DNA from: a virus
Lineage: Duplodnaviria; Heunggongvirae; Uroviricota; Caudoviricetes
IMG/VR virus record: IMGVR_UViG_3300046787_000353
Location: 1 to 64,000 of that record
DNA: 64,000 nt
Strand: one strand, 5' to 3'
The notes below the pieces were generated by a model, which saw only the letters and a program-made list of their open reading frames with translations, did not search any database and had not been told where the DNA came from. The position numbers and the translations under genes were made by a program. Shown one piece after another: positions 1-64,000 of the stretch. Every line of letters starts with the position of its first letter. Position 1 is the first letter of the stretch.

Positions 1-12
1 CGCACATATCCA

Positions 13-181
13 AGGAATGTTAATAACTTTTCTATTTTACATAATAACTGTTATAGTTCATTCAGTCGCATTGTTGATAACTTTCTTAGTCGATTGGTAG
101 TCAACGAGTTAGCCAAAAAGTTATTAACATTCCCCTTTGCGATTCCCTTTTAGCTCGGATTCACCGGTGTTAATAACTTTT
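13..181. repeat. Cluster of GTTAATAACTTT repeats. A perfect 18-bp inverted repeat GGAATGTTAATAACTTTT lies at 13-30 and 118-135, with a direct copy at 163-181 and a degenerate copy at 49-67.
   Basis: Read directly; the reverse complement of 118-135 equals 13-30. The region 1-530 has no convincing ORF. Confidence 0.7.
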
Positions 182-529
182 TTTGGTAGTTTCAGCGAGA
201 AAACCTTTAGACGTGCGGCGCACAGACCGAACTCAGCACCCTTTAAATCACGATTACATCTGTAAACCGGGGTTACAATTGTAAATTTTTTTTCTGCTAG
301 GCGCATGTGAATGGGTGGGATACTCCATAGCTTTTCTCTATCCTATCCCTGGCAATATAGTTTATTGTTATATATTCGTATATACTTATATATTTTGATA
401 CCCAATGACTTCGTTACACTCTATAACCGATAGACTCGTATTGCCCCCTCATTTAGTCCCTATTGAACGATTTTGATACAACCCAGCGATTATACACTAA
501 CTTAATGAAAATTCCATCAGCAAGGGATT

Positions 530-952
530 CTATGGATGGTAGTTTGTAGTGTGATTGTTCCCCCATCTTCCCTCAAAATCCAGTGAATTCTCCTTTATAA
601 ACCCTCTTAATCGATTCTTATCGTTTAGGATATTCCTATCGATTACTATCAGTTCGCTATGGTTTCCACTTTGAATGTGAGCATGATAGGTTTCATCTAC
701 AAAGGGAATGTGTTCTATCTCCCCTATCGTATTAAATGATTCTCTATCGATTACCCATTGTATCGTATTGTTATGTGTTATTAATCCTATATCGTTTAGA
801 TGGTGTATCTGGACTTCTAATTCATAATGGTTATATGTGTATATCTTTGTAGTGTGTTTTATATCTACTATGGATTCACTTCCTATCTCCATTGTGTTTA
901 TATCCGATATGTTCTCTATGGTTATTCTCTTTCTCTTCTTATCCTTATCCAT
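530..952 (-). CDS. hypothetical protein (140 aa)
   Basis: Long minus-strand ORF in a uniformly minus-strand gene array. Confidence 0.5.
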   Translation of the reverse strand: MDKDKKRKRITIENISDINTMEIGSESIVDIKHTTKIYTYNHYELEVQIHHLNDIGLITHNNTIQWVIDRESFNTIGEIEHIPFVDETYHAHIQSGNHSELIVIDRNILNDKNRLRGFIKENSLDFEGRWGNNHTTNYHP

Positions 953-999
953 ACTCTATACTACTTACTGAATTACTACTTGAATTAGCTATTTTATTT

Positions 1000-1398
1000 T
1001 TATATCGGTTTTCCGAGTTGGTAATTGGCCTTCATACTACGATACCCCGCCAACATAAACTCTCTCATACTCTTTGGAGTTTCCAATATCTTTCTTTCTA
1101 ATACAAACTCAATCCCATCGATTATATTATTCACTCCCACTTCCGTTGCCCAATATGCCATTATTGATTTGGATTTGAACCATGGTTCTCTATTGATTAC
1201 TAACCACATCGATACCCCTCCGGATTCCCACACTTCTATTATGTAGGATTCAATCCATTTTGAGTTTTTCCATAAACCATTGGATAGCCTAATATACATT
1301 CCACTTCCATTCCACCCACCTTCTTCGATGAAGTTTATCTTTTCGATTCCTTTTATTGTCAACATAGGTTTTAAATTTGTTGTATTGGAAATTTCCAT
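1000..1398 (-). CDS. hypothetical protein (132 aa)
   Basis: Minus-strand ORF. Confidence 0.5.
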   Translation of the reverse strand: MEISNTTNLKPMLTIKGIEKINFIEEGGWNGSGMYIRLSNGLWKNSKWIESYIIEVWESGGVSMWLVINREPWFKSKSIMAYWATEVGVNNIIDGIEFVLERKILETPKSMREFMLAGYRSMKANYQLGKPI

Positions 1399-1769
1399 AA
1401 TTGATAGTCCTCACTCATTATCCTTTGGACTTCACTATCTTTATATATCCTTTCCAATATCCTACTCTTTACCTTGTCGATTTCTTTAAAATCTTCAATT
1501 GGGATTCTATCCCCACTATATCCTCTCCGGAGTCCATTGATACTCCAACCATCTTGGACTCCATCCATTGGTAGGTATTTTGCGGATTGACTACGGAATA
1601 CCTTCCATTCGAATTCCAACTCTTCACCATACAACTTCCAAAATCGTATTGAGAAATTGTATTCGAACTCCGTCCCTCCGATGTATTTGAAATTGATTCG
1701 ATAATCCCCATACGCAAAATCCCCATTGAATTTCTTTGGATTCTTTATTTCTATTATTCTAACTCCCAT
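1371..1769 (-). CDS. hypothetical protein (132 aa)
   Basis: Minus-strand ORF overlapping its neighbour by 28 nt. Confidence 0.5.
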   Translation of the reverse strand: MGVRIIEIKNPKKFNGDFAYGDYRINFKYIGGTEFEYNFSIRFWKLYGEELEFEWKVFRSQSAKYLPMDGVQDGWSINGLRRGYSGDRIPIEDFKEIDKVKSRILERIYKDSEVQRIMSEDYQLWKFPIQQI

Positions 1770-1842
1770 ACCTTTACTTTATTTATTACTCCATTCCAAG
1801 CTCAATCCCTTCCACACTCAATCGAACGTGATTGGACTACTA

Positions 1843-2079
1843 TCAAAAAAATTTCCTATTTCGACTCGGTCCCCCAGCCCCCTCCGATTCCGTTGCCTCT
1901 TCTATATACCCTAACATCATTTGATTTGTTAATCTGTTTTCTAATGTTACCCAGTCTCTTGTCTTTGTAAGGTATTTAAATTGTTCTAGTTGAAACTCTG
2001 CTGAATCCCATACATCGGTATTTTCCCACTTGTCACTCATTCTATACCTCTTACCTCTATATTCGAAAGTGTATTCCAT
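1843..2079 (-). CDS. hypothetical protein (78 aa)
   Basis: Minus-strand ORF. Confidence 0.4.
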   Translation of the reverse strand: MEYTFEYRGKRYRMSDKWENTDVWDSAEFQLEQFKYLTKTRDWVTLENRLTNQMMLGYIEEATESEGAGGPSRNRKFF

Positions 2080-2082
2080 ATC

Positions 2083-2385
2083 CTAATTAAATCTCCAAGC
2101 TTCGTTTCTCAATTCAGAAATGAAATCACCTACGTTTTCAAATGATTCCTTAGTTAAGAATTTATATTGTAAATCCCTATTGTTTTTCAGCGCATACCTA
2201 CCTTCACTATCCCTTCGTTCCAATCTGAATATAATGTTATTCCAAGGATTACCCTGTTCTACTATTCGAACTACATATACATCCCCACCTTCGAATGTAT
2301 TATCTATTGTCCAACGTCTTTTTGGTGTTACCAATGTGAGTCCTTTTTGTCCAATTAGTTTATCAAAATTCTCTATTTTCAACAT
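2083..2385 (-). CDS. hypothetical protein (100 aa)
   Basis: Minus-strand ORF. Confidence 0.5.
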   Translation of the reverse strand: MLKIENFDKLIGQKGLTLVTPKRRWTIDNTFEGGDVYVVRIVEQGNPWNNIIFRLERRDSEGRYALKNNRDLQYKFLTKESFENVGDFISELRNEAWRFN

Positions 2386-2400
2386 AATGATTTGTTTTTG

Positions 2401-2718
2401 TTATACCAATTTTGCTAATATTCTTTTCAGTTCATTCACAAATTCGGATACCGAGTTCAAATTTTTGGTGATTACCATCGTTTCGGTTTGATATCTAGCC
2501 CCATATATCCACATATAATATGAACCAGATATTAGATTCCTTCCTAATACGATTGGTAAAGAATCCAAATCGGTATATTTTTCATACCCTTCTTTTGGAT
2601 AATAGAATATATAATAATCATCGTGTATTTTCACACGTTCTATACTCTCACCATTGCATAACATTAGTTTGATATTCTCTACGTTCTTTATTGTAAGCAT
2701 ACGGATTTGTTTTATCAA
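2401..2718 (-). CDS. hypothetical protein (105 aa)
   Basis: Minus-strand ORF. A promoter-like ctgcaatatacaaaat motif sits just upstream at about 2730-2750. Confidence 0.5.
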   Translation of the reverse strand: MIKQIRMLTIKNVENIKLMLCNGESIERVKIHDDYYIFYYPKEGYEKYTDLDSLPIVLGRNLISGSYYMWIYGARYQTETMVITKNLNSVSEFVNELKRILAKLV

Positions 2719-2781
2719 TTAATATTCTGCAATATACAAAATATAATGGATAAAACAAAGCGTTAATATGTTAAAGTTATG

Positions 2782-3282
2782 TTAAAATGGAATTTCGTTG
2801 TATTCCCCTTCGATACCCTTTACTAATAATTCTTTGATGAATATAGGGTCTTTTAGATTAGATAATGGAATTGCTGTTTCATTTGGTAGTTCACTTCCGA
2901 ACCATTTGGACCAAACTACTTTGGTATCATTATCGTATCCGATTCTACGTTCGATTGTCAATTTACCATGCGAACCAAGGATATCTTTAATTCTCCAAGT
3001 GTAGTTATCCGATGGGTGTTCTAAGTTCCTACCTATGTAGGTTATTTCGTATTCAAACAATCCCTTTATGAATTTCCCATTTAGCTTTTCAGCATTCTTT
3101 AATGTGAATAACTCCAGCTCCTCGTCTTTTACCTTCGCAGGAGGAGTAACCTTATTCATTTCTTTTATCAGCTCATTCAATGATTCGTATATACCCCCTA
3201 ATTGTGAGGTGCTATTACTCCCACTCTTATAATTGTTACTTAGTAAATTGGCGAGTATATCTTCATAATCTTTCGTTTCCAT
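2782..3282 (-). CDS. hypothetical protein (166 aa)
   Basis: Minus-strand ORF. Confidence 0.5.
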   Translation of the reverse strand: METKDYEDILANLLSNNYKSGSNSTSQLGGIYESLNELIKEMNKVTPPAKVKDEELELFTLKNAEKLNGKFIKGLFEYEITYIGRNLEHPSDNYTWRIKDILGSHGKLTIERRIGYDNDTKVVWSKWFGSELPNETAIPLSNLKDPIFIKELLVKGIEGEYNEIPF

Positions 3283-3292
3283 TCGTTTTGTT

Positions 3293-3532
3293 TTAAAATT
3301 TATCTATTTGTGTTTTCTTTTTATTAAGATGTATTCTCGTTGTGTCTGAAAACATTAATGTATCACCTACTTTTACTTGATTGATGAATACATGCTCTTT
3401 GAGTTCATATATCATTACTTCACGCTTTAGGTCGAATATAACATTCATTTGTAAAAGTATGATTGCAATTAGGAATAACATCCCAACAACCCATACGTTC
3501 TTTACTATCCATTTTACTTTTGGTCTTCTCAT
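3293..3532 (-). CDS. small membrane protein (79 aa, one TM segment)
   Basis: Hydrophobic stretch VVGMLFLIAIILL. Confidence 0.4.
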   Translation of the reverse strand: MRRPKVKWIVKNVWVVGMLFLIAIILLQMNVIFDLKREVMIYELKEHVFINQVKVGDTLMFSDTTRIHLNKKKTQIDKF

Positions 3533-3673
3533 TTAACCGTGTTTAATTATTAATAAAAATATCAACCATCCCCAGCCATCTCTACCATTAGCTGCTAAAT
3601 ATACTATACCGGCTAAGCATACGATATCAAATACTCTATCCATTACATTACTAAATCGTGCTCCATCCATATC

Positions 3674-4102
3674 CTAACTCATTAAATCTTTATCAGTAAT
3701 GTCCTCAACCTTGTCGATTCTCAATACAGAACCTTGTCCATGCATCACCTGAATTACATACGAACCAATGTAGTATGCTCCTCCGGTAAAATCGTTTAAA
3801 TACTTTTCATCATCGCAAGGTTTACAATATTCATGTGCATATTCCAACGCCAACCATAGTAGAGATTCTCTGGGTTCGATTGACATATCATACTCCCTAT
3901 CTCTATACTCATCAGAATAGTATTTATCCATTAACTTTTCAATACAGCCATCCAAATCTCCTTCACATCTTTGTTTGAATTTCTCAATCCAACGTTTTTG
4001 ATGTGCATCTTCTCTTTCCATTTTCAACCCCCATTGACGAATAGATTCTTTACCCTCATCGGTTTCTAAAAAATCTTTCATTTTTTGTAACATATCACTC
4101 AT
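3674..4102 (-). CDS. hypothetical protein (142 aa)
   Basis: Minus-strand ORF. Confidence 0.5.
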   Translation of the reverse strand: MSDMLQKMKDFLETDEGKESIRQWGLKMEREDAHQKRWIEKFKQRCEGDLDGCIEKLMDKYYSDEYRDREYDMSIEPRESLLWLALEYAHEYCKPCDDEKYLNDFTGGAYYIGSYVIQVMHGQGSVLRIDKVEDITDKDLMS

Positions 4103-4105
4103 ATC

Positions 4106-4855
4106 TTAGTGTGTTTTTAACCAGATTTTTACTTTCTGAATTGTTTCTTTAATTTTCGTATTAGTTTTCAGTATCTTCACAACCTCACCAATTGGACCAT
4201 GCTCTACAACGGCATCCAATGTTGCTTTACCTATGTGAGTTAACTCATTTTGAATTCGGTTTGCCTTTCTATCCGTAACTCTCGGCTCAGATTGCGGTGG
4301 TGGTGGGATAAATCTACCCATATCTACTAATTCTTTTAACTTATCTAACTCTATTCTGGCAGTCTTTATTTCATCGGCAAATTGGTTAGTTATCTGCGAT
4401 GAATTATCTATTGCCATTAATCTATTGGTACGAAACGTATCGAATGATGGTAAGGCTGATGATGTAATGTGTCCCATAGTTGGGTGCACCCCAATTTTAC
4501 CATCTATAAATTTTTTATGTAACTCGTGATTAAGTATTTTATCAATACACATTTCAATAGTTCTCAATACTCTTGCCATACCCATCGATTCAGGCGTTAA
4601 TGCGTATGATTGCCTCACACCTGAACCAGTATGCTTCAATCGTATTGTATTGATATCGGACATTTCCATTTCCAACTCAATTTCATCTTGATATTCCAGC
4701 CCCATATACGTTATTTCTGCCGTATATAGTTCAGCGTAGATATCGGTTGATAGCGAATTATTTACCGATGGTGGATATAATCCTTCACCAGTTGTTTTTA
4801 TTACATATCCTTTGTAACCACATCCACTTAATTTATGCCATCCGTTAAGTTTCAT
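4106..4855 (-). CDS. hypothetical protein (249 aa)
   Basis: Minus-strand ORF. Confidence 0.55.
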   Translation of the reverse strand: MKLNGWHKLSGCGYKGYVIKTTGEGLYPPSVNNSLSTDIYAELYTAEITYMGLEYQDEIELEMEMSDINTIRLKHTGSGVRQSYALTPESMGMARVLRTIEMCIDKILNHELHKKFIDGKIGVHPTMGHITSSALPSFDTFRTNRLMAIDNSSQITNQFADEIKTARIELDKLKELVDMGRFIPPPPQSEPRVTDRKANRIQNELTHIGKATLDAVVEHGPIGEVVKILKTNTKIKETIQKVKIWLKTH

Positions 4856-5179
4856 CTAATAGTATATTTTTCTTATTGAATAAAAGTTTCCCTTTATCGG
4901 TGAAAACGATTTTAGTAAATATTCCTCAGCTTCTGCTATTGTTTTGAATTTCATTATCAGTTCCGGAATGACTTTACTACCACCATCGACCAATACTGGT
5001 TCGGATTGTATATCAAATATATCCATTTCCATTCCCATTGAAGTATATGATTGTTGAGTTCTAATTCCATGCTTTGTTCCTATCATGTGCGGATAATAGT
5101 CCCTATCATTTATCCATCGGACTCCCTCATATAGCCATTGATTCTCACTACATTCATATATTACAAAATATCCAGTCAT
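4856..5179 (-). CDS. hypothetical protein (107 aa)
   Basis: Minus-strand ORF abutting the upstream gene. Confidence 0.5.
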   Translation of the reverse strand: MTGYFVIYECSENQWLYEGVRWINDRDYYPHMIGTKHGIRTQQSYTSMGMEMDIFDIQSEPVLVDGGSKVIPELIMKFKTIAEAEEYLLKSFSPIKGNFYSIRKIYY

Positions 5180-5235
5180 TTTTATTATTTATTATTATTC
5201 AAATATACAAAAAATAATCGAATTATACAACTATT

Positions 5236-5448
5236 TTACCAACTATCTGTGTCAGTTAAGTCTAATTCTAACTTAGTTAAGTGATTATATACCTTAATAC
5301 CATCGCCCATTCCGAATGGAGTAACCGACCAAGTCATCAATCCATATTCACCATACAAATCTTTGATTTTGGCTATCCATTCATTATAACGTTTTTGCTG
5401 TGTATCCGTTAGTGATATCGTTATCACTTTGTTTTCTGTTTTCGGCAT
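5236..5448 (-). CDS. hypothetical protein (70 aa)
   Basis: ORF overlapping the 3' end of the cytidylyltransferase gene in another frame. Confidence 0.3.
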   Translation of the reverse strand: MPKTENKVITISLTDTQQKRYNEWIAKIKDLYGEYGLMTWSVTPFGMGDGIKVYNHLTKLELDLTDTDSW

Positions 5449-5851
5449 CTGCTACTCTTTTTCTTAATTCAGTTGTGCTATAATTGTGAGTTCGTTTATT
5501 GAAATAAAAATCCATATCTAAATTACTCCCAGTAAAGATTTTTGTTTCATATTCTTGTCCAAGTATTCTAATATCAATATCATTTGTCTGCAATATCGTT
5601 AGTAGCTCCTCTTCGGTTGTGTATGGTATGATTGCATCCACATACTTAACTGCATCCAATTGAATGAATCGTTCGTAATATGATTGGATTGGTTTATTCT
5701 TTTCAGGTCTGTCCACCGTTGGGTCAACTTGTAACCCACAAATTAAATAATCACATTGCGATTTAGCCTCTTCTAACATTAGAATGTGGCCTGTGTGTAG
5801 TAAATCAAATGTACTACAAGTAAATCCTATAATTTCAGTATTATTCATCAT
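5384..5851 (-). CDS. Cytidylyltransferase-family nucleotidyltransferase (TagD / RfaE domain II / NMNAT-like)
   Basis: N-terminal GFTCSTFDLLHTGH carries the (H/T)xGH motif of the nucleotidylyltransferase superfamily. The rest of the 155-aa protein resembles glycerol-3-phosphate cytidylyltransferase or ADP-heptose synthase domain II. Confidence 0.7.
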   Translation of the reverse strand: MMNNTEIIGFTCSTFDLLHTGHILMLEEAKSQCDYLICGLQVDPTVDRPEKNKPIQSYYERFIQLDAVKYVDAIIPYTTEEELLTILQTNDIDIRILGQEYETKIFTGSNLDMDFYFNKRTHNYSTTELRKRVADAENRKQSDNDITNGYTAKTL

Positions 5852-6203
5852 TATTATCTGTTAATCCGAAACTTTGAGAGATACGTTTGATTTCTTCCAA
5901 CTCTTCTGCTCGGTGTTTATCTTCTTCTATGATACGTTCCATCGTTCTAACCGATTTTGGTTTGAATGTTCCGAATAGTTTTTCTTTAAAACGCTTCAAC
6001 ATTCCCTTACGCTTACCTTCCTTTTCAACTGAATGTCCTTCGTTTTCTTCCATACGAGTCATTCTCTTTTGTAAACCATGTAATTTCTTAGCTGCTTTAG
6101 CCTTATCAATTTTCTTCTCGCTCATATATTTATCTAAATTTTGTATGTAAGTTGTCCCATCTTTCAATGGAAATATTTTGGTCAAATATTCTTCCCTATT
6201 CAT
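5841..6203 (-). CDS. hypothetical Lys/Glu-rich protein (120 aa)
   Basis: Minus-strand ORF. Confidence 0.45.
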   Translation of the reverse strand: MNREEYLTKIFPLKDGTTYIQNLDKYMSEKKIDKAKAAKKLHGLQKRMTRMEENEGHSVEKEGKRKGMLKRFKEKLFGTFKPKSVRTMERIIEEDKHRAEELEEIKRISQSFGLTDNNDE

Positions 6204-6447
6204 TCGGCATCATCCAAACGTGTATTGGTGTAAATTCTCCACCATAGGCTCGTAGAATATTAAACTCTACATATTCAGCCGCAGTTTCCCAATCCCAATC
6301 ATTTTGTTTCATCAACTCAACTTCCATACGATGGATATCATAAACCGCACATGCCTCTTCGGTAATACCGATTATGCAATTATCCAACCCATCCCATAGT
6401 ATAGCTTGTGGATTGATTTCTTTGATTTTCGTTCGTTGGTAACTCAT
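6196..6447 (-). CDS. hypothetical protein (83 aa)
   Basis: Minus-strand ORF. Confidence 0.45.
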   Translation of the reverse strand: MSYQRTKIKEINPQAILWDGLDNCIIGITEEACAVYDIHRMEVELMKQNDWDWETAAEYVEFNILRAYGGEFTPIHVWMMPNE

Positions 6448-6635
6448 CTACTTTTGCGTTTTACGTTTCAATAGTTCGGACTCAAGTTTAGCTATCTTTG
6501 TTTTATAACTTTCGATTGCTATACTTCTACTCCACTTACCCATATTATTAACGGGTTCTTTATCTTCGTAATACTTTAATTTTTCTTTTAACTCTTTGAG
6601 TTCTTTGTATAATGGCATGTGGCCCTCCTTTCTGT

Positions 6636-6845
6636 TTATGGTGTTTCTAATGATTGTATGTACTCAATGTGAGCTTGTGCGCTTTTGCATCTTTCCTCAT
6701 ACATTACTCTAACAATCTTACCCAATACAGCATCGCTCTTTTCATTCTGAATGATATTAGCTGGTATTGTTAAGAATCGTTGTGCATCGTTTGCCATTTC
6801 AATCATTTGCCTACGATACGTCTGTGCTTCTGTATGTGTTCCCAT
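6636..6845 (-). CDS. hypothetical protein (69 aa)
   Basis: Minus-strand ORF. Confidence 0.4.
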   Translation of the reverse strand: MGTHTEAQTYRRQMIEMANDAQRFLTIPANIIQNEKSDAVLGKIVRVMYEERCKSAQAHIEYIQSLETP

Positions 6846-7123
6846 TAGATAACCGATTTGATTCTACTATAATTAAAACTTCTCCATCCTTCTTTCTCCG
6901 TATCCCATACTGTGATGTTATCGGATTCGATTGGGTTACCATTTTCATCCAACTTAACAACCGTATCGGTTTTTGGGTGGAATTCCGTTGGTATCTTACT
7001 AATCATCTTAGTACATACCATAGTTCTATCATCGCCATCAGCCTTAGTGAATGTGACTGAAACTACTTCGTTCTGCAACTTCTCTACCAATTCCTGCTTT
7101 GTAATCTGTAATTCTGCTACCAT
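6845..7123 (-). CDS. hypothetical protein (92 aa)
   Basis: Minus-strand ORF. Confidence 0.45.
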   Translation of the reverse strand: MVAELQITKQELVEKLQNEVVSVTFTKADGDDRTMVCTKMISKIPTEFHPKTDTVVKLDENGNPIESDNITVWDTEKEGWRSFNYSRIKSVI

Positions 7124-7133
7124 ATTTGTTATT

Positions 7134-7433
7134 TTAATTTATATTAATATATTCCGAATTCTTATACATTTGTTTTGAAAGTACTTCCCCTTTCCAATTC
7201 TCAATAATCCATTCAGCAGATTTCACATCTTTAAGTGGATATTGGCTCGATTGCCATATTTTGAAAGGTAATGGGAAATAATTCGTTCGTGCCCAAACTC
7301 TTCGTTGTGGCTGATACAACTTAGTTCCATTATCAACCCACGTTCGAATACGATATTGTGGTCTGGCATTGGTTTCTAATACTATCACTCCCAATAGAAT
7401 TAGTATCATTACTCTCATTTTGTTCATATACAA
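7134..7433 (-). CDS. secreted small protein (99 aa, N-terminal signal peptide)
   Basis: N-terminus MYMNKMRVMILILLGVIVLETNA resembles a signal peptide. Confidence 0.45.
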   Translation of the reverse strand: MYMNKMRVMILILLGVIVLETNARPQYRIRTWVDNGTKLYQPQRRVWARTNYFPLPFKIWQSSQYPLKDVKSAEWIIENWKGEVLSKQMYKNSEYININ

Positions 7434-7460
7434 ATATAAGGAAACTTTTCCACATTTCCA

Positions 7461-7492
7461 AACAAAAAAGGGATAACTTTCGTCATCCCTTT
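7461..7492 (-). terminator. rho-independent terminator
   Basis: Hairpin agggat/atccct at 7470-7490, followed on the minus strand by a U-run (plus-strand A-run 7463-7469). Confidence 0.55.
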
Positions 7493-7601
7493 GTGTTAGG
7501 TTTTTCTTTTATAATTACCCTTTTTTTGCTGTTCTTTTACAGTCTGTTTAGCCATTTTCTTACGATTAGCTTTCTTTTGTTCTCTGATTGTCATTTCTTA
7601 T

Positions 7602-8225
7602 TTAGTTATAGTGAATAAAATTACAAATTGCGTAACGTTCACCATCCATAACCTTCGTTACTTCGTGTGGTATTTGATTTTTAGTATAGTCTAACACAAC
7701 CACATTCCCCAACTCCGGAATGACTTCTATCTTTTCGCCAGTATTGGTATCGGTTACAATTAAGCAACCACCATTGGCTTTATCATAGTTTTCGTTTAAG
7801 TAAATTAATATCCCAGCGATTCTACTTGCATCGCCACCATCGGTATGGTCTTTTATAAATGAACCCTTATTGAATAGTGTATATGAAAAGTTATTCTTAA
7901 TAAGATTGGTATCGATTGAATAGTATTTGCTGAATATCTTATTGAGTAATTCAATTACCTTTGTATGATTGAAATCAACGTGTAAGTTGAACCAAGACTG
8001 ATACACACTATCACCATACTCACTCAACCATTCATCTCGTTTAGCATTATATGTTTCATCGGTACGTTCATCCAATTCAAATATAAGTGGGAACTTATCA
8101 ACCGAATGTAGACAAGTATTGCCACCAGCGATACGTTTGTGAGCAGATTCAAACTCTTTTAGAAAGGATATATCTACTTCATCCAATTTGAATATATCAT
8201 AGCCAACCTTAGTAATATCAATCAT
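7602..8225 (-). CDS. 2OG-Fe(II) oxygenase superfamily protein (prolyl-4-hydroxylase / PhyH-like)
   Basis: HTDGGD (HxD) and IPHEV motifs with a downstream RYAI are typical of the double-stranded beta-helix 2OG oxygenases common in phages. Confidence 0.65.
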   Translation of the reverse strand: MIDITKVGYDIFKLDEVDISFLKEFESAHKRIAGGNTCLHSVDKFPLIFELDERTDETYNAKRDEWLSEYGDSVYQSWFNLHVDFNHTKVIELLNKIFSKYYSIDTNLIKNNFSYTLFNKGSFIKDHTDGGDASRIAGILIYLNENYDKANGGCLIVTDTNTGEKIEVIPELGNVVVLDYTKNQIPHEVTKVMDGERYAICNFIHYN

Positions 8226-8436
8226 TTTCTATTATTGTTGCTTCTTCAATTAAATTTACAAATAAGTATTCATTTGTTTGTCTTGAAATCAATATTTTTT
8301 CAGAACCAACCCATTGTTTTACAATATCAGCCGATTCACCCTCCAATTGAATTTTAAACTTATCAATTGGGAATGCTCTGATTACCTCATATAATTCATC
8401 ATCCTTTCTTAGTAGATTTGCTTTTCTCATTTCCAA
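8218..8436 (-). CDS. hypothetical protein (72 aa)
   Basis: Minus-strand ORF. Confidence 0.4.
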   Translation of the reverse strand: MEMRKANLLRKDDELYEVIRAFPIDKFKIQLEGESADIVKQWVGSEKILISRQTNEYLFVNLIEEATIIEND

Positions 8437-8768
8437 AAGATTTGAATTGTTAATATACTAACTGCTAATATCAAACATACTATTGTTTTAGATGTCATAG
8501 CTTCTCCGAAGATAAAGTAACTCATTGAAGCAAATACAATTATACCCTCACCAAATCCTATAAGACGGGATGGCCATATTTCACCATTAAAGTGCTCAAC
8601 AAATGCCTCTACTGATTTGATGTATAACCAAGCCATTGGGATTGACATTGCTAATAGGGCTAATGGATATCTCTGATACCATTGCCACTTTATATTACCT
8701 TGTAGTTGTAAAAATGTAAGGATTTGAGCTACGAGTCCATAGCCTAATCCTATAAATAACTTATTCAT
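8427..8768 (-). CDS. integral membrane protein (113 aa, 3-4 TM segments)
   Basis: Several hydrophobic segments. Confidence 0.5.
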   Translation of the reverse strand: MNKLFIGLGYGLVAQILTFLQLQGNIKWQWYQRYPLALLAMSIPMAWLYIKSVEAFVEHFNGEIWPSRLIGFGEGIIVFASMSYFIFGEAMTSKTIVCLILAVSILTIQIFWK

Positions 8769-8780
8769 ATTTTGTTTTTA

Positions 8781-8966
8781 TTAATCCAAATAATCGGATA
8801 CATCGATTCCATCGTTGCTAGCCTCATCATCATCGTAGATTTCATCTTCGATTTCTAACAAAGATTCCCAGATGTTATCGATTAGTGGGTTAGTAACTCC
8901 TTCATCTTCCATATCTTTCAAATCTTGTTTGATGGATTGTACGAGTTTTAAAATTGCTTGTTTCAT
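8781..8966 (-). CDS. small acidic protein (61 aa)
   Basis: Asp/Glu-rich minus-strand ORF. Confidence 0.35.
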   Translation of the reverse strand: MKQAILKLVQSIKQDLKDMEDEGVTNPLIDNIWESLLEIEDEIYDDDEASNDGIDVSDYLD

Positions 8967-8968
8967 AA

Positions 8969-10153
8969 TTAAAATTTATTGAAAATAGTTTCTAATGGTT
9001 TGTTATAAAAATTTTCAATAAATATAGTATTATTTTTTTTATTCCAAAAATACTCATAATGTAAATCGTGTAAATCCGTTTTACTCATTGTAAGTATATC
9101 TTTTAATCTACCTTTTATAGTAGCCATTCTTAATCTATCATCTTCTATTGTATCATAGTTGTGATTCCAATTCGGTAAGGCTACATCAAACCCAAACCTT
9201 TCAGTTAAATATTTGATTGTATTTGGCTTCGATACCATTATAAATGGTACATTCATTCGTAATGCTTTACAAGTCTTTTCACTAATGCTACACCAATCCA
9301 ATCGAGTATCCATAGTTGGCTTACAATCATTCCTATGATAGAAATGTGTTTCCGGTACTATCTCAAAGTATGTATTGATGTAATTCATAAAGTTGACATG
9401 CGATGGATAGTTGTGGTATTTCCACTTATCTGATATATCAAAGTCAATACTATTTGGAATACGTTCCAATACTTTAAAGTTTCTGAACTCAACCTCATTA
9501 TGTGGTGGTATGAACTCTCTATATAACTCCGGCTGAAATGATTCATCGGTAGAACTCCAAATGAAATCTTCATCCAGCCACCCATTCACATATAAGTAAT
9601 TCAGCAACTCTACTTTGTGGAATCTAATATGACCCGATAGAAACAATCCTTTAGATATCTTTTGAAACTTATTTGACCACCCATTCAAATCATTAAATTG
9701 ATTTATGAACTTTGGTATATACATTGATGTATGATATGCATGATGTTCAAAGAATAGGATATCATCTGATATAGGTTTCAAATTCTTATCTATGAAATAC
9801 AATTCCTTACTACATTCTTTTCTACAAAAATCATATAGCTCAATATTAATCTCTTGATTATCATAACACGATAGTTCAATGAATACATTTTTACATTCCA
9901 TTTGAAATACCTGCTTCAACTTATCCAAAAATACAGAATCTTCCATATCAATTGTACCGATTGAAAGTACTATTGATGTATTTACATCTACATTTTCAAA
10001 ATTAGTGTAATCAATTCTGAAATTCTTTTCAGAAAACGATGTGAGTAATTCCGTTAATTCATCGTATGGTTTTACATTCTGGTAATACCATTGGAATCCA
10101 CCCAATATTTTATCATCTCGTCTTAGTAACTTAACGAAGCAAACTTTTTTCAT
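8969..10153 (-). CDS. Putative glycosyltransferase, GT10 (alpha-1,3-fucosyltransferase)-like motif; paralog 1 of 4
   Basis: YFEIVPET ... SISEKTCKALRMNVPFIMV resembles the FxxFENS...YxTEK(L/I)xxAL...VPVV signature of GT10 enzymes. It shares this motif block with 10131..11219, 26730..27827 and 27969..28979. Confidence 0.45.
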   Translation of the reverse strand: MKKVCFVKLLRRDDKILGGFQWYYQNVKPYDELTELLTSFSEKNFRIDYTNFENVDVNTSIVLSIGTIDMEDSVFLDKLKQVFQMECKNVFIELSCYDNQEINIELYDFCRKECSKELYFIDKNLKPISDDILFFEHHAYHTSMYIPKFINQFNDLNGWSNKFQKISKGLFLSGHIRFHKVELLNYLYVNGWLDEDFIWSSTDESFQPELYREFIPPHNEVEFRNFKVLERIPNSIDFDISDKWKYHNYPSHVNFMNYINTYFEIVPETHFYHRNDCKPTMDTRLDWCSISEKTCKALRMNVPFIMVSKPNTIKYLTERFGFDVALPNWNHNYDTIEDDRLRMATIKGRLKDILTMSKTDLHDLHYEYFWNKKNNTIFIENFYNKPLETIFNKF

Positions 10154-11219
10154 ACTTATTTAACATTTCTGCTTTAAACAACCCAAACTGCTTTTTGTTG
10201 TAAAGATGTTTATCCTTTATTATATCTATATTGGATTGATATTTCTCTTTAATATTGTTAGAATATAATTGAGATATAATATGAGCCATTCTATCGGTAT
10301 CATCCACTATCATATCAAATTCATAATCAAATAACTCATCATACAATTTAAACCCCCACTCTTGTAATTTAGCAAATGAATTGGGTAAACAAAATGATAT
10401 GAATGGATATCCAAGAGATAATGGTTTGAATGTCTTTTCTGAAAAGTTTAAGAATTCCAAATCACCTTTGGCCGGATTAATAGAATGATAGTATATACTC
10501 TCACTAATAATTTCAGCATAATGGTTTGTATAGAAATCTAAGTTAGGTTTAACTCCTGCATTATTGAATATGTAATCAGTTCCATTACCTTTGTTATGAT
10601 ATATTGTATCATCTTGAATGTTGTAATCCAACATCTTTGGTAACTTACTATGTATATCCATCAATTGATACACATCTTTGAATTCATACGGAATCTCTTC
10701 TATTAGTAATTTACTATCAACTGCCCTCTGACTCCAATCTATATTTGATAACTCATTCAGTTTAAACATTTGTTCTAAGAATAGTAATCTATGATATCTA
10801 GCATGCCCTCCTAAATAAAAATAGTCATTGTGTTTACTATCATTCGATATAGTAAACTCCAATTCAGATACCCTAAACAATAGTGGGTCTATGTAGATAA
10901 AATTATCCTTCTCAACGGCATTTTTACTTATAACATACATCTCATTTGCACTCACCCATCTTAGAAAGTTATTCATATCCCAAAATCGTACTACAAAATC
11001 CGCAGCACTGAAATCTATAAATACTTTATCATATTCGGTGAAGTCTAAAGATAATACCAACTTATCCATTGCATAAGTTCCGGCATAAAATAGATGTAGA
11101 ACCTTCTTATCTGTATTGAATTTAGAATATAGATACTCTTTAGCAAAGTTTAACTCCACATAGGATTCATCCAAATCTACGATTTCATTATGTTTGTCGA
11201 ATATCTTAAATTCAATCAT
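10131..11219 (-). CDS. Putative glycosyltransferase, GT10-like motif; paralog 2 of 4
   Basis: YAEIISES ... NFSEKTFKPLSLGYPFISF; paralogous to 8969..10153. Confidence 0.45.
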   Translation of the reverse strand: MIEFKIFDKHNEIVDLDESYVELNFAKEYLYSKFNTDKKVLHLFYAGTYAMDKLVLSLDFTEYDKVFIDFSAADFVVRFWDMNNFLRWVSANEMYVISKNAVEKDNFIYIDPLLFRVSELEFTISNDSKHNDYFYLGGHARYHRLLFLEQMFKLNELSNIDWSQRAVDSKLLIEEIPYEFKDVYQLMDIHSKLPKMLDYNIQDDTIYHNKGNGTDYIFNNAGVKPNLDFYTNHYAEIISESIYYHSINPAKGDLEFLNFSEKTFKPLSLGYPFISFCLPNSFAKLQEWGFKLYDELFDYEFDMIVDDTDRMAHIISQLYSNNIKEKYQSNIDIIKDKHLYNKKQFGLFKAEMLNKYEKSLLR

Positions 11220-11512
11220 AGTAGTTGTTGTAAATCTCTAATCTTAGCACATTGTTCGTACTCTTCAATTGTTATAAAATAGTTCATTGCCTTATCCAAT
11301 GCAAGTCCAATGTGTTCCCTTTCTATTAAGAATACTACATTATCGGATATGTTTGATACCAGTATAGCTTGAATACTTTCTAAATCACTATTTAGTAATT
11401 TCTCACAATATCTAACTATCTCCGAATATATTACATATCGATGCTCTTTCAACCAAGCCTTAACTGATTGATTTCCTACATCGATATGTAATATTAGTGG
11501 GTTTTCATTCAT
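11216..11512 (-). CDS. hypothetical protein (98 aa)
   Basis: Minus-strand ORF. Confidence 0.45.
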   Translation of the reverse strand: MNENPLILHIDVGNQSVKAWLKEHRYVIYSEIVRYCEKLLNSDLESIQAILVSNISDNVVFLIEREHIGLALDKAMNYFITIEEYEQCAKIRDLQQLL

Positions 11513-12003
11513 ACAAATAAGTATTCCAAACCTTTAGTATTGGCACGTTTGAATACAATATCCATTTCAGATTTGGTTGTGGTTTGCTTACATTGTTTCT
11601 TATACCATTTGTATAAATCCTCCAATGTACCTTTACCACGTTGATGTTCTAATGATTTCTCCCAAAGGTCTTTACCAAACTCCTCCGCTAATTGTGCTTT
11701 AAGTGTCCAAAGAATTTTATTCTCATTCTTATGAGCTTCCTCTTCCAACTTCAATGCTCTCTTTCGGTATCTTTGTCTGGCTTCAACGGCAGCTTGAATA
11801 CGATTCTGCTCATCCGTACCCCCATAATTCTTATAAGCAGTTTCATAAGCCATTTGGGCAGTTTCTTTAAGACTTTCAACCTCACTAAACATATAAGAAT
11901 AATCAAAGTCACCATTTCGTATCTTTAGTAAAAGTGGGGCGTTAGCCTTTAAAGGTTTGGAAACTCTACCTTTGGTCCACCATCTGAATTTATTTTGCGC
12001 CAT
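11509..12003 (-). CDS. hypothetical basic coiled-coil protein (164 aa)
   Basis: Minus-strand ORF. Confidence 0.5.
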   Translation of the reverse strand: MAQNKFRWWTKGRVSKPLKANAPLLLKIRNGDFDYSYMFSEVESLKETAQMAYETAYKNYGGTDEQNRIQAAVEARQRYRKRALKLEEEAHKNENKILWTLKAQLAEEFGKDLWEKSLEHQRGKGTLEDLYKWYKKQCKQTTTKSEMDIVFKRANTKGLEYLFV

Positions 12004-12185
12004 TCTTTTTGTTTTTGTTCTAAAAAATCCATTGATTCTGAACTACCTACCAACGAATCATATTTACGATATCTATTGACAAATTGTTCTAAGCCAGATT
12101 GTTCAAACTCTTCTGTTATTTTTTCAATCGTTGGTAGGTAGCATTGATTAAATCCCATCGCCATCCTCCTCCGTATATGACTCAC
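11949..12185 (-). CDS. hypothetical protein (78 aa)
   Basis: Minus-strand ORF overlapping its neighbour. Confidence 0.35.
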   Translation of the reverse strand: MSHIRRRMAMGFNQCYLPTIEKITEEFEQSGLEQFVNRYRKYDSLVGSSESMDFLEQKQKEWRKINSDGGPKVEFPNL

Positions 12186-12366
12186 CTAATTCTTTAATAG
12201 CATCTCGCCAGCTATCATCCATATATCCACTAGCCAATGTAAGTTTGTGAAATACTTCCAATAATTCATAAATGTCCAAATCAGAATGGTCAACTTCAAT
12301 ACTTACCTTTTTATCATACATTTCGGCGGTAAATGTTGCCGGTTTTTTAAAATCTTCTATACTCAT
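12148..12366 (-). CDS. hypothetical acidic protein (72 aa)
   Basis: Minus-strand ORF. Confidence 0.4.
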   Translation of the reverse strand: MSIEDFKKPATFTAEMYDKKVSIEVDHSDLDIYELLEVFHKLTLASGYMDDSWRDAIKELGESYTEEDGDGI

Positions 12367-12377
12367 AATAATTTAGT

Positions 12378-12719
12378 TTAATCGAACCATTGTTTACGGT
12401 TAGTTTTTATATTCTTAATCCCTTCATCGGTGTATTTTGGGTCAACTCCAATCTTAGAAGCCGCTTCGGCTATCTTTTCAGCTCTATAATCATCACCTTG
12501 CTTGCCAATCTCTTTAGCTCTTTTCAACTCCTCATCACTTAACTCACTTCCTTTTGTTAGAGCAGCAAAGTTCTTAGTTTGGTACGTTCCCAATGGACGA
12601 GTAAATTGTTTTAGGTAAGCTGCTTTATCATCTAAATAAGCTAAGAAAGCATCAAAGTCCTTATCTCCCAATTCATTCAATTCCAATTCGGTTAGTTCAT
12701 TCTGTGGGTCAAATTTCAT
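12378..12719 (-). CDS. hypothetical protein (113 aa)
   Basis: Minus-strand ORF. Confidence 0.5.
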   Translation of the reverse strand: MKFDPQNELTELELNELGDKDFDAFLAYLDDKAAYLKQFTRPLGTYQTKNFAALTKGSELSDEELKRAKEIGKQGDDYRAEKIAEAASKIGVDPKYTDEGIKNIKTNRKQWFD

Positions 12720-13036
12720 TTGTTTAAATCGTTTGGTGGTAAGTTATATACTAATTCGCCATTCTCATTTACGGATGTTTGCACAAGTCCCTCTGAAACT
12801 AAATCAGCCAATGCGATACTAATTCTGTCCTTTGTAATCTCTGAACATAATTCTATGAACTCCTCATCTGTTAAGAATGCATCATTCTCTTGTTCCCATT
12901 TATACTGCATCTTAATTTGTAACTCTCTTCGTAGTTCTGATGGTGATATGAATGGCTGCTCACTAAAGAAACCATTTTCAGCCAATACATCCACTAATTC
13001 GGTTGCCATTTCCGTTATCTCATTCAATATATCCAT
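12716..13036 (-). CDS. hypothetical acidic protein (106 aa)
   Basis: Minus-strand ORF. Confidence 0.5.
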   Translation of the reverse strand: MDILNEITEMATELVDVLAENGFFSEQPFISPSELRRELQIKMQYKWEQENDAFLTDEEFIELCSEITKDRISIALADLVSEGLVQTSVNENGELVYNLPPNDLNK

Positions 13037-13358
13037 TTTTAATATTGTATATGTTATTTAATCTAATTAATATCTCGTTGAATTCATTACTACCATCTCC
13101 CAATACTTCACCTAATACCGATGTGATATCCCAATCCGAATATTTCAGTTTGATACTATCATTCATTTGTTCCAACTCAACATCGGTAGCGAATGGATAT
13201 GGCGGTTGCTCTGCCCAAAATTGTTCCTCAAGTTTGGCACGTTCTGTGAAATCTTCTTCACGCATTTGTAACCATTGTTGAAATTGCAACTCATCATCGA
13301 TGTAGTCATCTCCCATTTCCTCTTGATACTCCATAAAAAGTTCTTTGATTGCTCCCAT
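13020..13358 (-). CDS. hypothetical acidic protein (112 aa)
   Basis: Minus-strand ORF. Confidence 0.5.
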   Translation of the reverse strand: MGAIKELFMEYQEEMGDDYIDDELQFQQWLQMREEDFTERAKLEEQFWAEQPPYPFATDVELEQMNDSIKLKYSDWDITSVLGEVLGDGSNEFNEILIRLNNIYNIKNGYIE

Positions 13359-13359
13359 A

Positions 13360-13731
13360 TTATTTACTGGTTTTAATGTTTGATATAATATTTTCTAATA
13401 ATTCTACTTCATTCTGAAAGATAGTTTCTTCAAACTCATTTCTATCAGCTTCGATGAACATATTTACCATTTCAACTAATTTCTTTTGATATTCTGAATT
13501 AATTGTATTGGTTAAAGTAAATTTGTGATTAGTAATCGATACACTAAAATCTTCCACCTTTGCCCAATACGATAATCGTTTATTTACCATAAAGTATCTA
13601 CCAGTCAATGGTGCAATTTTTAAATCAGTATCAGGTTGTTCACACAACATTTTAATAACGTTGTACGTTAATTCCTCTCTCTCATTCATTTTGTAAGGAG
13701 GCCAAAGTTTTTCTTTAAAGTATTTTATCAT
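13360..13731 (-). CDS. hypothetical protein (123 aa)
   Basis: Minus-strand ORF. Confidence 0.5.
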   Translation of the reverse strand: MIKYFKEKLWPPYKMNEREELTYNVIKMLCEQPDTDLKIAPLTGRYFMVNKRLSYWAKVEDFSVSITNHKFTLTNTINSEYQKKLVEMVNMFIEADRNEFEETIFQNEVELLENIISNIKTSK

Positions 13732-13775
13732 CTGTTTTAAGTTTTAATTGTTATACAATATACGAAAAATAATTG

Positions 13776-14306
13776 TTATTTCAAAATAATTCGTTCGGTT
13801 TTTATAATATTATTATATCGAACTACAACAGTCATAGTATCACCTCGCATCTCCCATTTGGGTGCTATTACGGTATTGATACTACCATCTACTGAATTGT
13901 AGGATGATTTGTTTATAGTAGGAACTAATGCATTTACATTACTTATTAATGGTGGTAACTTAACTACCATAAACTGACCCGTATATTCATTTAGATACGT
14001 TTTTGTTATAGTGGCAATGGTATCACCTTGTCTTAGATTCCAATATAAGTTACTCTCCCATTCCACCTTAGCTCTCGGTGCCGTTGGAACTCTATCATTG
14101 ATTCTAATTGAACCACTAATGGTATGAATGTTTTGAGTTTCTTTTGAATACAATGTAAAATAATAATACCCATTCACATCTTTGGGTAAACGGGCATCTA
14201 TACTCAATTCAACTGATTCTTTTTGTGGGTATATATCTTCGGGTGTGCAACTGAACATTCCGAATGATAATATCAATAGTAGTATGTATTTCATATTATG
14301 CAACAT
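13776..14306 (-). CDS. putative lipoprotein (176 aa)
   Basis: Signal peptide with lipobox-like LSFGMFSC. Confidence 0.5.
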   Translation of the reverse strand: MLHNMKYILLLILSFGMFSCTPEDIYPQKESVELSIDARLPKDVNGYYYFTLYSKETQNIHTISGSIRINDRVPTAPRAKVEWESNLYWNLRQGDTIATITKTYLNEYTGQFMVVKLPPLISNVNALVPTINKSSYNSVDGSINTVIAPKWEMRGDTMTVVVRYNNIIKTERIILK

Positions 14307-14556
14307 AACAATGTGTATTAGTTAATGCTAATAATTTAATCACTCTAAGGTTATCCGAATCGGCTCTACTAACTGCTTCAACTAAATTGTTGTTACATAC
14401 AGCTTCTACAAACCCACCTCCAGTCATAATACCATCTCTATGCATCATAATGGAAATCATAATATCCACATTGTGTTTTGTTACATCAACTTGCCAAGCT
14501 TGGGCAAATCGAACGGCTTCTTTTTCGTAATTTTCTCTTAATAGTTGGTAGTCCAT
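14296..14556 (-). CDS. hypothetical protein (86 aa)
   Basis: Minus-strand ORF. Confidence 0.45.
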   Translation of the reverse strand: MDYQLLRENYEKEAVRFAQAWQVDVTKHNVDIMISIMMHRDGIMTGGGFVEAVCNNNLVEAVSRADSDNLRVIKLLALTNTHCYVA

Positions 14557-14558
14557 AG

Positions 14559-14744
14559 TTATAGTGTTAAATGTGATAGTTTACTTTGTAGGTTTTTCAT
14601 GTGTTTACATGGTGAGAATCTTCGGAAGCCTCTTGCTTCACATTTACAATCAACGATTTTCCAATCTTCAACTGTAACTTGGTAGTATTTTAACTTTCCA
14701 GTCTTTTTATCTCTACTACCCATTTCGGTGTATTTCCATTTCAT
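14559..14744 (-). CDS. small Cys-containing protein (61 aa)
   Basis: CKCEARGFRRFSPCKH suggests a possible zinc-binding site. Confidence 0.35.
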   Translation of the reverse strand: MKWKYTEMGSRDKKTGKLKYYQVTVEDWKIVDCKCEARGFRRFSPCKHMKNLQSKLSHLTL

Positions 14745-14745
14745 A

Positions 14746-15090
14746 TTAGATACCTTGCTCTCTTCTTAAATCATACTCTTCTTTCTCAATTTCATTATAT
14801 TCAACTACCTTTAAATAAGGTTTGAAATCGGTCATATAATAACCTCGCAATCCGGCAAAGAATAACATCTCATCGATGAACATTTTTCGAACGTAGGTCA
14901 TATCGGATGAACCAAACCCCTGGTCGGAATCCCAATCGGAATATTCATTAGCAACAATTTCTAATGAATTAAATACTGCATCGGAATAAGTAAATCCGTT
15001 ATTAGTTGGGAATTGTTTTCTGATAACATCGTATCCTTCTATTAATGAAGAACTCTCGTGAACGATTGATAAATTAAATGGTAAGCTCAT
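14746..15090 (-). CDS. hypothetical protein (114 aa)
   Basis: Minus-strand ORF. Confidence 0.5.
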   Translation of the reverse strand: MSLPFNLSIVHESSSLIEGYDVIRKQFPTNNGFTYSDAVFNSLEIVANEYSDWDSDQGFGSSDMTYVRKMFIDEMLFFAGLRGYYMTDFKPYLKVVEYNEIEKEEYDLRREQGI

Positions 15091-15146
15091 AGTTTTAAGT
15101 TTTAAAGTTTAACGTTATTGATACTCTCTCAACCTCAACAACAAAG

Positions 15147-15178
15147 TAAAGATACAAAATAGTGCTGATATTGCCAAA
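15147..15178 (-). promoter_or_regulatory. Bacteroidetes sigma-A-type promoter, class 1 (-33 TTTGGCAAT ... -7 TATCTTTA)
   Basis: Minus-strand TTTGGCAATATCAGCACTATTTTG-TATCTTTA lies upstream of the 14746..15090 start. It belongs to a repeated motif family. Confidence 0.55.
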
Positions 15179-15213
15179 TATTTGAGTAAATTTTAACAAA
15201 TATTTAACATATA

Positions 15214-15624
15214 TTAATTAATCTTATATAACTTAACCTTCCGTATCTTAGTCTGCTTATCCTTCTTACCTACCAATATATCAACCCTATTCCGATGTCG
15301 TTTATTCATCACATCCCTAATTGTATATTCGCCATCATACTTACCAGCTCCTTTAATACGAATCTTAGTTCCAAACCTATACTTACGTTTCAAATCCCTA
15401 CTAACTGCCACTATTCGGTGTCTTTTGGGGTTTCTTTCACTTATCTTGAACCCACTTGCAGTAATCAATGGTGTGGAGTCCGTTTCCTCTATCGATGGTG
15501 TATAAGTTGTAACAGTCACCACCTCCGATGGGATATCCACATTCATATCTAAATCCGAATCAGTCCGAGTCAACTCAATAGGTGATACTATTATAATAAA
15601 TGATAATATAAGGTTTAAATGCAT
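15214..15624 (-). CDS. 3D-domain protein (MltA / lytic-transglycosylase-like fold), secreted
   Basis: TASG...IVAVSRDL...FGTKIRI...GEYTIRDVMNKRHRNRVDILVG matches the three-Asp 3D domain pattern. It also has an N-terminal signal peptide. Confidence 0.65.
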   Translation of the reverse strand: MHLNLILSFIIIVSPIELTRTDSDLDMNVDIPSEVVTVTTYTPSIEETDSTPLITASGFKISERNPKRHRIVAVSRDLKRKYRFGTKIRIKGAGKYDGEYTIRDVMNKRHRNRVDILVGKKDKQTKIRKVKLYKIN

Positions 15625-15633
15625 AATCTGTGT

Positions 15634-15978
15634 TTAATAACCAACAAAAAAGTATTTCAATTCAGGCGCAAATCCATCCTTTACAATTTCAGGATAAATT
15701 TCATTCAACCAATAGTTTTCACATCTATCCAATGCATCCATAGATTCATTGTAGATATCATTAAATGAAAACCCATCACCAAACCCATGTGCACATATTG
15801 ATTTGGATATCTTACGAAGTGATTTCTCATCACCATCTTTGAATATCTGAAACAATGCGGTTTCGATGTTTTGTTTAACCTCCTTAGATATTATATCATT
15901 GTGGTCATACATCTCCTTACTCCAAGGCTTGGTAATTTCTATACCATACTTAACCTCTCTTACTTTATTTGCTCTCAT
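15634..15978 (-). CDS. hypothetical protein (114 aa)
   Basis: Minus-strand ORF. Confidence 0.5.
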   Translation of the reverse strand: MRANKVREVKYGIEITKPWSKEMYDHNDIISKEVKQNIETALFQIFKDGDEKSLRKISKSICAHGFGDGFSFNDIYNESMDALDRCENYWLNEIYPEIVKDGFAPELKYFFVGY

Positions 15979-15988
15979 AATGTTGTTT

Positions 15989-16462
15989 TTAATAGTTTGA
16001 TTTACGATTGTGTTTATATATGATACTCAATTCCTTTGTATCATAATACGCCGGTAAGTATCTCCACCCAGTTTCTCTATATTTCTTTAGAGAATCATCT
16101 TCTTTGGCAATGTATGCCAACTTACCATCATAATACACAAAGATAGCACCTGTGAATCTATTTTGTATAATGGTAGTGTATGATGATGACATTGCTGCTC
16201 CACCCATACCACCCCAACCACATGATGTGCTACCCCAACTTTGTTTTACTATATAAATGTTTATATCCTTCCAATACGAAAACGATTGGTCATCCATATA
16301 TTTACCACCTCTACTCTTTTGTATAAACAAATCCATATACTCTTTACAACTATCTTTATAGTTTGCCTCACCGGATTGTGATAACCAATTGATAACCTTT
16401 TCATAGTTAACCACCGATTGCATCACCTCACACATTTCACTCATTCCTAGCTCTGCTCTCAT
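15989..16462 (-). CDS. hypothetical protein (157 aa)
   Basis: Minus-strand ORF. Confidence 0.5.
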   Translation of the reverse strand: MRAELGMSEMCEVMQSVVNYEKVINWLSQSGEANYKDSCKEYMDLFIQKSRGGKYMDDQSFSYWKDINIYIVKQSWGSTSCGWGGMGGAAMSSSYTTIIQNRFTGAIFVYYDGKLAYIAKEDDSLKKYRETGWRYLPAYYDTKELSIIYKHNRKSNY

Positions 16463-16465
16463 ATC

Positions 16466-16831
16466 TTACTCATTTATTTCAATTAAATTAACATCATGCA
16501 AGTTTGTCGTAACCCATACATCTAATTCCTCAAATGTATCGAAGTATAAACGAACATCATCTCTCCATCCACTAGCGAATGTTATTTTTACCATTGGTCT
16601 ACGATATAATTCATCACCTCTTACTATGTATTCATCCATCTCATCCGAATCAATAAAGTAATAATCACTTTTACCCGGTATAGCCCAACCAGCCACAGTA
16701 TGTGATAAAACTATATTAGTGAATGGTAGTTTAACAATCTTTTCCGGATAAAATTTATACTTTTCTTTTAAAGTTTCTTTGAATAAAGTTACTGAAATTA
16801 TCTGGTCTTTGTTTATCTGTTTATTACTCAT
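16466..16831 (-). CDS. hypothetical protein (121 aa)
   Basis: Minus-strand ORF. Confidence 0.5.
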   Translation of the reverse strand: MSNKQINKDQIISVTLFKETLKEKYKFYPEKIVKLPFTNIVLSHTVAGWAIPGKSDYYFIDSDEMDEYIVRGDELYRRPMVKITFASGWRDDVRLYFDTFEELDVWVTTNLHDVNLIEINE

Positions 16832-16832
16832 C

Positions 16833-17297
16833 TTATCCTACTTTAGTGTAAATTGTTTCTCCGTTACTGAATCTGGCAGCAACTCCAAGTGGTTCTGAAT
16901 ATTGTGAGTAGATATTTTCGATAAATTCAACATATCCTTCACATATTGCAGTTACTAATGTATCATCAGCGTATTCATCATCTTGATATCCATTAACATA
17001 CAAGCTAACGTGCCAATCTAAATTACAACCTTCATAGTAACCACTACGAATAACAGGTGTAACATATATTTCAACCTCATCATCGCCGATGGTTACTGAA
17101 TTACTAAATGAACCTAATGATTTTGATGAATATGACCTCAATTCGTTTGGGTCAGTTTTGCCATAATCCGAAAAATCCGAATGATTGTTGAATTCCGATT
17201 CTAAGTTAGAAACTAAATCTTCATAATCGAATTCGTTTTCTAATTCAACTGCGAAAATGTGTGTAGCGTTTACGTTGTGAAAATTTGATGTAGCCAT
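16833..17297 (-). CDS. hypothetical acidic protein (154 aa)
   Basis: Minus-strand ORF. Confidence 0.5.
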   Translation of the reverse strand: MATSNFHNVNATHIFAVELENEFDYEDLVSNLESEFNNHSDFSDYGKTDPNELRSYSSKSLGSFSNSVTIGDDEVEIYVTPVIRSGYYEGCNLDWHVSLYVNGYQDDEYADDTLVTAICEGYVEFIENIYSQYSEPLGVAARFSNGETIYTKVG

Positions 17298-17333
17298 AAT
17301 TTTAAGTTTTAAGTTTTAAGTTTTATTTGTTTA

Positions 17334-17615
17334 TTAGTAGAACAATCCGTTCCACACTAACCAAGATGGTTGTTTTTTAATTCCAGCCTTTGGATTTTTA
17401 TTGCCAGATTTATATTGGGATGGCATCTCCATCGTATAACACACATTCCCGCATCTACTAACCGAAACCAACATACTACTATTTGTAGATGAATGATTAT
17501 CGGAAAATACTTTACCAACTGCTGATTTTAATTCGTTTATCTTACTCATATTTTTAGGTTTTAAGGTTAATCTCTCTCTCAATCTTATATTCAAATATAC
17601 AACATTTTGAGCCAA
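17334..17615 (-). CDS. hypothetical protein (93 aa)
   Basis: Minus-strand ORF. Confidence 0.45.
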   Translation of the reverse strand: MAQNVVYLNIRLRERLTLKPKNMSKINELKSAVGKVFSDNHSSTNSSMLVSVSRCGNVCYTMEMPSQYKSGNKNPKAGIKKQPSWLVWNGLFY

Positions 17616-17644
17616 ATGTCAAGGACTTTAACATTTATTTAACA

Positions 17645-17845
17645 TTAAAGTTCCTCAATAATTCCCAATATTTCAGCTACTATAAAGAAAGCTCCTGATG
17701 GAGTTAATAACCCGTTACATAATGCGATACCTGCAATAATTCGTAGTATTGATTTAACGATACTAATTCGAAAATGCCAATTTGTTTTTGATTCTTTTAC
17801 TTGCATATTATTTGATTTTTTATATTGTGATTTAATAGTTAACAA
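17645..17845 (-). CDS. small membrane protein (66 aa)
   Basis: Hydrophobic C-terminus. Confidence 0.35.
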   Translation of the reverse strand: MLTIKSQYKKSNNMQVKESKTNWHFRISIVKSILRIIAGIALCNGLLTPSGAFFIVAEILGIIEEL

Positions 17846-18191
17846 CTGAACGTTTACAACTGCCGGTTCTCATAGTGAACCAATTCCAATTCTCATCGGA
17901 AACGAACCTATTCCAATTAGGACCTGTAACCATACAACGTTTAGATGAATCATAGTAACAAACGTATATCTCTTTTAAACATCTACGAACCGATGAATAA
18001 TACGAAGATGGGTTACAATTTTTAGGATTATCACCTAACATCTTCACCATTAACTCCGTCCAAGTGGGAGCTGGATTATTACTCATTTCATATACTAACA
18101 AATCATATACCCTAATAAGGTATTGTTTGTTTAAGGAATCATACCCAATTTTAGATTCAAACAAATCATAATCGAAGTTTACTTTACTCAT
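17832..18191 (-). CDS. hypothetical Cys-rich protein (119 aa)
   Basis: Minus-strand ORF. Confidence 0.45.
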   Translation of the reverse strand: MSKVNFDYDLFESKIGYDSLNKQYLIRVYDLLVYEMSNNPAPTWTELMVKMLGDNPKNCNPSSYYSSVRRCLKEIYVCYYDSSKRCMVTGPNWNRFVSDENWNWFTMRTGSCKRSVVNY

Positions 18192-18349
18192 ATCTCTTAT
18201 CTTTTTTATTATACTACAATATACAACTTTTTGCCGATGCTGCCAAATATTTTAGTAGTTATTTTCAAAAAAAGCATAAGTCATTGATTACCAATAAGTT
18301 ATAAACCTATGATAATCAATGAGTTATGATATTATAAAAAATCTATATA

Positions 18350-18751
18350 TTAATCAACTAATTCGATACGAATTGTCCCATCGGGGTTAAACCATCCCTT
18401 AATTCGATAAGGATTTTTATCTGCATTGGAGGCCGATTCTAAATACCCAGTAAGGTGGGGTTTATCTCCATATTCGGCATTTTCTTTTAGGGTTCTGAAT
18501 TCAATAGTTTGAGTAATTAATGCTTTATCTGCATTCGGCATAACATTACCAAACACACCATAATCATTACTCATCGATTCACGTTGCATATTCATACTAC
18601 TGAACCCACTAATTCGTAAGTGACCTGCGGCAAGTAATCTACCCAATTTTCTATCCCAAGCTTCTTGGCTGATTCCTTCTTTCTTTGGTTTTGAGAATTT
18701 ACGTTTATCTCTTAGTTCTTGTACCTGTGTTTTACTATACCTTCTTGCCAT
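18350..18751 (-). CDS. hypothetical protein (133 aa)
   Basis: Minus-strand ORF. Confidence 0.5.
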   Translation of the reverse strand: MARRYSKTQVQELRDKRKFSKPKKEGISQEAWDRKLGRLLAAGHLRISGFSSMNMQRESMSNDYGVFGNVMPNADKALITQTIEFRTLKENAEYGDKPHLTGYLESASNADKNPYRIKGWFNPDGTIRIELVD

Positions 18752-18755
18752 CTTA

Positions 18756-19325
18756 CTACTTATTTAAAAATCCTATTACTTTATCTTTAATTCCACATTG
18801 CTTTATCCCCTCATTACTTCTAGCCGTTAATACAAAGTTATCAAGTCCATAACCTTGATTGTATTCCGGACTCATATTAAGGTCATCTATTGCAACCCAT
18901 TGCTCTACGTTGGGATTCAATTCCAAATATTGTTGTATTTCCAATATTCTTTTTTTACTATACCACCCTTTCCAACTGAATAGTCCATCTGTGGTTTTAT
19001 CAAAATCACCTAAGTTTGGTGTGAATGCAATTGGTCTTTTACTAATACCTTGCTCAATGTAGTAATCACCCAACTCTTCTAATGTAGCGTGTAGTTTCCA
19101 ATCTGAACTAACAACTATTTCAGCTCCAGTTTCATCGAGTATCTCATTCAATATCTTAATAGCCTTTACATCGAAATTATCCAATCTTACATTAACAGGT
19201 GCTTCTTTTAGAATTGATGATGATTCGGGATTTTCTGAACGATATTTACTCCACTTCTTACCTCTACTTCCCCAATTGTTGGAGAGGCAAATTACACCAT
19301 CGTTATCTAAAAATATTGCCTTCAT
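18756..19325 (-). CDS. HAD-superfamily hydrolase-like protein
   Basis: N-terminal IFLDNDGV carries the DxDG(T/V) HAD motif I. Confidence 0.5.
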   Translation of the reverse strand: MKAIFLDNDGVICLSNNWGSRGKKWSKYRSENPESSSILKEAPVNVRLDNFDVKAIKILNEILDETGAEIVVSSDWKLHATLEELGDYYIEQGISKRPIAFTPNLGDFDKTTDGLFSWKGWYSKKRILEIQQYLELNPNVEQWVAIDDLNMSPEYNQGYGLDNFVLTARSNEGIKQCGIKDKVIGFLNK

Positions 19326-19327
19326 TG

Positions 19328-19588
19328 TTATAAGTTTTGTATTCTTTCTAAAATCTCCGTAACTTCATTTTCATTCAGATGACCTATTACATCATCTGTA
19401 ATATCAGTATTATATGCTATCTCACCATCTTCCGAAAGAACTGCTAATTCATATAATCCATTAGAACCACCATAGCTGTAAGGTCCTTTGATTACACTCA
19501 CACCATATCCGTTATCAAAATATGTTCTAGCAGCTATTCCCATCCCATCTGGCAATTGTCTGAACGTTAAATCATTAAATGTTTTCAT
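19328..19588 (-). CDS. hypothetical protein (86 aa)
   Basis: Minus-strand ORF. Confidence 0.45.
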   Translation of the reverse strand: MKTFNDLTFRQLPDGMGIAARTYFDNGYGVSVIKGPYSYGGSNGLYELAVLSEDGEIAYNTDITDDVIGHLNENEVTEILERIQNL

Positions 19589-19653
19589 TTGTTTTAGATT
19601 TTATATTATTGAAGATAGTAGGGGAATCGAACCCCTACTCGTTCCAAACTATC

Positions 19654-20577
19654 TTATTTCATTCCTTTATATAATTGTGGTGCAGTTCCGTAAACAGGTA
19701 ACTTACCATCCCATTTGTTAATCCATTCTAATTGTAATAACATAGGTGTAATTGTTCTTTGTTTCAAACTATTTGCTTCTGCTTCTGCTTTAGCTGCTGT
19801 TAACATCGCCTGAGCGTTACCATTTGCGGTTGCTACTTTAATCTTCGCCTGTGCTTCAGCCGTTTTAACTTCGTTCTCAGCTCTTAATGCTGCCTGAACT
19901 GCGTTGTTCTTAGCTTCAATTGATTTCTTAAATGTTTCAGGGTAAATCAAATTAGATGTGAACTGATTGATTACAAATCCCTCCTTTAATAATTGACCAT
20001 CTAATAATCTACGAACTTCAATTTCAAATACTGCTCTATTACTAATCAATTCATCAGCCGTATATTTGTTAGTTGCCAATCTGAATGCATCATACACTGC
20101 GGTTTTTAAGAATCCCTCTTCGATATCTTCCAAAGGTCTACGATACTTACTAAAGATTGCAGGAACTTTATCTCTCTGAACCGAATAATTCATAATAGGT
20201 GATACTGAAAATTCAGAACCATCTTTACTATTTACTACGAATGAATTCTCATTTTTGTATTCTTTATGCTGAATGAATGTAGGGAACTCATAAACTGTGG
20301 TTGTAAATGGATTATAGAATACCATTCCGGTAACTGCTACAACATCATCTACGCCTTTGTTATCACCATACTGATTAACTTTTACACCCACATGCCCTGC
20401 ATCAATTCGTTCGCAAGAGTTAAATACGAATGTTGATACTAATAAAAATGCTACTACGCTTAAAATAATTCTCATAATTGTTTTTGTTTGTTTTGTTTTT
20501 TCTAATTTATTTTGTTCAATTTGCTCATCCGATAATCGGTTTCCCCATCTATCGTAACTATCACTATACATTCCCAT
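19654..20577 (-). CDS. SPFH / band-7 (prohibitin/HflKC-like) domain membrane protein
   Basis: An N-terminal TM anchor is followed by an SPFH-like core (HVGVKVNQYGDNKGV...) and an Ala/Glu-rich coiled-coil tail AEAQAKIKVATANGNAQAMLTAAKAEAEA. Confidence 0.7.
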   Translation of the reverse strand: MGMYSDSYDRWGNRLSDEQIEQNKLEKTKQTKTIMRIILSVVAFLLVSTFVFNSCERIDAGHVGVKVNQYGDNKGVDDVVAVTGMVFYNPFTTTVYEFPTFIQHKEYKNENSFVVNSKDGSEFSVSPIMNYSVQRDKVPAIFSKYRRPLEDIEEGFLKTAVYDAFRLATNKYTADELISNRAVFEIEVRRLLDGQLLKEGFVINQFTSNLIYPETFKKSIEAKNNAVQAALRAENEVKTAEAQAKIKVATANGNAQAMLTAAKAEAEANSLKQRTITPMLLQLEWINKWDGKLPVYGTAPQLYKGMK

Positions 20578-20580
20578 AGG

Positions 20581-20913
20581 TTATTGGTTTTTGGATTTAG
20601 GATTATGCGGAGGTAACGGAAATCCATCTTTTTTTATTTTCTTAGTGTATTTACGTTTTGTCTTTGGTTTTGGAATATAATCCAATTCCGTTTCACCAAA
20701 TTCTTTTTGAGCTTCCTCTTTTGAAATTGGTTTAAATAATGCATCAACGTAAACATACGCTGCTAATCCTTCAATAAATCCCAATATACCTCCGAATATA
20801 TTTATAATCGTATTCGATGCTGTGAGTGCTGGTGCAACTACAAATGTAAATACTAATAGGATTGAACCCAATACCAAAAATGGTGTGATTATTCTTTTAA
20901 TTCGTTTTATCAT
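20581..20913 (-). CDS. membrane protein (110 aa, 2-3 TM segments)
   Basis: Hydrophobic segments. Confidence 0.5.
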   Translation of the reverse strand: MIKRIKRIITPFLVLGSILLVFTFVVAPALTASNTIINIFGGILGFIEGLAAYVYVDALFKPISKEEAQKEFGETELDYIPKPKTKRKYTKKIKKDGFPLPPHNPKSKNQ

Positions 20914-21146
20914 AATATGATTTTTTTAGTTATATTTAAAATTGTTTGTTCATCTTCTTTGGATAATCTCCATTTGTTGTTGAATAGTTTGTGAACTTGC
21001 TCATTCCAATCATCATCTACACTTTTATCACTATCATCCTTTTTAGCTATAAAACCATCTTCATATAGTTCATCTACCAATTGTTGCTTTTCTCTATCAG
21101 ACATGCTCCATAAGATGTCCTCAATTTCAATATCAATACTTGCCAT
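20910..21146 (-). CDS. hypothetical acidic protein (78 aa)
   Basis: Minus-strand ORF. Confidence 0.4.
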   Translation of the reverse strand: MASIDIEIEDILWSMSDREKQQLVDELYEDGFIAKKDDSDKSVDDDWNEQVHKLFNNKWRLSKEDEQTILNITKKIIL

Positions 21147-21156
21147 AATTTATAAT

Positions 21157-21351
21157 TTATTTTTGATTGTTAAATCCAGTTATCTGCATTCTGGGTTCGA
21201 AGTTAACGAATTGTTTTACTTCATCTTCTCTATTGTGGATTATAGCTGCTGTCATGTGCAACAATTCCAAATCCCACTCATCGGCTACCCATCTTTTAAA
21301 TAATTTGGTTAGAATCTTTGATTCGATTTTTTGTAATAATTTTTGTATCAT
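21157..21351 (-). CDS. hypothetical protein (64 aa)
   Basis: Minus-strand ORF. Confidence 0.35.
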   Translation of the reverse strand: MIQKLLQKIESKILTKLFKRWVADEWDLELLHMTAAIIHNREDEVKQFVNFEPRMQITGFNNQK

Positions 21352-21368
21352 AGTTAATAAGTTTTAGA

Positions 21369-21827
21369 TTACCAACTTGCGTAATACTCAAATTCATCAG
21401 CCCCATCATCTTCTAAGATTTCAGTCAAATACTTAATTGTATTGGCAACATCTTTGAAATACCACTCATCGTATTCTGTTCCCCCGAAGAAGAACCCACT
21501 TGCTGATGGTAATAAGGTAGGTGCTAATGAATTATCTTCAATAACTTTGTTACACACATCTAACAATTCTTCCAACTTTTCTCTACTAACAAACGAATTC
21601 TGGCAGTTATCAATCCCATCCTGCACATTTTGAACAAACCAATTGTGAATTTGATTTGCTTTTCTCCAATAGGCAACTTCCTCAACGATGTATCTAATAC
21701 GTTCTGGTTTGATTGTTTTATCAATCTCACCACCGGTTTTTACCTCTACTTCTGTTCGGTATTCAGGCTTTACCCATTCACCTTGTCTAACATAATTCTT
21801 CTTGTACAAATAACTGTCTAATCCCAT
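21369..21827 (-). CDS. hypothetical protein (152 aa)
   Basis: Minus-strand ORF with a promoter motif upstream. Confidence 0.5.
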   Translation of the reverse strand: MGLDSYLYKKNYVRQGEWVKPEYRTEVEVKTGGEIDKTIKPERIRYIVEEVAYWRKANQIHNWFVQNVQDGIDNCQNSFVSREKLEELLDVCNKVIEDNSLAPTLLPSASGFFFGGTEYDEWYFKDVANTIKYLTEILEDDGADEFEYYASW

Positions 21828-21868
21828 AATTTTAAATTTTAAAGTTTAAGTTTCTTAATTTTTATACT

Positions 21869-21900
21869 GCAATATACGAAATTCTATCGATATTGCCAAA
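21869..21900 (-). promoter_or_regulatory. promoter, class 1 (TTTGGCAATATC ... TATATTGC)
   Basis: Minus-strand TTTGGCAATATCGATAGAATTTCG-TATATTGC sits about 40 nt upstream of the ATG at 21827. Confidence 0.5.
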
Positions 21901-21910
21901 TATTTGAGTG

Positions 21911-21948
21911 GTTTTTTTTAAAAAAGAAAGGAGGAAATTTCTTCCTCC
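21911..21948 (-). terminator. rho-independent terminator after 21974..23203
   Basis: ggaggaa/ttcctcc hairpin plus a U-run on the minus strand. Confidence 0.6.
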
Positions 21949-21973
21949 CTCTCAATCAACTATTAAACTATTA

Positions 21974-23203
21974 CTACCACACAATAGTATCTTCGGTCAC
22001 ATCATCTTTTGCTTCGTTAAAAAGTTTAGATTCTGCTTCATCATTTTTAATATACTTTTGAACCAACTGCTTCATAAATACTCTCTCTGAATCCAATCCT
22101 CCATCATTAGAGAAGTAAGGTAAGATAGCGATATCAGCTGCTTCTAACAATGTAAATCCATCGTAAATCAAACCGGCTGCTTCTACGTTAGTACGAGTAG
22201 ATACCGTAGTTGATACCTTGCTGGCATCAGTCTTAATCAACTCACGAGTAGTTGAAGCGATTTCAGCCAAAGCGTTTAATGAATACTCATCAGCTTCTGG
22301 ATAGATAAGTTTCAACAAATCAAACTCTGATTGTTTATCTAACAAATCCATCTCAATAGTTACAAATCTGTCCATCATAGCACGGTCCATAATACGAGTT
22401 GATGTATATTCATTACCGATGTTAGCCGTAGCGATGAAAGTAACTCCACTTGCTACACTTACAATTGGAGAACCCTCAGCCTCATCCAAACGTAAGTAAC
22501 GTTGCCCCTGGTCTAACACAGTCATTAAGATATTCCATGCTTCTGGGTGAGCTCTACTCAACTCATCTAATAAGATGATAGCGTTAGGAGTTTTGATTGC
22601 TTTAACGAATGCTGATTCACTAAAGAAAGTTCCTTTATCTTTATCGAAGTGAGTGTTACCGATTAAGGTTGCTCTCGGGTCTTGCGTTGCTCCTAAGTTG
22701 AAGTAGAAATCAGGTCGGTTAAGTGATTTAACCAATGATTGAGCCGCCAATGTTTTACCACAACCAGTTGGTCCACACATCATAATGTTTTTACCACGAA
22801 CTGCTGAACGAAGTAAATACTTCCACTTCAATGGTTCGATGAACAATCCTTTAGGTTTCAACTCCTGTCCGTTTTGGTGGATGAAATCTTTAAGAGCCTC
22901 ATGTGTATCAAATGATTCGGTAACAGAATCAGCGGTGTTTTCGGAAGTTGGTTGAGCCAATGTTTTGAACTCATCCATCTCCACTAATTTGTAGGTTAAT
23001 GCCCCACTTTTACCAACGTAACCTCTAATTGCTTTACCTTCAGCTTCTGCTGTTTTCATACGAGCTTTAGTAACTCCGGCTACTTTGGCGTAAGTTTTAT
23101 CATCCGTAGTTAACATAGCGAATGAACGGCCAATCTTAATAACTTTGTAAATTTCATTTGTGAAACCTACGTTTAAATCTTTTTTTGTTTTGGTAGTACT
23201 CAT
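21974..23203 (-). CDS. MoxR-family AAA+ ATPase (CbbQ/NirQ/NorQ/GvpN-like; CobS-like in phages)
   Basis: Walker A MMCGPTGCGKT, a Walker B LLDELSRA motif, and ATANIGNEY...RIMDRAMMDRF. Confidence 0.85.
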   Translation of the reverse strand: MSTTKTKKDLNVGFTNEIYKVIKIGRSFAMLTTDDKTYAKVAGVTKARMKTAEAEGKAIRGYVGKSGALTYKLVEMDEFKTLAQPTSENTADSVTESFDTHEALKDFIHQNGQELKPKGLFIEPLKWKYLLRSAVRGKNIMMCGPTGCGKTLAAQSLVKSLNRPDFYFNLGATQDPRATLIGNTHFDKDKGTFFSESAFVKAIKTPNAIILLDELSRAHPEAWNILMTVLDQGQRYLRLDEAEGSPIVSVASGVTFIATANIGNEYTSTRIMDRAMMDRFVTIEMDLLDKQSEFDLLKLIYPEADEYSLNALAEIASTTRELIKTDASKVSTTVSTRTNVEAAGLIYDGFTLLEAADIAILPYFSNDGGLDSERVFMKQLVQKYIKNDEAESKLFNEAKDDVTEDTIVW

Positions 23204-23540
23204 AATAGTATCTGTTTTAAAGTTTAATATGTCTCTTAATTTTATTCTGCAATATACGAATTAATTTCCAATTGCACAAGCTTTTTGTGAATTATTTTTA
23301 TAAAATTTATTCATTTCCTTTTCAGCCTGATTCAATAGTTTTTGTGATTCTTTCTTATTCCCTTTGAATAATAACTCCATCGCTTTGATGGTCAATTGTC
23401 TGTGTTTTGGTAGTTTGTTCATCTCTTATCTTTTATTACTTCGTAAAGATAGTAAATATTGTCCGTATTGCCAAATATTTTAGCAAATTTTAACAAAATT
23501 TTAACAAAAAAGTCGTAAGTAATTGATATAGAAAGAGTTA

Positions 23541-23565
23541 TGAAAAGGGAGGGTTTTCCCTCCCA
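23541..23565 (-). terminator. rho-independent terminator after 23586..25871
   Basis: gggaggg/ccctccc hairpin. Confidence 0.55.
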
Positions 23566-23585
23566 ATCCATAGGGCTTTCCGAGC

Positions 23586-25871
23586 CTAAGATTTTCTTAA
23601 AAACATCTCATTCATTGTTTTGGCAACTTCGAACATATTCTCCACGTTAACACTTTTTGCATCACGTCCGTAACATTGTTCGAATAATCTCCAAGCAGAT
23701 GTGTTTTTTACATCAGTATATTCACTAATAAAATATGATAATACATTAATACCAGCCGATTGCATCTTCTTAATTTGCTTATTAGTATGTTTAGCGGCGG
23801 CAGGACCTGTATATTGAATACCATCTCCACCATTACTAATTGAATAACAAGGTTCACCATCGGAGAAGTTCAAGAAGTATGAATCAGAATCATTAGTAGC
23901 CGGTATCAATTGCTTCTGAATTGCTTCGAAACACAAACCTTCCGGTGTTGTATTATTTGCTCTTAGGATACCCATATAACGAGCGAACGTTCTAAAGTTA
24001 CCTTTACGAGAATCATATACAACAGCGATGTAAGGTAAAGAACGAGAACCACTATCGGTAGAACGAATGGATACCTGAACGTTGATGTTACGAGCCATTT
24101 CACAAGCCTTAACAATAGCCACAGTCGATGTGATTGCTTTCTTAATCTTAGAACCACTCATTGAACCAGAGTAGTCAATTGAGATATGAAGATTGGCTTT
24201 CTTATATTGGTCAACTTCTTTAGTGAAGAAAACGTTCTCGTTATCATATCCAAGCGAAGCAACCATTCTACCATCAATCTTACCTTTAGTAAGGCGAGAG
24301 TAAACTGTTTCTCTACTTTCGTTACGAACTTGCAACTTCTTACCTAATATAGTTCCTAATGTGATACCTCTACGAACCTCATCTTCTGCCCACTTTTGTG
24401 GTTCACCACTTTTCCAATCTACCGAACTGAATGGAAAATCTTTATCTGAAATCATTTTATCGGTAAGGTTCTTAACTACAATACAATCAACACCTTTGTT
24501 GTGTCCGTATCCATCTGGGTTGTAATCATTACCAACACGAACTAATTCAGTATCCGAAGCGGAGATGTTTTCTAACTTCTCAATTTCAGTTTTAGAAACT
24601 TGCTTTTTCTTAATCTTACCATCTAAAAACTCTTTTTGCTTTTTGATTTTGTTATCAAGTTGTTTCTTTTGGTTACCTGTCATTGATTGTTTACCTTTAA
24701 CATCACCCTTAGCCTCACCAGCGGGAGCTTCTGATGAATCTGATTCAGAAGGCGTTCCTTCCACATCACCGGCATCCATATTGATACCACTTCCATTACC
24801 ATCGCCATCGGATTCTCCATTAGATTCTCCACTACCTTCACCATCTTCACTTTCGGTGGTTTCACCATCCGATTCACCATCGCCTTTATCTTTTTGCTTT
24901 TGGCCGCCAGATGCGTCTGGCAATTCAATATGATTTAAGATTTCGGTAACAACATCAATTGAAAGATTAAATGCATCTTCCGTTGATTTCAAACGTTCGA
25001 TGTTACTTAAATTGATTAATCGATAAATTGCTCTCAAACCTTTTAATTTAGAAAGGTCAGTTTCTTCATTGTGAAGGTTGATGATTCTAAACATATAAGA
25101 ATCGATAGTTTCATCGGTATATTCATCCGAAGCGATTCCCTTAGTAATCATCTTATCATTAAAGTAATGGTCATACATCGATGAATAGTAATCTCTATAA
25201 CCAGGTGCCGAATTGTAGATGTATTGGTCAATACGTCTGTCCTCAATCCAGTTGGTTAATTGTCCAACTAATGTTTCAATCTCTTTATTGATGGTGATTT
25301 TTGAACCAATCTTACCTGATTTCAAAAACATCTCAGCGAATCCAGCTTTGTATTTTAAACCATCAATTTTTTGTAAAATAGCGTTATCAATATAGTCATC
25401 ACTATATGGGATTGGATATCCATTCTCAATTGCTTCTTTGTTTTGAATAGCCGCATTACTTCTAAGATATCGAATGGTATCGGTAATACTACTCATTTCA
25501 GATAACAAACTAAAATCGGATAACACAATGTGTGAACCCTCATGCAATGCTAAACCAACGGAAACATCAAAGTTATCATCCACATCAGCGGAAAGGATAA
25601 CTCTCTTACCATCAGTCATTGAATCTGATTTGGTAGCGAATGTAACCGGAATACTTTTTTGTGTAACAATTTGAACGAAATTGGAGATAGCTCTCCTCGT
25701 TGCTGATAACTTATACAAGTCATTTGTTTTCTTAAATGCCGATAACTTATCTTCATCTAAATCACTATACTTGTCTAAGTAATCGTATGATGTATTATAC
25801 TCATCATACCAATATGAACTAGCGGATTTCTTTTGAACACCACCACTTTTTAATCTGTTGTACCAACTCAT
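23586..25871 (-). CDS. von Willebrand factor A (vWA) domain protein with acidic low-complexity tract (CobT-like partner of the MoxR ATPase)
   Basis: MIDAS motif DYSGSMSG (DxSxS). Central region DKGDGESDGETTESEDGEGSGESNGESDGDGNGSG. Adjacent to the AAA+ MoxR gene. Confidence 0.8.
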   Translation of the reverse strand: MSWYNRLKSGGVQKKSASSYWYDEYNTSYDYLDKYSDLDEDKLSAFKKTNDLYKLSATRRAISNFVQIVTQKSIPVTFATKSDSMTDGKRVILSADVDDNFDVSVGLALHEGSHIVLSDFSLLSEMSSITDTIRYLRSNAAIQNKEAIENGYPIPYSDDYIDNAILQKIDGLKYKAGFAEMFLKSGKIGSKITINKEIETLVGQLTNWIEDRRIDQYIYNSAPGYRDYYSSMYDHYFNDKMITKGIASDEYTDETIDSYMFRIINLHNEETDLSKLKGLRAIYRLINLSNIERLKSTEDAFNLSIDVVTEILNHIELPDASGGQKQKDKGDGESDGETTESEDGEGSGESNGESDGDGNGSGINMDAGDVEGTPSESDSSEAPAGEAKGDVKGKQSMTGNQKKQLDNKIKKQKEFLDGKIKKKQVSKTEIEKLENISASDTELVRVGNDYNPDGYGHNKGVDCIVVKNLTDKMISDKDFPFSSVDWKSGEPQKWAEDEVRRGITLGTILGKKLQVRNESRETVYSRLTKGKIDGRMVASLGYDNENVFFTKEVDQYKKANLHISIDYSGSMSGSKIKKAITSTVAIVKACEMARNINVQVSIRSTDSGSRSLPYIAVVYDSRKGNFRTFARYMGILRANNTTPEGLCFEAIQKQLIPATNDSDSYFLNFSDGEPCYSISNGGDGIQYTGPAAAKHTNKQIKKMQSAGINVLSYFISEYTDVKNTSAWRLFEQCYGRDAKSVNVENMFEVAKTMNEMFLRKS

Positions 25872-25979
25872 AGCTCGGAAATTTATTTGTTGTTATTAAT
25901 TATTTATTCTGCAATATACGAAATATAATCGGAAAAGTCAAGTCTTTTTTCAATTATTTTGTTAAAAGTTATTAACAAT

Positions 25980-26207
25980 TTAGTATTGGGTAAACCCAGT
26001 TAGGATAGGATATCCTTTAACTATCGTAACAATTGCTTGTATTTTAGGGTTTTGAACCTCATCTAATTCCTTATACAAATACCCATCAAAGAGTCCATAT
26101 AACATATTAGTCAAATTAAAATCTTCTTGTTCTGAAATTATATTTAGAATTTCTTCTCTCACTTCGCCATTCATATTGGCATGTCTATCGAATCTTGTGT
26201 AACTCAT
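25980..26207 (-). CDS. hypothetical protein (75 aa)
   Basis: Minus-strand ORF. Confidence 0.4.
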   Translation of the reverse strand: MSYTRFDRHANMNGEVREEILNIISEQEDFNLTNMLYGLFDGYLYKELDEVQNPKIQAIVTIVKGYPILTGFTQY

Positions 26208-26335
26208 TCTTAATGTGTTTAGGTTTTCTACTATATTTTTTTTTGTTCTTATAGATATTTGGACGAGTAGCCATTCTGATTTCAGCCATACTCAATACCA
26301 CTTTCTCTAATTTAATCTTTTCCATATTATGTAGA

Positions 26336-26575
26336 TTAAACGGCTTCTAACCATTGGTTATAAATGTAATCGTAATCGTGTCCAGTTATCTCTGAAAATT
26401 TTTCAAAAACTCTTTCTCTGATGATACTATCACCAACACCAATATATTCGTAAACACAATTACCACGAATCGCTGCCCACAAACCAGCGAAAGTAGCTTC
26501 TGAATTAATCTCAACACCCAACTCATCGGTTGGGTAATTCTCTAAGTAAAATTCTCTAATAGTCATATCTCTCAT
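26336..26575 (-). CDS. hypothetical protein (79 aa)
   Basis: Minus-strand ORF. Confidence 0.4.
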   Translation of the reverse strand: MRDMTIREFYLENYPTDELGVEINSEATFAGLWAAIRGNCVYEYIGVGDSIIRERVFEKFSEITGHDYDYIYNQWLEAV

Positions 26576-26589
26576 TTTTTATTACATAG

Positions 26590-26621
26590 TAAATATACGA
26601 AATAGTGCCCATATTGCCAAA
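26590..26621 (-). promoter_or_regulatory. promoter, class 1 (TTTGGCAATATGGGCACTATTTCG-TATATTTA)
   Basis: -33 TTTG and -7 TAnnTTTa with a 20-nt spacer, upstream of the 26336..26575 start. Confidence 0.55.
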
Positions 26622-26693
26622 TATTTTAGCAAGTTTTAGCAAATTTTAACATATATTTAACATATATTTTTTAATGTAATATGTAGATATTAG

Positions 26694-26722
26694 GCATAAA
26701 AAAAGGGATAAAATCTATCCCT
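26694..26722 (-). terminator. rho-independent terminator after 26730..27827
   Basis: agggata/tatccct hairpin plus a U-run. Confidence 0.55.
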
Positions 26723-26729
26723 TTGAGTA

Positions 26730-27827
26730 TCAATTAGTTAGCAAATTCACCATCCAGCCGTATCCACCTACCCCATATTCCTTATTTGCCTCACCGGTTA
26801 TCTTTATAACTAAATTTCGATTATGGTTAAGTTTACGTTGGGTTTCAATACTATTGTAATAATCCACATTCATATTGTCAAAAAACTCATCATCCGAATT
26901 AAAGAATGTTTCAAATCCCAATTCTTTTAATTTGGTTATCAACTTACAATGCTTTGGCATGGTATGTATAACGTTCATATAAAACATTGGAAATATTGTT
27001 TTTGTGAATATAGATGCGAAATTGTATCTTGGATTATCCATATTATCCGTAAATGCGTAGCATGCTTCTATTACGATGTTAAACATACTATCATTGTGCA
27101 TTTCTATAAGCCGTTCTCTTTGAGCCATTTGTAAAGAACCCACATCGAACTTTTCAGTTTCCGGTATAATTGATAACTCTCTAAGATAATCAAAATCGAT
27201 ATCACCGGCCAACTTAATCTCTTCCTCCGAATACCAATCCCTCATACCCATCAATCCCTCTTTGGATTTATCATTAAACCCATTCACATTGTGGTAGCTT
27301 ATAATGTTATTACTATTATATAGTAGATTACGTTTATGCAATTCCCATACGATATAATCCTTTCCTAAGTTTCGGTTGAATGCGCAGAATTTTAATAACG
27401 TATTTCGTTCACCCACATTTACCTCCATTGCTTTATGGTTGGTATGTTTCAGTAAATCTATACATTTTATAAAATTAACTCCAATAGGTCTATAATGTAT
27501 TAAATCTGAATTATATTTTTTAGATAAAATATCCTCATATCCAAATGTAAAGGTATCAAATAGGATTAGCTTATTAGTTGCTATGCAATGTTCAATGAAT
27601 TCATACATATAATCAATACGAATATGTTCTAACGTAGAAAATATAACTATATTATATCCATTCGTTTTTGATATTAGGTCTTGATTGAAATGTTTAATCC
27701 CTCCAACCCCATCACCATTATGTAGATATAGTGGTATGCCGGTTTTTCTACCAAATACACATATATCATCTCGGGTGATACCCAATCGTTCACTATAAAA
27801 TGTTTCATTAAAATTTGAAATCTTCAT
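26730..27827 (-). CDS. Putative glycosyltransferase, GT10-like motif; paralog 3 of 4
   Basis: Shares the C-terminal motif block with the other three paralogs (IFTKTIFPMFYMNV...LGFETF). Confidence 0.4.
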   Translation of the reverse strand: MKISNFNETFYSERLGITRDDICVFGRKTGIPLYLHNGDGVGGIKHFNQDLISKTNGYNIVIFSTLEHIRIDYMYEFIEHCIATNKLILFDTFTFGYEDILSKKYNSDLIHYRPIGVNFIKCIDLLKHTNHKAMEVNVGERNTLLKFCAFNRNLGKDYIVWELHKRNLLYNSNNIISYHNVNGFNDKSKEGLMGMRDWYSEEEIKLAGDIDFDYLRELSIIPETEKFDVGSLQMAQRERLIEMHNDSMFNIVIEACYAFTDNMDNPRYNFASIFTKTIFPMFYMNVIHTMPKHCKLITKLKELGFETFFNSDDEFFDNMNVDYYNSIETQRKLNHNRNLVIKITGEANKEYGVGGYGWMVNLLTN

Positions 27828-27968
27828 CAGCTTGAAGTCCTTTTGGGATTTGTGTTTGGGGTTTATTTCCTACCACTGTTATTTTAGTAGTTGGCTGTTG
27901 GTTACCACTTTGTAGTAATTCCTTTATCTCCTCCAATAGCTTGATTATAGTTTCAGCGTGCTGGTCTG

Positions 27969-28979
27969 TCATATTATATTATGCTTTTTAAATACATTTA
28001 CCGATAACATCTTATCAATTACAGCTAAGTTGTTTGTTTGAATTATCTCATTGGAATCATAACATTCAATCAATGAATCAATAATAGCTTTGTTGGTATA
28101 TTCCTTTATGAATTTAGAATTTGCGAACCAAAACCCAGCATCATGCAAATCTTTCATGTGCTCCGGTGAAGTTATCATCATCATATTGATATCCAATAAT
28201 TCCATCCAAGCCCCCTTTAATATCTTCTCCGATGTGAAGTAAGGTAGATTGGGTTGAAAGTTAAAATGTGTTTCCGATGTGATGAAGTAATTACATTCTC
28301 TGAAATCAAATGGTGTAGAGAAATGTGGATTCTTTAACCCAATCGATAACTTATACAAAGCCTCTCTTGGATATGAAAAAGATATACTATCTGATTTACT
28401 ATCAAAGTAATCTATATAATCATATCTCCAATTCCTAATATTTTCTCTATCTTGTTTCCAAGAACTCAATCCATAATATCCAATTTTGTATTTTTTAGGA
28501 TATGTCACCCTATCCGAATATGTTCTGTCTATATGACAAGAACCTATTAGAAAATTGAAGTAATGGAATGATAGTACCATATCATACACATAATTTGGAT
28601 GATTTGCCAATTCAGGCATATACGTTGAAGTATATACTTTGATTCCCAAATCCAATACAATCTTCCAATTGTTATTTACATCGAACATCCCCTCGCCATA
28701 GTGCCACAATATGAAGTATTTCTTAGAATGGTCTAACTTAGACCAAACTCCCAATACCTCCTCATTTGCTGAATGGAATTGTAATACGTTGGCTAAATCA
28801 AGCTCAATGATATCGTACCCATTCGTTTTTAGCTTACTCTCCGATGAATCAAATACAAATGTATGTTCATTGGTTTTAAATGTATAACGAGTGCCTTTGA
28901 ATGTGGATTCGATTATCTCATCCTTATAAGATTCTTCGGCTAAAAAGTATCCAATTTGGGTTGTAAATTTTATTATCAT
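27969..28979 (-). CDS. Putative glycosyltransferase, GT10-like motif; paralog 4 of 4
   Basis: FITSETHF...YFTSEKILKGAW matches the CFENS...YVTEKILDAY motif pair of bacterial alpha-1,3-fucosyltransferases. Confidence 0.45.
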   Translation of the reverse strand: MIIKFTTQIGYFLAEESYKDEIIESTFKGTRYTFKTNEHTFVFDSSESKLKTNGYDIIELDLANVLQFHSANEEVLGVWSKLDHSKKYFILWHYGEGMFDVNNNWKIVLDLGIKVYTSTYMPELANHPNYVYDMVLSFHYFNFLIGSCHIDRTYSDRVTYPKKYKIGYYGLSSWKQDRENIRNWRYDYIDYFDSKSDSISFSYPREALYKLSIGLKNPHFSTPFDFRECNYFITSETHFNFQPNLPYFTSEKILKGAWMELLDINMMMITSPEHMKDLHDAGFWFANSKFIKEYTNKAIIDSLIECYDSNEIIQTNNLAVIDKMLSVNVFKKHNII

Positions 28980-29236
28980 TCAGTTTCGATAATTAAATAT
29001 TTTTCAAACCTTTTGGCTTCTTTTGGGTTTACTTCCCTAAAATATTCCAATGTAATCTCATATCTGCCTAATTCGTTTTTTGAATTAAACAATTCGATAT
29101 CCAATGAATCTATCTTTGCTTTATATTCTTTATCACTAACTCTCAATTTTTCCAATTCTTTATTCTGTCCGTAGATAGTATAAAGTAATGCCAGAACTGT
29201 CCCAGCCGTTAATAACGGATTGAAGTATTTTTTCAT
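28976..29236 (-). CDS. membrane-anchored coiled-coil protein (86 aa)
   Basis: Hydrophobic N-terminal segment. Confidence 0.45.
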   Translation of the reverse strand: MKKYFNPLLTAGTVLALLYTIYGQNKELEKLRVSDKEYKAKIDSLDIELFNSKNELGRYEITLEYFREVNPKEAKRFEKYLIIETE

Positions 29237-29248
29237 AGTATTATTGTT

Positions 29249-29869
29249 TTAATCCCACCAACCTCGCATATCTGCACCATTGTACCATTTATCCCATGCT
29301 GTTGATACTTCTTCGGGTTTAAGTGTTTTTTTCAATTTGTTCCAATCTAAATTGGATTGTCCTTTAAATATATTCCACAACTCTCTCCACTCTTTCTCTT
29401 CAAGATTACGAGCCGCTTGGAATACTTTTCTATTATGTGCTTTTTCTGCTTTGGTTTCATTCTCAATCAACCTACTTACACCAGCCTCAACTTCTTCAAA
29501 TTCCCAATCACGTAATACCAATGGGCCTAATTCAAGTTCTACTCTATCAATGTAGTCATCATTCATAATGTGGTCAAGTAATTCAACTGCTCTTTGCATT
29601 TTGGCAATCTTCTTATTTCTACTTTCAGGAACCTCATTTCCATTATGCATACCTTTCTCCATAATTTTAATAGAAGTTTGTAATGCCTCCAATGTATAAC
29701 GATAATCATACCATCTATGATTCCATAACATCTTACGAAATCTATAAATATTTTTAAGGAATGCCGGAATTTTGTATCGGATTACTTCATAAGTTTTATA
29801 CCACCAACTTTGGTGTCTGATTAGAGTTTTTAAGCTATCTCCGAAGCTATCTGCGAATTGTACTTTCAT
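29249..29869 (-). CDS. hypothetical protein (206 aa)
   Basis: Minus-strand ORF. Confidence 0.5.
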   Translation of the reverse strand: MKVQFADSFGDSLKTLIRHQSWWYKTYEVIRYKIPAFLKNIYRFRKMLWNHRWYDYRYTLEALQTSIKIMEKGMHNGNEVPESRNKKIAKMQRAVELLDHIMNDDYIDRVELELGPLVLRDWEFEEVEAGVSRLIENETKAEKAHNRKVFQAARNLEEKEWRELWNIFKGQSNLDWNKLKKTLKPEEVSTAWDKWYNGADMRGWWD

Positions 29870-29888
29870 AATTTTTATTTTTATCGGC

Positions 29889-30293
29889 TTAAACCGTATG
29901 TTCTATTTGCACTCTTACACAATTTTGTGGTAATCTGTGTATGTGTCTGTAATTATTTATATATCCCATCATATTTGCTGAACCAATTGCGTTAGCTGAA
30001 TGTACCACTACATCTACTACACGTTGCCCATCTAACCATTGATTCACCAACCACTTCACACAATCCATTCCAGTCTTTTCTAAAATGTTATCGTAGTTTA
30101 ATTCGTAGTTGTGATATACATTCTTATGCCATTCAGCCATAGCGGTATCCCCCAAATCGTGGTCTAATGAAATCAATTCGATATTATCCAACCCAATGTA
30201 TTGAATTGTAGATACGAATTGGTCATAGTTCCTAACTATTGTCCAACCATCTCCTACTGGAGTTCTTACATCATCTAAATATATTCTTGTCAT
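29889..30293 (-). CDS. hypothetical protein (134 aa)
   Basis: Minus-strand ORF. Confidence 0.5.
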   Translation of the reverse strand: MTRIYLDDVRTPVGDGWTIVRNYDQFVSTIQYIGLDNIELISLDHDLGDTAMAEWHKNVYHNYELNYDNILEKTGMDCVKWLVNQWLDGQRVVDVVVHSANAIGSANMMGYINNYRHIHRLPQNCVRVQIEHTV

Positions 30294-30299
30294 AACTCT

Positions 30300-31100
30300 T
30301 TATATAAAATCAACTATATCATTTTTTTCAAAATCATAGTCGAATGTTAATGGATAATTATTTACTTCATAACTCAAATCGCAATTACACCCATTAAACG
30401 CATATCCCCATCCAGTGTTTCTATATCCGTATGCTTCGTGGATGTGACCTGAAAAATGTAATTTAGGATTAACTTCATTCAATCTAAGATATAATTGCTC
30501 ACATCCCACATTCAATCCACCATATTGAGTTCTATCACAATAACTATGTATCGGTCCATGTGTAATAACAATATCAGTATCTAATGGGATTCCATTCCAT
30601 ACTTCGTTTATATCATACCCTCTATCTTTGTTGAATGCCCATCCATATCCAAATGATGGTGTGATTGGCGAACCCCATATTTTTAACCCATCAATTGTTA
30701 TATCTGAATTTTCTAAATAATAAACATTATCATTTAAGCCATTCGTTAATAACTCAATCAACCAATCCGGCTTACCTTCCGCTGGAATATGTTCATTACC
30801 TTCGGTATCCCATACAGAACGTTTACCATCGAAGTAATCAATTTTATTCTGCATTAACTTTTCAGAATCAAAAGACATATCGTGGTTACCTGCAATAAAG
30901 ATTTTGTGAGTGTAGTTATCGATTCCATTAAACCATTTAATAAATGATTCAACTTCTCTTTTTCTACCTAAAGAAGATATATCGCCACTATGGATAAGAA
31001 TATCACCACCTGCCAACTTACCACTAAGTTGATTGTGTTTGTTGTGGGTGTCCGATATGTGGGTGATTCTCTTCATCATAATTGTAACTTTCATGTCCAA
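30300..31100 (-). CDS. Calcineurin-like metallophosphoesterase
   Basis: Motifs ISDTH, GDISSLG, GNHD, ITHGP and SGHIHEAYG. Confidence 0.75.
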   Translation of the reverse strand: MDMKVTIMMKRITHISDTHNKHNQLSGKLAGGDILIHSGDISSLGRKREVESFIKWFNGIDNYTHKIFIAGNHDMSFDSEKLMQNKIDYFDGKRSVWDTEGNEHIPAEGKPDWLIELLTNGLNDNVYYLENSDITIDGLKIWGSPITPSFGYGWAFNKDRGYDINEVWNGIPLDTDIVITHGPIHSYCDRTQYGGLNVGCEQLYLRLNEVNPKLHFSGHIHEAYGYRNTGWGYAFNGCNCDLSYEVNNYPLTFDYDFEKNDIVDFI

Positions 31101-31278
31101 CGATTTGGTATGCTTCCATTAAGGAATCCAATGCGATGGATAATTGTTTTTGAACATCCGGCAATTTATCGGATAGTGGGTGATTTAATATATGGTCATC
31201 CAATGTACAAGCTAAAACGTGGATTCTATCCATCAATTCCAAATAATGTCCACTATTTATTTTATACTCTTCTTCCAT
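31024..31278 (-). CDS. hypothetical protein (84 aa)
   Basis: Minus-strand ORF overlapping its neighbour. Confidence 0.35.
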   Translation of the reverse strand: MEEEYKINSGHYLELMDRIHVLACTLDDHILNHPLSDKLPDVQKQLSIALDSLMEAYQIVGHESYNYDEENHPHIGHPQQTQST

Positions 31279-31295
31279 TATATTTTAAATAAAAG

Positions 31296-31470
31296 GCTGT
31301 TGAGGGAGGATTCGAACACTCCACGATGCGATTCAGTAAGTAACACTTTCGGCGGCCGCCTGGTGGTCTACCCCATATTACTTACCTATTTCGTACTCAC
31401 CACCCCCGAGACAGGAGGGCTTGTCTGCCCGGTCATAACAGAGATGACCTTTTCCAACACTCAACAATTT
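31296..31470 (-). ncRNA. tRNA-like element of about 175 nt. The 5' and 3' ends can pair as an acceptor stem (GTTGAG/CTCAAC, then G-CC), and a TTCGAAT T-loop-like motif is present. It does not fold as a canonical tRNA.
   Basis: Intergenic region immediately 3' of tRNA-Ser(TGA) on the minus strand. Minus-strand 3' end reads ...GGAGTGTTCGAATCCTCCCTCAACAGCC. Confidence 0.25.
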
Positions 31471-31471
31471 G

Positions 31472-31557
31472 CGGAAGGAGTAGGATTCGAACCCACGGTA
31501 CCTTTCAGTACACCTGATTTCAAGTCAGGCGCGATAGACCAACTCTGCCATCCTTCC
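31472..31557 (-). tRNA. tRNA-Ser (anticodon TGA), type II with long variable arm
   Basis: Acceptor GGAAGGA/TCCTTCC, anticodon loop CTTGAAA, T-arm GTGGG-TTCGAAT-CCCAC. Confidence 0.8.
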
Positions 31558-31576
31558 AATGTAGTAAATATATATA

Positions 31577-31966
31577 CTACTTTTTAGTTTTAGTATTAGT
31601 TAATGAATTGATAATGGCAACTAATCTTTCGATTTCTTTATCTTTATTATCAATTATATCAATAAACGTAGGTTCAATTGAATTAAGTACTTCTATTTTT
31701 GCCTCTATCTTAGCTAACTCAATACCTCTTTCTTCTTTAGTTGAATGAAATTCATGCTCATATTCAGCCAATTGTATATGACATTGCTTTTCCATTTCAA
31801 CAACTTCTTTTAATCGTTTAACCTTATGAGTTTCAATCTCATTATCTACCTGATTATGTTTTTCTCTACGATATAATTCAATTTCTCTATCGATTATACG
31901 TTTTTCAATTTCTAAATCTCTCGAATCCTGAGCGTTAGTATCATTTGATTTGTTTCTTCCAAACAT
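31577..31966 (-). CDS. coiled-coil protein (129 aa)
   Basis: Glu/Lys-rich heptad-like sequence. Confidence 0.45.
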   Translation of the reverse strand: MFGRNKSNDTNAQDSRDLEIEKRIIDREIELYRREKHNQVDNEIETHKVKRLKEVVEMEKQCHIQLAEYEHEFHSTKEERGIELAKIEAKIEVLNSIEPTFIDIIDNKDKEIERLVAIINSLTNTKTKK

Positions 31967-32190
31967 AGTGTTAATTTTAAAAATGAGTTTATGGGGAATG
32001 ATTCCAAATATAAAGGTTATCCAGTTTCAGCGAGGTTTGAATTTATTGATATCACGCGACAAGAGACCCTAATATTTTTGAAGTTTGTTAATTATTCATT
32101 ATCTTATTCGTTCATCCGCTATTTGGTGTCATAGTTGAATTGTAAGAATAAACTAAATAAATGGTTTCAAACCCCACTCACTCAATATTT

Positions 32191-32649
32191 TTAGATTTGA
32201 GTTGTTGCGTTATGAACATCCAATTCATCTTGCAACTGCTCAATTTTTACATTTAGAATATCCACTCTTTTTTGGATATCTACAATTGATAATTCTACCT
32301 CTTTTACTGAAACAACACTTCCATATCGGGAGTCTTGCTTTCCTTCATCCGTTGGAACTTTCTTTAATTCCTTTACCAAACCTTTCAATTCAGCCAATGC
32401 GAAGATTTTATCATACACCGGTTGGTTTGCTCTATGCAATTCGGCTTTCAATTGAACCAACTCATTTGTCAATTCGGTAACCTTATCCAATGTTTCTGCC
32501 ATTGAATATCTACGAGGATTTCCTTCTTCTATTGAATTATACTTTTTCAAAATCTCATATTGAGCTTTTAAATCTGCAACCAATTTGTTTTTTGCCTTTA
32601 AGGCCTGTTTAACGTTCATATATTTAAGTTTTATCGTTTTGTTATACAA
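32191..32649 (-). CDS. coiled-coil protein (152 aa)
   Basis: Minus-strand ORF. Confidence 0.5.
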   Translation of the reverse strand: MYNKTIKLKYMNVKQALKAKNKLVADLKAQYEILKKYNSIEEGNPRRYSMAETLDKVTELTNELVQLKAELHRANQPVYDKIFALAELKGLVKELKKVPTDEGKQDSRYGSVVSVKEVELSIVDIQKRVDILNVKIEQLQDELDVHNATTQI

Positions 32650-32685
32650 ATATACAATTAATATTTCAATTTTCCAAATTTATTT

Positions 32686-33261
32686 TCATAATATATCACA
32701 TTTTTTTAAAGCGTATGATAGAGCCAATCCTTCACCATTATCCAATCCCTTATATTTTGTTTGCTCCGAACACATTTTTCGAAATATTGGCTGTATTTCT
32801 CGTAAAAGGCGTAACATAGATTTTGTATTAATATCCTTACCAAAAAATAATTCAGTTTCTCGTATGGCAGGTAATCGTTTGTAGTCTATTCCTACACTAT
32901 TACAATAATCTATAAATGGATTAAAATAATTGGTATATTTAAAATAATCTTCAAAGTAATCACCATAAGGCCAATGTGATTTAAAATAAAATTGAGTATC
33001 TGTGTTAAAGTTAAAATCAACTTCATCTATTTTATTTATATCAATATAGAATACATCATCTTTAAATTTCTCAACCATTTGTAAACTGAAATACAACTTG
33101 TCGAAATATGAAAATCTATTGTTTGGATATTTTTCACAATAAAATACATCATCGATAATAACATCAGTTAATAGGCAAACTTTGTAGTTTGATAATTTGC
33201 GTAATACCTCATTAATCTTATCGGAATACCCATATCCTACGGCAACCAATGCTATTATCAT
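32686..33261 (-). CDS. hypothetical protein (191 aa), possibly a nucleotide-sugar transferase-like fold
   Basis: The N-terminus MIIALVAVGYGYSD is reminiscent of GT-A families. Weak. Confidence 0.3.
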   Translation of the reverse strand: MIIALVAVGYGYSDKINEVLRKLSNYKVCLLTDVIIDDVFYCEKYPNNRFSYFDKLYFSLQMVEKFKDDVFYIDINKIDEVDFNFNTDTQFYFKSHWPYGDYFEDYFKYTNYFNPFIDYCNSVGIDYKRLPAIRETELFFGKDINTKSMLRLLREIQPIFRKMCSEQTKYKGLDNGEGLALSYALKKCDIL

Positions 33262-33269
33262 AATCCTTT

Positions 33270-33920
33270 TTAATATCTTTGGTAAGTTTCTTCTTTTGTT
33301 ATTTCCTCACCACTCCATTCTACCAATGGACACATCTTCTTATATCCAGCAACTATCATCCATCCTATCATTTTGGTAACAGACCACTTCAATGGATTAA
33401 TCCAATTGAAAAATCTAACAATCCAATCTGCCAGATAGTGTCCGAATTTCTCAATAGCCCAAACTAGTCCCAATACGAATCCAACCATACTAACAACTAA
33501 TATCATTGCTACTGCTAATTCGATAAGTTTAGATGTAGTTATCACCGTATATAATCCAAAAATAAGACCGATGGCTCCTCCTATGAATAATAGATACAAA
33601 AATCCTTTACCAACTATCTTACCGATTTTATCCATACGGTCTTGTTTAATTTTATCCAACTTTCTTCTCTCATTCCATTCAGCCAACCATTCCTCATGCG
33701 ATTGAGGTGGTTTAACCACTTCTTTTGGCTTTGGAATAAAACTACCAATCCACTTACTTGCTTTTTCTAATCCTCGCCCTGCTGATAAGAATGGTGTAAC
33801 TAAACACAATCCAACGATTGTCCAAAAGTATGGACAAAGTGATGCCGGTGCTTTTGTGTATGGCAATTCTTTTTTAAATAATCTGTAATGCCAACTTTCT
33901 CTGTTTAATGTAACTTTCAT
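33270..33920 (-). CDS. integral membrane protein (216 aa, about 4 TM segments)
   Basis: Several hydrophobic segments. Confidence 0.5.
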   Translation of the reverse strand: MKVTLNRESWHYRLFKKELPYTKAPASLCPYFWTIVGLCLVTPFLSAGRGLEKASKWIGSFIPKPKEVVKPPQSHEEWLAEWNERRKLDKIKQDRMDKIGKIVGKGFLYLLFIGGAIGLIFGLYTVITTSKLIELAVAMILVVSMVGFVLGLVWAIEKFGHYLADWIVRFFNWINPLKWSVTKMIGWMIVAGYKKMCPLVEWSGEEITKEETYQRY

Positions 33921-33937
33921 TGTTTTATATTTTATAA

Positions 33938-34132
33938 TTAATCTTCATCTTCAATTTCATCGGCAAATAGTTCATACTGAACTTCATCCGGTATATGTGA
34001 ATACCCATATACATCTAAATTGTAATCATTTGCCCAATCTTCTTTAGCCATTGCCTTTGCTTCTTCTTCTGAATTAGCTTCATAAATGTTATCAACATAG
34101 ATTATGATTTTGCCTGTAACACTATATTCCAT
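33938..34132 (-). CDS. small acidic protein (64 aa)
   Basis: Minus-strand ORF. Confidence 0.35.
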   Translation of the reverse strand: MEYSVTGKIIIYVDNIYEANSEEEAKAMAKEDWANDYNLDVYGYSHIPDEVQYELFADEIEDED

Positions 34133-34589
34133 ATTCTAATATTTTAGTTCTTAATGCGAATAATGCTTTATTGAAATCTTCAAATAATGGGATGTTATAT
34201 CGAGTACATACTACTCCAACATTTCCTTTTCTCCAAAACTCATCCGGACAACATACAATCATCTTTCTGTCATTGGCATGCAATCCTAATTCTAATAAGG
34301 ATATTGGTGATTTAGTTTCAGGTGAGAAGTTCATAAATATGATACCACAATTTTCCATTGCGTTCATCTCCCAATTCACTTGCTCATTGAATTGAACACT
34401 ATCATGCGACCAACTACTATCCCAATCATCTCTACGAGGATTAAAGAATGTTACATCTACATCTTTAAATTCATTTTCTACTCTCTTCTGCCATTCTTCA
34501 GCTGCTCCCATTTCAATAGAGCCTGCTAAAAAGATACCAACATTGAACTTTTGAGTATCGGTACTTCCTGGTTTAATTATTTGTGCCAT
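34122..34589 (-). CDS. Nucleoside 2-deoxyribosyltransferase-like protein (Rcl/DNPH1-type fold)
   Basis: GIFLAGSIEMG near the N-terminus and SLLELGLHANDRKMIV (catalytic Glu context) fit the family pattern. Confidence 0.55.
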   Translation of the reverse strand: MAQIIKPGSTDTQKFNVGIFLAGSIEMGAAEEWQKRVENEFKDVDVTFFNPRRDDWDSSWSHDSVQFNEQVNWEMNAMENCGIIFMNFSPETKSPISLLELGLHANDRKMIVCCPDEFWRKGNVGVVCTRYNIPLFEDFNKALFALRTKILEYGI

Positions 34590-34590
34590 A

Positions 34591-36129
34591 CTATTTTAAT
34601 CTTTCTTTAATTTCAGTTAAGGTCGTTTGATTGTAGAATGTACCATCTTTATAGATTGTTTGTAAAAACCCTCTACCTTCACCCTCCCAAGTTACTTTAT
34701 CAAATAACACATATTCACCATCGGTATTTTTATCAACCCACAACAAGCCTGTTGCTGATTTCTTAGTTCCATCATCAGTAATAGGGTCTTTGAAGATTTC
34801 TCTACCAACACCATCTACTTCAACATAAGTTGCTTTCATTGCGAATCCAAAAGTATCACGAGTGTTATACTGATATGTGAATGAACCAATGCCCAATACA
34901 ACGTTTGTAGATGCGAACCCTTTTGCTTCTAACCGAGCGCAGATTTCATTCGCCCGTCCAATTGTGATTGAATCACCATAAATGGCTCCAATGTGAGAGT
35001 CTAAAACTTTGTAACCTTGCTCATTGATTGTTCCACCAAATACATCCCAAAGTAATTCAATAACACCTTTATATTGATTAGGAGTAACTACCTTTCCTTC
35101 ATTGTATTCTAACTCCCCATAAAAATCTACTAAATAATTTCCATTTTCATCTTGTAGTTCCTTATAATCGGTTCTATTCCAAGAATGACCTCTATCACCA
35201 CATAAAATATCAATTGGGTCACCACTATCAGGTCTGATTACCAATTTACCATCTCTTGCTAAGATTTCTTCTTTAAGAGTAACGATATGCTCGGTACATA
35301 CCTTCCATAAATCCCACGTATCACTTACAACTGATAAAATACCTTTTGGATAAGTTTCTAATAATCTACGGAATGTCCCAACCTCATCATCTTTACTTCC
35401 TGCACACATTACACTATGTTCGGTTGCGTTTACTGAACCTCCAACGAATCCTTCTTCACCATAGAACTTTCTTGCTCCGTAAATAGCAGGTAAACTATCA
35501 GTTCCACTAAATGATGTTAAGTGTCCTAATCCACTAGCGATTGTAGCTTCAACTGAATCCATACCTCTCATTGAGAAGTCATGTCCTTGCCAATCAACAA
35601 ACCAACCCTTTTCAGCATCGGTCTTTTCTTGCCACTTAGTTAATACCTTACGATAGGTATGTGCAATGGTAGCAGATGTCATTGGTTTCCATAGTAAATT
35701 GGAAATGATTGTTTCTAAGTAGTTTGTTACCCAATAGAACTCTGGCAATGTATTGTAGATTGTTAATACAGGTACTTTCATTGGAACTAATGTACCTTCT
35801 TCAATTGCTTTTACATTGATAGGTAAATAACCTAAATCATGCAATTGTTCAAAATGAGTAACATCATAATCAGTTCCTAAATATAATGATAATTCACGTT
35901 TCATTTCTCCACAAACTTCATCTTTTGGTTTAGAGAAAAACTCCTTCTCAAATGCTTCGTGGATTTGTTTCATAATCATTTGTTGTCCAAATGATACTAC
36001 GTTATCACACCCAGTTGGTGCGTATTTGTTACTTCTCGGTGTGAAGTTAGAATATACTAATGTAGTTCCTTGCGGGTATTGTTGGTGGTGACCTGTTTTG
36101 TAACCATCTGTCAGTAATAGTGGATTCAT
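34591..36129 (-). CDS. nadV: Nicotinamide phosphoribosyltransferase (NAMPT/NadV)
   Basis: MNPLLLTDGYKTGHHQQYP, HDFSMRG and VIRPDSGDP motifs are shared with NAMPT. Confidence 0.9.
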   Translation of the reverse strand: MNPLLLTDGYKTGHHQQYPQGTTLVYSNFTPRSNKYAPTGCDNVVSFGQQMIMKQIHEAFEKEFFSKPKDEVCGEMKRELSLYLGTDYDVTHFEQLHDLGYLPINVKAIEEGTLVPMKVPVLTIYNTLPEFYWVTNYLETIISNLLWKPMTSATIAHTYRKVLTKWQEKTDAEKGWFVDWQGHDFSMRGMDSVEATIASGLGHLTSFSGTDSLPAIYGARKFYGEEGFVGGSVNATEHSVMCAGSKDDEVGTFRRLLETYPKGILSVVSDTWDLWKVCTEHIVTLKEEILARDGKLVIRPDSGDPIDILCGDRGHSWNRTDYKELQDENGNYLVDFYGELEYNEGKVVTPNQYKGVIELLWDVFGGTINEQGYKVLDSHIGAIYGDSITIGRANEICARLEAKGFASTNVVLGIGSFTYQYNTRDTFGFAMKATYVEVDGVGREIFKDPITDDGTKKSATGLLWVDKNTDGEYVLFDKVTWEGEGRGFLQTIYKDGTFYNQTTLTEIKERLK

Positions 36130-36165
36130 AATTTATCTTTTTAATTATATTCAAATATACGAAAT

Positions 36166-36603
36166 TTATACGGGATTTCCTAATCTATCGGTGGGTTTTT
36201 TATACATTGTTACAACCATTCGTAAATCATCATAAACCTGCTTCAACCCAGCTCTATCATCCAATAGTGCTGAAAAGAATGGTTTACGGGATTCCCAACC
36301 CAAATCGATACCATCCGTATTGATACCATCGCAAGGGATACCATTATCCTTCAAATACTTTTCAACAAATTCCAAATCCTTTTGGGCTGTCCAACAAATC
36401 AACTTACAATTCATCTCCTTCAAATCTCGCAGTAATTCAACTACATAATCATAGGTTGCCCCAGTTTGATGGTAATCATATACCGTACCATCGAAATCAT
36501 ATCCAATGGTAAGTGAACCATATTTTCTATACTCATCCATCAATCTTCGTAAAGATTTGCCGGTTTCTAAATATTCATCAGTACGTGTCATATTAAAATA
36601 CAT
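36166..36603 (-). CDS. small HAD-superfamily hydrolase-like protein
   Basis: DFDGTVYD (HAD motif I). Confidence 0.45.
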   Translation of the reverse strand: MYFNMTRTDEYLETGKSLRRLMDEYRKYGSLTIGYDFDGTVYDYHQTGATYDYVVELLRDLKEMNCKLICWTAQKDLEFVEKYLKDNGIPCDGINTDGIDLGWESRKPFFSALLDDRAGLKQVYDDLRMVVTMYKKPTDRLGNPV

Positions 36604-37456
36604 TTAATTGTTTTGTATTGGTTTTAACTCCATATTCATCATCTGCTACATCTCTGTAACTATTGGTACAATAGATACCATCGAAGTATCTGTTTAACTC
36701 CTCAAATCCGGCACTAAAGATACCATGTGTAACGATTAAATAAACTGAAGCGGTTGCTCTACTATCTTTGATTGCCTTAGCAAGTTCAATGAATGTTCTA
36801 CCACCATCACAAATATCATCTATGATTACATATTTCAATTTATTATGCTGGTCCAAAGTTGGGATTTCCGTTCTAAGAATTTTACCCGTTTTCATATCTC
36901 TAACTTTTGTAGCGGTTATGATTTTCTCAATACCAAACTCCTTAGCTACATCGAATATTTTCTTATATGCTCCTGCATCAGGTGATACCAATACCACATC
37001 TTCTTCCTCACCATCTTTAATCAAATAAGAAAGTGCATCATCAACTAATTCAAAGTTATTTTTTTTAGTGTAGTTGTTCAAACATGCTTCCAATACATCC
37101 GAATGAGGGTCTAAGACAGTAACATCTTTAAAGTTCTGTGAATTTATAATCGGGCAGATAACTTGCTTTAAATAGTTAACTCCGCCTCTTAGGAATTGTC
37201 TATCAGAACGAGAACCTAAGAAATAAGGAACTGCTAATGATATATTGGTAATACCCAAGTTTAACAATGCCTGATTAGCACATATAATCAATTCTAAATC
37301 TTTAAAATTGTTCAATCTACTTATAATTGTAATGGGTGATTTGTAATCCACAATGGTATTAATATCAATATCAATAGTCTGTTGACCATCTGGAAATTGA
37401 GAAATACGAAATTTTGGATTACTCTTATCGGGGTTAACTAAGTTTAAATAGCTCAT
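36593..37456 (-). CDS. prs: Ribose-phosphate pyrophosphokinase (PRPP synthetase)
   Basis: LAVPYFLGSRSDRQ aligns with PYFGYARQDRK, VLVSPDAGAYKK with VVVSPDVGGVKR, and YVIIDDICDGGRTF with the PRPP-binding VIVDDMVDTGGT motif. Confidence 0.85.
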   Translation of the reverse strand: MSYLNLVNPDKSNPKFRISQFPDGQQTIDIDINTIVDYKSPITIISRLNNFKDLELIICANQALLNLGITNISLAVPYFLGSRSDRQFLRGGVNYLKQVICPIINSQNFKDVTVLDPHSDVLEACLNNYTKKNNFELVDDALSYLIKDGEEEDVVLVSPDAGAYKKIFDVAKEFGIEKIITATKVRDMKTGKILRTEIPTLDQHNKLKYVIIDDICDGGRTFIELAKAIKDSRATASVYLIVTHGIFSAGFEELNRYFDGIYCTNSYRDVADDEYGVKTNTKQLNVF

Positions 37457-37527
37457 TATCTTATAACTTTTAATTTATTAATATACTCAAATATACGAAA
37501 TATAAGTGAGATAGCCAAATATTTTAA

Positions 37528-37558
37528 CAAAAAAAGAGCAACTATTTTAGTTGCTCTT
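37528..37558 (-). terminator. rho-independent terminator after the RNA ligase gene
   Basis: agagcaact/agttgctct hairpin plus a U-run. Confidence 0.6.
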
Positions 37559-37563
37559 TCAAT

Positions 37564-38706
37564 TTAGTGAGAATCGCCTACATTGTGTTTCTCTCCGTAG
37601 ATTAAATAATCAGGGTTGATTACTTTAGCTACTTTTTGTCTTTCACCTGTATAGTATTTGATTACAATTCCTTCCTCTGGCACTTTAGAACCTTTGATGA
37701 AGTTGTTGAATACAAAACTATCTTGTACATCTTGCGACCATTTGCCAAAATACAATATTGGAACGTATGGTAAATCTAAAAATTCAAATGTGCTATTAGC
37801 ATTCATTGGTGTCATATATTTACCATCAACCGTAATATCGAATCCAGCAAAATCAATAGTATCTAATCCATACTCATAGTTCTTTTGAACCCCTTTACCA
37901 TAGATTTCACCATAGATTACAAACCCACTACCAATTTCTTCTGGACTATATGTAGCCCTTACGATTTGCCATAACTTACGTTTGATATCTAAATCATTCG
38001 CAATGTTATACCAAACGTTTGTATCATAGAAACCTTGTGAGTCTGAACCTTTCTCCACATTGTGAGAACCAACCACATATTCGTAGTCAATCCAACCGTC
38101 GGCCAATCCAAAGAATTTCTTAACTTTATCAAAGAATGATAATTTGGTTTTTTTACAAATACCATATCTTGCATTAGTTCCGTGAATCTTACGAGTGATT
38201 TCCACAAAGTCGTCTTCGGTAAACATTCCAGCTACGTTTTTCAAATTCGGAAATTTGTAGTAGATATGGAAGTTTGGATTATCTTTGTATTTAATCTTTC
38301 TACCACTTGCCAATTGAATTTGTTTAACAGGTGGTTCAAATTTACTAACACCAAAGATATCCATACAATCGCTACCTTCTTTCAAATCCCAATCTCCCAT
38401 AGTAGTTCTACCATGTAAGTATTTATGTGGAATGATTAAACATTCTGAATATACACCTCTTAACTTTACAGTCCTAACTCTATTACCTTTACGAAGATAG
38501 CTTGTTACACCCATCTCTTCCGATAAGCCTTCCGGAATTACAGCATCGGTGGTTGCGATGATTACATTATCACCTACGATTTGTTCACCTTTTTTGCTAA
38601 TACAATTCCACCCACCTGCTACGATTAACTCAATGTTATCTGCTCCTGGGATTTCTCTTACTTCGTTTACTTTTGCAACGAAACAAACTGAATTTTGATT
38701 TTCCAT
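37564..38706 (-). CDS. ATP-dependent RNA ligase, Rnl2 (T4 RnlB)-like, with N-terminal tRNA-binding-like OB region
   Basis: Nucleotidyltransferase motif I RKIHGTN equals T4 Rnl2 EKIHGTN. Residues 10-50 (AKVNEVREIPGADNIELIVAGG...EQIVGDNV) resemble the Myf/EMAP tRNA-binding domain pattern. Confidence 0.75.
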   Translation of the reverse strand: MENQNSVCFVAKVNEVREIPGADNIELIVAGGWNCISKKGEQIVGDNVIIATTDAVIPEGLSEEMGVTSYLRKGNRVRTVKLRGVYSECLIIPHKYLHGRTTMGDWDLKEGSDCMDIFGVSKFEPPVKQIQLASGRKIKYKDNPNFHIYYKFPNLKNVAGMFTEDDFVEITRKIHGTNARYGICKKTKLSFFDKVKKFFGLADGWIDYEYVVGSHNVEKGSDSQGFYDTNVWYNIANDLDIKRKLWQIVRATYSPEEIGSGFVIYGEIYGKGVQKNYEYGLDTIDFAGFDITVDGKYMTPMNANSTFEFLDLPYVPILYFGKWSQDVQDSFVFNNFIKGSKVPEEGIVIKYYTGERQKVAKVINPDYLIYGEKHNVGDSH

Positions 38707-38717
38707 TTCTTATATCT

Positions 38718-38948
38718 TTATTTTAAGAACCATTCAAATGATTGCTTGATTATTGATAAATTAACTTCTTGACAGATTACCCATTTTATCCAAGCCAATG
38801 GCCAAAATAAGAAATCTATAAATGCCCAAAAACCACTTTGGTTAATGGTATATCCGATTATAGCTGTTGGTAATGCGAATATAATGTTTGGTAATGATAC
38901 CGGTCTGATTGAAATTGTTCTTTTTGCCATCTTATTTAATTTTTTCAA
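38718..38948 (-). CDS. small membrane protein (76 aa)
   Basis: Two hydrophobic segments. Confidence 0.4.
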   Translation of the reverse strand: MKKLNKMAKRTISIRPVSLPNIIFALPTAIIGYTINQSGFWAFIDFLFWPLAWIKWVICQEVNLSIIKQSFEWFLK

Positions 38949-39657
38949 ATGTAGGTTTTAACCACAATATGTTGTTTTTGAATATATAATCTCTTAATTT
39001 TGGATTCTGATTAAGTATCTCTAATGTTTTCAATGTATCATGTTTGAAACACTTTAATAACTCTTCTCTGATTCTCTCAATTGATACCACTCCCATCTTA
39101 CCTTCGTAGTCAAAGTTGTATATGAAGTAATCTAAGTATGATAATCTAAATCCCTTCGTGATAGAGAACCTAATTGCTCTTATAATACGAAGTGGGTCAT
39201 CTTCAAATGTTACTTTGGGTGCCAATGGTGTTATCAATATCATACGTTCTAAATCCATTTGACCATTAAACAAATCAATTAGATTACCATCTTCATCTTC
39301 CGCCATAGCGTTGACTGTAAAATCTCTACGAATCAAATCATCTTCCAATGTTCCCAATTCTAAGATTGGTCTACGAGTCCCTTCCACATACCCAACTTCC
39401 TTTCTTGCCATTACAAAATCGGCAACCATTCCAGCGTATTTATGTTCTTTGGGAAATTTAGCACGGATAGTAAAACAATCAGGTGTAGAAAGGAATATTT
39501 CAAATTCATTATGTTCCAACCATTTGGTCATAATATCAAATCCTTCCTCCACTGTCCTATCTAAGTTGTCCAAAACAAATGTGAAGTCAATATCATTTGT
39601 ATCAACCCCTAACAATCTATCTCTAACACAACCTCCTACTTTAAATATCTTTGGCAT
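38932..39657 (-). CDS. cca: tRNA nucleotidyltransferase (CCA-adding enzyme), minimal head+neck form
   Basis: GGCVRDRLLG...DIDF and LEDDLIRRDFTVNAMA..DGNLIDLFNG...DL match class-II CCA enzyme motifs. Confidence 0.85.
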   Translation of the reverse strand: MPKIFKVGGCVRDRLLGVDTNDIDFTFVLDNLDRTVEEGFDIMTKWLEHNEFEIFLSTPDCFTIRAKFPKEHKYAGMVADFVMARKEVGYVEGTRRPILELGTLEDDLIRRDFTVNAMAEDEDGNLIDLFNGQMDLERMILITPLAPKVTFEDDPLRIIRAIRFSITKGFRLSYLDYFIYNFDYEGKMGVVSIERIREELLKCFKHDTLKTLEILNQNPKLRDYIFKNNILWLKPTFEKIK

Positions 39658-39681
39658 AATCTCTCATTTTTTATTACATAG

Positions 39682-39713
39682 TAAAGATACAAAATTAGAT
39701 TGATATTGCCAAA
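39682..39713 (-). promoter_or_regulatory. promoter, class 1
   Basis: Minus-strand TTTGGCAATATCAATCTAATTTTG-TATCTTTA upstream of the ATG at 39657. Confidence 0.55.
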
Positions 39714-39732
39714 TATTTTAACATTTATTTAA

Positions 39733-40116
39733 CTATAACATCAATTGAAATCTATCTCTCATTTGTTTTAATTTATCATCCGGCACTCCATGCTCATTTA
39801 CTCCCCCATGTCTATTTTCTACTACTAATGAATATACTCTGTATCCATGTTCTTTAGCTAATTCAAAGTAATAATCCATTTCCCAAGTCTGAGTAAATGT
39901 ATTTGATACTACTATCTTTTCAGTGTTATTTGTCATCCAAACTCTTACTGCATTTTGACACCAAGCGTGAGCTTCTTTTAATTTAGAAGCATCAAATTTA
40001 TATTCACCTTTGTCTATAAAATACTTATCGGCCTCCATGTGTGAACCTCCTAATGACTTTGCCAATGTTGATTTACCACTTCCCGGCAATCCTCTTAATA
40101 AGAATAATTCTTTCAT
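39733..40116 (-). CDS. P-loop kinase, polynucleotide 5'-kinase (T4 Pnk kinase-domain)-like
   Basis: Walker A GLPGSGKST (T4 Pnk has GCPGSGKST). About 127 aa. Sits next to the RNA ligase and CCA genes. Confidence 0.55.
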   Translation of the reverse strand: MKELFLLRGLPGSGKSTLAKSLGGSHMEADKYFIDKGEYKFDASKLKEAHAWCQNAVRVWMTNNTEKIVVSNTFTQTWEMDYYFELAKEHGYRVYSLVVENRHGGVNEHGVPDDKLKQMRDRFQLML

Positions 40117-40119
40117 AAC

Positions 40120-40308
40120 TTATAATTTTGTTTTAAATAAATCAATAGCTTTTTGCTTATCTTCTTCGGATGCGTTTTCCAATATAGATAGGATTATAAA
40201 ATCCATATCAGTATCATCAAATTTTTCAATAGTAGTAGTATATGTTTCAACATCTACTCCCAATTCTTCTGCTAACATTTGGTCAAACAAATCAAATATA
40301 CCTGCCAT
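40120..40308 (-). CDS. small acidic protein (62 aa)
   Basis: Minus-strand ORF. Confidence 0.35.
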   Translation of the reverse strand: MAGIFDLFDQMLAEELGVDVETYTTTIEKFDDTDMDFIILSILENASEEDKQKAIDLFKTKL

Positions 40309-40311
40309 AAT

Positions 40312-40974
40312 TTACTTTTTATAGTTTTCTACAATTGTATGATGGTCTTTATCTAAGAATCCATCGATAGGTTGTTTATCCAATATCTTCAATACTTCAC
40401 TCATACTGATTGGAAATAATCCGTTACCATCAACTCCAACATCCATCACTTTACCTCTACCAACTCTTCTGCTAGGCGGTAAGTGAACGTGTCCATGTAA
40501 GTGAGGAACTCCTTTACCCAACCCATCCCAACTTGCAATTGGAAAGTGCATTAGAACAAAATGTGCTCCAACATGCTTACCACTTCCATCAGGCCATTTG
40601 ATACTCAAATCTAAGTATTGGTTAACCGAACTGAATAAATCAGCTACACCATCTTTGTTTTTGGCAATGTGATGGTCGTGGTTACCTAATATCAAATGTA
40701 TGTTTTGGCAAACAATTCTGTTTCTGAAATCAGCGATTGAATCAAATCCACCAAAACTCCAATCACCTAAGTGAATTAGGATATCATCATATCCAACAAG
40801 TGAGTTGATATTGTTAACCAATACGGAGTTCATTTCACCCAATGTATCGAAATCTCTGAAATGGTTATCACCACTTCTATCCCATTGAGTTGTTCCTTTA
40901 CAAATGTTAGCATGGTTGTAGTGGGTATCACTTGTGAACCATACTTTTTGTCCTTTGTTTAATAATATTTTCAT
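40312..40974 (-). CDS. Calcineurin-like metallophosphoesterase (candidate RNA-end healing phosphatase)
   Basis: Motifs GDWSFGG, GNHDHH and HLHGHVH. Confidence 0.75.
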   Translation of the reverse strand: MKILLNKGQKVWFTSDTHYNHANICKGTTQWDRSGDNHFRDFDTLGEMNSVLVNNINSLVGYDDILIHLGDWSFGGFDSIADFRNRIVCQNIHLILGNHDHHIAKNKDGVADLFSSVNQYLDLSIKWPDGSGKHVGAHFVLMHFPIASWDGLGKGVPHLHGHVHLPPSRRVGRGKVMDVGVDGNGLFPISMSEVLKILDKQPIDGFLDKDHHTIVENYKK

Positions 40975-40989
40975 AATCTATATTTTTTT

Positions 40990-41181
40990 TTATCTGTCAG
41001 CTAATCTTTTGAAAACTGCTGCGATTTCTGGTTTTTCTAATTTCTTTTTTAAAGATTCCCATTTATCAGCCAAAAATTGGTTGTATTCAGCTTCACTTTT
41101 AAACCCCATTTTTTTCCAATCCATTTTCATAACTCTCATTGTTTTATTCTGCAATATACAACATTTTGAATCAAATGTCAA
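40990..41181 (-). CDS. hypothetical protein (63 aa)
   Basis: Minus-strand ORF. Confidence 0.35.
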   Translation of the reverse strand: MTFDSKCCILQNKTMRVMKMDWKKMGFKSEAEYNQFLADKWESLKKKLEKPEIAAVFKRLADR

Positions 41182-41202
41182 GTAAAATATGTTAAAGTTT
41201 TG

Positions 41203-41418
41203 TTAATTTCTTCTACACCTAGCACATTCGCACTTCTCCATTCGGTATCTGTTACATCCTTTGGCATATATCCACCCTTCTTCTAATAGTTTATTATGTC
41301 TTTCCATACATAACTTCTCAATACGTTCAGCGGTCTTAATATCACCTTTCAAACGTGCTTTTCTAGATGCTGAATTTGTTCCAACTTCCCGTATTCTAAG
41401 AGTTCCACTATAATACAT
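41203..41418 (-). CDS. small Cys-rich (zinc-ribbon-like) protein (71 aa)
   Basis: CxxxHN...CNRY...CECARC. Confidence 0.4.
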   Translation of the reverse strand: MYYSGTLRIREVGTNSASRKARLKGDIKTAERIEKLCMERHNKLLEEGWIYAKGCNRYRMEKCECARCRRN

Positions 41419-42016
41419 CTTCTAATGAATTAGGGTAATATAATAGAGTTGGATTCTTTTTCTGAATATCAATGTTCGGATACTTTTCACTAAATGTTTT
41501 AACATCAAATCGTTCAGTAATTAGATGATATCCATTTTTAGTTGGTATAGCTGCTATTAACTTATCACCTTCGGGTCTTAATGAATGTATGAATGCTGTA
41601 ATTTCAACTAATAAATTAGTATCTTTATCATCAATATCAACTATCCATCTTTTCTCTTGAGTTTTAATTTGCCCAACTACGGAATCGAATAATCCTTTCT
41701 GATTAGTATTACCATCTTGTATTCGTTGTGCAAGAGCAACCATCATATTCAGAGATACATCAAAGTGGTTTTGTTTCTGAACGTGGATATATGCCCTTGC
41801 TTTGAACATTTCACATAGTTGGATTATCTCATCCCATCTACGTTCTAAATGGTCTATACTTTCAATACAATAAGTTTTGATTGTTCGAACCGATTGATGA
41901 TTATCTCTCTCATCTTCGGGTTGGTCTTTTTTACGTTTAAAAACGTATAACATATAAAAATCTCCCTTTTTTTCGAAGTTTAAAAGGGGTCTTACTAACT
42001 CTAAATTGTTTATCAT
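41408..42016 (-). CDS. hypothetical protein (202 aa)
   Basis: Minus-strand ORF with a class-1 promoter upstream (42030-42065). Confidence 0.5.
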   Translation of the reverse strand: MINNLELVRPLLNFEKKGDFYMLYVFKRKKDQPEDERDNHQSVRTIKTYCIESIDHLERRWDEIIQLCEMFKARAYIHVQKQNHFDVSLNMMVALAQRIQDGNTNQKGLFDSVVGQIKTQEKRWIVDIDDKDTNLLVEITAFIHSLRPEGDKLIAAIPTKNGYHLITERFDVKTFSEKYPNIDIQKKNPTLLYYPNSLEDVL

Positions 42017-42113
42017 AACTCTCTTATTTTTTATTACATAGTAAATATACGAAATTCAAATGAGATTGCCAAATAAAACACAAGTTATTTTTGAAAAAAT
42101 GATAGTAATATTG

Positions 42114-42184
42114 TTACCCGAGCAGGATTCGAACCTACCCTAACTGCACCAAAAACAGTTGTGCTACCGCTACACCATCAGGCA
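42114..42184 (-). tRNA. tRNA-Gln (TTG)
   Basis: Acceptor TGCCTGA/TCGGGTA, D-stem GTGT/GCAC, anticodon loop TTTTGGT, T-arm GTAGG-TTCGAAT-CCTGC. Confidence 0.7.
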
Positions 42185-42318
42185 AAATTCTCAAGCATTC
42201 TACTTCCCGCAGCACGAAATTGTATCTTACTTAGCCCATCGTTGGCGGTATGGGTACTTGAGTTATTGTAAATGAACAAAACCTATTGTTCTTTTGGCTT
42301 TTTACATAAGCCCATTTG

Positions 42319-42390
42319 AGCAGGTATTCGGACTCGAACCGAAATCTCCGACTTGGAAGGCCGGAACACTAACCATTGTGCTATACCTGC
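42319..42390 (-). tRNA. tRNA-Gly (TCC)
   Basis: Acceptor GCAGGTA/TACCTGC, anticodon loop CTTCCAA, T-loop TTCGAGT. Confidence 0.8.
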
Positions 42391-42451
42391 ATGCATCCCG
42401 TTACTCGTGCACGAGCGGTGGCACTACGGGACCGATGTTATTCCACTATCG

Positions 42452-42523
42452 AGCGAGAGATGGGGTTCGAACCCACGACCCTCACCTTGGCAAGGTGATG
42501 CTCTACCGCTGAGCTACTCTCGC
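42452..42523 (-). tRNA. tRNA-Gly (GCC)
   Basis: Acceptor GCGAGAG/CTCTCGC, anticodon loop TTGCCAA. Confidence 0.8.
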
Positions 42524-42659
42524 AAATTGTGTAGGATGCGCCCACCTACACCACACTTTTAGTAGTATGTTGCCACGCTACCACGTTTCGAGTTGTTTAA
42601 CGACCTACTCTGAATGTCAGCCGCCAGGGTGTGCTTCACGTTAAACCCGGAGACGCTTA

Positions 42660-42736
42660 TGGTGGACCAGATAGGGCTCGAACCTATGACCTACTGATTA
42701 TGAGTCAGGCGCTCTAACCAACTGAGCTACAAGTCC
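42660..42736 (-). tRNA. tRNA-Met (CAT), CCA encoded
   Basis: Anticodon loop CTCATAA. 3' end is ...CTGGTCC-A-CCA. Confidence 0.75.
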
Positions 42737-42875
42737 AATTAAGAGAAGCTTGGGTCTTTCGGGGTTACTGATTGAGTGCAATAAGTGAGCTCTTCCTACT
42801 ATTAACCCTTTTTCGGAAATCAATACACTCTACTTCTCAATTACAGCTATACTACTTCTCTTTTGTGGAGCTACT

Positions 42876-42948
42876 CGGATTCGAACCGAGGATTCCTGCG
42901 TGCAAGGCAAGTGTGTTAGCCAACTATACCATAGCCCCAAATTTGGAT
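42876..42948 (-). tRNA. tRNA-Ala (TGC)
   Basis: Acceptor GGGGCTA/TAGCTCC, anticodon loop CTTGCAC. Confidence 0.75.
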
Positions 42949-42996
42949 AGATATGGTTCTATCCGGACCAGAACATTCTCCCTAGGGAGATGCCAG

Positions 42997-43081
42997 TATC
43001 GGAGGTGGGACTCGAACCCACACGACCCCTTCGGGTCAATGGATTTTAAGTCCATCGGGTCTACCATTCCCCCACTCCGAT
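42997..43081 (-). tRNA. tRNA-Leu (TAA), type II
   Basis: Acceptor ATCGGAG/CTCCGAT, anticodon loop CTTAAAA, long variable arm. Confidence 0.75.
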
Positions 43082-43212
43082 AGTTCACTTTACATTCCAA
43101 AGTGTAAGTAGGTTTAGTTGTGGACTTTCCTTCCAGTAGAACTCTCATTTTATTGATTATCGGGTCTGTTATTCTACAATTTTAACGTATTGACCATACA
43201 CGTTGAGTATCG

Positions 43213-43290
43213 CTGTCAGGGCCGGACTCGAACCGGATAAGCAACCACTTTATTGGATTTGGGACCATCCCGCATTACGCCCACCTAACA
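43213..43290 (-). tRNA. tRNA-like gene, anticodon undetermined (good acceptor and T-arm; D and anticodon arms irregular); possible pseudo-tRNA
   Basis: Acceptor TGTTAGG/CCTGACA, T-arm CCGG-TTCGAGT-CCGG. Confidence 0.35.
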
Positions 43291-43292
43291 AT

Positions 43293-43535
43293 TTAATATC
43301 CTATTTCATCTTTAATTTTCCATTGGGTATCAATTGGAATTCGTTCAATTCTTTCAACTGGAACAAACCCATCAAACCCACTTTCTTTAACATCTTCAAA
43401 ATGTTCAATGGTATCCAAATAGAAACCGAATGAATATCTGATGTATTGGAATTTATCACCATCCCAATATGCCACATGGTTGTTTCTACTAAACCCATTA
43501 TACCAGCCTTCTTTCATTTCATTTTTTGGTATCAT
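43293..43535 (-). CDS. hypothetical protein (80 aa) embedded in the tRNA island
   Basis: ORF between the tRNA-like gene and tRNA-Arg with no tRNA overlap. Confidence 0.4.
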   Translation of the reverse strand: MIPKNEMKEGWYNGFSRNNHVAYWDGDKFQYIRYSFGFYLDTIEHFEDVKESGFDGFVPVERIERIPIDTQWKIKDEIGY

Positions 43536-43551
43536 ACTCTTTTATTTTTTG

Positions 43552-43625
43552 TGAACCCATCAGGAATCGAACCTGAAACCTACACATTAGAAGTGTGTTG
43601 CTCTATCCAATTGAGCTATGGGTCC
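43552..43625 (-). tRNA. tRNA-Arg (TCT)
   Basis: Anticodon arm ACACA-CTTCTAA-TGTGT, T-loop TTCGATT. Confidence 0.8.
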
Positions 43626-43630
43626 AGTTG

Positions 43631-43703
43631 CGGGACCGACGGGAGTTGAACCCGCTCCATACTCCGTGACAGGGAGATATCTTAACCGTTTGACCTCGGC
43701 CCC
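43631..43703 (-). tRNA. tRNA-Asp (GTC)
   Basis: Acceptor GGGGCCG/CGGTCCC, anticodon loop CTGTCAC, T-loop TTCAACT. Confidence 0.75.
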
Positions 43704-44081
43704 AAATTTGATAGGTGACCATCCTATCGTGAAATGATATACCATTTCTTTTCTTTATAGAATCCGAAGATACTGCAGGAACATTTTTTAGCACCCTCTT
43801 TCTTATCCCGCTTATAGATTTTACGCCATAAGAATTGCGGTAAGAGTAGGGTCAAGCTGAGAACTCATTTGTGTTGTCTTGTCAGTATCAAAACTCCTGC
43901 ACCAAGCTTGCCAAATCGTATTCCTTTCTCAAGGGAACAACACATCTACCATTACTGATAGTATCTTTATGTAAATTATTGCCAGTTCCTCAAATATCTA
44001 AAGATACTGTTCTATTGTTTCTGCGTTATCAATTTCAAACGTTTGGAATAATTTACAAAGGTATTCAATGTTTAACCTATT

Positions 44082-44154
44082 GAGCCTTCTGTCGGATTCG
44101 AACCAACGACCTGCTGATTACAAATCAGCGGCTCTACCAGCTGAGCTAAGAAGG
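44082..44154 (-). tRNA. tRNA-Thr (TGT)
   Basis: Acceptor GCCTTCT/AGAAGGC, anticodon loop TTTGTAA. Confidence 0.8.
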
Positions 44155-44210
44155 CATTTAATAATCAAAGTGTATTCTTCCCTTTCTACTACCGAACCAC
44201 CCTCACCAGG

Positions 44211-44235
44211 TAGTTCAGGTGGGAGTCGAACCCAC
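44211..44235 (-). other. tRNA 3' fragment (T-arm GTGGG-TTCGACT-CCCAC plus 3' acceptor strand), a remnant lacking a 5' body
   Basis: T-arm-like motif only 18 nt from the 3' end of tRNA-Glu, with no room for D and anticodon arms. Confidence 0.4.
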
Positions 44236-44253
44236 ATTCTCTTTAATTATTTG

Positions 44254-44325
44254 TAGCCCGTAGGGGAGTCGAACCCCTCTTTCCAGAATGAAAACCTGAC
44301 GACCTAACCGATAGTCGAACGGGCC
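44254..44325 (-). tRNA. tRNA-Glu (TTC)
   Basis: Acceptor GGCCCGT/ACGGGCT, anticodon loop TTTTCAT, T-arm AGGGG-TTCGACT-CCCCT. Confidence 0.75.
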
Positions 44326-44382
44326 TACTTAATTACTATCACTATTTCAAAGAACTATCGGAGTATTACCGATTTTGTTTTA

Positions 44383-44420
44383 CAAATATACGAAATATAT
44401 TTTACATTTCCTAATATTTT
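44383..44420 (-). promoter_or_regulatory. promoter, class 2 (TTAGGAAATGTAAAATATATTTCG-TATATTTG); a 49-nt exact repeat of 48393..48441
   Basis: Exact -7 TAnnTTTG, with TTAG in place of the -33 TTTG. Lies upstream of 44422..44886. Confidence 0.5.
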
Positions 44421-44421
44421 T

Positions 44422-44886
44422 TTACATTTTTACTAAATGGTCAGCGCAATATGTTGCCATTGTTCCAAATGTTTTATATCTCACTTTATATCCCATTCCT
44501 TCAACCATACCAACCGCTTGTCTGAACACTTCGTTTGATTTATACTTAGGGTCTGGGTTCAAATCCACATCAATCCAAGTTGCTTTCTGAATACCTGCTT
44601 TTTGTAAATCTTCAGCGGTTTCAACTGCGAACCAAACTTCATTTAACAATCTTACAGAACGAGTCCACTCTCTTTGAGCTGCCCATTTCCTATAAAGAAC
44701 GTGTGCTCCTCTTCCTGGTGTGTATAGTGCTACTACAATCGCATATATAGTTTTATCTTTACTATTTTGCGAATCACACCCTACCAATATTTCAATGTTC
44801 GGGTTTGATACAATATAATCTTTGATATATGTATCCAATTCGACCTGAGTCCCATCTTGTAATTTCCTATAAACCATAATCATCAA
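44422..44886 (-). CDS. hypothetical protein (154 aa) within the tRNA island
   Basis: Clean ORF flanked by tRNAs with its own promoter motif. Confidence 0.55.
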   Translation of the reverse strand: MMIMVYRKLQDGTQVELDTYIKDYIVSNPNIEILVGCDSQNSKDKTIYAIVVALYTPGRGAHVLYRKWAAQREWTRSVRLLNEVWFAVETAEDLQKAGIQKATWIDVDLNPDPKYKSNEVFRQAVGMVEGMGYKVRYKTFGTMATYCADHLVKM

Positions 44887-44892
44887 ATTTTG

Positions 44893-44965
44893 TACTCATA
44901 GAAGGATTCGAACCTTCAAAAACTGGGTTCTAAAGCCAGTGCGGTTACCAGTTACGCCATACGAG
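44893..44965 (-). tRNA. tRNA with anticodon TAG (nominally Leu-CUA) but type I (short 5-nt variable arm); atypical
   Basis: Acceptor GCTCGTA/TATGAGT, D-loop AACTGGTAA, anticodon loop TTTAGAA, T-arm GAAGG-TTCGAAT-CCTTC. Confidence 0.55.
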
Positions 44966-44981
44966 CAATTAATACTATCTG

Positions 44982-45062
44982 CGGAGGGCAGAGTAATCGA
45001 AACTCGACCTTTTACAATCATCGGTTTAGCAAACCGACTACAACACCCGTTGCTTACCCTCC
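44982..45062 (-). tRNA. tRNA-Ser (GCT), type II
   Basis: Acceptor GGAGGGT/GCCCTCC, anticodon arm TCGGT-TTGCTAA-ACCGA, 14-nt variable arm. Confidence 0.75.
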
Positions 45063-45069
45063 TTTTTTG

Positions 45070-45144
45070 GGTGAAAAATGGGCTTCGAACCCACAACCTT
45101 CCGAATCACAATCGGATGCTCTAACCAGTTGAGCTATAATCACC
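45070..45144 (-). tRNA. tRNA-His (GTG) with G-1:C73
   Basis: Anticodon arm TCCGA-TTGTGAT-TCGGA, D-arm GCTC-AACTGGTTA-GAGC, an extra 5' G pairing with discriminator C. Two U-U mismatches in the acceptor stem. Confidence 0.65.
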
Positions 45145-45212
45145 ATATTTTGTATAATATATTATCCATTTATCCCTAAATACCAGGTTTTTGTATAGTA
45201 TATTATACATCG

Positions 45213-45282
45213 TTGCATGTATGAGGTTCGAACTCATTTGGCCATCCTTATGAGAGATAACTCTTTTCCACTAAGCCATGCA
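45213..45282 (-). tRNA. tRNA-like gene, anticodon CAT (Met/Ile2-like) with weak D and anticodon stems; possibly degenerate
   Basis: Acceptor TGCATGG/ACATGCA, T-arm ATGAG-TTCGAAC-CTCAT, anticodon loop CTCATAA. Confidence 0.4.
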
Positions 45283-45349
45283 ATTTGTGGAATCGAACCA
45301 CTTTCCCAACTCTACGTCGGGCGATATATCCAATATCCTTCACCGGTTG

Positions 45350-45420
45350 AGTTAAGTGTTGGATTCGAACCAACGTATAAGGGTTTGCAGTCCTTCGCCT
45401 AACCACTCGGCCAACCTAAC
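45350..45420 (-). tRNA. tRNA-Cys (GCA)
   Basis: Acceptor GTTAGGT/ACTTAAC, anticodon loop CTGCAAA, T-arm GTTGG-TTCGAAT-CCAAC. Confidence 0.7.
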
Positions 45421-45488
45421 ATTTAGTCTATTGTTATCTGAATATTGGTAGTATTACTACTATTATTGGATAATAATTAAACTTATTG

Positions 45489-45560
45489 TATCTCCGGAGA
45501 GAATCGAACTCCCATTTACCGGTTCGTAGCCGATTGTTCTATCCGTTAAACTACGGAGAT
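45489..45560 (-). tRNA. tRNA-Arg (ACG)
   Basis: Perfect acceptor ATCTCCG/CGGAGAT, anticodon loop CTACGAA. Confidence 0.8.
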
Positions 45561-45563
45561 ATC

Positions 45564-45830
45564 CTATCTATACTTTCGTATCATTTCAAACACCTTGCCA
45601 ATATCAGTTAATTTCATAATTTGGTCATTTCTGATTGGTAAGAATGCGATGGTGAATCCGTGGTTACCTTGAAAGAAATCTTCTCTCTTTATCCTATTCC
45701 CATTTACTTTTTCAAGGTATATCCAAGGATAGTTTCCAGCTAATTCCACTTCAATACCAATTTTTCTCAATCTCGGAACTAACCGATTTATTACATTATC
45801 TTCCATTGTGTCTTTCTGTTGTGTTTCCAC
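45564..45830 (-). CDS. hypothetical protein (88 aa)
   Basis: Minus-strand ORF abutting the 5' end of tRNA-Arg(ACG). Confidence 0.45.
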   Translation of the reverse strand: METQQKDTMEDNVINRLVPRLRKIGIEVELAGNYPWIYLEKVNGNRIKREDFFQGNHGFTIAFLPIRNDQIMKLTDIGKVFEMIRKYR

Positions 45831-45985
45831 GTTTTGTAACTTCTATACTTTGCCGAAGAATGTCCTTTTTTAAAGTTCAATCCTTCATCCCAATACGGAG
45901 GATACTCCATATCTAGCCAAATTAATCTGTAATGTTTGGAACAAGTTGCTTTGTTCAATCTCTGTCTGTTAGTTTTTACACTCAT
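45791..45985 (-). CDS. hypothetical basic protein (64 aa); possibly the N-terminal part of a frameshifted or split gene with 45564..45830
   Basis: ORF overlapping the downstream ORF by 40 nt in another frame. Confidence 0.3.
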   Translation of the reverse strand: MSVKTNRQRLNKATCSKHYRLIWLDMEYPPYWDEGLNFKKGHSSAKYRSYKTWKHNRKTQWKIM

Positions 45986-46052
45986 TTTTGCTCAATTTTA
46001 GGTTAATAAACCTAATGAGCATCGAATTTCTTTTTCATAATTTTACATTTAG

Positions 46053-46121
46053 CACGGATTGAAGTAATCGAAACCTCTCCTATGGATTTGGAGTCCATTT
46101 GGCTACCTTAGCCTAACCCGT
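46053..46121 (-). tRNA. tRNA-Trp (CCA)
   Basis: Acceptor ACGGGTT/AATCCGT, anticodon arm ATGGA-CTCCAAA-TCCAT, T-loop TTCGATT. Short D-loop. Confidence 0.6.
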
Positions 46122-46181
46122 ATTTATGTTTCATAGTTTATATGTGAGTTTAAACCTTACTACGTTACTATGAAACATCAG

Positions 46182-46255
46182 TTGGAATAGTGGGACTCGA
46201 ACCTACAACCCCCGCCGTATCAGGGCGGTGCGCTAACCAATTGCGCCATATTCCA
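46182..46255 (-). tRNA. tRNA-Ile (GAT)
   Basis: Acceptor TGGAATA/TATTCCA, anticodon arm CCGCC-CTGATAC-GGCGG. Confidence 0.8.
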
Positions 46256-46261
46256 ATATTG

Positions 46262-46337
46262 TCGGGTGAGCAGGATTCGAACCTGCGTGCTCTCGCGTCC
46301 AAGGCGAGCGAGATAAACCTGACTCCTCTACCACCCG
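46262..46337 (-). tRNA. tRNA-Pro (TGG)
   Basis: Anticodon arm CTCGC-CTTGGAC-GCGAG, T-arm GCAGG-TTCGAAT-CCTGC. Confidence 0.75.
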
Positions 46338-46391
46338 TTGGTGGATGGATTATTTTTTTAAAGTAGAATTCGCCAACCTCAAAACTACTAT

Positions 46392-46465
46392 GTGACCCCT
46401 TTGGGACTCGAACCCAAGACTCCCTCATTAAAAGTGAGGTGCTCTAACCAGCTGAGCTAAGAGGT
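46392..46465 (-). tRNA. tRNA-Lys (TTT)
   Basis: Acceptor GACCTCT/AGGGGTC, anticodon loop CTTTTAA. Confidence 0.8.
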
Positions 46466-46471
46466 CATTAT

Positions 46472-46544
46472 GTGGAGGTGAGTGGAATCGAACCACTTCC
46501 TTTCGCTCTTCAGGCGAACGCTTCTACCAAGTTAGCTTCACCTC
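46472..46544 (-). tRNA. tRNA-Phe (GAA)
   Basis: Acceptor GGAGGTG/CACCTCC, anticodon loop CTGAAGA. Confidence 0.8.
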
Positions 46545-46552
46545 CAATTTTA

Positions 46553-46629
46553 GGAGCAGAGATAGGATTCGAACCTATAACCTAATCCGGCCACATTACC
46601 GGTTGCACGTCCAATTGTGCTTCAACGCT
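46553..46629 (-). tRNA. atypical tRNA-like gene. It has a good D-arm and T-arm, but the acceptor pairs poorly and the anticodon stem CCGG/CCGG carries an 8-nt loop TAATGTGG. Identity undetermined.
   Basis: D-arm GCAC-AATTGGAC-GTGC, T-arm ATAGG-TTCGAAT-CCTAT. Confidence 0.35.
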
Positions 46630-46635
46630 CATGTT

Positions 46636-46720
46636 GTGGGAGCAGAAGGATTCGAACCTACTACCTATGCCGGTTACCAGATTTACAGTCTGGCGCCTAA
46701 CCAATTCGTGCGTTACTCCC
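46636..46720 (-). tRNA. tRNA-Tyr (GTA), type II
   Basis: Acceptor GGGAGTA/TGCTCCC, anticodon arm CCAGA-CTGTAAA-TCTGG, long variable arm. Confidence 0.8.
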
Positions 46721-46788
46721 AATTTCCAATTTTGTTATCACCATTTCCCCTCTAAACGAGCGGCGTGTTCCGGATTGGTAACCGTTAG

Positions 46789-46861
46789 TAGGAGATATAG
46801 GATTCGAACCTATGGCCCCCGCCATGTAAGGGCGGTGCTCTTACCGCTGAGCTAATCTCCT
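46789..46861 (-). tRNA. tRNA-Val (TAC)
   Basis: Acceptor AGGAGAT/ATCTCCT, anticodon arm CCGCC-CTTACAT-GGCGG. Confidence 0.8.
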
Positions 46862-46896
46862 AATTTAATTGCCAGTATTTCAATGAACTACATTCT

Positions 46897-46968
46897 GCGG
46901 GGAAAGAGAATTTCGAAATCTCGACCTACGGATTAACAGTCCGCCGCTCTGCCTCTGAGCTATATCCC
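46897..46968 (-). tRNA. tRNA-Asn (GTT)
   Basis: Acceptor GGGGATA/TTTCCCC (one mismatch), anticodon loop CTGTTAA, T-loop TTCGAAA. Confidence 0.65.
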
Positions 46969-46969
46969 C

Positions 46970-47010
46970 AAAACAAAAAACCCCTAACCGATTTGTATTC
47001 AGTTAGGGGT
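46970..47010 (-). terminator. rho-independent terminator upstream (on the minus strand) of the main tRNA array
   Basis: cccctaac/gttagggg 8-bp stem followed by UUUUUUUGUUUU on the minus strand. Confidence 0.65.
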
Positions 47011-47232
47011 TCTTAAATATTCTATTATTTAATACATTTACATCATATCTCCTGCTATAATGTCCCCTAACGTAGTATCTTGCTTGTCCAAATTACTAAA
47101 CACACAAATCCCTGCCCATGTTCTTTCTAACATCGGTAGATAATTGGCTGTATGTATTGTTAAGGTTTTCATTGCTAATATATATGTAAAAATTTATTAA
47201 TCGTTTGTTTTTGTTAAAATAATTTAATTTTT

Positions 47233-47304
47233 GAGCGAAACCAAGGAATCGAACCCCAACTTGCAACCTGGACGGCTGCCGTGCTACCACTACACTAATC
47301 TCGC
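47233..47304 (-). tRNA. tRNA, nominal anticodon TCC (Gly-like), with G instead of U at position 33 and GU-rich T-stem; atypical
   Basis: Acceptor GCGAGAT/GTTTCGC, D-arm GTGT-AGTGGTA-GCAC, anticodon arm GCAGC-CGTCCAG-GTTGC, T-loop TTCGATT. Confidence 0.5.
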
Positions 47305-48397
47305 GTTTTGAGCGGTGCGAAGGTTTTGCTCCCCCTCTACCTATCTGGAATGATAGATGTGCTACTATTACACCAATACCGCTTATATAAGGATGAGAAT
47401 ACTCCTTTTTACGAACCAACTTTAGAAAGATTATTGTTTCCTTTCATTTCCACTCCCTTTTGAGAAGTATCAATCCAATGTGGGTAATTATAGATTTACC
47501 AATCTTTGAGTTTCAAACTACTCTCTTCCTACTCCTTTTCTTCAACCCTGCCGAGCTGATTCACACTTGCGATGTTAGAAACCTTTCAAAAGAATCACAG
47601 ACCTCTTGCGGAGGTATCGTGGCAGGGAACAACTCCCTACTATGTACACACCTTTCATCTGAAACTGGCAAACACTTATGCTTTATGTTTATCTTATAGA
47701 TTTTTCATCAAATTGAAATTATAAAGTTTTGTGGTCGTAGATGGGTTCAGGTAGCGGTTTGCCTCTAGCTCCGTTATCTTTTGAACAACAGAATACTAAA
47801 CTACCCGATGTGTTATCTCTAACACCATATTTCAAGTCAACTTCACTACCCACTCTTTGGTGAGATGTAGGTAAGGATAATAACAACACCACTTGTTCTT
47901 TATCATACCTTTCGGTTTTAAGTCAACTCTTATACTGAATCACGCAATGATAAGGAGAGATTAAGTCCTTACTTCTTGCAATAATTCTATGGATTATTCT
48001 TTTTGGTGTTCCCACCTCAACTGAACTATCTACTTAGCCCAGTCATCTCCCCACTTTCTTTACAGTGTCACCCTCAATACTAAAGGGGAAATGATATTCC
48101 ACTTGCCTACTCAAGTTCATAACCTTACAGGGTTACAAACCGCAGGATAGTTAACCAACTACCCCACTTTATCCTACTTTCGTAGTTTATTTCACGACCA
48201 TAGGCGGCCGTTGTTACACTATGTAGAACGAATCTACTATGTGTAATCTTTTCAATAATTTAAAGAACGTTTTGTTTCACAAATATACGAAAACTTTTTC
48301 AAACTTCCAAATATTTTTTAAACTTTTTTTATAAATCTAACTACCCGAGTATCTTTCATCACCTATAAGGGTTTACATCATCTTTACTTTTGTTTTA

Positions 48398-48436
48398 CAA
48401 ATATACGAAATATATTTTACATTTCCTAATATTTTT
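48398..48436 (-). promoter_or_regulatory. promoter, class 2; the middle of three tandem promoter-like repeats (about 48280, 48398, 48513) that face the ORF-free 47305..48260 region
   Basis: caaatatacgaaa ... tttacatttcctaatattttt units. Minus-strand -7 TATATTTG. Confidence 0.5.
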
Positions 48437-48571
48437 TAAACTTTTTTTTGTTGAACATTTTCGGCTATGTTTACTTACACCATCTATACTTCCTACTTCT
48501 GAATCAACTTTGTAAATATACGAAAACATTTTTACATTTCCTAATATTTTTACAAATATTTTTAATCTTTG

Positions 48572-48644
48572 TTGCGGGAGAGGGATTCGAACCCCCGACC
48601 TTATGGTTATGAGCCACACGAGCTACCACTGCTCTATCCCGCTA
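48572..48644 (-). tRNA. tRNA-Met (CAT), second copy, with unpaired A1:A72
   Basis: Anticodon arm TGTGG-CTCATAA-CCATA, T-arm GGGGG-TTCGAAT-CCCTC, D-arm GAGC-AGTGGTA-GCTC. Confidence 0.7.
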
Positions 48645-48690
48645 TATATCTTAAAGAACGTTATTCTATATATTCATATTTATATATATA

Positions 48691-48725
48691 CAAATATACG
48701 GAAAAAATATTAAATTTACAAATAT
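48691..48725 (-). promoter_or_regulatory. promoter upstream of tRNA-Met(CAT) 48572..48644
   Basis: Minus-strand TTTGTAAATTTAATATTTTTTCCG-TATATTTG with a 20-nt spacer. Confidence 0.5.
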
Positions 48726-48888
48726 TTTTTAAAATAATTTTAAGGTATCCGGCTTTATAGTTTCGTTTCACTCTTATTGAAACTAATATTTAGAGAGTCA
48801 CGTAGTCGGTTTTATTACTACTGGCTTCAACCTTTCAATTATTATAATACAAATATACAAAATAAATTCGATATATCCTAGTCTTTTT

Positions 48889-49872
48889 TTATTTTTTTAT
48901 TGCTTTTTTTACAATATTTGTTGCAGCTTGTTTAACCGCATGGTTATCATCGTATTTAAGTGCCGATTTAACCTTAATCATCTTACCAGTATCAGGGTTT
49001 TTAACCATTTGGTCTAATACATCTTTAGGTAACATTGATTTTAATTTCATATCGTTTGATTTTGCAGGTGCTTTTGGTTCGAATTTTAATGGCTCATCTT
49101 TCACAGGATTATGCTTTAATGAAAATGGATTCCATAAACCTCTACTATCTACTTCCTTCGAAGTTGATGGTGCAACTTTAGCATCTTTCTGATGTGGATA
49201 CTTTGTTGGGTTATATGGTTCTAAATCCGATGTGTTTACATTACCATCCGCATCAGTCTTAGTTTCACCTCTTTCATCCGCCAATCTTACAATACCAACT
49301 GTATTAGTTTTTTTATTGTAAACAACATCATCTACATCATATAATGGCTCTTCTGCCTTTGGTTCGAATGTAAATACTTGCCCACCTTTTAATTTACTAT
49401 ACCCTTGTGCAATTTTACCAGGTGAGAACTTTCCAATGTTAAATGATTCTCCTGATTTTGAATCAATGAATGTAGCTTCTCCTTTTGCTTTAGTTTCTTC
49501 ATCGGCGAACAATACACTATCTTGTTGATATTTGTTCCCCAATTTCAATACATCATCCCTTGTTATGTTTGGGATGAATAGAGATTTCTCTTGAGTTGGA
49601 ACTTTCATATCATCCGGACAATCCTTATATTCAGTATCAGGTTTTCTACATTCCTGCCACATGCCATCTACGTGAACAAACCCATATCCCATACTTCTCA
49701 AGTCGGCCTCAAGTTGTTTGTTTCTTTGTTTGTTTTCAGCAGGTGTTAATTCACCTCTACTAGCAGTTACTACACCCCAATTTTTCATTTTAGGGTTGGA
49801 AACAACGTGTTGGTAAATTCTACCTAATGATGCTTCGTTTAAATCGTATCTATTTTTAACTGTAAAGTTCAT
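48889..49872 (-). CDS. hypothetical Lys-rich protein (327 aa)
   Basis: Long minus-strand ORF. Confidence 0.55.
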   Translation of the reverse strand: MNFTVKNRYDLNEASLGRIYQHVVSNPKMKNWGVVTASRGELTPAENKQRNKQLEADLRSMGYGFVHVDGMWQECRKPDTEYKDCPDDMKVPTQEKSLFIPNITRDDVLKLGNKYQQDSVLFADEETKAKGEATFIDSKSGESFNIGKFSPGKIAQGYSKLKGGQVFTFEPKAEEPLYDVDDVVYNKKTNTVGIVRLADERGETKTDADGNVNTSDLEPYNPTKYPHQKDAKVAPSTSKEVDSRGLWNPFSLKHNPVKDEPLKFEPKAPAKSNDMKLKSMLPKDVLDQMVKNPDTGKMIKVKSALKYDDNHAVKQAATNIVKKAIKK

Positions 49873-50624
49873 TATTTCTTAATTATATTTGCGTTTTTTA
49901 ATATTCTTGCATTAGTTACCCATTGTTTACCAATATTGTTTTTCAATGGTTCTCTAATAAATCCATCTACGGATTTTTGGATTTGCGATGTGATGTTATT
50001 ACCTGTATTGGAGTTATCAACGATACGGAAGTTACCACCAAATAAACTTTGGAATGCTCCTAAGTTATGTTGACACTCTTTCCATATTTCACTAACCAAT
50101 GTTTCTGGCAATACTCTATCTCTTTTTGAATTACGAAATTGAGCCACTTCCAATGAAGTATTAACAAACACCATAAAGGTATCGTATCCCAATTCCTCTG
50201 CTCTTTGCTTCTGCTTTCTGATTTTATTAACATCATCACCAGTCCCATCGATAATCATACCCAATCTACCGGCTTCGTAAAACTCTCTAGTCTTTTGTGT
50301 TACGGCTTTAGCTTTTTCTCTAACACCATTCTTATCTTTGGTAATAAAATCCCAAAGCTCAGGTTGAGTTTTTTCTATTTGAGCTAAATCTTTAGGGTTA
50401 ATTCCACTCTTCTTTAATTGAGCTTCGAATGCCGTATCCGAATTTATAGATTTTAAACCACTTGCTGAAAATGATGATATTCCCTGAATACCAAACAAAT
50501 CACCAGCTACTTTGGATTTACCACTACCAGGTCCTCCTGCTAAGAATATACATTTAAGAATACCCGGGTCATCGACACCCTCATTCAGCATACTATTACT
50601 AAGTAAGTCTTTTAACTTTATCAT
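49872..50624 (-). CDS. P-loop NTPase / nucleotide kinase-like protein (zeta-toxin/AAA_33-like fold)
   Basis: Walker A FLAGGPGSGKS. The N-terminus MIKLKDLL is shared with the next two genes. Confidence 0.5.
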   Translation of the reverse strand: MIKLKDLLSNSMLNEGVDDPGILKCIFLAGGPGSGKSKVAGDLFGIQGISSFSASGLKSINSDTAFEAQLKKSGINPKDLAQIEKTQPELWDFITKDKNGVREKAKAVTQKTREFYEAGRLGMIIDGTGDDVNKIRKQKQRAEELGYDTFMVFVNTSLEVAQFRNSKRDRVLPETLVSEIWKECQHNLGAFQSLFGGNFRIVDNSNTGNNITSQIQKSVDGFIREPLKNNIGKQWVTNARILKNANIIKK

Positions 50625-50935
50625 TATGATATTTTCTTTACGATTTCATCCATATCAACCTCATAAGCGTATCCTGCTCCTGGGTATCTTGTATCTGGAT
50701 TAAATTTAACCTGAGTCAATCTTTCCAATCTGACAATCATTAGTTGATTGAATATCTTATCCTTATCCCCACTTCCAATACCAGCTTTAATTGATTCAAT
50801 GGTATCTAATCCCTTACTATCAGGTATTAATATTACACTAGCACCTTTTGATGTTACTGTAAAGTTTATACTATCTCCTCTTTCGAATTTGATATTAGTT
50901 TTACTTTCTGCTAATAAATCTTTTAATTTTATCAT
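50624..50935 (-). CDS. hypothetical protein (103 aa) with the shared MIKLKDLL N-terminus
   Basis: Minus-strand ORF; start codon overlaps the downstream stop. Confidence 0.5.
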   Translation of the reverse strand: MIKLKDLLAESKTNIKFERGDSINFTVTSKGASVILIPDSKGLDTIESIKAGIGSGDKDKIFNQLMIVRLERLTQVKFNPDTRYPGAGYAYEVDMDEIVKKIS

Positions 50936-50936
50936 T

Positions 50937-51185
50937 TTATATTTTTTCTGAATAGACGATTTGTCCGTGATTATCTTCGATACTCATAGTAGCTCCACTA
51001 TGCTTTCTCTTAGCTGCTTCGTATGCCGCAGGGATTGCATCTTTTATCTTTACCAAATCTTGGTCTATTACTTTGTTATTTTTAATAATAACAACCGACC
51101 AAGGACCAGACAAACTGCCCTTACGAACACCAGCCATAATCTTTGACCAACTACCCTCCTTTAAAAGAGATGTCAATTTTATCAT
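50937..51185 (-). CDS. hypothetical protein (82 aa) with an MIKLTSLL N-terminus
   Basis: Minus-strand ORF. Confidence 0.45.
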   Translation of the reverse strand: MIKLTSLLKEGSWSKIMAGVRKGSLSGPWSVVIIKNNKVIDQDLVKIKDAIPAAYEAAKRKHSGATMSIEDNHGQIVYSEKI

Positions 51186-51223
51186 CGTTTTTGTTTTATT
51201 ATAAATATAAAATATTTTAAAAA

Positions 51224-51629
51224 TGGTGGAGGTGGAGGGATTCGCACCCTCGTCCAGAATACGGCCTAATAAACCTCATTCACAAGCTTATTTAGTTTTT
51301 CTTAACTAACAAAATAAATAGTTTCTAATTCCCCGTTGCTACTATTAAACTTAGATGGTTCTATTGTTAAGGATAATTACCAAAAACACTTCCTATTTCT
51401 TTTCGGATAGAAATCACACCTGGTTTCACATTCTTTTTTACCTCACGATGTGTGCGAGGAAGGATTAGGCTGCTACAGCGTAATCAGCACCTACGAAAGA
51501 CATAGCATCTTCGAAGGTCATTGTAGATAATTCTACTGCGTTTATTGTTCGATAGGTATTTAAGGATTTCCATCTAACCCTGCTTGCAATTATACTAAAT
51601 CATCGCTCCTGTCAAATCTAGTCACCCCC
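51224..51629 (-). ncRNA. ssrA: tmRNA (ssrA-like transfer-messenger RNA), about 406 nt, CCA encoded
   Basis: Minus-strand 5' end GGGGGTGACTAGATTTGACAGGAGCG aligns with E. coli GGGGCUGAUUCUGGAUUCGACGGG. An internal frame reads ...GCT GAT TAC GCT GTA GCA GCC TAA, i.e. ...ADYAVAA-stop (compare the ...ENYALAA tag). The 3' end GGACGAGGG-TGCGAAT-CCCTC-CACCTCC-A-CCA aligns with E. coli GGACGCGGG-UUCAACU-CCCGC-CAGCUCC-A-CCA. The 5' GGGGGTG pairs with the 3' CACCTCC. The region has no ORF. Confidence 0.8.
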
Positions 51630-51649
51630 ATATAGTGTATATATATGTA

Positions 51650-51934
51650 TTATTTTTCTATAATGATTACTTGTCCTTCCATCACACCCAAATTTGATTT
51701 TTCACTAAATGAATAGGTTGATGCCTTTGTAGTATCTTTTTTGGTAAGAATCCATAATGATGAACCTTCTTTCCAAGTTACATTCACTAAACGAACACCT
51801 TCTTCTAATTCAATAGTTTCAGTTCCACCCCATACTCTTGCTCTATTGTTTTCAGTACAAGATGCTAATAACGCAATTCCCAATAATCCTAATAATACTT
51901 TTTTCATAATGTTCTTTTTTATTTTATAATCCAA
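51650..51934 (-). CDS. lipoprotein (94 aa)
   Basis: Signal peptide with lipobox LLASC. Confidence 0.5.
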   Translation of the reverse strand: MDYKIKKNIMKKVLLGLLGIALLASCTENNRARVWGGTETIELEEGVRLVNVTWKEGSSLWILTKKDTTKASTYSFSEKSNLGVMEGQVIIIEK

Positions 51935-52304
51935 CAGAAGCCCACTCTAAATTAGCGAAACCACCATCTCTTGTAACCGGCACTCCGAATGCTCTATCTC
52001 TTTGTGGGTCAGTTGAAGAGTTGTTATTGATTAAGATTCTCTCTTCTCTACCAATACCCATTACCAATTGGTGGTATCTGAATCCTGCAGTTGCCATTTG
52101 TTCTTGTGTGATTATTCGTAAGTTCTCTGGTCTTGCAGTTGTTAGAACGATGTAATGACCGGCTTCATACCATTCATTCATCTTCTCTTTAACACCTGGT
52201 AAAACATTAACTTTATTACCATCTAAATCTTCGAAACGAACTTGCTCTATTAAAGTACCATCAATATCACTAAAAATCGTTTTGTATCCTTGTTCTTTTT
52301 TCAT
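51924..52304 (-). CDS. small HAD-superfamily phosphatase-like protein
   Basis: FSDIDGTL (motif I) and VLTTARP (motif II). Confidence 0.55.
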   Translation of the reverse strand: MKKEQGYKTIFSDIDGTLIEQVRFEDLDGNKVNVLPGVKEKMNEWYEAGHYIVLTTARPENLRIITQEQMATAGFRYHQLVMGIGREERILINNNSSTDPQRDRAFGVPVTRDGGFANLEWASVGL

Positions 52305-52389
52305 CTTTGTTGTTTTAGTTATTCTTATCTCTTATTACTTAGTAAATATACGAAAAAAGTTTGGAATTGCCAAACTTTTACACTCTTTT

Positions 52390-52605
52390 TTATCGATATA
52401 ATGTTACAATTCTACCGAAATATCTATCAAATGTTTGAACTAAATTCTCATAGTCTCCACTCATCATTTCGGATTGAATAGCTTTATTATCCAATCCCAA
52501 TTGTCGAGCCAACGTACCAGCAGTTCCTAATAGAAAGTAAGCGTTACCTTGAGGACCTGTTAAATCAATTTCTATTCCGAATTTTTCTTCTTTTTCTAAT
52601 ATCAT
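52390..52605 (-). CDS. hypothetical protein (71 aa)
   Basis: Minus-strand ORF. Confidence 0.4.
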   Translation of the reverse strand: MILEKEEKFGIEIDLTGPQGNAYFLLGTAGTLARQLGLDNKAIQSEMMSGDYENLVQTFDRYFGRIVTLYR

Positions 52606-52623
52606 AATTGTAGGATTTGAGGA

Positions 52624-53202
52624 TTAAATGAATTGTAATGCTTTTTGAATATCGGTGTCTTTGCATTTGTAAGATTTACATTTTGCAATCGCTTGTTCCA
52701 ATGTTATCTTACCCCACACATATTTACCTTCTTGCATATCGATTAACATTCTCTTTACATCTGGCCAAGAAGCGAAAGGAGCTTTAGGTTGAAAATGAAC
52801 ATATTTGGAATTGAAATCCAATGTAGTCCCCTTATCAGTTTTACCACTCTCACCATATTCGTAGATATCTTCCATACCATTGTAACGACCTCCTTGCATC
52901 ATATTAGCGAAAGAGTTTAAATCTGTATAGATTGGAGAATCGTATGATATCTCATCGCCATTAGGAAAACAAGCATACAAGTCAGAAGAAGAACCACCGG
53001 AGAAAGTTTGTGATTTACCCCACACTAACAAATCAGGATATTTAGCCTTTACATATTGTTTGAACAACAAAGGAACTTCTTTTCTTCCAATACTGATTGA
53101 TGGAGTTGCCAAAGGTTCACCCCAATAAGAAGTAGTTCTTAAACATTCGTTTGGTAATTCAAAATTAACACCCAACCAAGTAAATTTCATTTTAGATTTC
53201 AT
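52624..53202 (-). CDS. hypothetical protein (192 aa)
   Basis: Minus-strand ORF. Confidence 0.5.
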   Translation of the reverse strand: MKSKMKFTWLGVNFELPNECLRTTSYWGEPLATPSISIGRKEVPLLFKQYVKAKYPDLLVWGKSQTFSGGSSSDLYACFPNGDEISYDSPIYTDLNSFANMMQGGRYNGMEDIYEYGESGKTDKGTTLDFNSKYVHFQPKAPFASWPDVKRMLIDMQEGKYVWGKITLEQAIAKCKSYKCKDTDIQKALQFI

Positions 53203-53278
53203 AATTTTAAGTTTTAAGTTTTAACGTTTTATTCTGCAATATACAACATTTTGAGTTAAATGTCAAGGTTTTTTTCAA

Positions 53279-53737
53279 TTATTTTTTGAAATTTTTTAAG
53301 TTTTTTATAATAGCATCCACCCTAAGTTTTGTTTCTAAATTTCCGTATCCAGTATAACTCTTTACAAAACAAAAGGTAGTAATATTACCACCTCTCACAA
53401 TACAATATATCTCATTACCATTGGATTCACCATTATCATCTGTTAATGATACTACTAATTGTTTCCCATAAGATTCTGATTTAGATACCTCACTATCAAA
53501 TTTGGTAATGGATAGTGGAAATTGAGTAACTTTAATAGCATAATCCTTATTAGTTGGAAAATTGGTTTTTTCTATATCAGCTACTATTCCTTTAATCTGA
53601 TTTTTAATCAAATCATTTAGTTTAATAACACCAACTTTTGTATAATTTCCGGTGGTGGTTTCGTATGATACCGATAACTCCGATTGAGTTAGAATTCGTT
53701 GGTCTAGTCTTTCTGTAAAGTGTTTCATCTCTCTCAT
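53279..53737 (-). CDS. hypothetical protein (152 aa)
   Basis: Minus-strand ORF with a class-1 promoter immediately upstream. Confidence 0.5.
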   Translation of the reverse strand: MREMKHFTERLDQRILTQSELSVSYETTTGNYTKVGVIKLNDLIKNQIKGIVADIEKTNFPTNKDYAIKVTQFPLSITKFDSEVSKSESYGKQLVVSLTDDNGESNGNEIYCIVRGGNITTFCFVKSYTGYGNLETKLRVDAIIKNLKNFKK

Positions 53738-53750
53738 TTTTATTACATAG

Positions 53751-53782
53751 TAAAGATACGGAATAGTGCCGATATTGCCAAA
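53751..53782 (-). promoter_or_regulatory. promoter, class 1 (TTTGGCAATATCGGCACTATTCCG-TATCTTTA), about 14 nt upstream of the ATG
   Basis: Matches the -33 TTTG / -7 TAnnTTTG architecture. No Shine-Dalgarno sequence, as expected in Bacteroidetes. Confidence 0.55.
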
Positions 53783-53804
53783 TATTTTAACATATATTTA
53801 ACAA

Positions 53805-54245
53805 TTATTTTAGGTAAGATGGACCATATACAGCCCATTGAGTAGTTCCATCGATGATGTTACCTCTACTATGTTTTGCCGGAGATTTCCATGTGGCTGG
53901 TTTCAATAAATCACCTTTTTTGATAGGTGAACCTTTTAAATCACCATCTACTCTACTGATGAACCCCCAACAAGACGTTCCATCCCATAGACGAATGTAT
54001 TTATTACCTATTTCAACACCTAAATCCGTTCTACCTACCATAGAACTCATATTTTTATAGTGTTCTTTACGTGCAGCGTTTACTTTCTCAATAAAGTTAG
54101 CTACGATTGGGTTAGATTTTAAGTAATCTAATGCCTTTTGGTCTGTGTTTCTCATATTCTTATCATTTATTACATAGTAAAGATACGAAATTCCATTCAG
54201 ACTGCCAAACTTTTTATGGATTATTTTAGCAAAAAAATAACCCAT
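53805..54245 (-). CDS. hypothetical protein (146 aa)
   Basis: Minus-strand ORF. Confidence 0.5.
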   Translation of the reverse strand: MGYFFAKIIHKKFGSLNGISYLYYVINDKNMRNTDQKALDYLKSNPIVANFIEKVNAARKEHYKNMSSMVGRTDLGVEIGNKYIRLWDGTSCWGFISRVDGDLKGSPIKKGDLLKPATWKSPAKHSRGNIIDGTTQWAVYGPSYLK

Positions 54246-54489
54246 TGAAAATCAATGAGTTATATATTAGTTTGTTCTCTTATTTACTACCCCTTATTCC
54301 TGGTCAAATGGTAGAAAAATGTACTTTTTGGTATCCCCACATTCGTTAGGTTCTGCCAAAGTTTCATTGTTGATTTCCAACCAATCTGCTACTTCACTTG
54401 CTGTCATAGATTCACAACCTTCTACCGCAGTAGATGTACAAGCTAAACATATTTTAAATAATTCTTCCATATTCGTTTTGTTTTATTTA

Positions 54490-55314
54490 CTATAAATATA
54501 AAGTTTTTATCTTATCGTATAAAATATCCCCAAATATTCTATTTCCATCAATACAAAGATGTCCTTCTGGAAACAATAAAGGAAATCCCCTATCTCCCAT
54601 CCAATCACTACCTGTTAATCTCATACGTTTAGACCATTCCATAGGAGTTTCGCCACCAAATAGGTCAATCCAATACGGATTAGTTTCAATTTCGATTTGA
54701 ACCTCTCTCACCCATTCTATCAGATGTATCTTAATATGTGGGTACTGAATCCTTAGTGAATCAAACCATTTGGTTAACTCCATCACAAATATACGATACC
54801 TCTCCCCCAGTAATTCAAAGTTCTGATGTAAGGTGGTATCAACCCACTTTAAATCCATTTTCCCTACCGCTAATCCACTTTCAATCAGTTGGGCTAGTTC
54901 CAATCCACTCATCGGTGTAGACCCCTCTAAATCAAAGGAAAACGAGCGAAACGGATGGGTTAGTTGGAAAACGATGGATTCCACGTCGTTAAGTCCCCGA
55001 TTTTGGATGTATTCCACCAATGTCGAAAGGGATTTTCCGTTGGAGTTTCCCGGTTGAGATAAGTTCACCTCTTCCAATCCCAATCGTTTTGAAAGGAGTT
55101 TGGACCACCTATTGGTTTTTATGAAATCCATTTGTTCCTTTGAGAGTCTATCCCATTGTTGACCCCTTCCAATCCAATCCATTCCGTATGATTGAGGTGA
55201 AGCCAATTCCAATCCCTGTCCCCAACTCCAACTACAACCGGTGAATACCATTTTATTCATAGGATATGGATTTCCTATCCATTGAGATGTTTTTACAAAA
55301 ACGAATATCGGCAT
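54490..55314 (-). CDS. hypothetical protein (274 aa)
   Basis: Minus-strand ORF. Confidence 0.5.
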   Translation of the reverse strand: MPIFVFVKTSQWIGNPYPMNKMVFTGCSWSWGQGLELASPQSYGMDWIGRGQQWDRLSKEQMDFIKTNRWSKLLSKRLGLEEVNLSQPGNSNGKSLSTLVEYIQNRGLNDVESIVFQLTHPFRSFSFDLEGSTPMSGLELAQLIESGLAVGKMDLKWVDTTLHQNFELLGERYRIFVMELTKWFDSLRIQYPHIKIHLIEWVREVQIEIETNPYWIDLFGGETPMEWSKRMRLTGSDWMGDRGFPLLFPEGHLCIDGNRIFGDILYDKIKTLYL

Positions 55315-55523
55315 TACTCAATGTCCATATCTCACCATTATCCATCGCACATACCCAAAGAAGATTATGTTCTTGTGAGTAATCGATACACATAAAGGCA
55401 TATCCCTCCATCTTATCGGATACCCTAACTATCGGAATCATCGGATTTAATTGAATGTGAGAATGCATAACTATCAAAAAATTTTGGGTTTACGACTCGG
55501 TCTCCCCAGCCCCTCTCCGTTTT

Positions 55524-56117
55524 TTAGTGTTTATGTTTAACTTCGTGCTCTTCCCAAGGTTTAGTTGGTTTGGTATTAGGAAAACTGAAACATCTCCATT
55601 TCTTAGATTTATCAAAATAGATATGCTTTACCATAACAGTTGGAACAGTTGCTCCTGATGATAATTTGATTGATTTTGGTCCGAATATCAATTCCACTTT
55701 AATTGTAAGTGGTTCTACATCATCCCATTTTCTTTCTTGCTCTTCTAACAATCTCCACTCGCCTCTATTCATATATTGGTCTTGCAATGCGCAATTCAAA
55801 TATGAGAAAGTTTGTTTAAGATTTTCCATATTATCAGAAAATGTTGCAGCCGGTGCCAAATGTCCTTTATCATAAACATTCGTTTTATAATCAGCCCCAT
55901 CGGATGTAATGATTCCCTTTTCAGTATAGAAATCCATTGCCCCTCTATTTACCTTCGTAGGTCGATTAATTGAATGATACGTTAATTCGATTGGTTGTTG
56001 TAGTTGTTGTGAATATATCACTTGAAACACTTGATTAGTAATTTGTACATTCTCTTGCGCAGATAACGATAATGTTACACATAACGTAACAATCATACTT
56101 AATAAAACTCTCTTCAT
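55524..56117 (-). CDS. Secreted DNA/RNA non-specific endonuclease (Serratia NucA family)
   Basis: N-terminal signal peptide MKRVLLSMIVTLCVTLSLSAQ. Active-site-like DKGHLAP (DRGH motif) and NCALQDQYMNRGEW (metal-binding Asn context). Confidence 0.65.
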   Translation of the reverse strand: MKRVLLSMIVTLCVTLSLSAQENVQITNQVFQVIYSQQLQQPIELTYHSINRPTKVNRGAMDFYTEKGIITSDGADYKTNVYDKGHLAPAATFSDNMENLKQTFSYLNCALQDQYMNRGEWRLLEEQERKWDDVEPLTIKVELIFGPKSIKLSSGATVPTVMVKHIYFDKSKKWRCFSFPNTKPTKPWEEHEVKHKH

Positions 56118-56356
56118 TTTTGCTTATTTAATAGTTTGGTATAATACAAATATAGCCCAAAAAAGAATCCCGCAATACAATACAAAACGAAGTTCGCCTT
56201 CCATAAACTTCCTGTCAGTAGTAGTAGGGAATATTGTACGGCATCGAATCCAAAAGGATTGAAGAATAATGCTAACATTAGGACTAAATCTTTGTAGAAA
56301 TGAAGCCTTTTGTGTTTCTCTCTTAATGTGTTTTTTATTTTTCCTATCACAATCAC
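56114..56356 (-). CDS. small membrane protein (80 aa)
   Basis: Two or three hydrophobic segments. An alternative frame, 56124..56360, overlaps it. Confidence 0.4.
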   Translation of the reverse strand: MIVIGKIKNTLREKHKRLHFYKDLVLMLALFFNPFGFDAVQYSLLLLTGSLWKANFVLYCIAGFFFGLYLYYTKLLNKQK

Positions 56357-56631
56357 TCATTCTTTTTTGGTTTGGTTAATAATAGGTAACCTTTCGTATA
56401 AGTATATAATTGTATAATTTAAGGAACTTTCATAATAGTATTAGGAATATCCTATTTTTCTTTCTTTTTCACAATTTTAGCGCATATTTATATTAAAAAA
56501 ATATAATATATGTTAAATTTAGTTATCGCACTTTTACTTATGTGTAGTTCATTGGGAATCACACTTTCAAAAACAAATAAAGAGGAAGTTATCCGTAAAC
56601 CAAGACAACACACCGAACCATTGAAATTGGA

Positions 56632-58038
56632 TTAGAGCATCATACGTGTTCCAATCAAAAAGTTACTTGTAAGTGGTGTTCCCGGTGTAGTATTCACATT
56701 CAATTTATAATTAAATGAGAATCCAAATCTCTTAGTTATTTTGTAATCAAATGAAGAACCTACCAAAAATCCAAAGTGTCTACCTACCATAGTATTTCCA
56801 GTAAATGTATTATATCCCATCGGTGAATACATTGCAAATAATTGTGGAGATAATGATAATTTTTTGGAGTACTGAAATGGTTTAGTCCAAAATACTACTG
56901 CTGATGTTGATATCGATACATCCCATTTTTGCTTACTTCCTGGCAACATTAACATAACTGTGCCAACGTTGTATCCATATACTCCTAATTTCGGATGTGG
57001 TTTAATCCAAGTATATCCAACCAATCCCATCCAATTACCTTTCAAATATGCAGTTGTTAGGGAATAAGAATTTATTGCTTTTAATTTCCCACCTTCGAAA
57101 TCCATTTTAGTTACACCACCACTTAATGCGAATTGGTCTAATGAACTCCATATCATCGATGTTAATGAATAGGTAACATCTCCAGCCATAGAACTTCTAC
57201 TAATACCTACATTTGCTATTGCGTTATAAGTACCATCTACGTTTTCAGCCGTTGTTAAATCTGATGATATTAATAATGGGTTAAGATTTTGTGCCTTTTC
57301 TTTCTTCTCCTCCTTTTTTTCCTCTTTCTTCTCTTCCGATTTACTCTCCTCTTTTTTCTCTTCCTTTGATTCCGATTTAGCTTCTTCCTTTTTCTCTTCA
57401 GTCTTACTTTCGGATTTACTTTCCGATTTTGATTCCGTTTTAGCTTCAGTCTTTGTTTCAGTTTTACTTTCGGATGATGATGAACTACTACTGCTAGATG
57501 ATGAACTGCTCGATGGAGATGATGTATTACTACTACTAGCGGGTGGTGGTGTTGATGTAGGTGGCGGAGCTGCCGCTGCCGATGCCGTAGAACTTGCAGC
57601 AGCTGATGCGGAACTACTAGCAGCAGTTGATGCCGATGATGATGCCGCCGAACTTGCGGCTGCCGAAGCAGCGGTACTTGCCGCAGCGGATGCTGCTTGG
57701 GTTGCAGCCGAACTTGCTGCCTGTGAAACGGCTTGACTCACAGTCTGTTGAACAGTCTGTACTACAACGGGACTAGTTTGGCATGCTAATGTACTATAAA
57801 CTAAATAAGTAGTTTGTAACCATAGTTGTAGTTGCCCACTCTGAACTTCCAATGGAGTAAATACTTTAACTTGGTCATAGAATGAAACTACTGCGTTTCC
57901 ATTTACATACTTAGTGGTAGCTACCTTAACTTCTCCAGTACATTTATCTATAAATGTTTGGGTATAAGTTTGTCCTTTCGCTTGTTGAGCGAATAAAACG
58001 ATAGCAATTAATATAACACTTAGTATCCATTTTTTCAT
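56632..58038 (-). CDS. Secreted protein with long Ala/Ser/Thr/Pro and Lys/Glu/Ser low-complexity linker and a C-terminal beta-barrel-like domain (OMP-like)
   Basis: Signal peptide. Repeats of the types AASSAATQAASAAAS and SESKTE/KKEE. The C-terminal 200 aa have alternating hydrophobic beta-strand character and end in TRMML. Confidence 0.55.
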   Translation of the reverse strand: MKKWILSVILIAIVLFAQQAKGQTYTQTFIDKCTGEVKVATTKYVNGNAVVSFYDQVKVFTPLEVQSGQLQLWLQTTYLVYSTLACQTSPVVVQTVQQTVSQAVSQAASSAATQAASAAASTAASAAASSAASSSASTAASSSASAAASSTASAAAAPPPTSTPPPASSSNTSSPSSSSSSSSSSSSSSESKTETKTEAKTESKSESKSESKTEEKKEEAKSESKEEKKEESKSEEKKEEKKEEKKEKAQNLNPLLISSDLTTAENVDGTYNAIANVGISRSSMAGDVTYSLTSMIWSSLDQFALSGGVTKMDFEGGKLKAINSYSLTTAYLKGNWMGLVGYTWIKPHPKLGVYGYNVGTVMLMLPGSKQKWDVSISTSAVVFWTKPFQYSKKLSLSPQLFAMYSPMGYNTFTGNTMVGRHFGFLVGSSFDYKITKRFGFSFNYKLNVNTTPGTPLTSNFLIGTRMML

Positions 58039-58041
58039 TTA

Positions 58042-58761
58042 TTATTTTTCAAATATACCACGCTTTACCATTTTACTCAATATGTTAGCACAAGCTATAT
58101 CCAATGCTTTTTTAGTTGAGGTGGAAATTGTTGATTGGTTAAATTTAATTGGGTCTACCGTTGCATCCGATAAAAAAGTCAATTCTCGTTTAGTAGTTGC
58201 TTCACCCAATCCCGATGCTGCTATAACCGTACCTGTTTCGGCGTCCGTAAATCTAACTTGTAAACCTAAACGGGTTACCATCATATCTTTGATACCATCT
58301 TTTAAACTAATGGATTCATCTTCTGAAACTGAATAGTCATATACTTCAATTTCTACAAAGTAATGCGCTAAACGAATCTTTCCTCTACCATCTAATTTAT
58401 CTTCGGAAATACCTTTTTGAGAAGCCTGAAATTGTTTAACCATTCTGTTTTTAATTTCAGTCTTGTCCTCTGTAAAGATAAACCTGTTAAGATTATCCAA
58501 ATATTCCAACGTGATATTAGCCACACCCAAACCCACTTTCTTTTCTTTGAGTTCTGGATATTGCTCATAAACTTCATCACCAATACCACATTTAAGGATT
58601 TGAATTGGAATTTGTTTACCATCATAATCTAAAAATTGTGAAATGTCAGTTTTCTTTTCGAAACTTGCTTTATATTGTTCAGTTTGAACTTTTCCGATAG
58701 TTTGCCCAAACATAGTTACACTACATAATAGGAAACTCAATAATACTAATAGATTTTTCAT
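58042..58761 (-). CDS. secreted protein (239 aa, signal peptide)
   Basis: N-terminus MKNLLVLLSFLLCSVTMFGQ. Confidence 0.55.
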   Translation of the reverse strand: MKNLLVLLSFLLCSVTMFGQTIGKVQTEQYKASFEKKTDISQFLDYDGKQIPIQILKCGIGDEVYEQYPELKEKKVGLGVANITLEYLDNLNRFIFTEDKTEIKNRMVKQFQASQKGISEDKLDGRGKIRLAHYFVEIEVYDYSVSEDESISLKDGIKDMMVTRLGLQVRFTDAETGTVIAASGLGEATTKRELTFLSDATVDPIKFNQSTISTSTKKALDIACANILSKMVKRGIFEK

Positions 58762-58792
58762 ACATAAATTGTTTTGTGTTTATGTATAAATA

Positions 58793-58828
58793 TAAAAAAA
58801 AGGGAGAAACTAATGTTCTCCCTTTTTA
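58793..58828 (-). terminator. rho-independent terminator (bidirectional hairpin)
   Basis: agggagaa/ttctccct stem flanked by A-runs and T-runs. Confidence 0.6.
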
Positions 58829-58832
58829 ATTA

Positions 58833-59129
58833 CTATCCTATTTCCTCATCTTTAGGTGTTTCCTTCTTATGAGTAAACTTATCTAATGTATCAGCTCCCA
58901 TTCCGATTGCCGTTATTACCATTACTGCGTTTACCAAATCTGCCGAAGGTTTGAAATCTTCATGTGAGAATGAGTTTAATGTCATTGTTACACATAAGAA
59001 TAATGCTCCTGCGAATGCGATTACCGGTTTTACTGATATCGAACCTCTTTCATCTTTGAAAATTTCGATTATCCATTCTTTAAATGTCATAGTTTTGTCT
59101 TTTAATTGTTTATAAACTATGTAACTCAT
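58833..59129 (-). CDS. small membrane protein (98 aa, 2 TM segments), holin-like topology
   Basis: Two hydrophobic helices and a charged C-terminus. Confidence 0.4.
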   Translation of the reverse strand: MSYIVYKQLKDKTMTFKEWIIEIFKDERGSISVKPVIAFAGALFLCVTMTLNSFSHEDFKPSADLVNAVMVITAIGMGADTLDKFTHKKETPKDEEIG

Positions 59130-59141
59130 TCAGTAACCATA

Positions 59142-59762
59142 TTATCCTGCCATTTCGGCTTCTTCATCTTTAATCTTCCCACACTTCAAACATTCTTCTT
59201 CACCATCACCATCTAAGTCACCCCAAACGTGCTCACATTGTCTGTGTTTAAAGTATTCATCGATTTTACCATCACCATCGAAATCTAACCCATCCATTAC
59301 ACCATCTCCATCTTCATCAATTTCAACACCTACTTTAGCTTGGACAGGAGCTTGGACAGATTGTCCAACTTCAACTTGGTCGGTAGCTTGGTCACTAACT
59401 TGGTCGGTTGTTGGTAATACCAATGGTGCTATACTCATTGGAACTATTGGAGTATTTGGTAAATCTGCTGTATTACTTAACGATGTCCCATCTTCCTCAT
59501 CCATTTTCTGAACTAACATTTTATCCTTATCGGTATCACTAAACCAATAGTCAATGATTTTACCATAAGAACCAATAAATGCTCCTAATAATAATAAAAG
59601 AAGTTCTTTCCATTCTCCCGCAATTGGTGATTGCCCTAATATAGCGGCAAACATACCACCAATTATTAACATAAATCCTCCTAATACTAACGCAGTGATA
59701 TACCACCTACGTCTCATCATACTACTCAATAGGTCTTTAAAACCACTTGGTTGTTCTGCCAT
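59142..59762 (-). CDS. membrane protein with C-terminal DxDxDG calcium-binding-like repeats
   Basis: N-terminal TM segments. DGDGVMDGLDFDGDGKIDE and DLDGDGEEECLKCG. Confidence 0.5.
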   Translation of the reverse strand: MAEQPSGFKDLLSSMMRRRWYITALVLGGFMLIIGGMFAAILGQSPIAGEWKELLLLLLGAFIGSYGKIIDYWFSDTDKDKMLVQKMDEEDGTSLSNTADLPNTPIVPMSIAPLVLPTTDQVSDQATDQVEVGQSVQAPVQAKVGVEIDEDGDGVMDGLDFDGDGKIDEYFKHRQCEHVWGDLDGDGEEECLKCGKIKDEEAEMAG

Positions 59763-59788
59763 TTTGTTATTCTCTTTATTTGTTTAAA

Positions 59789-60118
59789 TTACCATTCAGC
59801 TGGTTTCTCTTTGAACTCATCTCCTTCTTTTTTCTTAGGAGCGGGGGCCGGTGCTGCTTTAGCAGGTGCCGCAGATGCTGCTCCACCATTTCCACCTCTT
59901 TCGATAATCACAGTCTTACCCGCTGATTGTTGCTGAGATTGTTGATTTGAGTTTGTAATATTGATTACAGGTGCCGCTTGTACGGGAGCAGGTGCTTCTT
60001 CACCACCACCCAATAAGGTAGTAGCCCATACTCCAGCTGCCGTTACTATTGTTCCTAATGTACCAATGATGGTTTTCTTTAATCCACTCATTGTTCCTTC
60101 TTGTTCTTCTTCTGCCAT
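59789..60118 (-). CDS. Ala/Pro-rich membrane-anchored protein (109 aa)
   Basis: TM segment followed by an APAPVQAAPV low-complexity stretch. Confidence 0.45.
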   Translation of the reverse strand: MAEEEQEGTMSGLKKTIIGTLGTIVTAAGVWATTLLGGGEEAPAPVQAAPVINITNSNQQSQQQSAGKTVIIERGGNGGAASAAPAKAAPAPAPKKKEGDEFKEKPAEW

Positions 60119-60141
60119 TGTGTTAACGTTTTGTTTGTTTA

Positions 60142-60504
60142 TTATAATTTATTGAAATCCGTAATTCCTAACATAACCCCACTAGCATTATAGATACCAA
60201 TTCTATATGCTGATGATGGTAATGCTTTGGTGTAAACTTTTAAGATATTATCTCCAACTTTTACACCCAATTGTTCTTTAGATACCACTTTATTTGCGAT
60301 ATCAAATATTTTAATCGTAATAGTTCCCGCCTCATCTGCTTTCACATTCATTGCAACTTCCGATGTTACAAATGCTGTTTCCAATTTGATTCCCATTGGT
60401 TTGGTTATTGTCAAATTAGGTGATATTGGTTCTGGCAAAATATCATCTTTACTGCATCCACCAAATCCAATTACTATTAATGCTACTATAAGTATTTTTT
60501 TCAT
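60142..60504 (-). CDS. lipoprotein (120 aa)
   Basis: Lipobox GFGGC. Confidence 0.5.
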   Translation of the reverse strand: MKKILIVALIVIGFGGCSKDDILPEPISPNLTITKPMGIKLETAFVTSEVAMNVKADEAGTITIKIFDIANKVVSKEQLGVKVGDNILKVYTKALPSSAYRIGIYNASGVMLGITDFNKL

Positions 60505-60505
60505 T

Positions 60506-60847
60506 TTATTTTATTATTATTGTTGTTTTTCCTATTTCTTTTTTAGTAACATCTTCTAATAACAAATATAAATATTGAGATTGTATCGAATTCGTATAAA
60601 TCTTTTTTACATTTTCTCCATATTGACCAATAAACCTTTCTCTACTAATTACTTGCCCACTCTCTTTATCAATTAAAGTCAATGTATATGTTCCTGCGGA
60701 TGGTAAATCGAAGTGTATAGATTGTCCGTTTACTACTTTACTTTCACCTACATTAAATATTTTTTCAACAGGCATAGTAGGTGTTGGTAAGTCGGGTTTG
60801 GTACACCCTACTAACAAAATCAATGATATTAATAGTATCTTCTTCAT
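60506..60847 (-). CDS. lipoprotein (113 aa)
   Basis: Lipobox LLVGC. Confidence 0.5.
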   Translation of the reverse strand: MKKILLISLILLVGCTKPDLPTPTMPVEKIFNVGESKVVNGQSIHFDLPSAGTYTLTLIDKESGQVISRERFIGQYGENVKKIYTNSIQSQYLYLLLEDVTKKEIGKTTIIIK

Positions 60848-63153
60848 TAGTTTACCTTTACTTTTAATTGTGTTCCACTCTTACTTACTGCATCAGTATT
60901 TGAAATTGAAGTCAATCCCAATGTACTACTTAATCCCTGCAATGGTAAGAATGTTATTTTATATTCAGTTGTTTTATCCAATATAGTTGAACCATCGGTT
61001 ATCAATGAACCCAATGTTATAGATGAACCTCTATCAGTTCCAAAATTAGTAGGCATTCCCTTTGTAGTGAATTCTACCTTTTCAAATTTTAGAGCAGTAT
61101 TATCATAGTTTAAATTGAATTGCGTACCAACTAACTCTTGTTGTAATGGGTCTACTGATATTGTTACTATCAATTTACCACCAACATTTTCACCCATTAG
61201 GTATGCGTTGATTTGATTGGAAACCGATTGAGTTGATAAACTCATTGTTCTATATGAATTGGTTACAACACTACTTATGGGTTGCTTTGCCGAATGAGAT
61301 AAGTTCACATCACCCAACCAAGTTACATTAACATTATATGTATTATTTAATACCCCACTATTCAAATTAAATGGATACAAACTTCTTGTTGAGTTGAATT
61401 GAGTATTCCAATTAGATTTAGTTATAGCATCGTATTCACTTTTACCATATATTTTCATCAAATAGGTTAATGCTGAATATTGTGTAAGTGGTTCTATTCC
61501 TGTCAAATGTTGTAATAGTTTGTAAGTATCTGCTTCATTGAATACCCCATTACCATCCACGTCTGCATTCATATATTGAATACCCGAAGTAAATTCATTT
61601 CCACTCTCATTTCCAAACAAACCACCATTTGATAGTTCTTTGAAAGCTAAATAAACATCCGTTACACTTACAATACTATTATACAATGTGTTCAATTCGG
61701 TTTGATTATTAGCGATTACATCAATTCCATGTTGTTTAAAACTTTGAATCGGTGAGAATTCGAATTCGGCGGTCAGTGCATAATATGAACCACCATTTCT
61801 AATATTAGATGTATATGATGAGCCTGCGAAATTAAATTGTGTAGTTGTATAAACATAAACCTCTGTCCAACCACTTGGGTCATAACTACTATAAGTTACC
61901 GGTCCATTATATAAATCAAATAATTGTAGATTACTAATTGTAGATGGGTCTGAAAGAATACCATTTACTTCTCTACTATCAATTCCAATCCTATATCTCT
62001 GATTATACGAATCATATTCATATATTACACACCACTCCACTTGTCCAGCAGTGGATGATACTTTAACACCACCATTTGATATTTTAGCAGTATCCAAATC
62101 ATTTGTAATATCTACCTTACCTAATCCACTTAATGCTCTCGATGTATTGGTTGTTACACCCCATACATTATTTAGATAAGTGTTTGCTTTTGCTGAAAAT
62201 TTAGTTTCATCCACATTACCACCAAAATCAAAATTGAATCGTGCAGTTAGAACTTCTCCATTTGAATGAGTTGTTGAATTGGTATAAAAATCAGTAAAAG
62301 TTTGGTCATCCGGATTACTCCAAGTTCCATACTCAATTACATAGGGATTGTTCCATTGGTTATATAAATCATTCCATTTATTACCATTCCATTTTGTTAC
62401 CGCATAATCCTCTCCATGATTATAACCATTTGGCTCACCCTGTGCCCAGTTGTTATATACTCCAGGAATATTTCCAGCAGTTGGTCCATTGGAAGTTTTC
62501 ATTACCGTTCCCTTTTCAGGTCCGGCATCAATTACCCAAGTTCCATCAATTACTTCATCCGTTGCAGCAAACCATATATTAGTTGCAGGTACATTTGCTT
62601 GAATAAACGCATCTTCATCTGCCGATGTTATTGTTACTAAATATCCTTGCTGTCCTTTGAATGTTGTAGCTAATGCGTTTGCTCTTGCAGTTTTATAGTA
62701 TGTACCCGTTGTTACAGGTTTATAAAAGTGTCCGTTTACACCATTGTAATAATAACCGGTTGGATTGATTGTTGCCGCAACTGATAATTTTACATTACCT
62801 TTTGTTGTACCGGTATTTACTTTTAACGATGCTAATGCCGTATTGATACTTACCATCGAACCCGTCACTACTAAACGAGTCTTATTACCAATTAAAGTAA
62901 ATCCACTTGCCGCAGTTAAACCGGTGTAGGTATTTAAGTAGAATGTTGTTCCCGATGGATATTCTACTAAACTAATTGATGCCAATATCACATCAGTTGT
63001 ATTGAATCCACTTAATACAAATCCACTTGCATCTTGTCCAGTTGTAGATGGTATAAACGATTTAGAGTCCGGAGCAGATACACTCTGTCCGAACCCTAAA
63101 AATGATGTTAATAATAATAAAAATGATATAACTACTTTTTTCATATTATTCAA
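60847..63153 (-). CDS. Secreted C-type lectin domain (CTLD) protein with dockerin/EF-hand-like Ca-binding loop; candidate receptor-binding / fibre protein
   Basis: Signal peptide. CTLD signature WFAATDEVIDGTWV ... NWAQGEPNGYNHGEDYAVTKWNGNKWNDLYN (WIGL-like, EPN and WND motifs). Dockerin-like DVDGNGVFNEADTYKLLQHL. Its C-terminal 100 aa are paralogous to 63146..63892. Confidence 0.75.
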   Translation of the reverse strand: MNNMKKVVISFLLLLTSFLGFGQSVSAPDSKSFIPSTTGQDASGFVLSGFNTTDVILASISLVEYPSGTTFYLNTYTGLTAASGFTLIGNKTRLVVTGSMVSINTALASLKVNTGTTKGNVKLSVAATINPTGYYYNGVNGHFYKPVTTGTYYKTARANALATTFKGQQGYLVTITSADEDAFIQANVPATNIWFAATDEVIDGTWVIDAGPEKGTVMKTSNGPTAGNIPGVYNNWAQGEPNGYNHGEDYAVTKWNGNKWNDLYNQWNNPYVIEYGTWSNPDDQTFTDFYTNSTTHSNGEVLTARFNFDFGGNVDETKFSAKANTYLNNVWGVTTNTSRALSGLGKVDITNDLDTAKISNGGVKVSSTAGQVEWCVIYEYDSYNQRYRIGIDSREVNGILSDPSTISNLQLFDLYNGPVTYSSYDPSGWTEVYVYTTTQFNFAGSSYTSNIRNGGSYYALTAEFEFSPIQSFKQHGIDVIANNQTELNTLYNSIVSVTDVYLAFKELSNGGLFGNESGNEFTSGIQYMNADVDGNGVFNEADTYKLLQHLTGIEPLTQYSALTYLMKIYGKSEYDAITKSNWNTQFNSTRSLYPFNLNSGVLNNTYNVNVTWLGDVNLSHSAKQPISSVVTNSYRTMSLSTQSVSNQINAYLMGENVGGKLIVTISVDPLQQELVGTQFNLNYDNTALKFEKVEFTTKGMPTNFGTDRGSSITLGSLITDGSTILDKTTEYKITFLPLQGLSSTLGLTSISNTDAVSKSGTQLKVKVN

Positions 63154-63892
63154 CTATTAAGTTTATCTTATTTCCACTTGCATCTACTGCATCTGATAAA
63201 ACAAAGTAGAACAATCCAGCCGTATTCGTTAATGGTGTCTTTGGTGTAAATATTAATTTATAAGGTGTGCCCACTTTTATTCTAGCCGTTTTTAATTGGT
63301 CAATAGAACCAAACGTTAATCTACCATTATCATGTGTAGAGAAGTTTGTAATTGTACTTCCAGCATCAAATACTACATTATCCAATGTTAATTTAGATTC
63401 ATCATAGTTCATTATCACTTGCAAACCTGCTAATTCTGCTTTTGTTAAAGTAGTAGTTAATACAACCTTACCACCTTCCAATGTAGAAGTTACACTTAAT
63501 TTAGCGGTTTCTAACGTTTTAGCTGCGTATGCCATTGGAGATGATACCGACATCGTTCTATTCATAGTTGAAATAGTAGGATTAATTGAATTTGTATATT
63601 GACCGGTTGCTACTTTAGTTGCAATTACCGATGGGTCTGATGAATGCGACCAATTCAAATCACCACCCCATGCGAATACCGCATCAACTACTTGCTGTGG
63701 TTGGGTGATAGTTACTTTATTCGTCACAACACCATCTAACCAACTTTGGTTTAATAATCCACTATACCATCTTACGGATGTTGATGTTGGTGTAGGAATC
63801 ATAGCATTTGAATCCACATTGATACCCATCACGTGTGCAAATAAATTATATGAATCACTCTCACTAAATGTAGTTTTTCCTTTTGTAATCAA
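63146..63892 (-). CDS. protein sharing the C-terminal domain of the CTLD protein (248 aa); N-terminally truncated paralog
   Basis: Aligned blocks are NVTWLGDVNLSHS/VFAWGGDLNWSHS, FNLNYDNTALKFEKVEF/VIMNYDESKLTLDNVVF and YKITFLP/YKLIFTP. Confidence 0.55.
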   Translation of the reverse strand: MITKGKTTFSESDSYNLFAHVMGINVDSNAMIPTPTSTSVRWYSGLLNQSWLDGVVTNKVTITQPQQVVDAVFAWGGDLNWSHSSDPSVIATKVATGQYTNSINPTISTMNRTMSVSSPMAYAAKTLETAKLSVTSTLEGGKVVLTTTLTKAELAGLQVIMNYDESKLTLDNVVFDAGSTITNFSTHDNGRLTFGSIDQLKTARIKVGTPYKLIFTPKTPLTNTAGLFYFVLSDAVDASGNKINLIVE

Positions 63893-64000
63893 TCCTACTT
63901 TCTTTTCTAATAATGGGTATGTAAAGAAGTTTGTAGTTCCACCTATATCAGTTTGAGAATGTCCTAAGAATGCTTTATATGCATCCGATACAGTTACGAT

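Follow-up and report, generated by a model that had tools for sequence, protein, structure and literature searches.

The question raised by this locus is whether an ORF-free stretch of 406 nt in a viral DNA of 64,000 nt (the whole stretch analysed, called the window here) is a real and functional tmRNA gene. A first-pass annotation had read the minus strand at 51224..51629 as a complete tmRNA. The Rfam tmRNA model RF00023 matched the window with 80.1 bits (gathering score 47, E = 1.9e-29) over model positions 1-374 of 374, and the boundaries of this significant match on the minus strand are exactly 51629->51224, which bears out both the reading and its extent. The end-anchored tmRNA pattern occurred once in the window and in none of 100 shuffles; the ORF scan of the window gave no reading frame of at least 60 aa overlapping 51186..51649. 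All the landmarks named in the annotation are present, including the 5' GGGGGUG, its acceptor pairing with the 3' end, the T-arm and the encoded CCA, and the UAA stop placed at plus-strand 51465..51467 corresponds to RNA nt 163-165. A protein-coding function in relatives had been named as grounds for rejection; homologous phages carry a conserved RNA at this place, with covarying acceptor and T-arm pairings. The region is a genuine full-length gene for tmRNA, the ribosome-rescue RNA, and is carried by a large uncultivated freshwater phage. The data presented here support the RNA identity, the conserved architecture, purifying selection on structure and tag, and the genomic context. As judged from sequence, the gene is very probably functional as the ssrA of a large freshwater phage of lytic type, and the RNA most likely works in trans-translation. 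The features are collected in Table 1.

Table 1. Features of the tmRNA gene and of its neighbourhood, in window coordinates (nt, RNA positions).
Feature	Position	Strand	Basis
tmRNA gene, complete, one-piece, standard gene order, 406 nt	51224..51629	-	Rfam RF00023
5' acceptor strand GGGGGUG (nt 1-7)	51623..51629	-	7/7 pairs with nt 396-402
D-loop analog ACUAGAUUUGA (nt 8-18)	51612..51622	-	AG at nt 11-12 vs GG in all 66 relatives
Helix 2, 5' strand (nt 19-48)	51582..51611	-	RNAalifold and pair counts
PK1 (nt 49-79): stem 1 AGGGUU/AAUCCU, stem 2 GAUGG/CUAUC	51551..51581	-	alignment-free H-type pseudoknot search
Tag frame, GCA resume codon (51537-51539) to UAA stop (51465-51467), AVELSTMTFEDAMSFVGADYAVAA	51465..51539	-	RF00023 alignment, ARAGORN
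Helix 5-like hairpin GCUG-UAG-CAGC (nt 151-161), over final tag codons	51469..51479	-	pair counts
PK2 (nt 171-203): hairpin CCUCGC/GUGAGG, loop CACAU pairs with AUGUG	51427..51459	-	family pairing counts
PK3/PK4-equivalent variable region (nt 204-342)	51288..51426	-	alignment; helices by eye and MFE fold only
Helix 2, 3' strand (nt 343-375), with extra C at nt 373 (51257)	51255..51287	-	RNAalifold and pair counts
T-arm GAGGG-UGCGAAU-CCCUC (nt 379-395)	51235..51251	-	T-stem 5/5 pairs
3' acceptor strand CACCUCC, discriminator A, encoded CCA	51224..51234	-	sequence reading
tRNA-Met, first member of conserved downstream RNA island	48571..48643	-	ARAGORN
GOLLD RNA (Rfam-modelled part), syntenic partner of the tmRNA	47390..47808	-	RF02032, 292 bits
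tRNA array: 22 ARAGORN tRNAs and one Rfam-only tRNA (43631-43703)	42113..47304	-	ARAGORN, Rfam
PolyA_pol-head nucleotidyltransferase (CCA-adding enzyme fold family)	38932..39657	-	Pfam PF01743, E = 2.3e-18
RNA ligase	37564..38706	-	PHROG 968, E = 2.3e-54

ARAGORN run on the window did not call the tmRNA gene at 51224..51629. This negative is a heuristic artefact. The in silico deletion of one C (RNA nt 373, window 51257) restored the call with the same tag; the miss is therefore due to one inserted C in the 3' strand of helix 2. The odd T-loop described below was also considered as a cause and rejected, and reverting its G55 and/or the D-loop A gave no call. Surveys of phage tmRNAs rely on ARAGORN (PMC7162821, PMC9004378), and they must therefore undercount these genes, since a bona fide tmRNA can vanish from them through a single inserted base.

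At least 119 viral contigs of IMG/VR contain the motif coding for the tag end, and 111 of these also show blastn homology. At least 66 unique complete one-piece homologs were present among the matches listed, which gives 67 family members with the window's copy. These homologs share 74-94% identity, and the IMG/VR viral contigs that carry them reach 578 kb, with genomes of 266-578 kb for the complete relatives; the 12 relatives tested with RF00023 all scored 71-116 bits. The IMG/VR homolog L180 is 94% identical to the window's gene and scored 108.5 bits. The middle of the two RNAs is nearly identical, and the differences cluster at nt 1-52 and 345-390 (by eye, alignment A1). The search of GenBank phages (50,697 records) gave no similarity past 39 nt of the tmRNA 3' end, and none of the bacterial tmRNAs sampled resembles the ~300-nt interior. 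All members of the long-tag family found in this analysis are on freshwater viral contigs from uncultivated viruses. The phage origin claimed by the first-pass annotation is upheld by these viral-contig homologs and by the auxiliary genes nearby; the claimed rarity needs qualifying, as tmRNA genes occur in ~2.3% of sequenced phage genomes and also in huge phages (PMC9004378, PMC7162821). A phage tmRNA is a kind of gene already known; what is undescribed is its large long-tag family.

Comparison of the family members showed that the tmRNA architecture is conserved by compensatory changes. The three segments of helix 2 are 95-100% paired, with compensatory changes in 11 of 16 pairs. PK1 lies between helix 2 and the resume codon, as the standard form of tmRNA demands, and its loops in the window's copy are 1, 1 and 7 nt. 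At least seven versions of stem 1 and at least five of stem 2 occur across the family. The median PK1 search score is 10 vs 3.7 in shuffles, and 37 of the 67 members exceed 95% of shuffles (p = 0.07 for the window's own copy). The 5-bp pairing of the PK2 loop with the downstream strand is perfect in 57/67 members, through the variants CACAU/AUGUG (29), UCACU/AGUGA (26), CUCAU/AUGAG (1) and UACAU/AUGUA (1). PK1 and PK2, the pseudoknots beside the tag frame that the annotation had proposed to check, are each kept in several compensatory versions, and PK2 is well supported. The helix 5-like hairpin is 100% paired in 53 sequences, and its third pair changes from U-A (39) to A-U (14) through coupled synonymous changes. 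Alternative modules are swapped between family members in the variable region at nt 204-342 (alignment A1). RNAalifold found double compensatory changes in 22 of 38 pairs. For the named structure as a whole, 87.6% of cells are paired vs 76.2% in shuffles, and the covariation score is 0.353 vs 0.158 in shuffles (reached by 0/500); slid registers gave at most 0.109.

The resume codon GCA starts at RNA nt 91, and its context AAUAAAC-GCA aligns with the Rfam consensus. The longer GCA-initiated frame, proposed at first as a possibility, was returned by ARAGORN as the same tag for L180 (AVELSTMTFEDAMSFVGADYAVAA) and for the window minus one base. The tag has 24 residues, or 25 counting the charged alanine, whereas most bacterial tags, like those of the sampled permuted phage genes, have ~10-13. 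In the family alignment, the tag frame has 18 extra states at third codon positions vs 10 and 7 at the first two; the replacements are conservative, and alternative frames are interrupted by stops. The middle of the tag is strongly conserved, and the last six residues are conserved by construction, since the homologs were gathered through the DYAVAA-stop motif. Literature searches, which took in supplements of the tmRNA database paper, gave no instance of the tag motif. Such a long conserved tag suggests a specific protein partner. It might also be proposed, although we consider it unlikely, that the conserved middle …ELSTMTFEDAM(S/A)FVGA… is more than a spacer before YAVAA and serves as a phage-specific handle, for example a site bound by a dedicated adaptor or protease, or a signal redirecting the host proteins that are tagged. 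In that case, the output of host ribosome rescue would be diverted to the ends of this phage family; the fixed neighbourhood of GOLLD and tRNA array would then be one co-regulated RNA module acting on translation.

The acceptor stem of the window's copy forms all 7 pairs, including G3·U70 (the alanine identity pair), followed by the discriminator A and CCA. G3·U70 is kept in 67/67 members, all of which have a 7-bp acceptor stem and a 5-bp T-stem. Both stems covary: acceptor pair 5 is A-U (36), G-C (14), C-G (1) or U-A (1), and T-stem pair 2 is C-G (20), A-U (17), U-A (9) or G-C (7). The CCA is encoded in only 29 of the 67, the window's copy among them. U55 is near-universal in T-loops. The 7-nt T-loop of the window's copy, UGCGAAU, has G at tRNA position 55 (window 51245) in place of the canonical U; whereas the T-loop is UUCGANU in all 66 relatives. 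The window's copy is the only member (1/67) with both the T-loop G55 and the AG in the D-loop analog. The same AG state accompanies T-loop G55 in 41 of 44 other unique parsed G55 tmRNAs; because of this coupling, the U55G and D-loop G-to-A changes are regarded as maintaining the tRNA-like elbow of the window's copy and not as decay, with the docking itself predicted. This natural double change (D-loop-analog A with T-loop G55) speaks for a rule of tertiary covariation in the tmRNA elbow.

The aquatic phage tmRNAs described to date are mostly two-piece (PMC9004378), unlike the one-piece gene of the window. Freshwater phages abound in circularly permuted (two-piece) tmRNA genes. These resemble the window's gene in their nearly identical tRNA-like ends, with G55 in the T-loop and UAG in the D-loop analog, and their tag ends are also similar (L060, for one, has ANDDFYGDYALAA). 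However, the acceptor piece precedes the coding piece in these genes, with a 30-175-nt spacer, their tags are short (ANDxxFALAA types), and their interiors are unrelated to that of the window's gene. The window's gene has the standard order: its GGGG end (51629) lies upstream of its CCA end (51224), and no GGGG start follows the CCA as in a permuted gene. None of the permuted models RF04321, RF01849 and RF01850 reached threshold on the window. The idea that the window's gene is a re-permuted member of the two-piece group was rejected, as the similarity is confined to nt 1-30, 147-167 and 340-406 and one-piece homologs exist. Searches anchored at the 3' end also drew permuted phage, CPR and Elusimicrobia genes, which share only the tRNA-like ends.

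These ends raise the alternative that they were imported by recombination from permuted freshwater-phage genes, instead of arising by point mutation, which we consider possible though doubtful. Permuted phage genes, L060 and L068 among them, match the 3' 39 nt and 5' 22 nt at ~95% identity; the exact 3' 32-mer is shared by 110 contigs of IMG/VR, nearly all of them permuted; and the differences from L180 are concentrated at both ends (alignment A1). On the other hand, only ~5 substitutions or indels separate the ends from the family consensus, so that point mutation suffices; whereas two exchanges would be needed to replace ends ~370 nt apart in a one-piece gene. The helix 2 adjoining the ends is also of the family's own type, and the tRNA-like ends are highly conserved across all tmRNAs, which makes their similarity weak evidence.

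The window's tmRNA was also compared with the other known groups. Like the bacterial one-piece SsrA (RF00023), it has, in order, the 5' acceptor, helix 2, PK1, tag, pseudoknots, T-arm, 3' acceptor and CCA. It also shares with them the G3·U70 pair and discriminator A, the GCA after an A-rich AAUAAAC, a hydrophobic ...YAVAA tag end and a hairpin by the stop codon. It differs from them in being phage-borne, and in its T-loop UGCGAAU and the D-loop-analog A for G. Among sequenced phages, tmRNA genes are known from mycobacteriophages, huge phages, pelagimyophages and others; these too are phage-borne ssrA genes, found alongside tRNAs in genomes of large size. The one-piece G55 tmRNAs of Elusimicrobia and CPR have the identical T-arm/acceptor 32-mer, and those of Elusimicrobia share GGGGGUG and, in some, AGAUUUGAC; whereas these genes are bacterial and chromosomal. 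The one-piece G55 genes sampled from metagenomes are only 41-48% identical overall to the window's gene, with different tags.

A phage RNA of this kind might instead be a decoy that binds SmpB, AlaRS or ribosomes and blocks or diverts host trans-translation. A CDS-less tmRNA-like RNA of mycobacteriophage DS6A was reported as such a decoy in E. coli, according to the passage of PMC11915505 that cites it, and this precedent is one point in favour. The non-canonical T-loop (G55) and the bulged helix 2a of the window's copy might also fit, as might the result that tblastn with an approximate probe showed no phage SmpB gene within the 64 kb of the window (best E = 0.63). However, the tag frame is intact and long and shows codon-level constraint over 66 homologs; the conserved resume context, PK1 and stop-codon hairpin would be superfluous for a pure decoy; and the G55 comes with the matching change in the D-loop, a combination also present in G55 tmRNAs of bacteria, which have to be functional. 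Such an inhibitory role is thus quite improbable for this RNA.

It is less probable still, and indeed very improbable, that the window's gene is a recently disabled copy in a functional family, the mutations in its T-loop and helix 2a being the earliest lesions. The G55 and AG in only one of the 67 members, the extra C in helix 2a, the lower RF00023 score (80 bits vs 108.5 for the close relative L180), and the four ORFs that separate this tmRNA from its usual tRNA neighbour would agree with degeneration. However, the two elbow changes are exactly those that occur coupled in independent G55 lineages. The acceptor stem and T-stem, both PK1 and PK2, and the tag frame are undamaged. The RNA hardly differs from L180 in its middle (by eye), and helix 2a still has 8 pairs with one bulged A, as read from the sequence.

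Although integration at tmRNA genes is common and fragments of ssrA may be carried by prophages (PMC9004378, PMC4383910), a bacterial chromosomal ssrA, or a partial ssrA at the attachment site of an integrating element, is extremely improbable here, as the gene is full length and no mere 3' fragment, no integrase domains were found among the annotated neighbours, the genes are all co-oriented small ORFs with phage auxiliary functions, IMG/VR viral contigs hold homologs with the same RNA island, and the RNA middle is unlike any sampled bacterial tmRNA.

Proposed roles of phage tmRNAs are sustained translation or host-protein recycling (PMC9004378, PMC7162821). If the gene is functional, as preferred here, the tmRNA would be transcribed along with co-oriented early or auxiliary genes, and RNase P would trim its 5' end; the 3' CCA of the window's copy is already encoded. 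The host alanyl-tRNA synthetase would add alanine via G3·U70, assuming that the AlaRS, SmpB and proteases of the host are compatible. The tmRNA with SmpB would then enter ribosomes stalled on broken or stop-less mRNAs, where GCA would be the restart codon and (A)AVELSTMTFEDAMSFVGADYAVAA would be appended to the nascent protein. The ribosome would be freed at UAA, and the ...YAVAA end might be a mark for ClpXP-type proteolysis. The phage might benefit by keeping ribosomes available and recycling amino acids during host mRNA degradation or host nuclease attack on RNA. The tmRNA may act jointly with the tRNA array, RNA ligase, kinase, phosphoesterases and the CCA-adding-type enzyme. Charging, SmpB use, tagging and phage benefit are what we infer from these features.

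The genomic neighbourhood is also conserved. In relatives, the RNA island has the order tmRNA, one tRNA directly after it, GOLLD and tRNA array, and in 11/12 the tmRNA is followed by GOLLD after 0.9-2.3 kb. GOLLD is a large structured RNA. In the window, four ORFs are inserted between the tmRNA and its usual tRNA neighbour. The tRNAs, GOLLD, RNA ligase, CCA-adding-type enzyme and NAMPT are all on one strand, and the auxiliary set also has a kinase and phosphoesterases. About 30 tRNAs had been claimed for the window; the count came down to 25 (ARAGORN) to 26 (Rfam). The large family, the long tag and the fixed neighbourhood of GOLLD, tRNA and RNA-repair genes lead to concrete hypotheses on the upkeep of translation by large phages. 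Exact-protein look-ups of the ORFs 50937-51185 and 51924-52304 gave no match, and the sigma-70/terminator scan around the gene gave nothing exceeding shuffled expectation. In relatives, a promoter-like motif was found upstream of the tmRNA, and some of them also have a terminator downstream; the window's copy shows no evident motif of this kind on its upstream side. Synteny of the upstream ORF (51650-51934) had suggested that relatives lack the tmRNA. This was rejected: the region is mosaic, and the contig concerned (L112, the same as L223) carries the tmRNA in its RNA island.

As far as its sequence can be judged, the minus-strand RNA gene in the window is a standard one-piece tmRNA gene (see the table below). 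The first-pass annotation had read a complete tmRNA in an ORF-free gap, and reading the strand reproduced that transcription; no ORF of 60 aa or more lies between 50937..51185 and 51650..51934. The Rfam check suggested there gave an RF00023 match at exactly the proposed coordinates, covering model positions 1-374 of 374 (80.1 bits, E = 1.9e-29; gathering score 47). The proposed pairing of the two ends also holds: GGGGGUG and CACCUCC form 7/7 pairs, including G3·U70, and the acceptor strand is followed by a discriminator A and the encoded CCA. The T-arm reads GAGGG-UGCGAAU-CCCUC, and the tag frame stops at the expected UAA. A permuted gene and an attachment-site ssrA fragment were both rejected for this locus. 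The tRNAs of the window, all on the same strand, are abundant as claimed, but number 25 (ARAGORN) or 26 (Rfam) rather than about 30.

ARAGORN called no tmRNA at this locus, and the call was still absent after in silico reversion of the unusual T-loop and/or D-loop bases. Removal of one C (GUAUU-C-UGGAC), a single inserted base that the homologs lack, restored the call with the tag AVELSTMTFEDAMSFVGADYAVAA; therefore the silence of ARAGORN is a heuristic artefact.

Features of the tmRNA gene and its surroundings in the window
Feature	Window position	RNA nt	Strand	Remark
tmRNA	51224..51629		-	406 nt
PK1		49-79		stems AGGGUU/AAUCCU and GAUGG/CUAUC
Tag stop UAA	51465..51467	163-165
PK2		171-203		hairpin CCUCGC/GUGAGG, loop CACAU paired to AUGUG
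Variable region		204-342		modular between family members
Inserted C		373
AG in D-loop analog	51618-51619
G55 in T-loop	51245
94-aa ORF	51650-51934		-	upstream of tmRNA
Four intervening ORFs	48889..51185			between tmRNA and tRNA-Met
tRNA-Met	48571-48643		-
GOLLD region	47390-48277		-
GOLLD RNA	47390..47808		-	Rfam
Segment upstream of Rfam GOLLD match	47809-48277			~470 nt
tRNA array	42113-47304		-
PolyA_pol-head nucleotidyltransferase	38932..39657			CCA-adding enzyme family
RNA repair/maturation genes	37564-39657, 30300-31100, 40312-40974, 49872-50624		-	flank tRNA array

Searches anchored at the 3' end used GGACGNGGGTGCGAATCCCNCCACCTCCACCA and recovered three sets, in which the tRNA-like ends were the sole similarity to the window's RNA. 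These were 110 IMG/VR contigs, nearly all with circularly permuted two-piece genes (Rfam RF04321, beta and alpha types); 12 one-piece metagenome genes with 41-48% identity to the window's RNA; and 36 from bacterial genomes (Elusimicrobia, CPR phyla, one Nitrospirales MAG, and Rhodobacter capsulatus). In the permuted IMG/VR genes L007, L033, L054, L079, L084, L103 and L104, a segment of ~175 nt between the CCA and the GGGG start begins with ATG and is small-ORF-like (MKYKIVVKTGDKTFVKDV...); it reads like an ORF that would lie within the excised spacer.

Closer relatives were gathered with the tag-end coding motif GAYTAYGCNGTNGCNGCNTAA in IMG/VR, which returned at least 119 viral loci; the family is thus ascertained via the tag end, with the six last codons fixed by the search pattern. 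An earlier reading from synteny, via the upstream ORF, that the relatives lack the tmRNA was wrong: the contig L112 = L223 carries the gene elsewhere, within its RNA island. Blastn homology to the window's RNA was present in 111 of these loci, one of them (L180) sharing 94% identity over nt 1-404. At least 81 loci carry complete one-piece genes, representing at least 66 unique sequences of 365-431 nt. ARAGORN detected 61/66 unique homologs with the same tag type, and all 12 homologs tested with RF00023 scored 71-116 bits. The IMG/VR scan may overlook genes split at stored-chunk edges. It missed for this reason the 391-nt one-piece G55 tmRNA, with a GGGGGUG acceptor, of an unrelated second viral contig with GC ~50% (L037 = L124; IMGVR_UViG_3300031576_000004 / Ga0247727_10000135, 163 kb).

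The 7-bp acceptor stem, G3·U70 and the 5-bp T-stem are retained in 67/67 sequences. RNAalifold on the 53-sequence family alignment gave 38 pairs, and double compensatory changes occur at 22 of these. For the named structure, which includes two pseudoknots, 87.6% of cells form a standard pair (76.2% in shuffles), and the covariation score of 0.353 was reached by 0/500 shuffles (0.158); slid registers gave at most 0.109. Pairing is 95-100% in the acceptor stem, three helix 2 segments, the tag-end hairpin and the T-arm. PK1 occupies the same place across the family; its first stem comes in at least seven versions and its second in at least five, and the median score is 10 versus 3.7 in shuffles. 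The second stem of PK2 is perfect in 57/67 members, and four compensatory variants were observed.

The resume context AAUAAAC-GCA aligns to the Rfam consensus, and the context of the permuted relatives (...AUAAAA-GCC) resembles it. Several relatives (L281, L275, L237, L174 and others) start the tag with GAC (Asp) instead of GCA (Ala), in the otherwise identical context AAUAAAC-GAC-GUA-GAA. The family tags are long and conserved, for example (A/D)VELSTMTFEDAM(S/A)FVGADYAVAA, DEMSTMTFEDLMAFVGADYAVAA and DEKSTMTYNDLMAFVGMDYAVAA. Over the 12 codons that precede the six fixed by the search pattern, extra states at positions 1/2/3 number 10/7/18, and amino-acid replacements are conservative. Stops occur in the +1 frame of 67/67 members and in the +2 frame of 48/67. 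In the tag-end hairpin, a U-A pair becomes A-U by coupled synonymous changes (GCU GUA GCA to GCA GUA GCU); therefore the frame is constrained as both RNA and peptide.

The T-loop UGCGAAU (G55) and the AG replacing GG in the D-loop analog each occur in the window copy alone among the 67. Across all collected loci (L001-L110, L122-L169 and L170-L288), G55 is paired with AG in 41/44 unique parsed 5' ends (viral permuted, Elusimicrobia, CPR), the three exceptions reading UAGG; among U55 family members that could be parsed, 57/57 have GG. Such a pattern looks like tertiary covariation at the D-loop/T-loop contact, and it speaks for an elbow kept intact in the tRNA-like domain. In a set with a single genome for each of 185,579 bacterial and archaeal species, the exact G55 3' 32-mer turned up in only 36 stretches, against 110 viral contigs. 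Because the two ends of the window's tmRNA are ~95% identical to permuted phage genes, they might have been gained by recombination with such genes. Differences from L180 are concentrated at nt 1-52 and 345-390 (by eye on the alignment), with a nearly identical middle; however, about five point changes would explain the ends too. CCA is encoded in the window copy and in just 29/67 members overall. In the rest, the discriminator is followed by CAA, CTA, CTT or CAT, and most members must therefore rely on a CCA-adding enzyme; the phage's own enzyme of this type may be relevant to the pattern.

In relatives, the gene order is tmRNA, directly one tRNA, GOLLD and the tRNA array. GOLLD lies 0.9-2.3 kb downstream of the tmRNA on the same strand in 11/12 loci; this order was read in L175, L180, L184, L190, L200, L204, L223, L259, L272, L276 and L283. 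In the window, four ORFs separate the tmRNA from tRNA-Met; one of them, a P-loop kinase, has a homolog upstream of the tmRNA in L180. The segment upstream of the Rfam GOLLD match shows roughly 80% DNA conservation and probably represents the 5' half of GOLLD that the model leaves out. Relatives carry a promoter-like motif (TTTGG[AT]AG, ~15 nt, TATATT) ~20-30 nt upstream of G1, and some have a terminator hairpin right after the tmRNA 3' end; neither was clear around the window's tmRNA in a sequence scan.

The first-pass annotation called tmRNA genes rare in phages and reported mainly from a few large ones. Such genes are already documented, in ~2.3% of 18,146 phage genomes, and two-piece forms predominate in aquatic phages (PMC9004378). 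Huge phages encode tmRNA and SmpB (PMC7162821), and the 2025 tmRNA database holds 79 phage sequences (PMC11915505). GOLLD adjoining tRNA clusters is also known (PMC6582537); no paper linking GOLLD to phage tmRNA was found in a literature search, and the DYAVAA motif did not occur in the searchable literature. New at the family level are the large size, the restriction to uncultivated phages, the long conserved tag and the fixed place beside GOLLD; the A/G55 elbow of the window copy is new as well.

From established tmRNA knowledge, the RNA would most likely be processed by RNase P, alanylated through G3·U70, and delivered to stalled ribosomes by SmpB of host or phage. No SmpB gene was found in the 64-kb window with one SmpB probe sequence. 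The template would be read from GCA to UAA, giving truncated proteins a 25-residue tail ending YAVAA and freeing the ribosome. Ribosome availability might thereby be sustained during the likely destruction of host mRNA by the phage, and would also help against host RNA-targeting defences the phage may meet. Such a benefit would be in keeping with the tRNA and RNA-repair genes nearby.

There is good support for a phage origin of the window, short of proof for this one contig. Its long ORFs all have one orientation and are mostly small, and GC is ~33%. The recognisable proteins are of phage auxiliary type: NAMPT, RNA ligase, CobS/CobT-like ATPases, a SAM-lyase-like protein, a P-loop kinase, a 2OG-Fe(II) oxygenase, an SPFH protein, two metallophosphoesterases, a phosphoribosyltransferase, a PolyA_pol-head nucleotidyltransferase and a nuclease. 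No close relative was found among the GenBank phages searched; the tmRNA, GOLLD region and tRNAs recur at 65-94% DNA identity on numerous viral contigs in IMG/VR, the largest of 578 kb. The RNA repair/maturation set flanking the tRNA array comprises the RNA ligase, the nucleotidyltransferase, both metallophosphoesterases and the P-loop kinase. Mosaicism is strong in the auxiliary-gene region (loci L112-L121): homologs of window genes, such as NAMPT (~92% aa identity), occur in scrambled order in relatives, and the 94-aa ORF has different neighbour genes in each.
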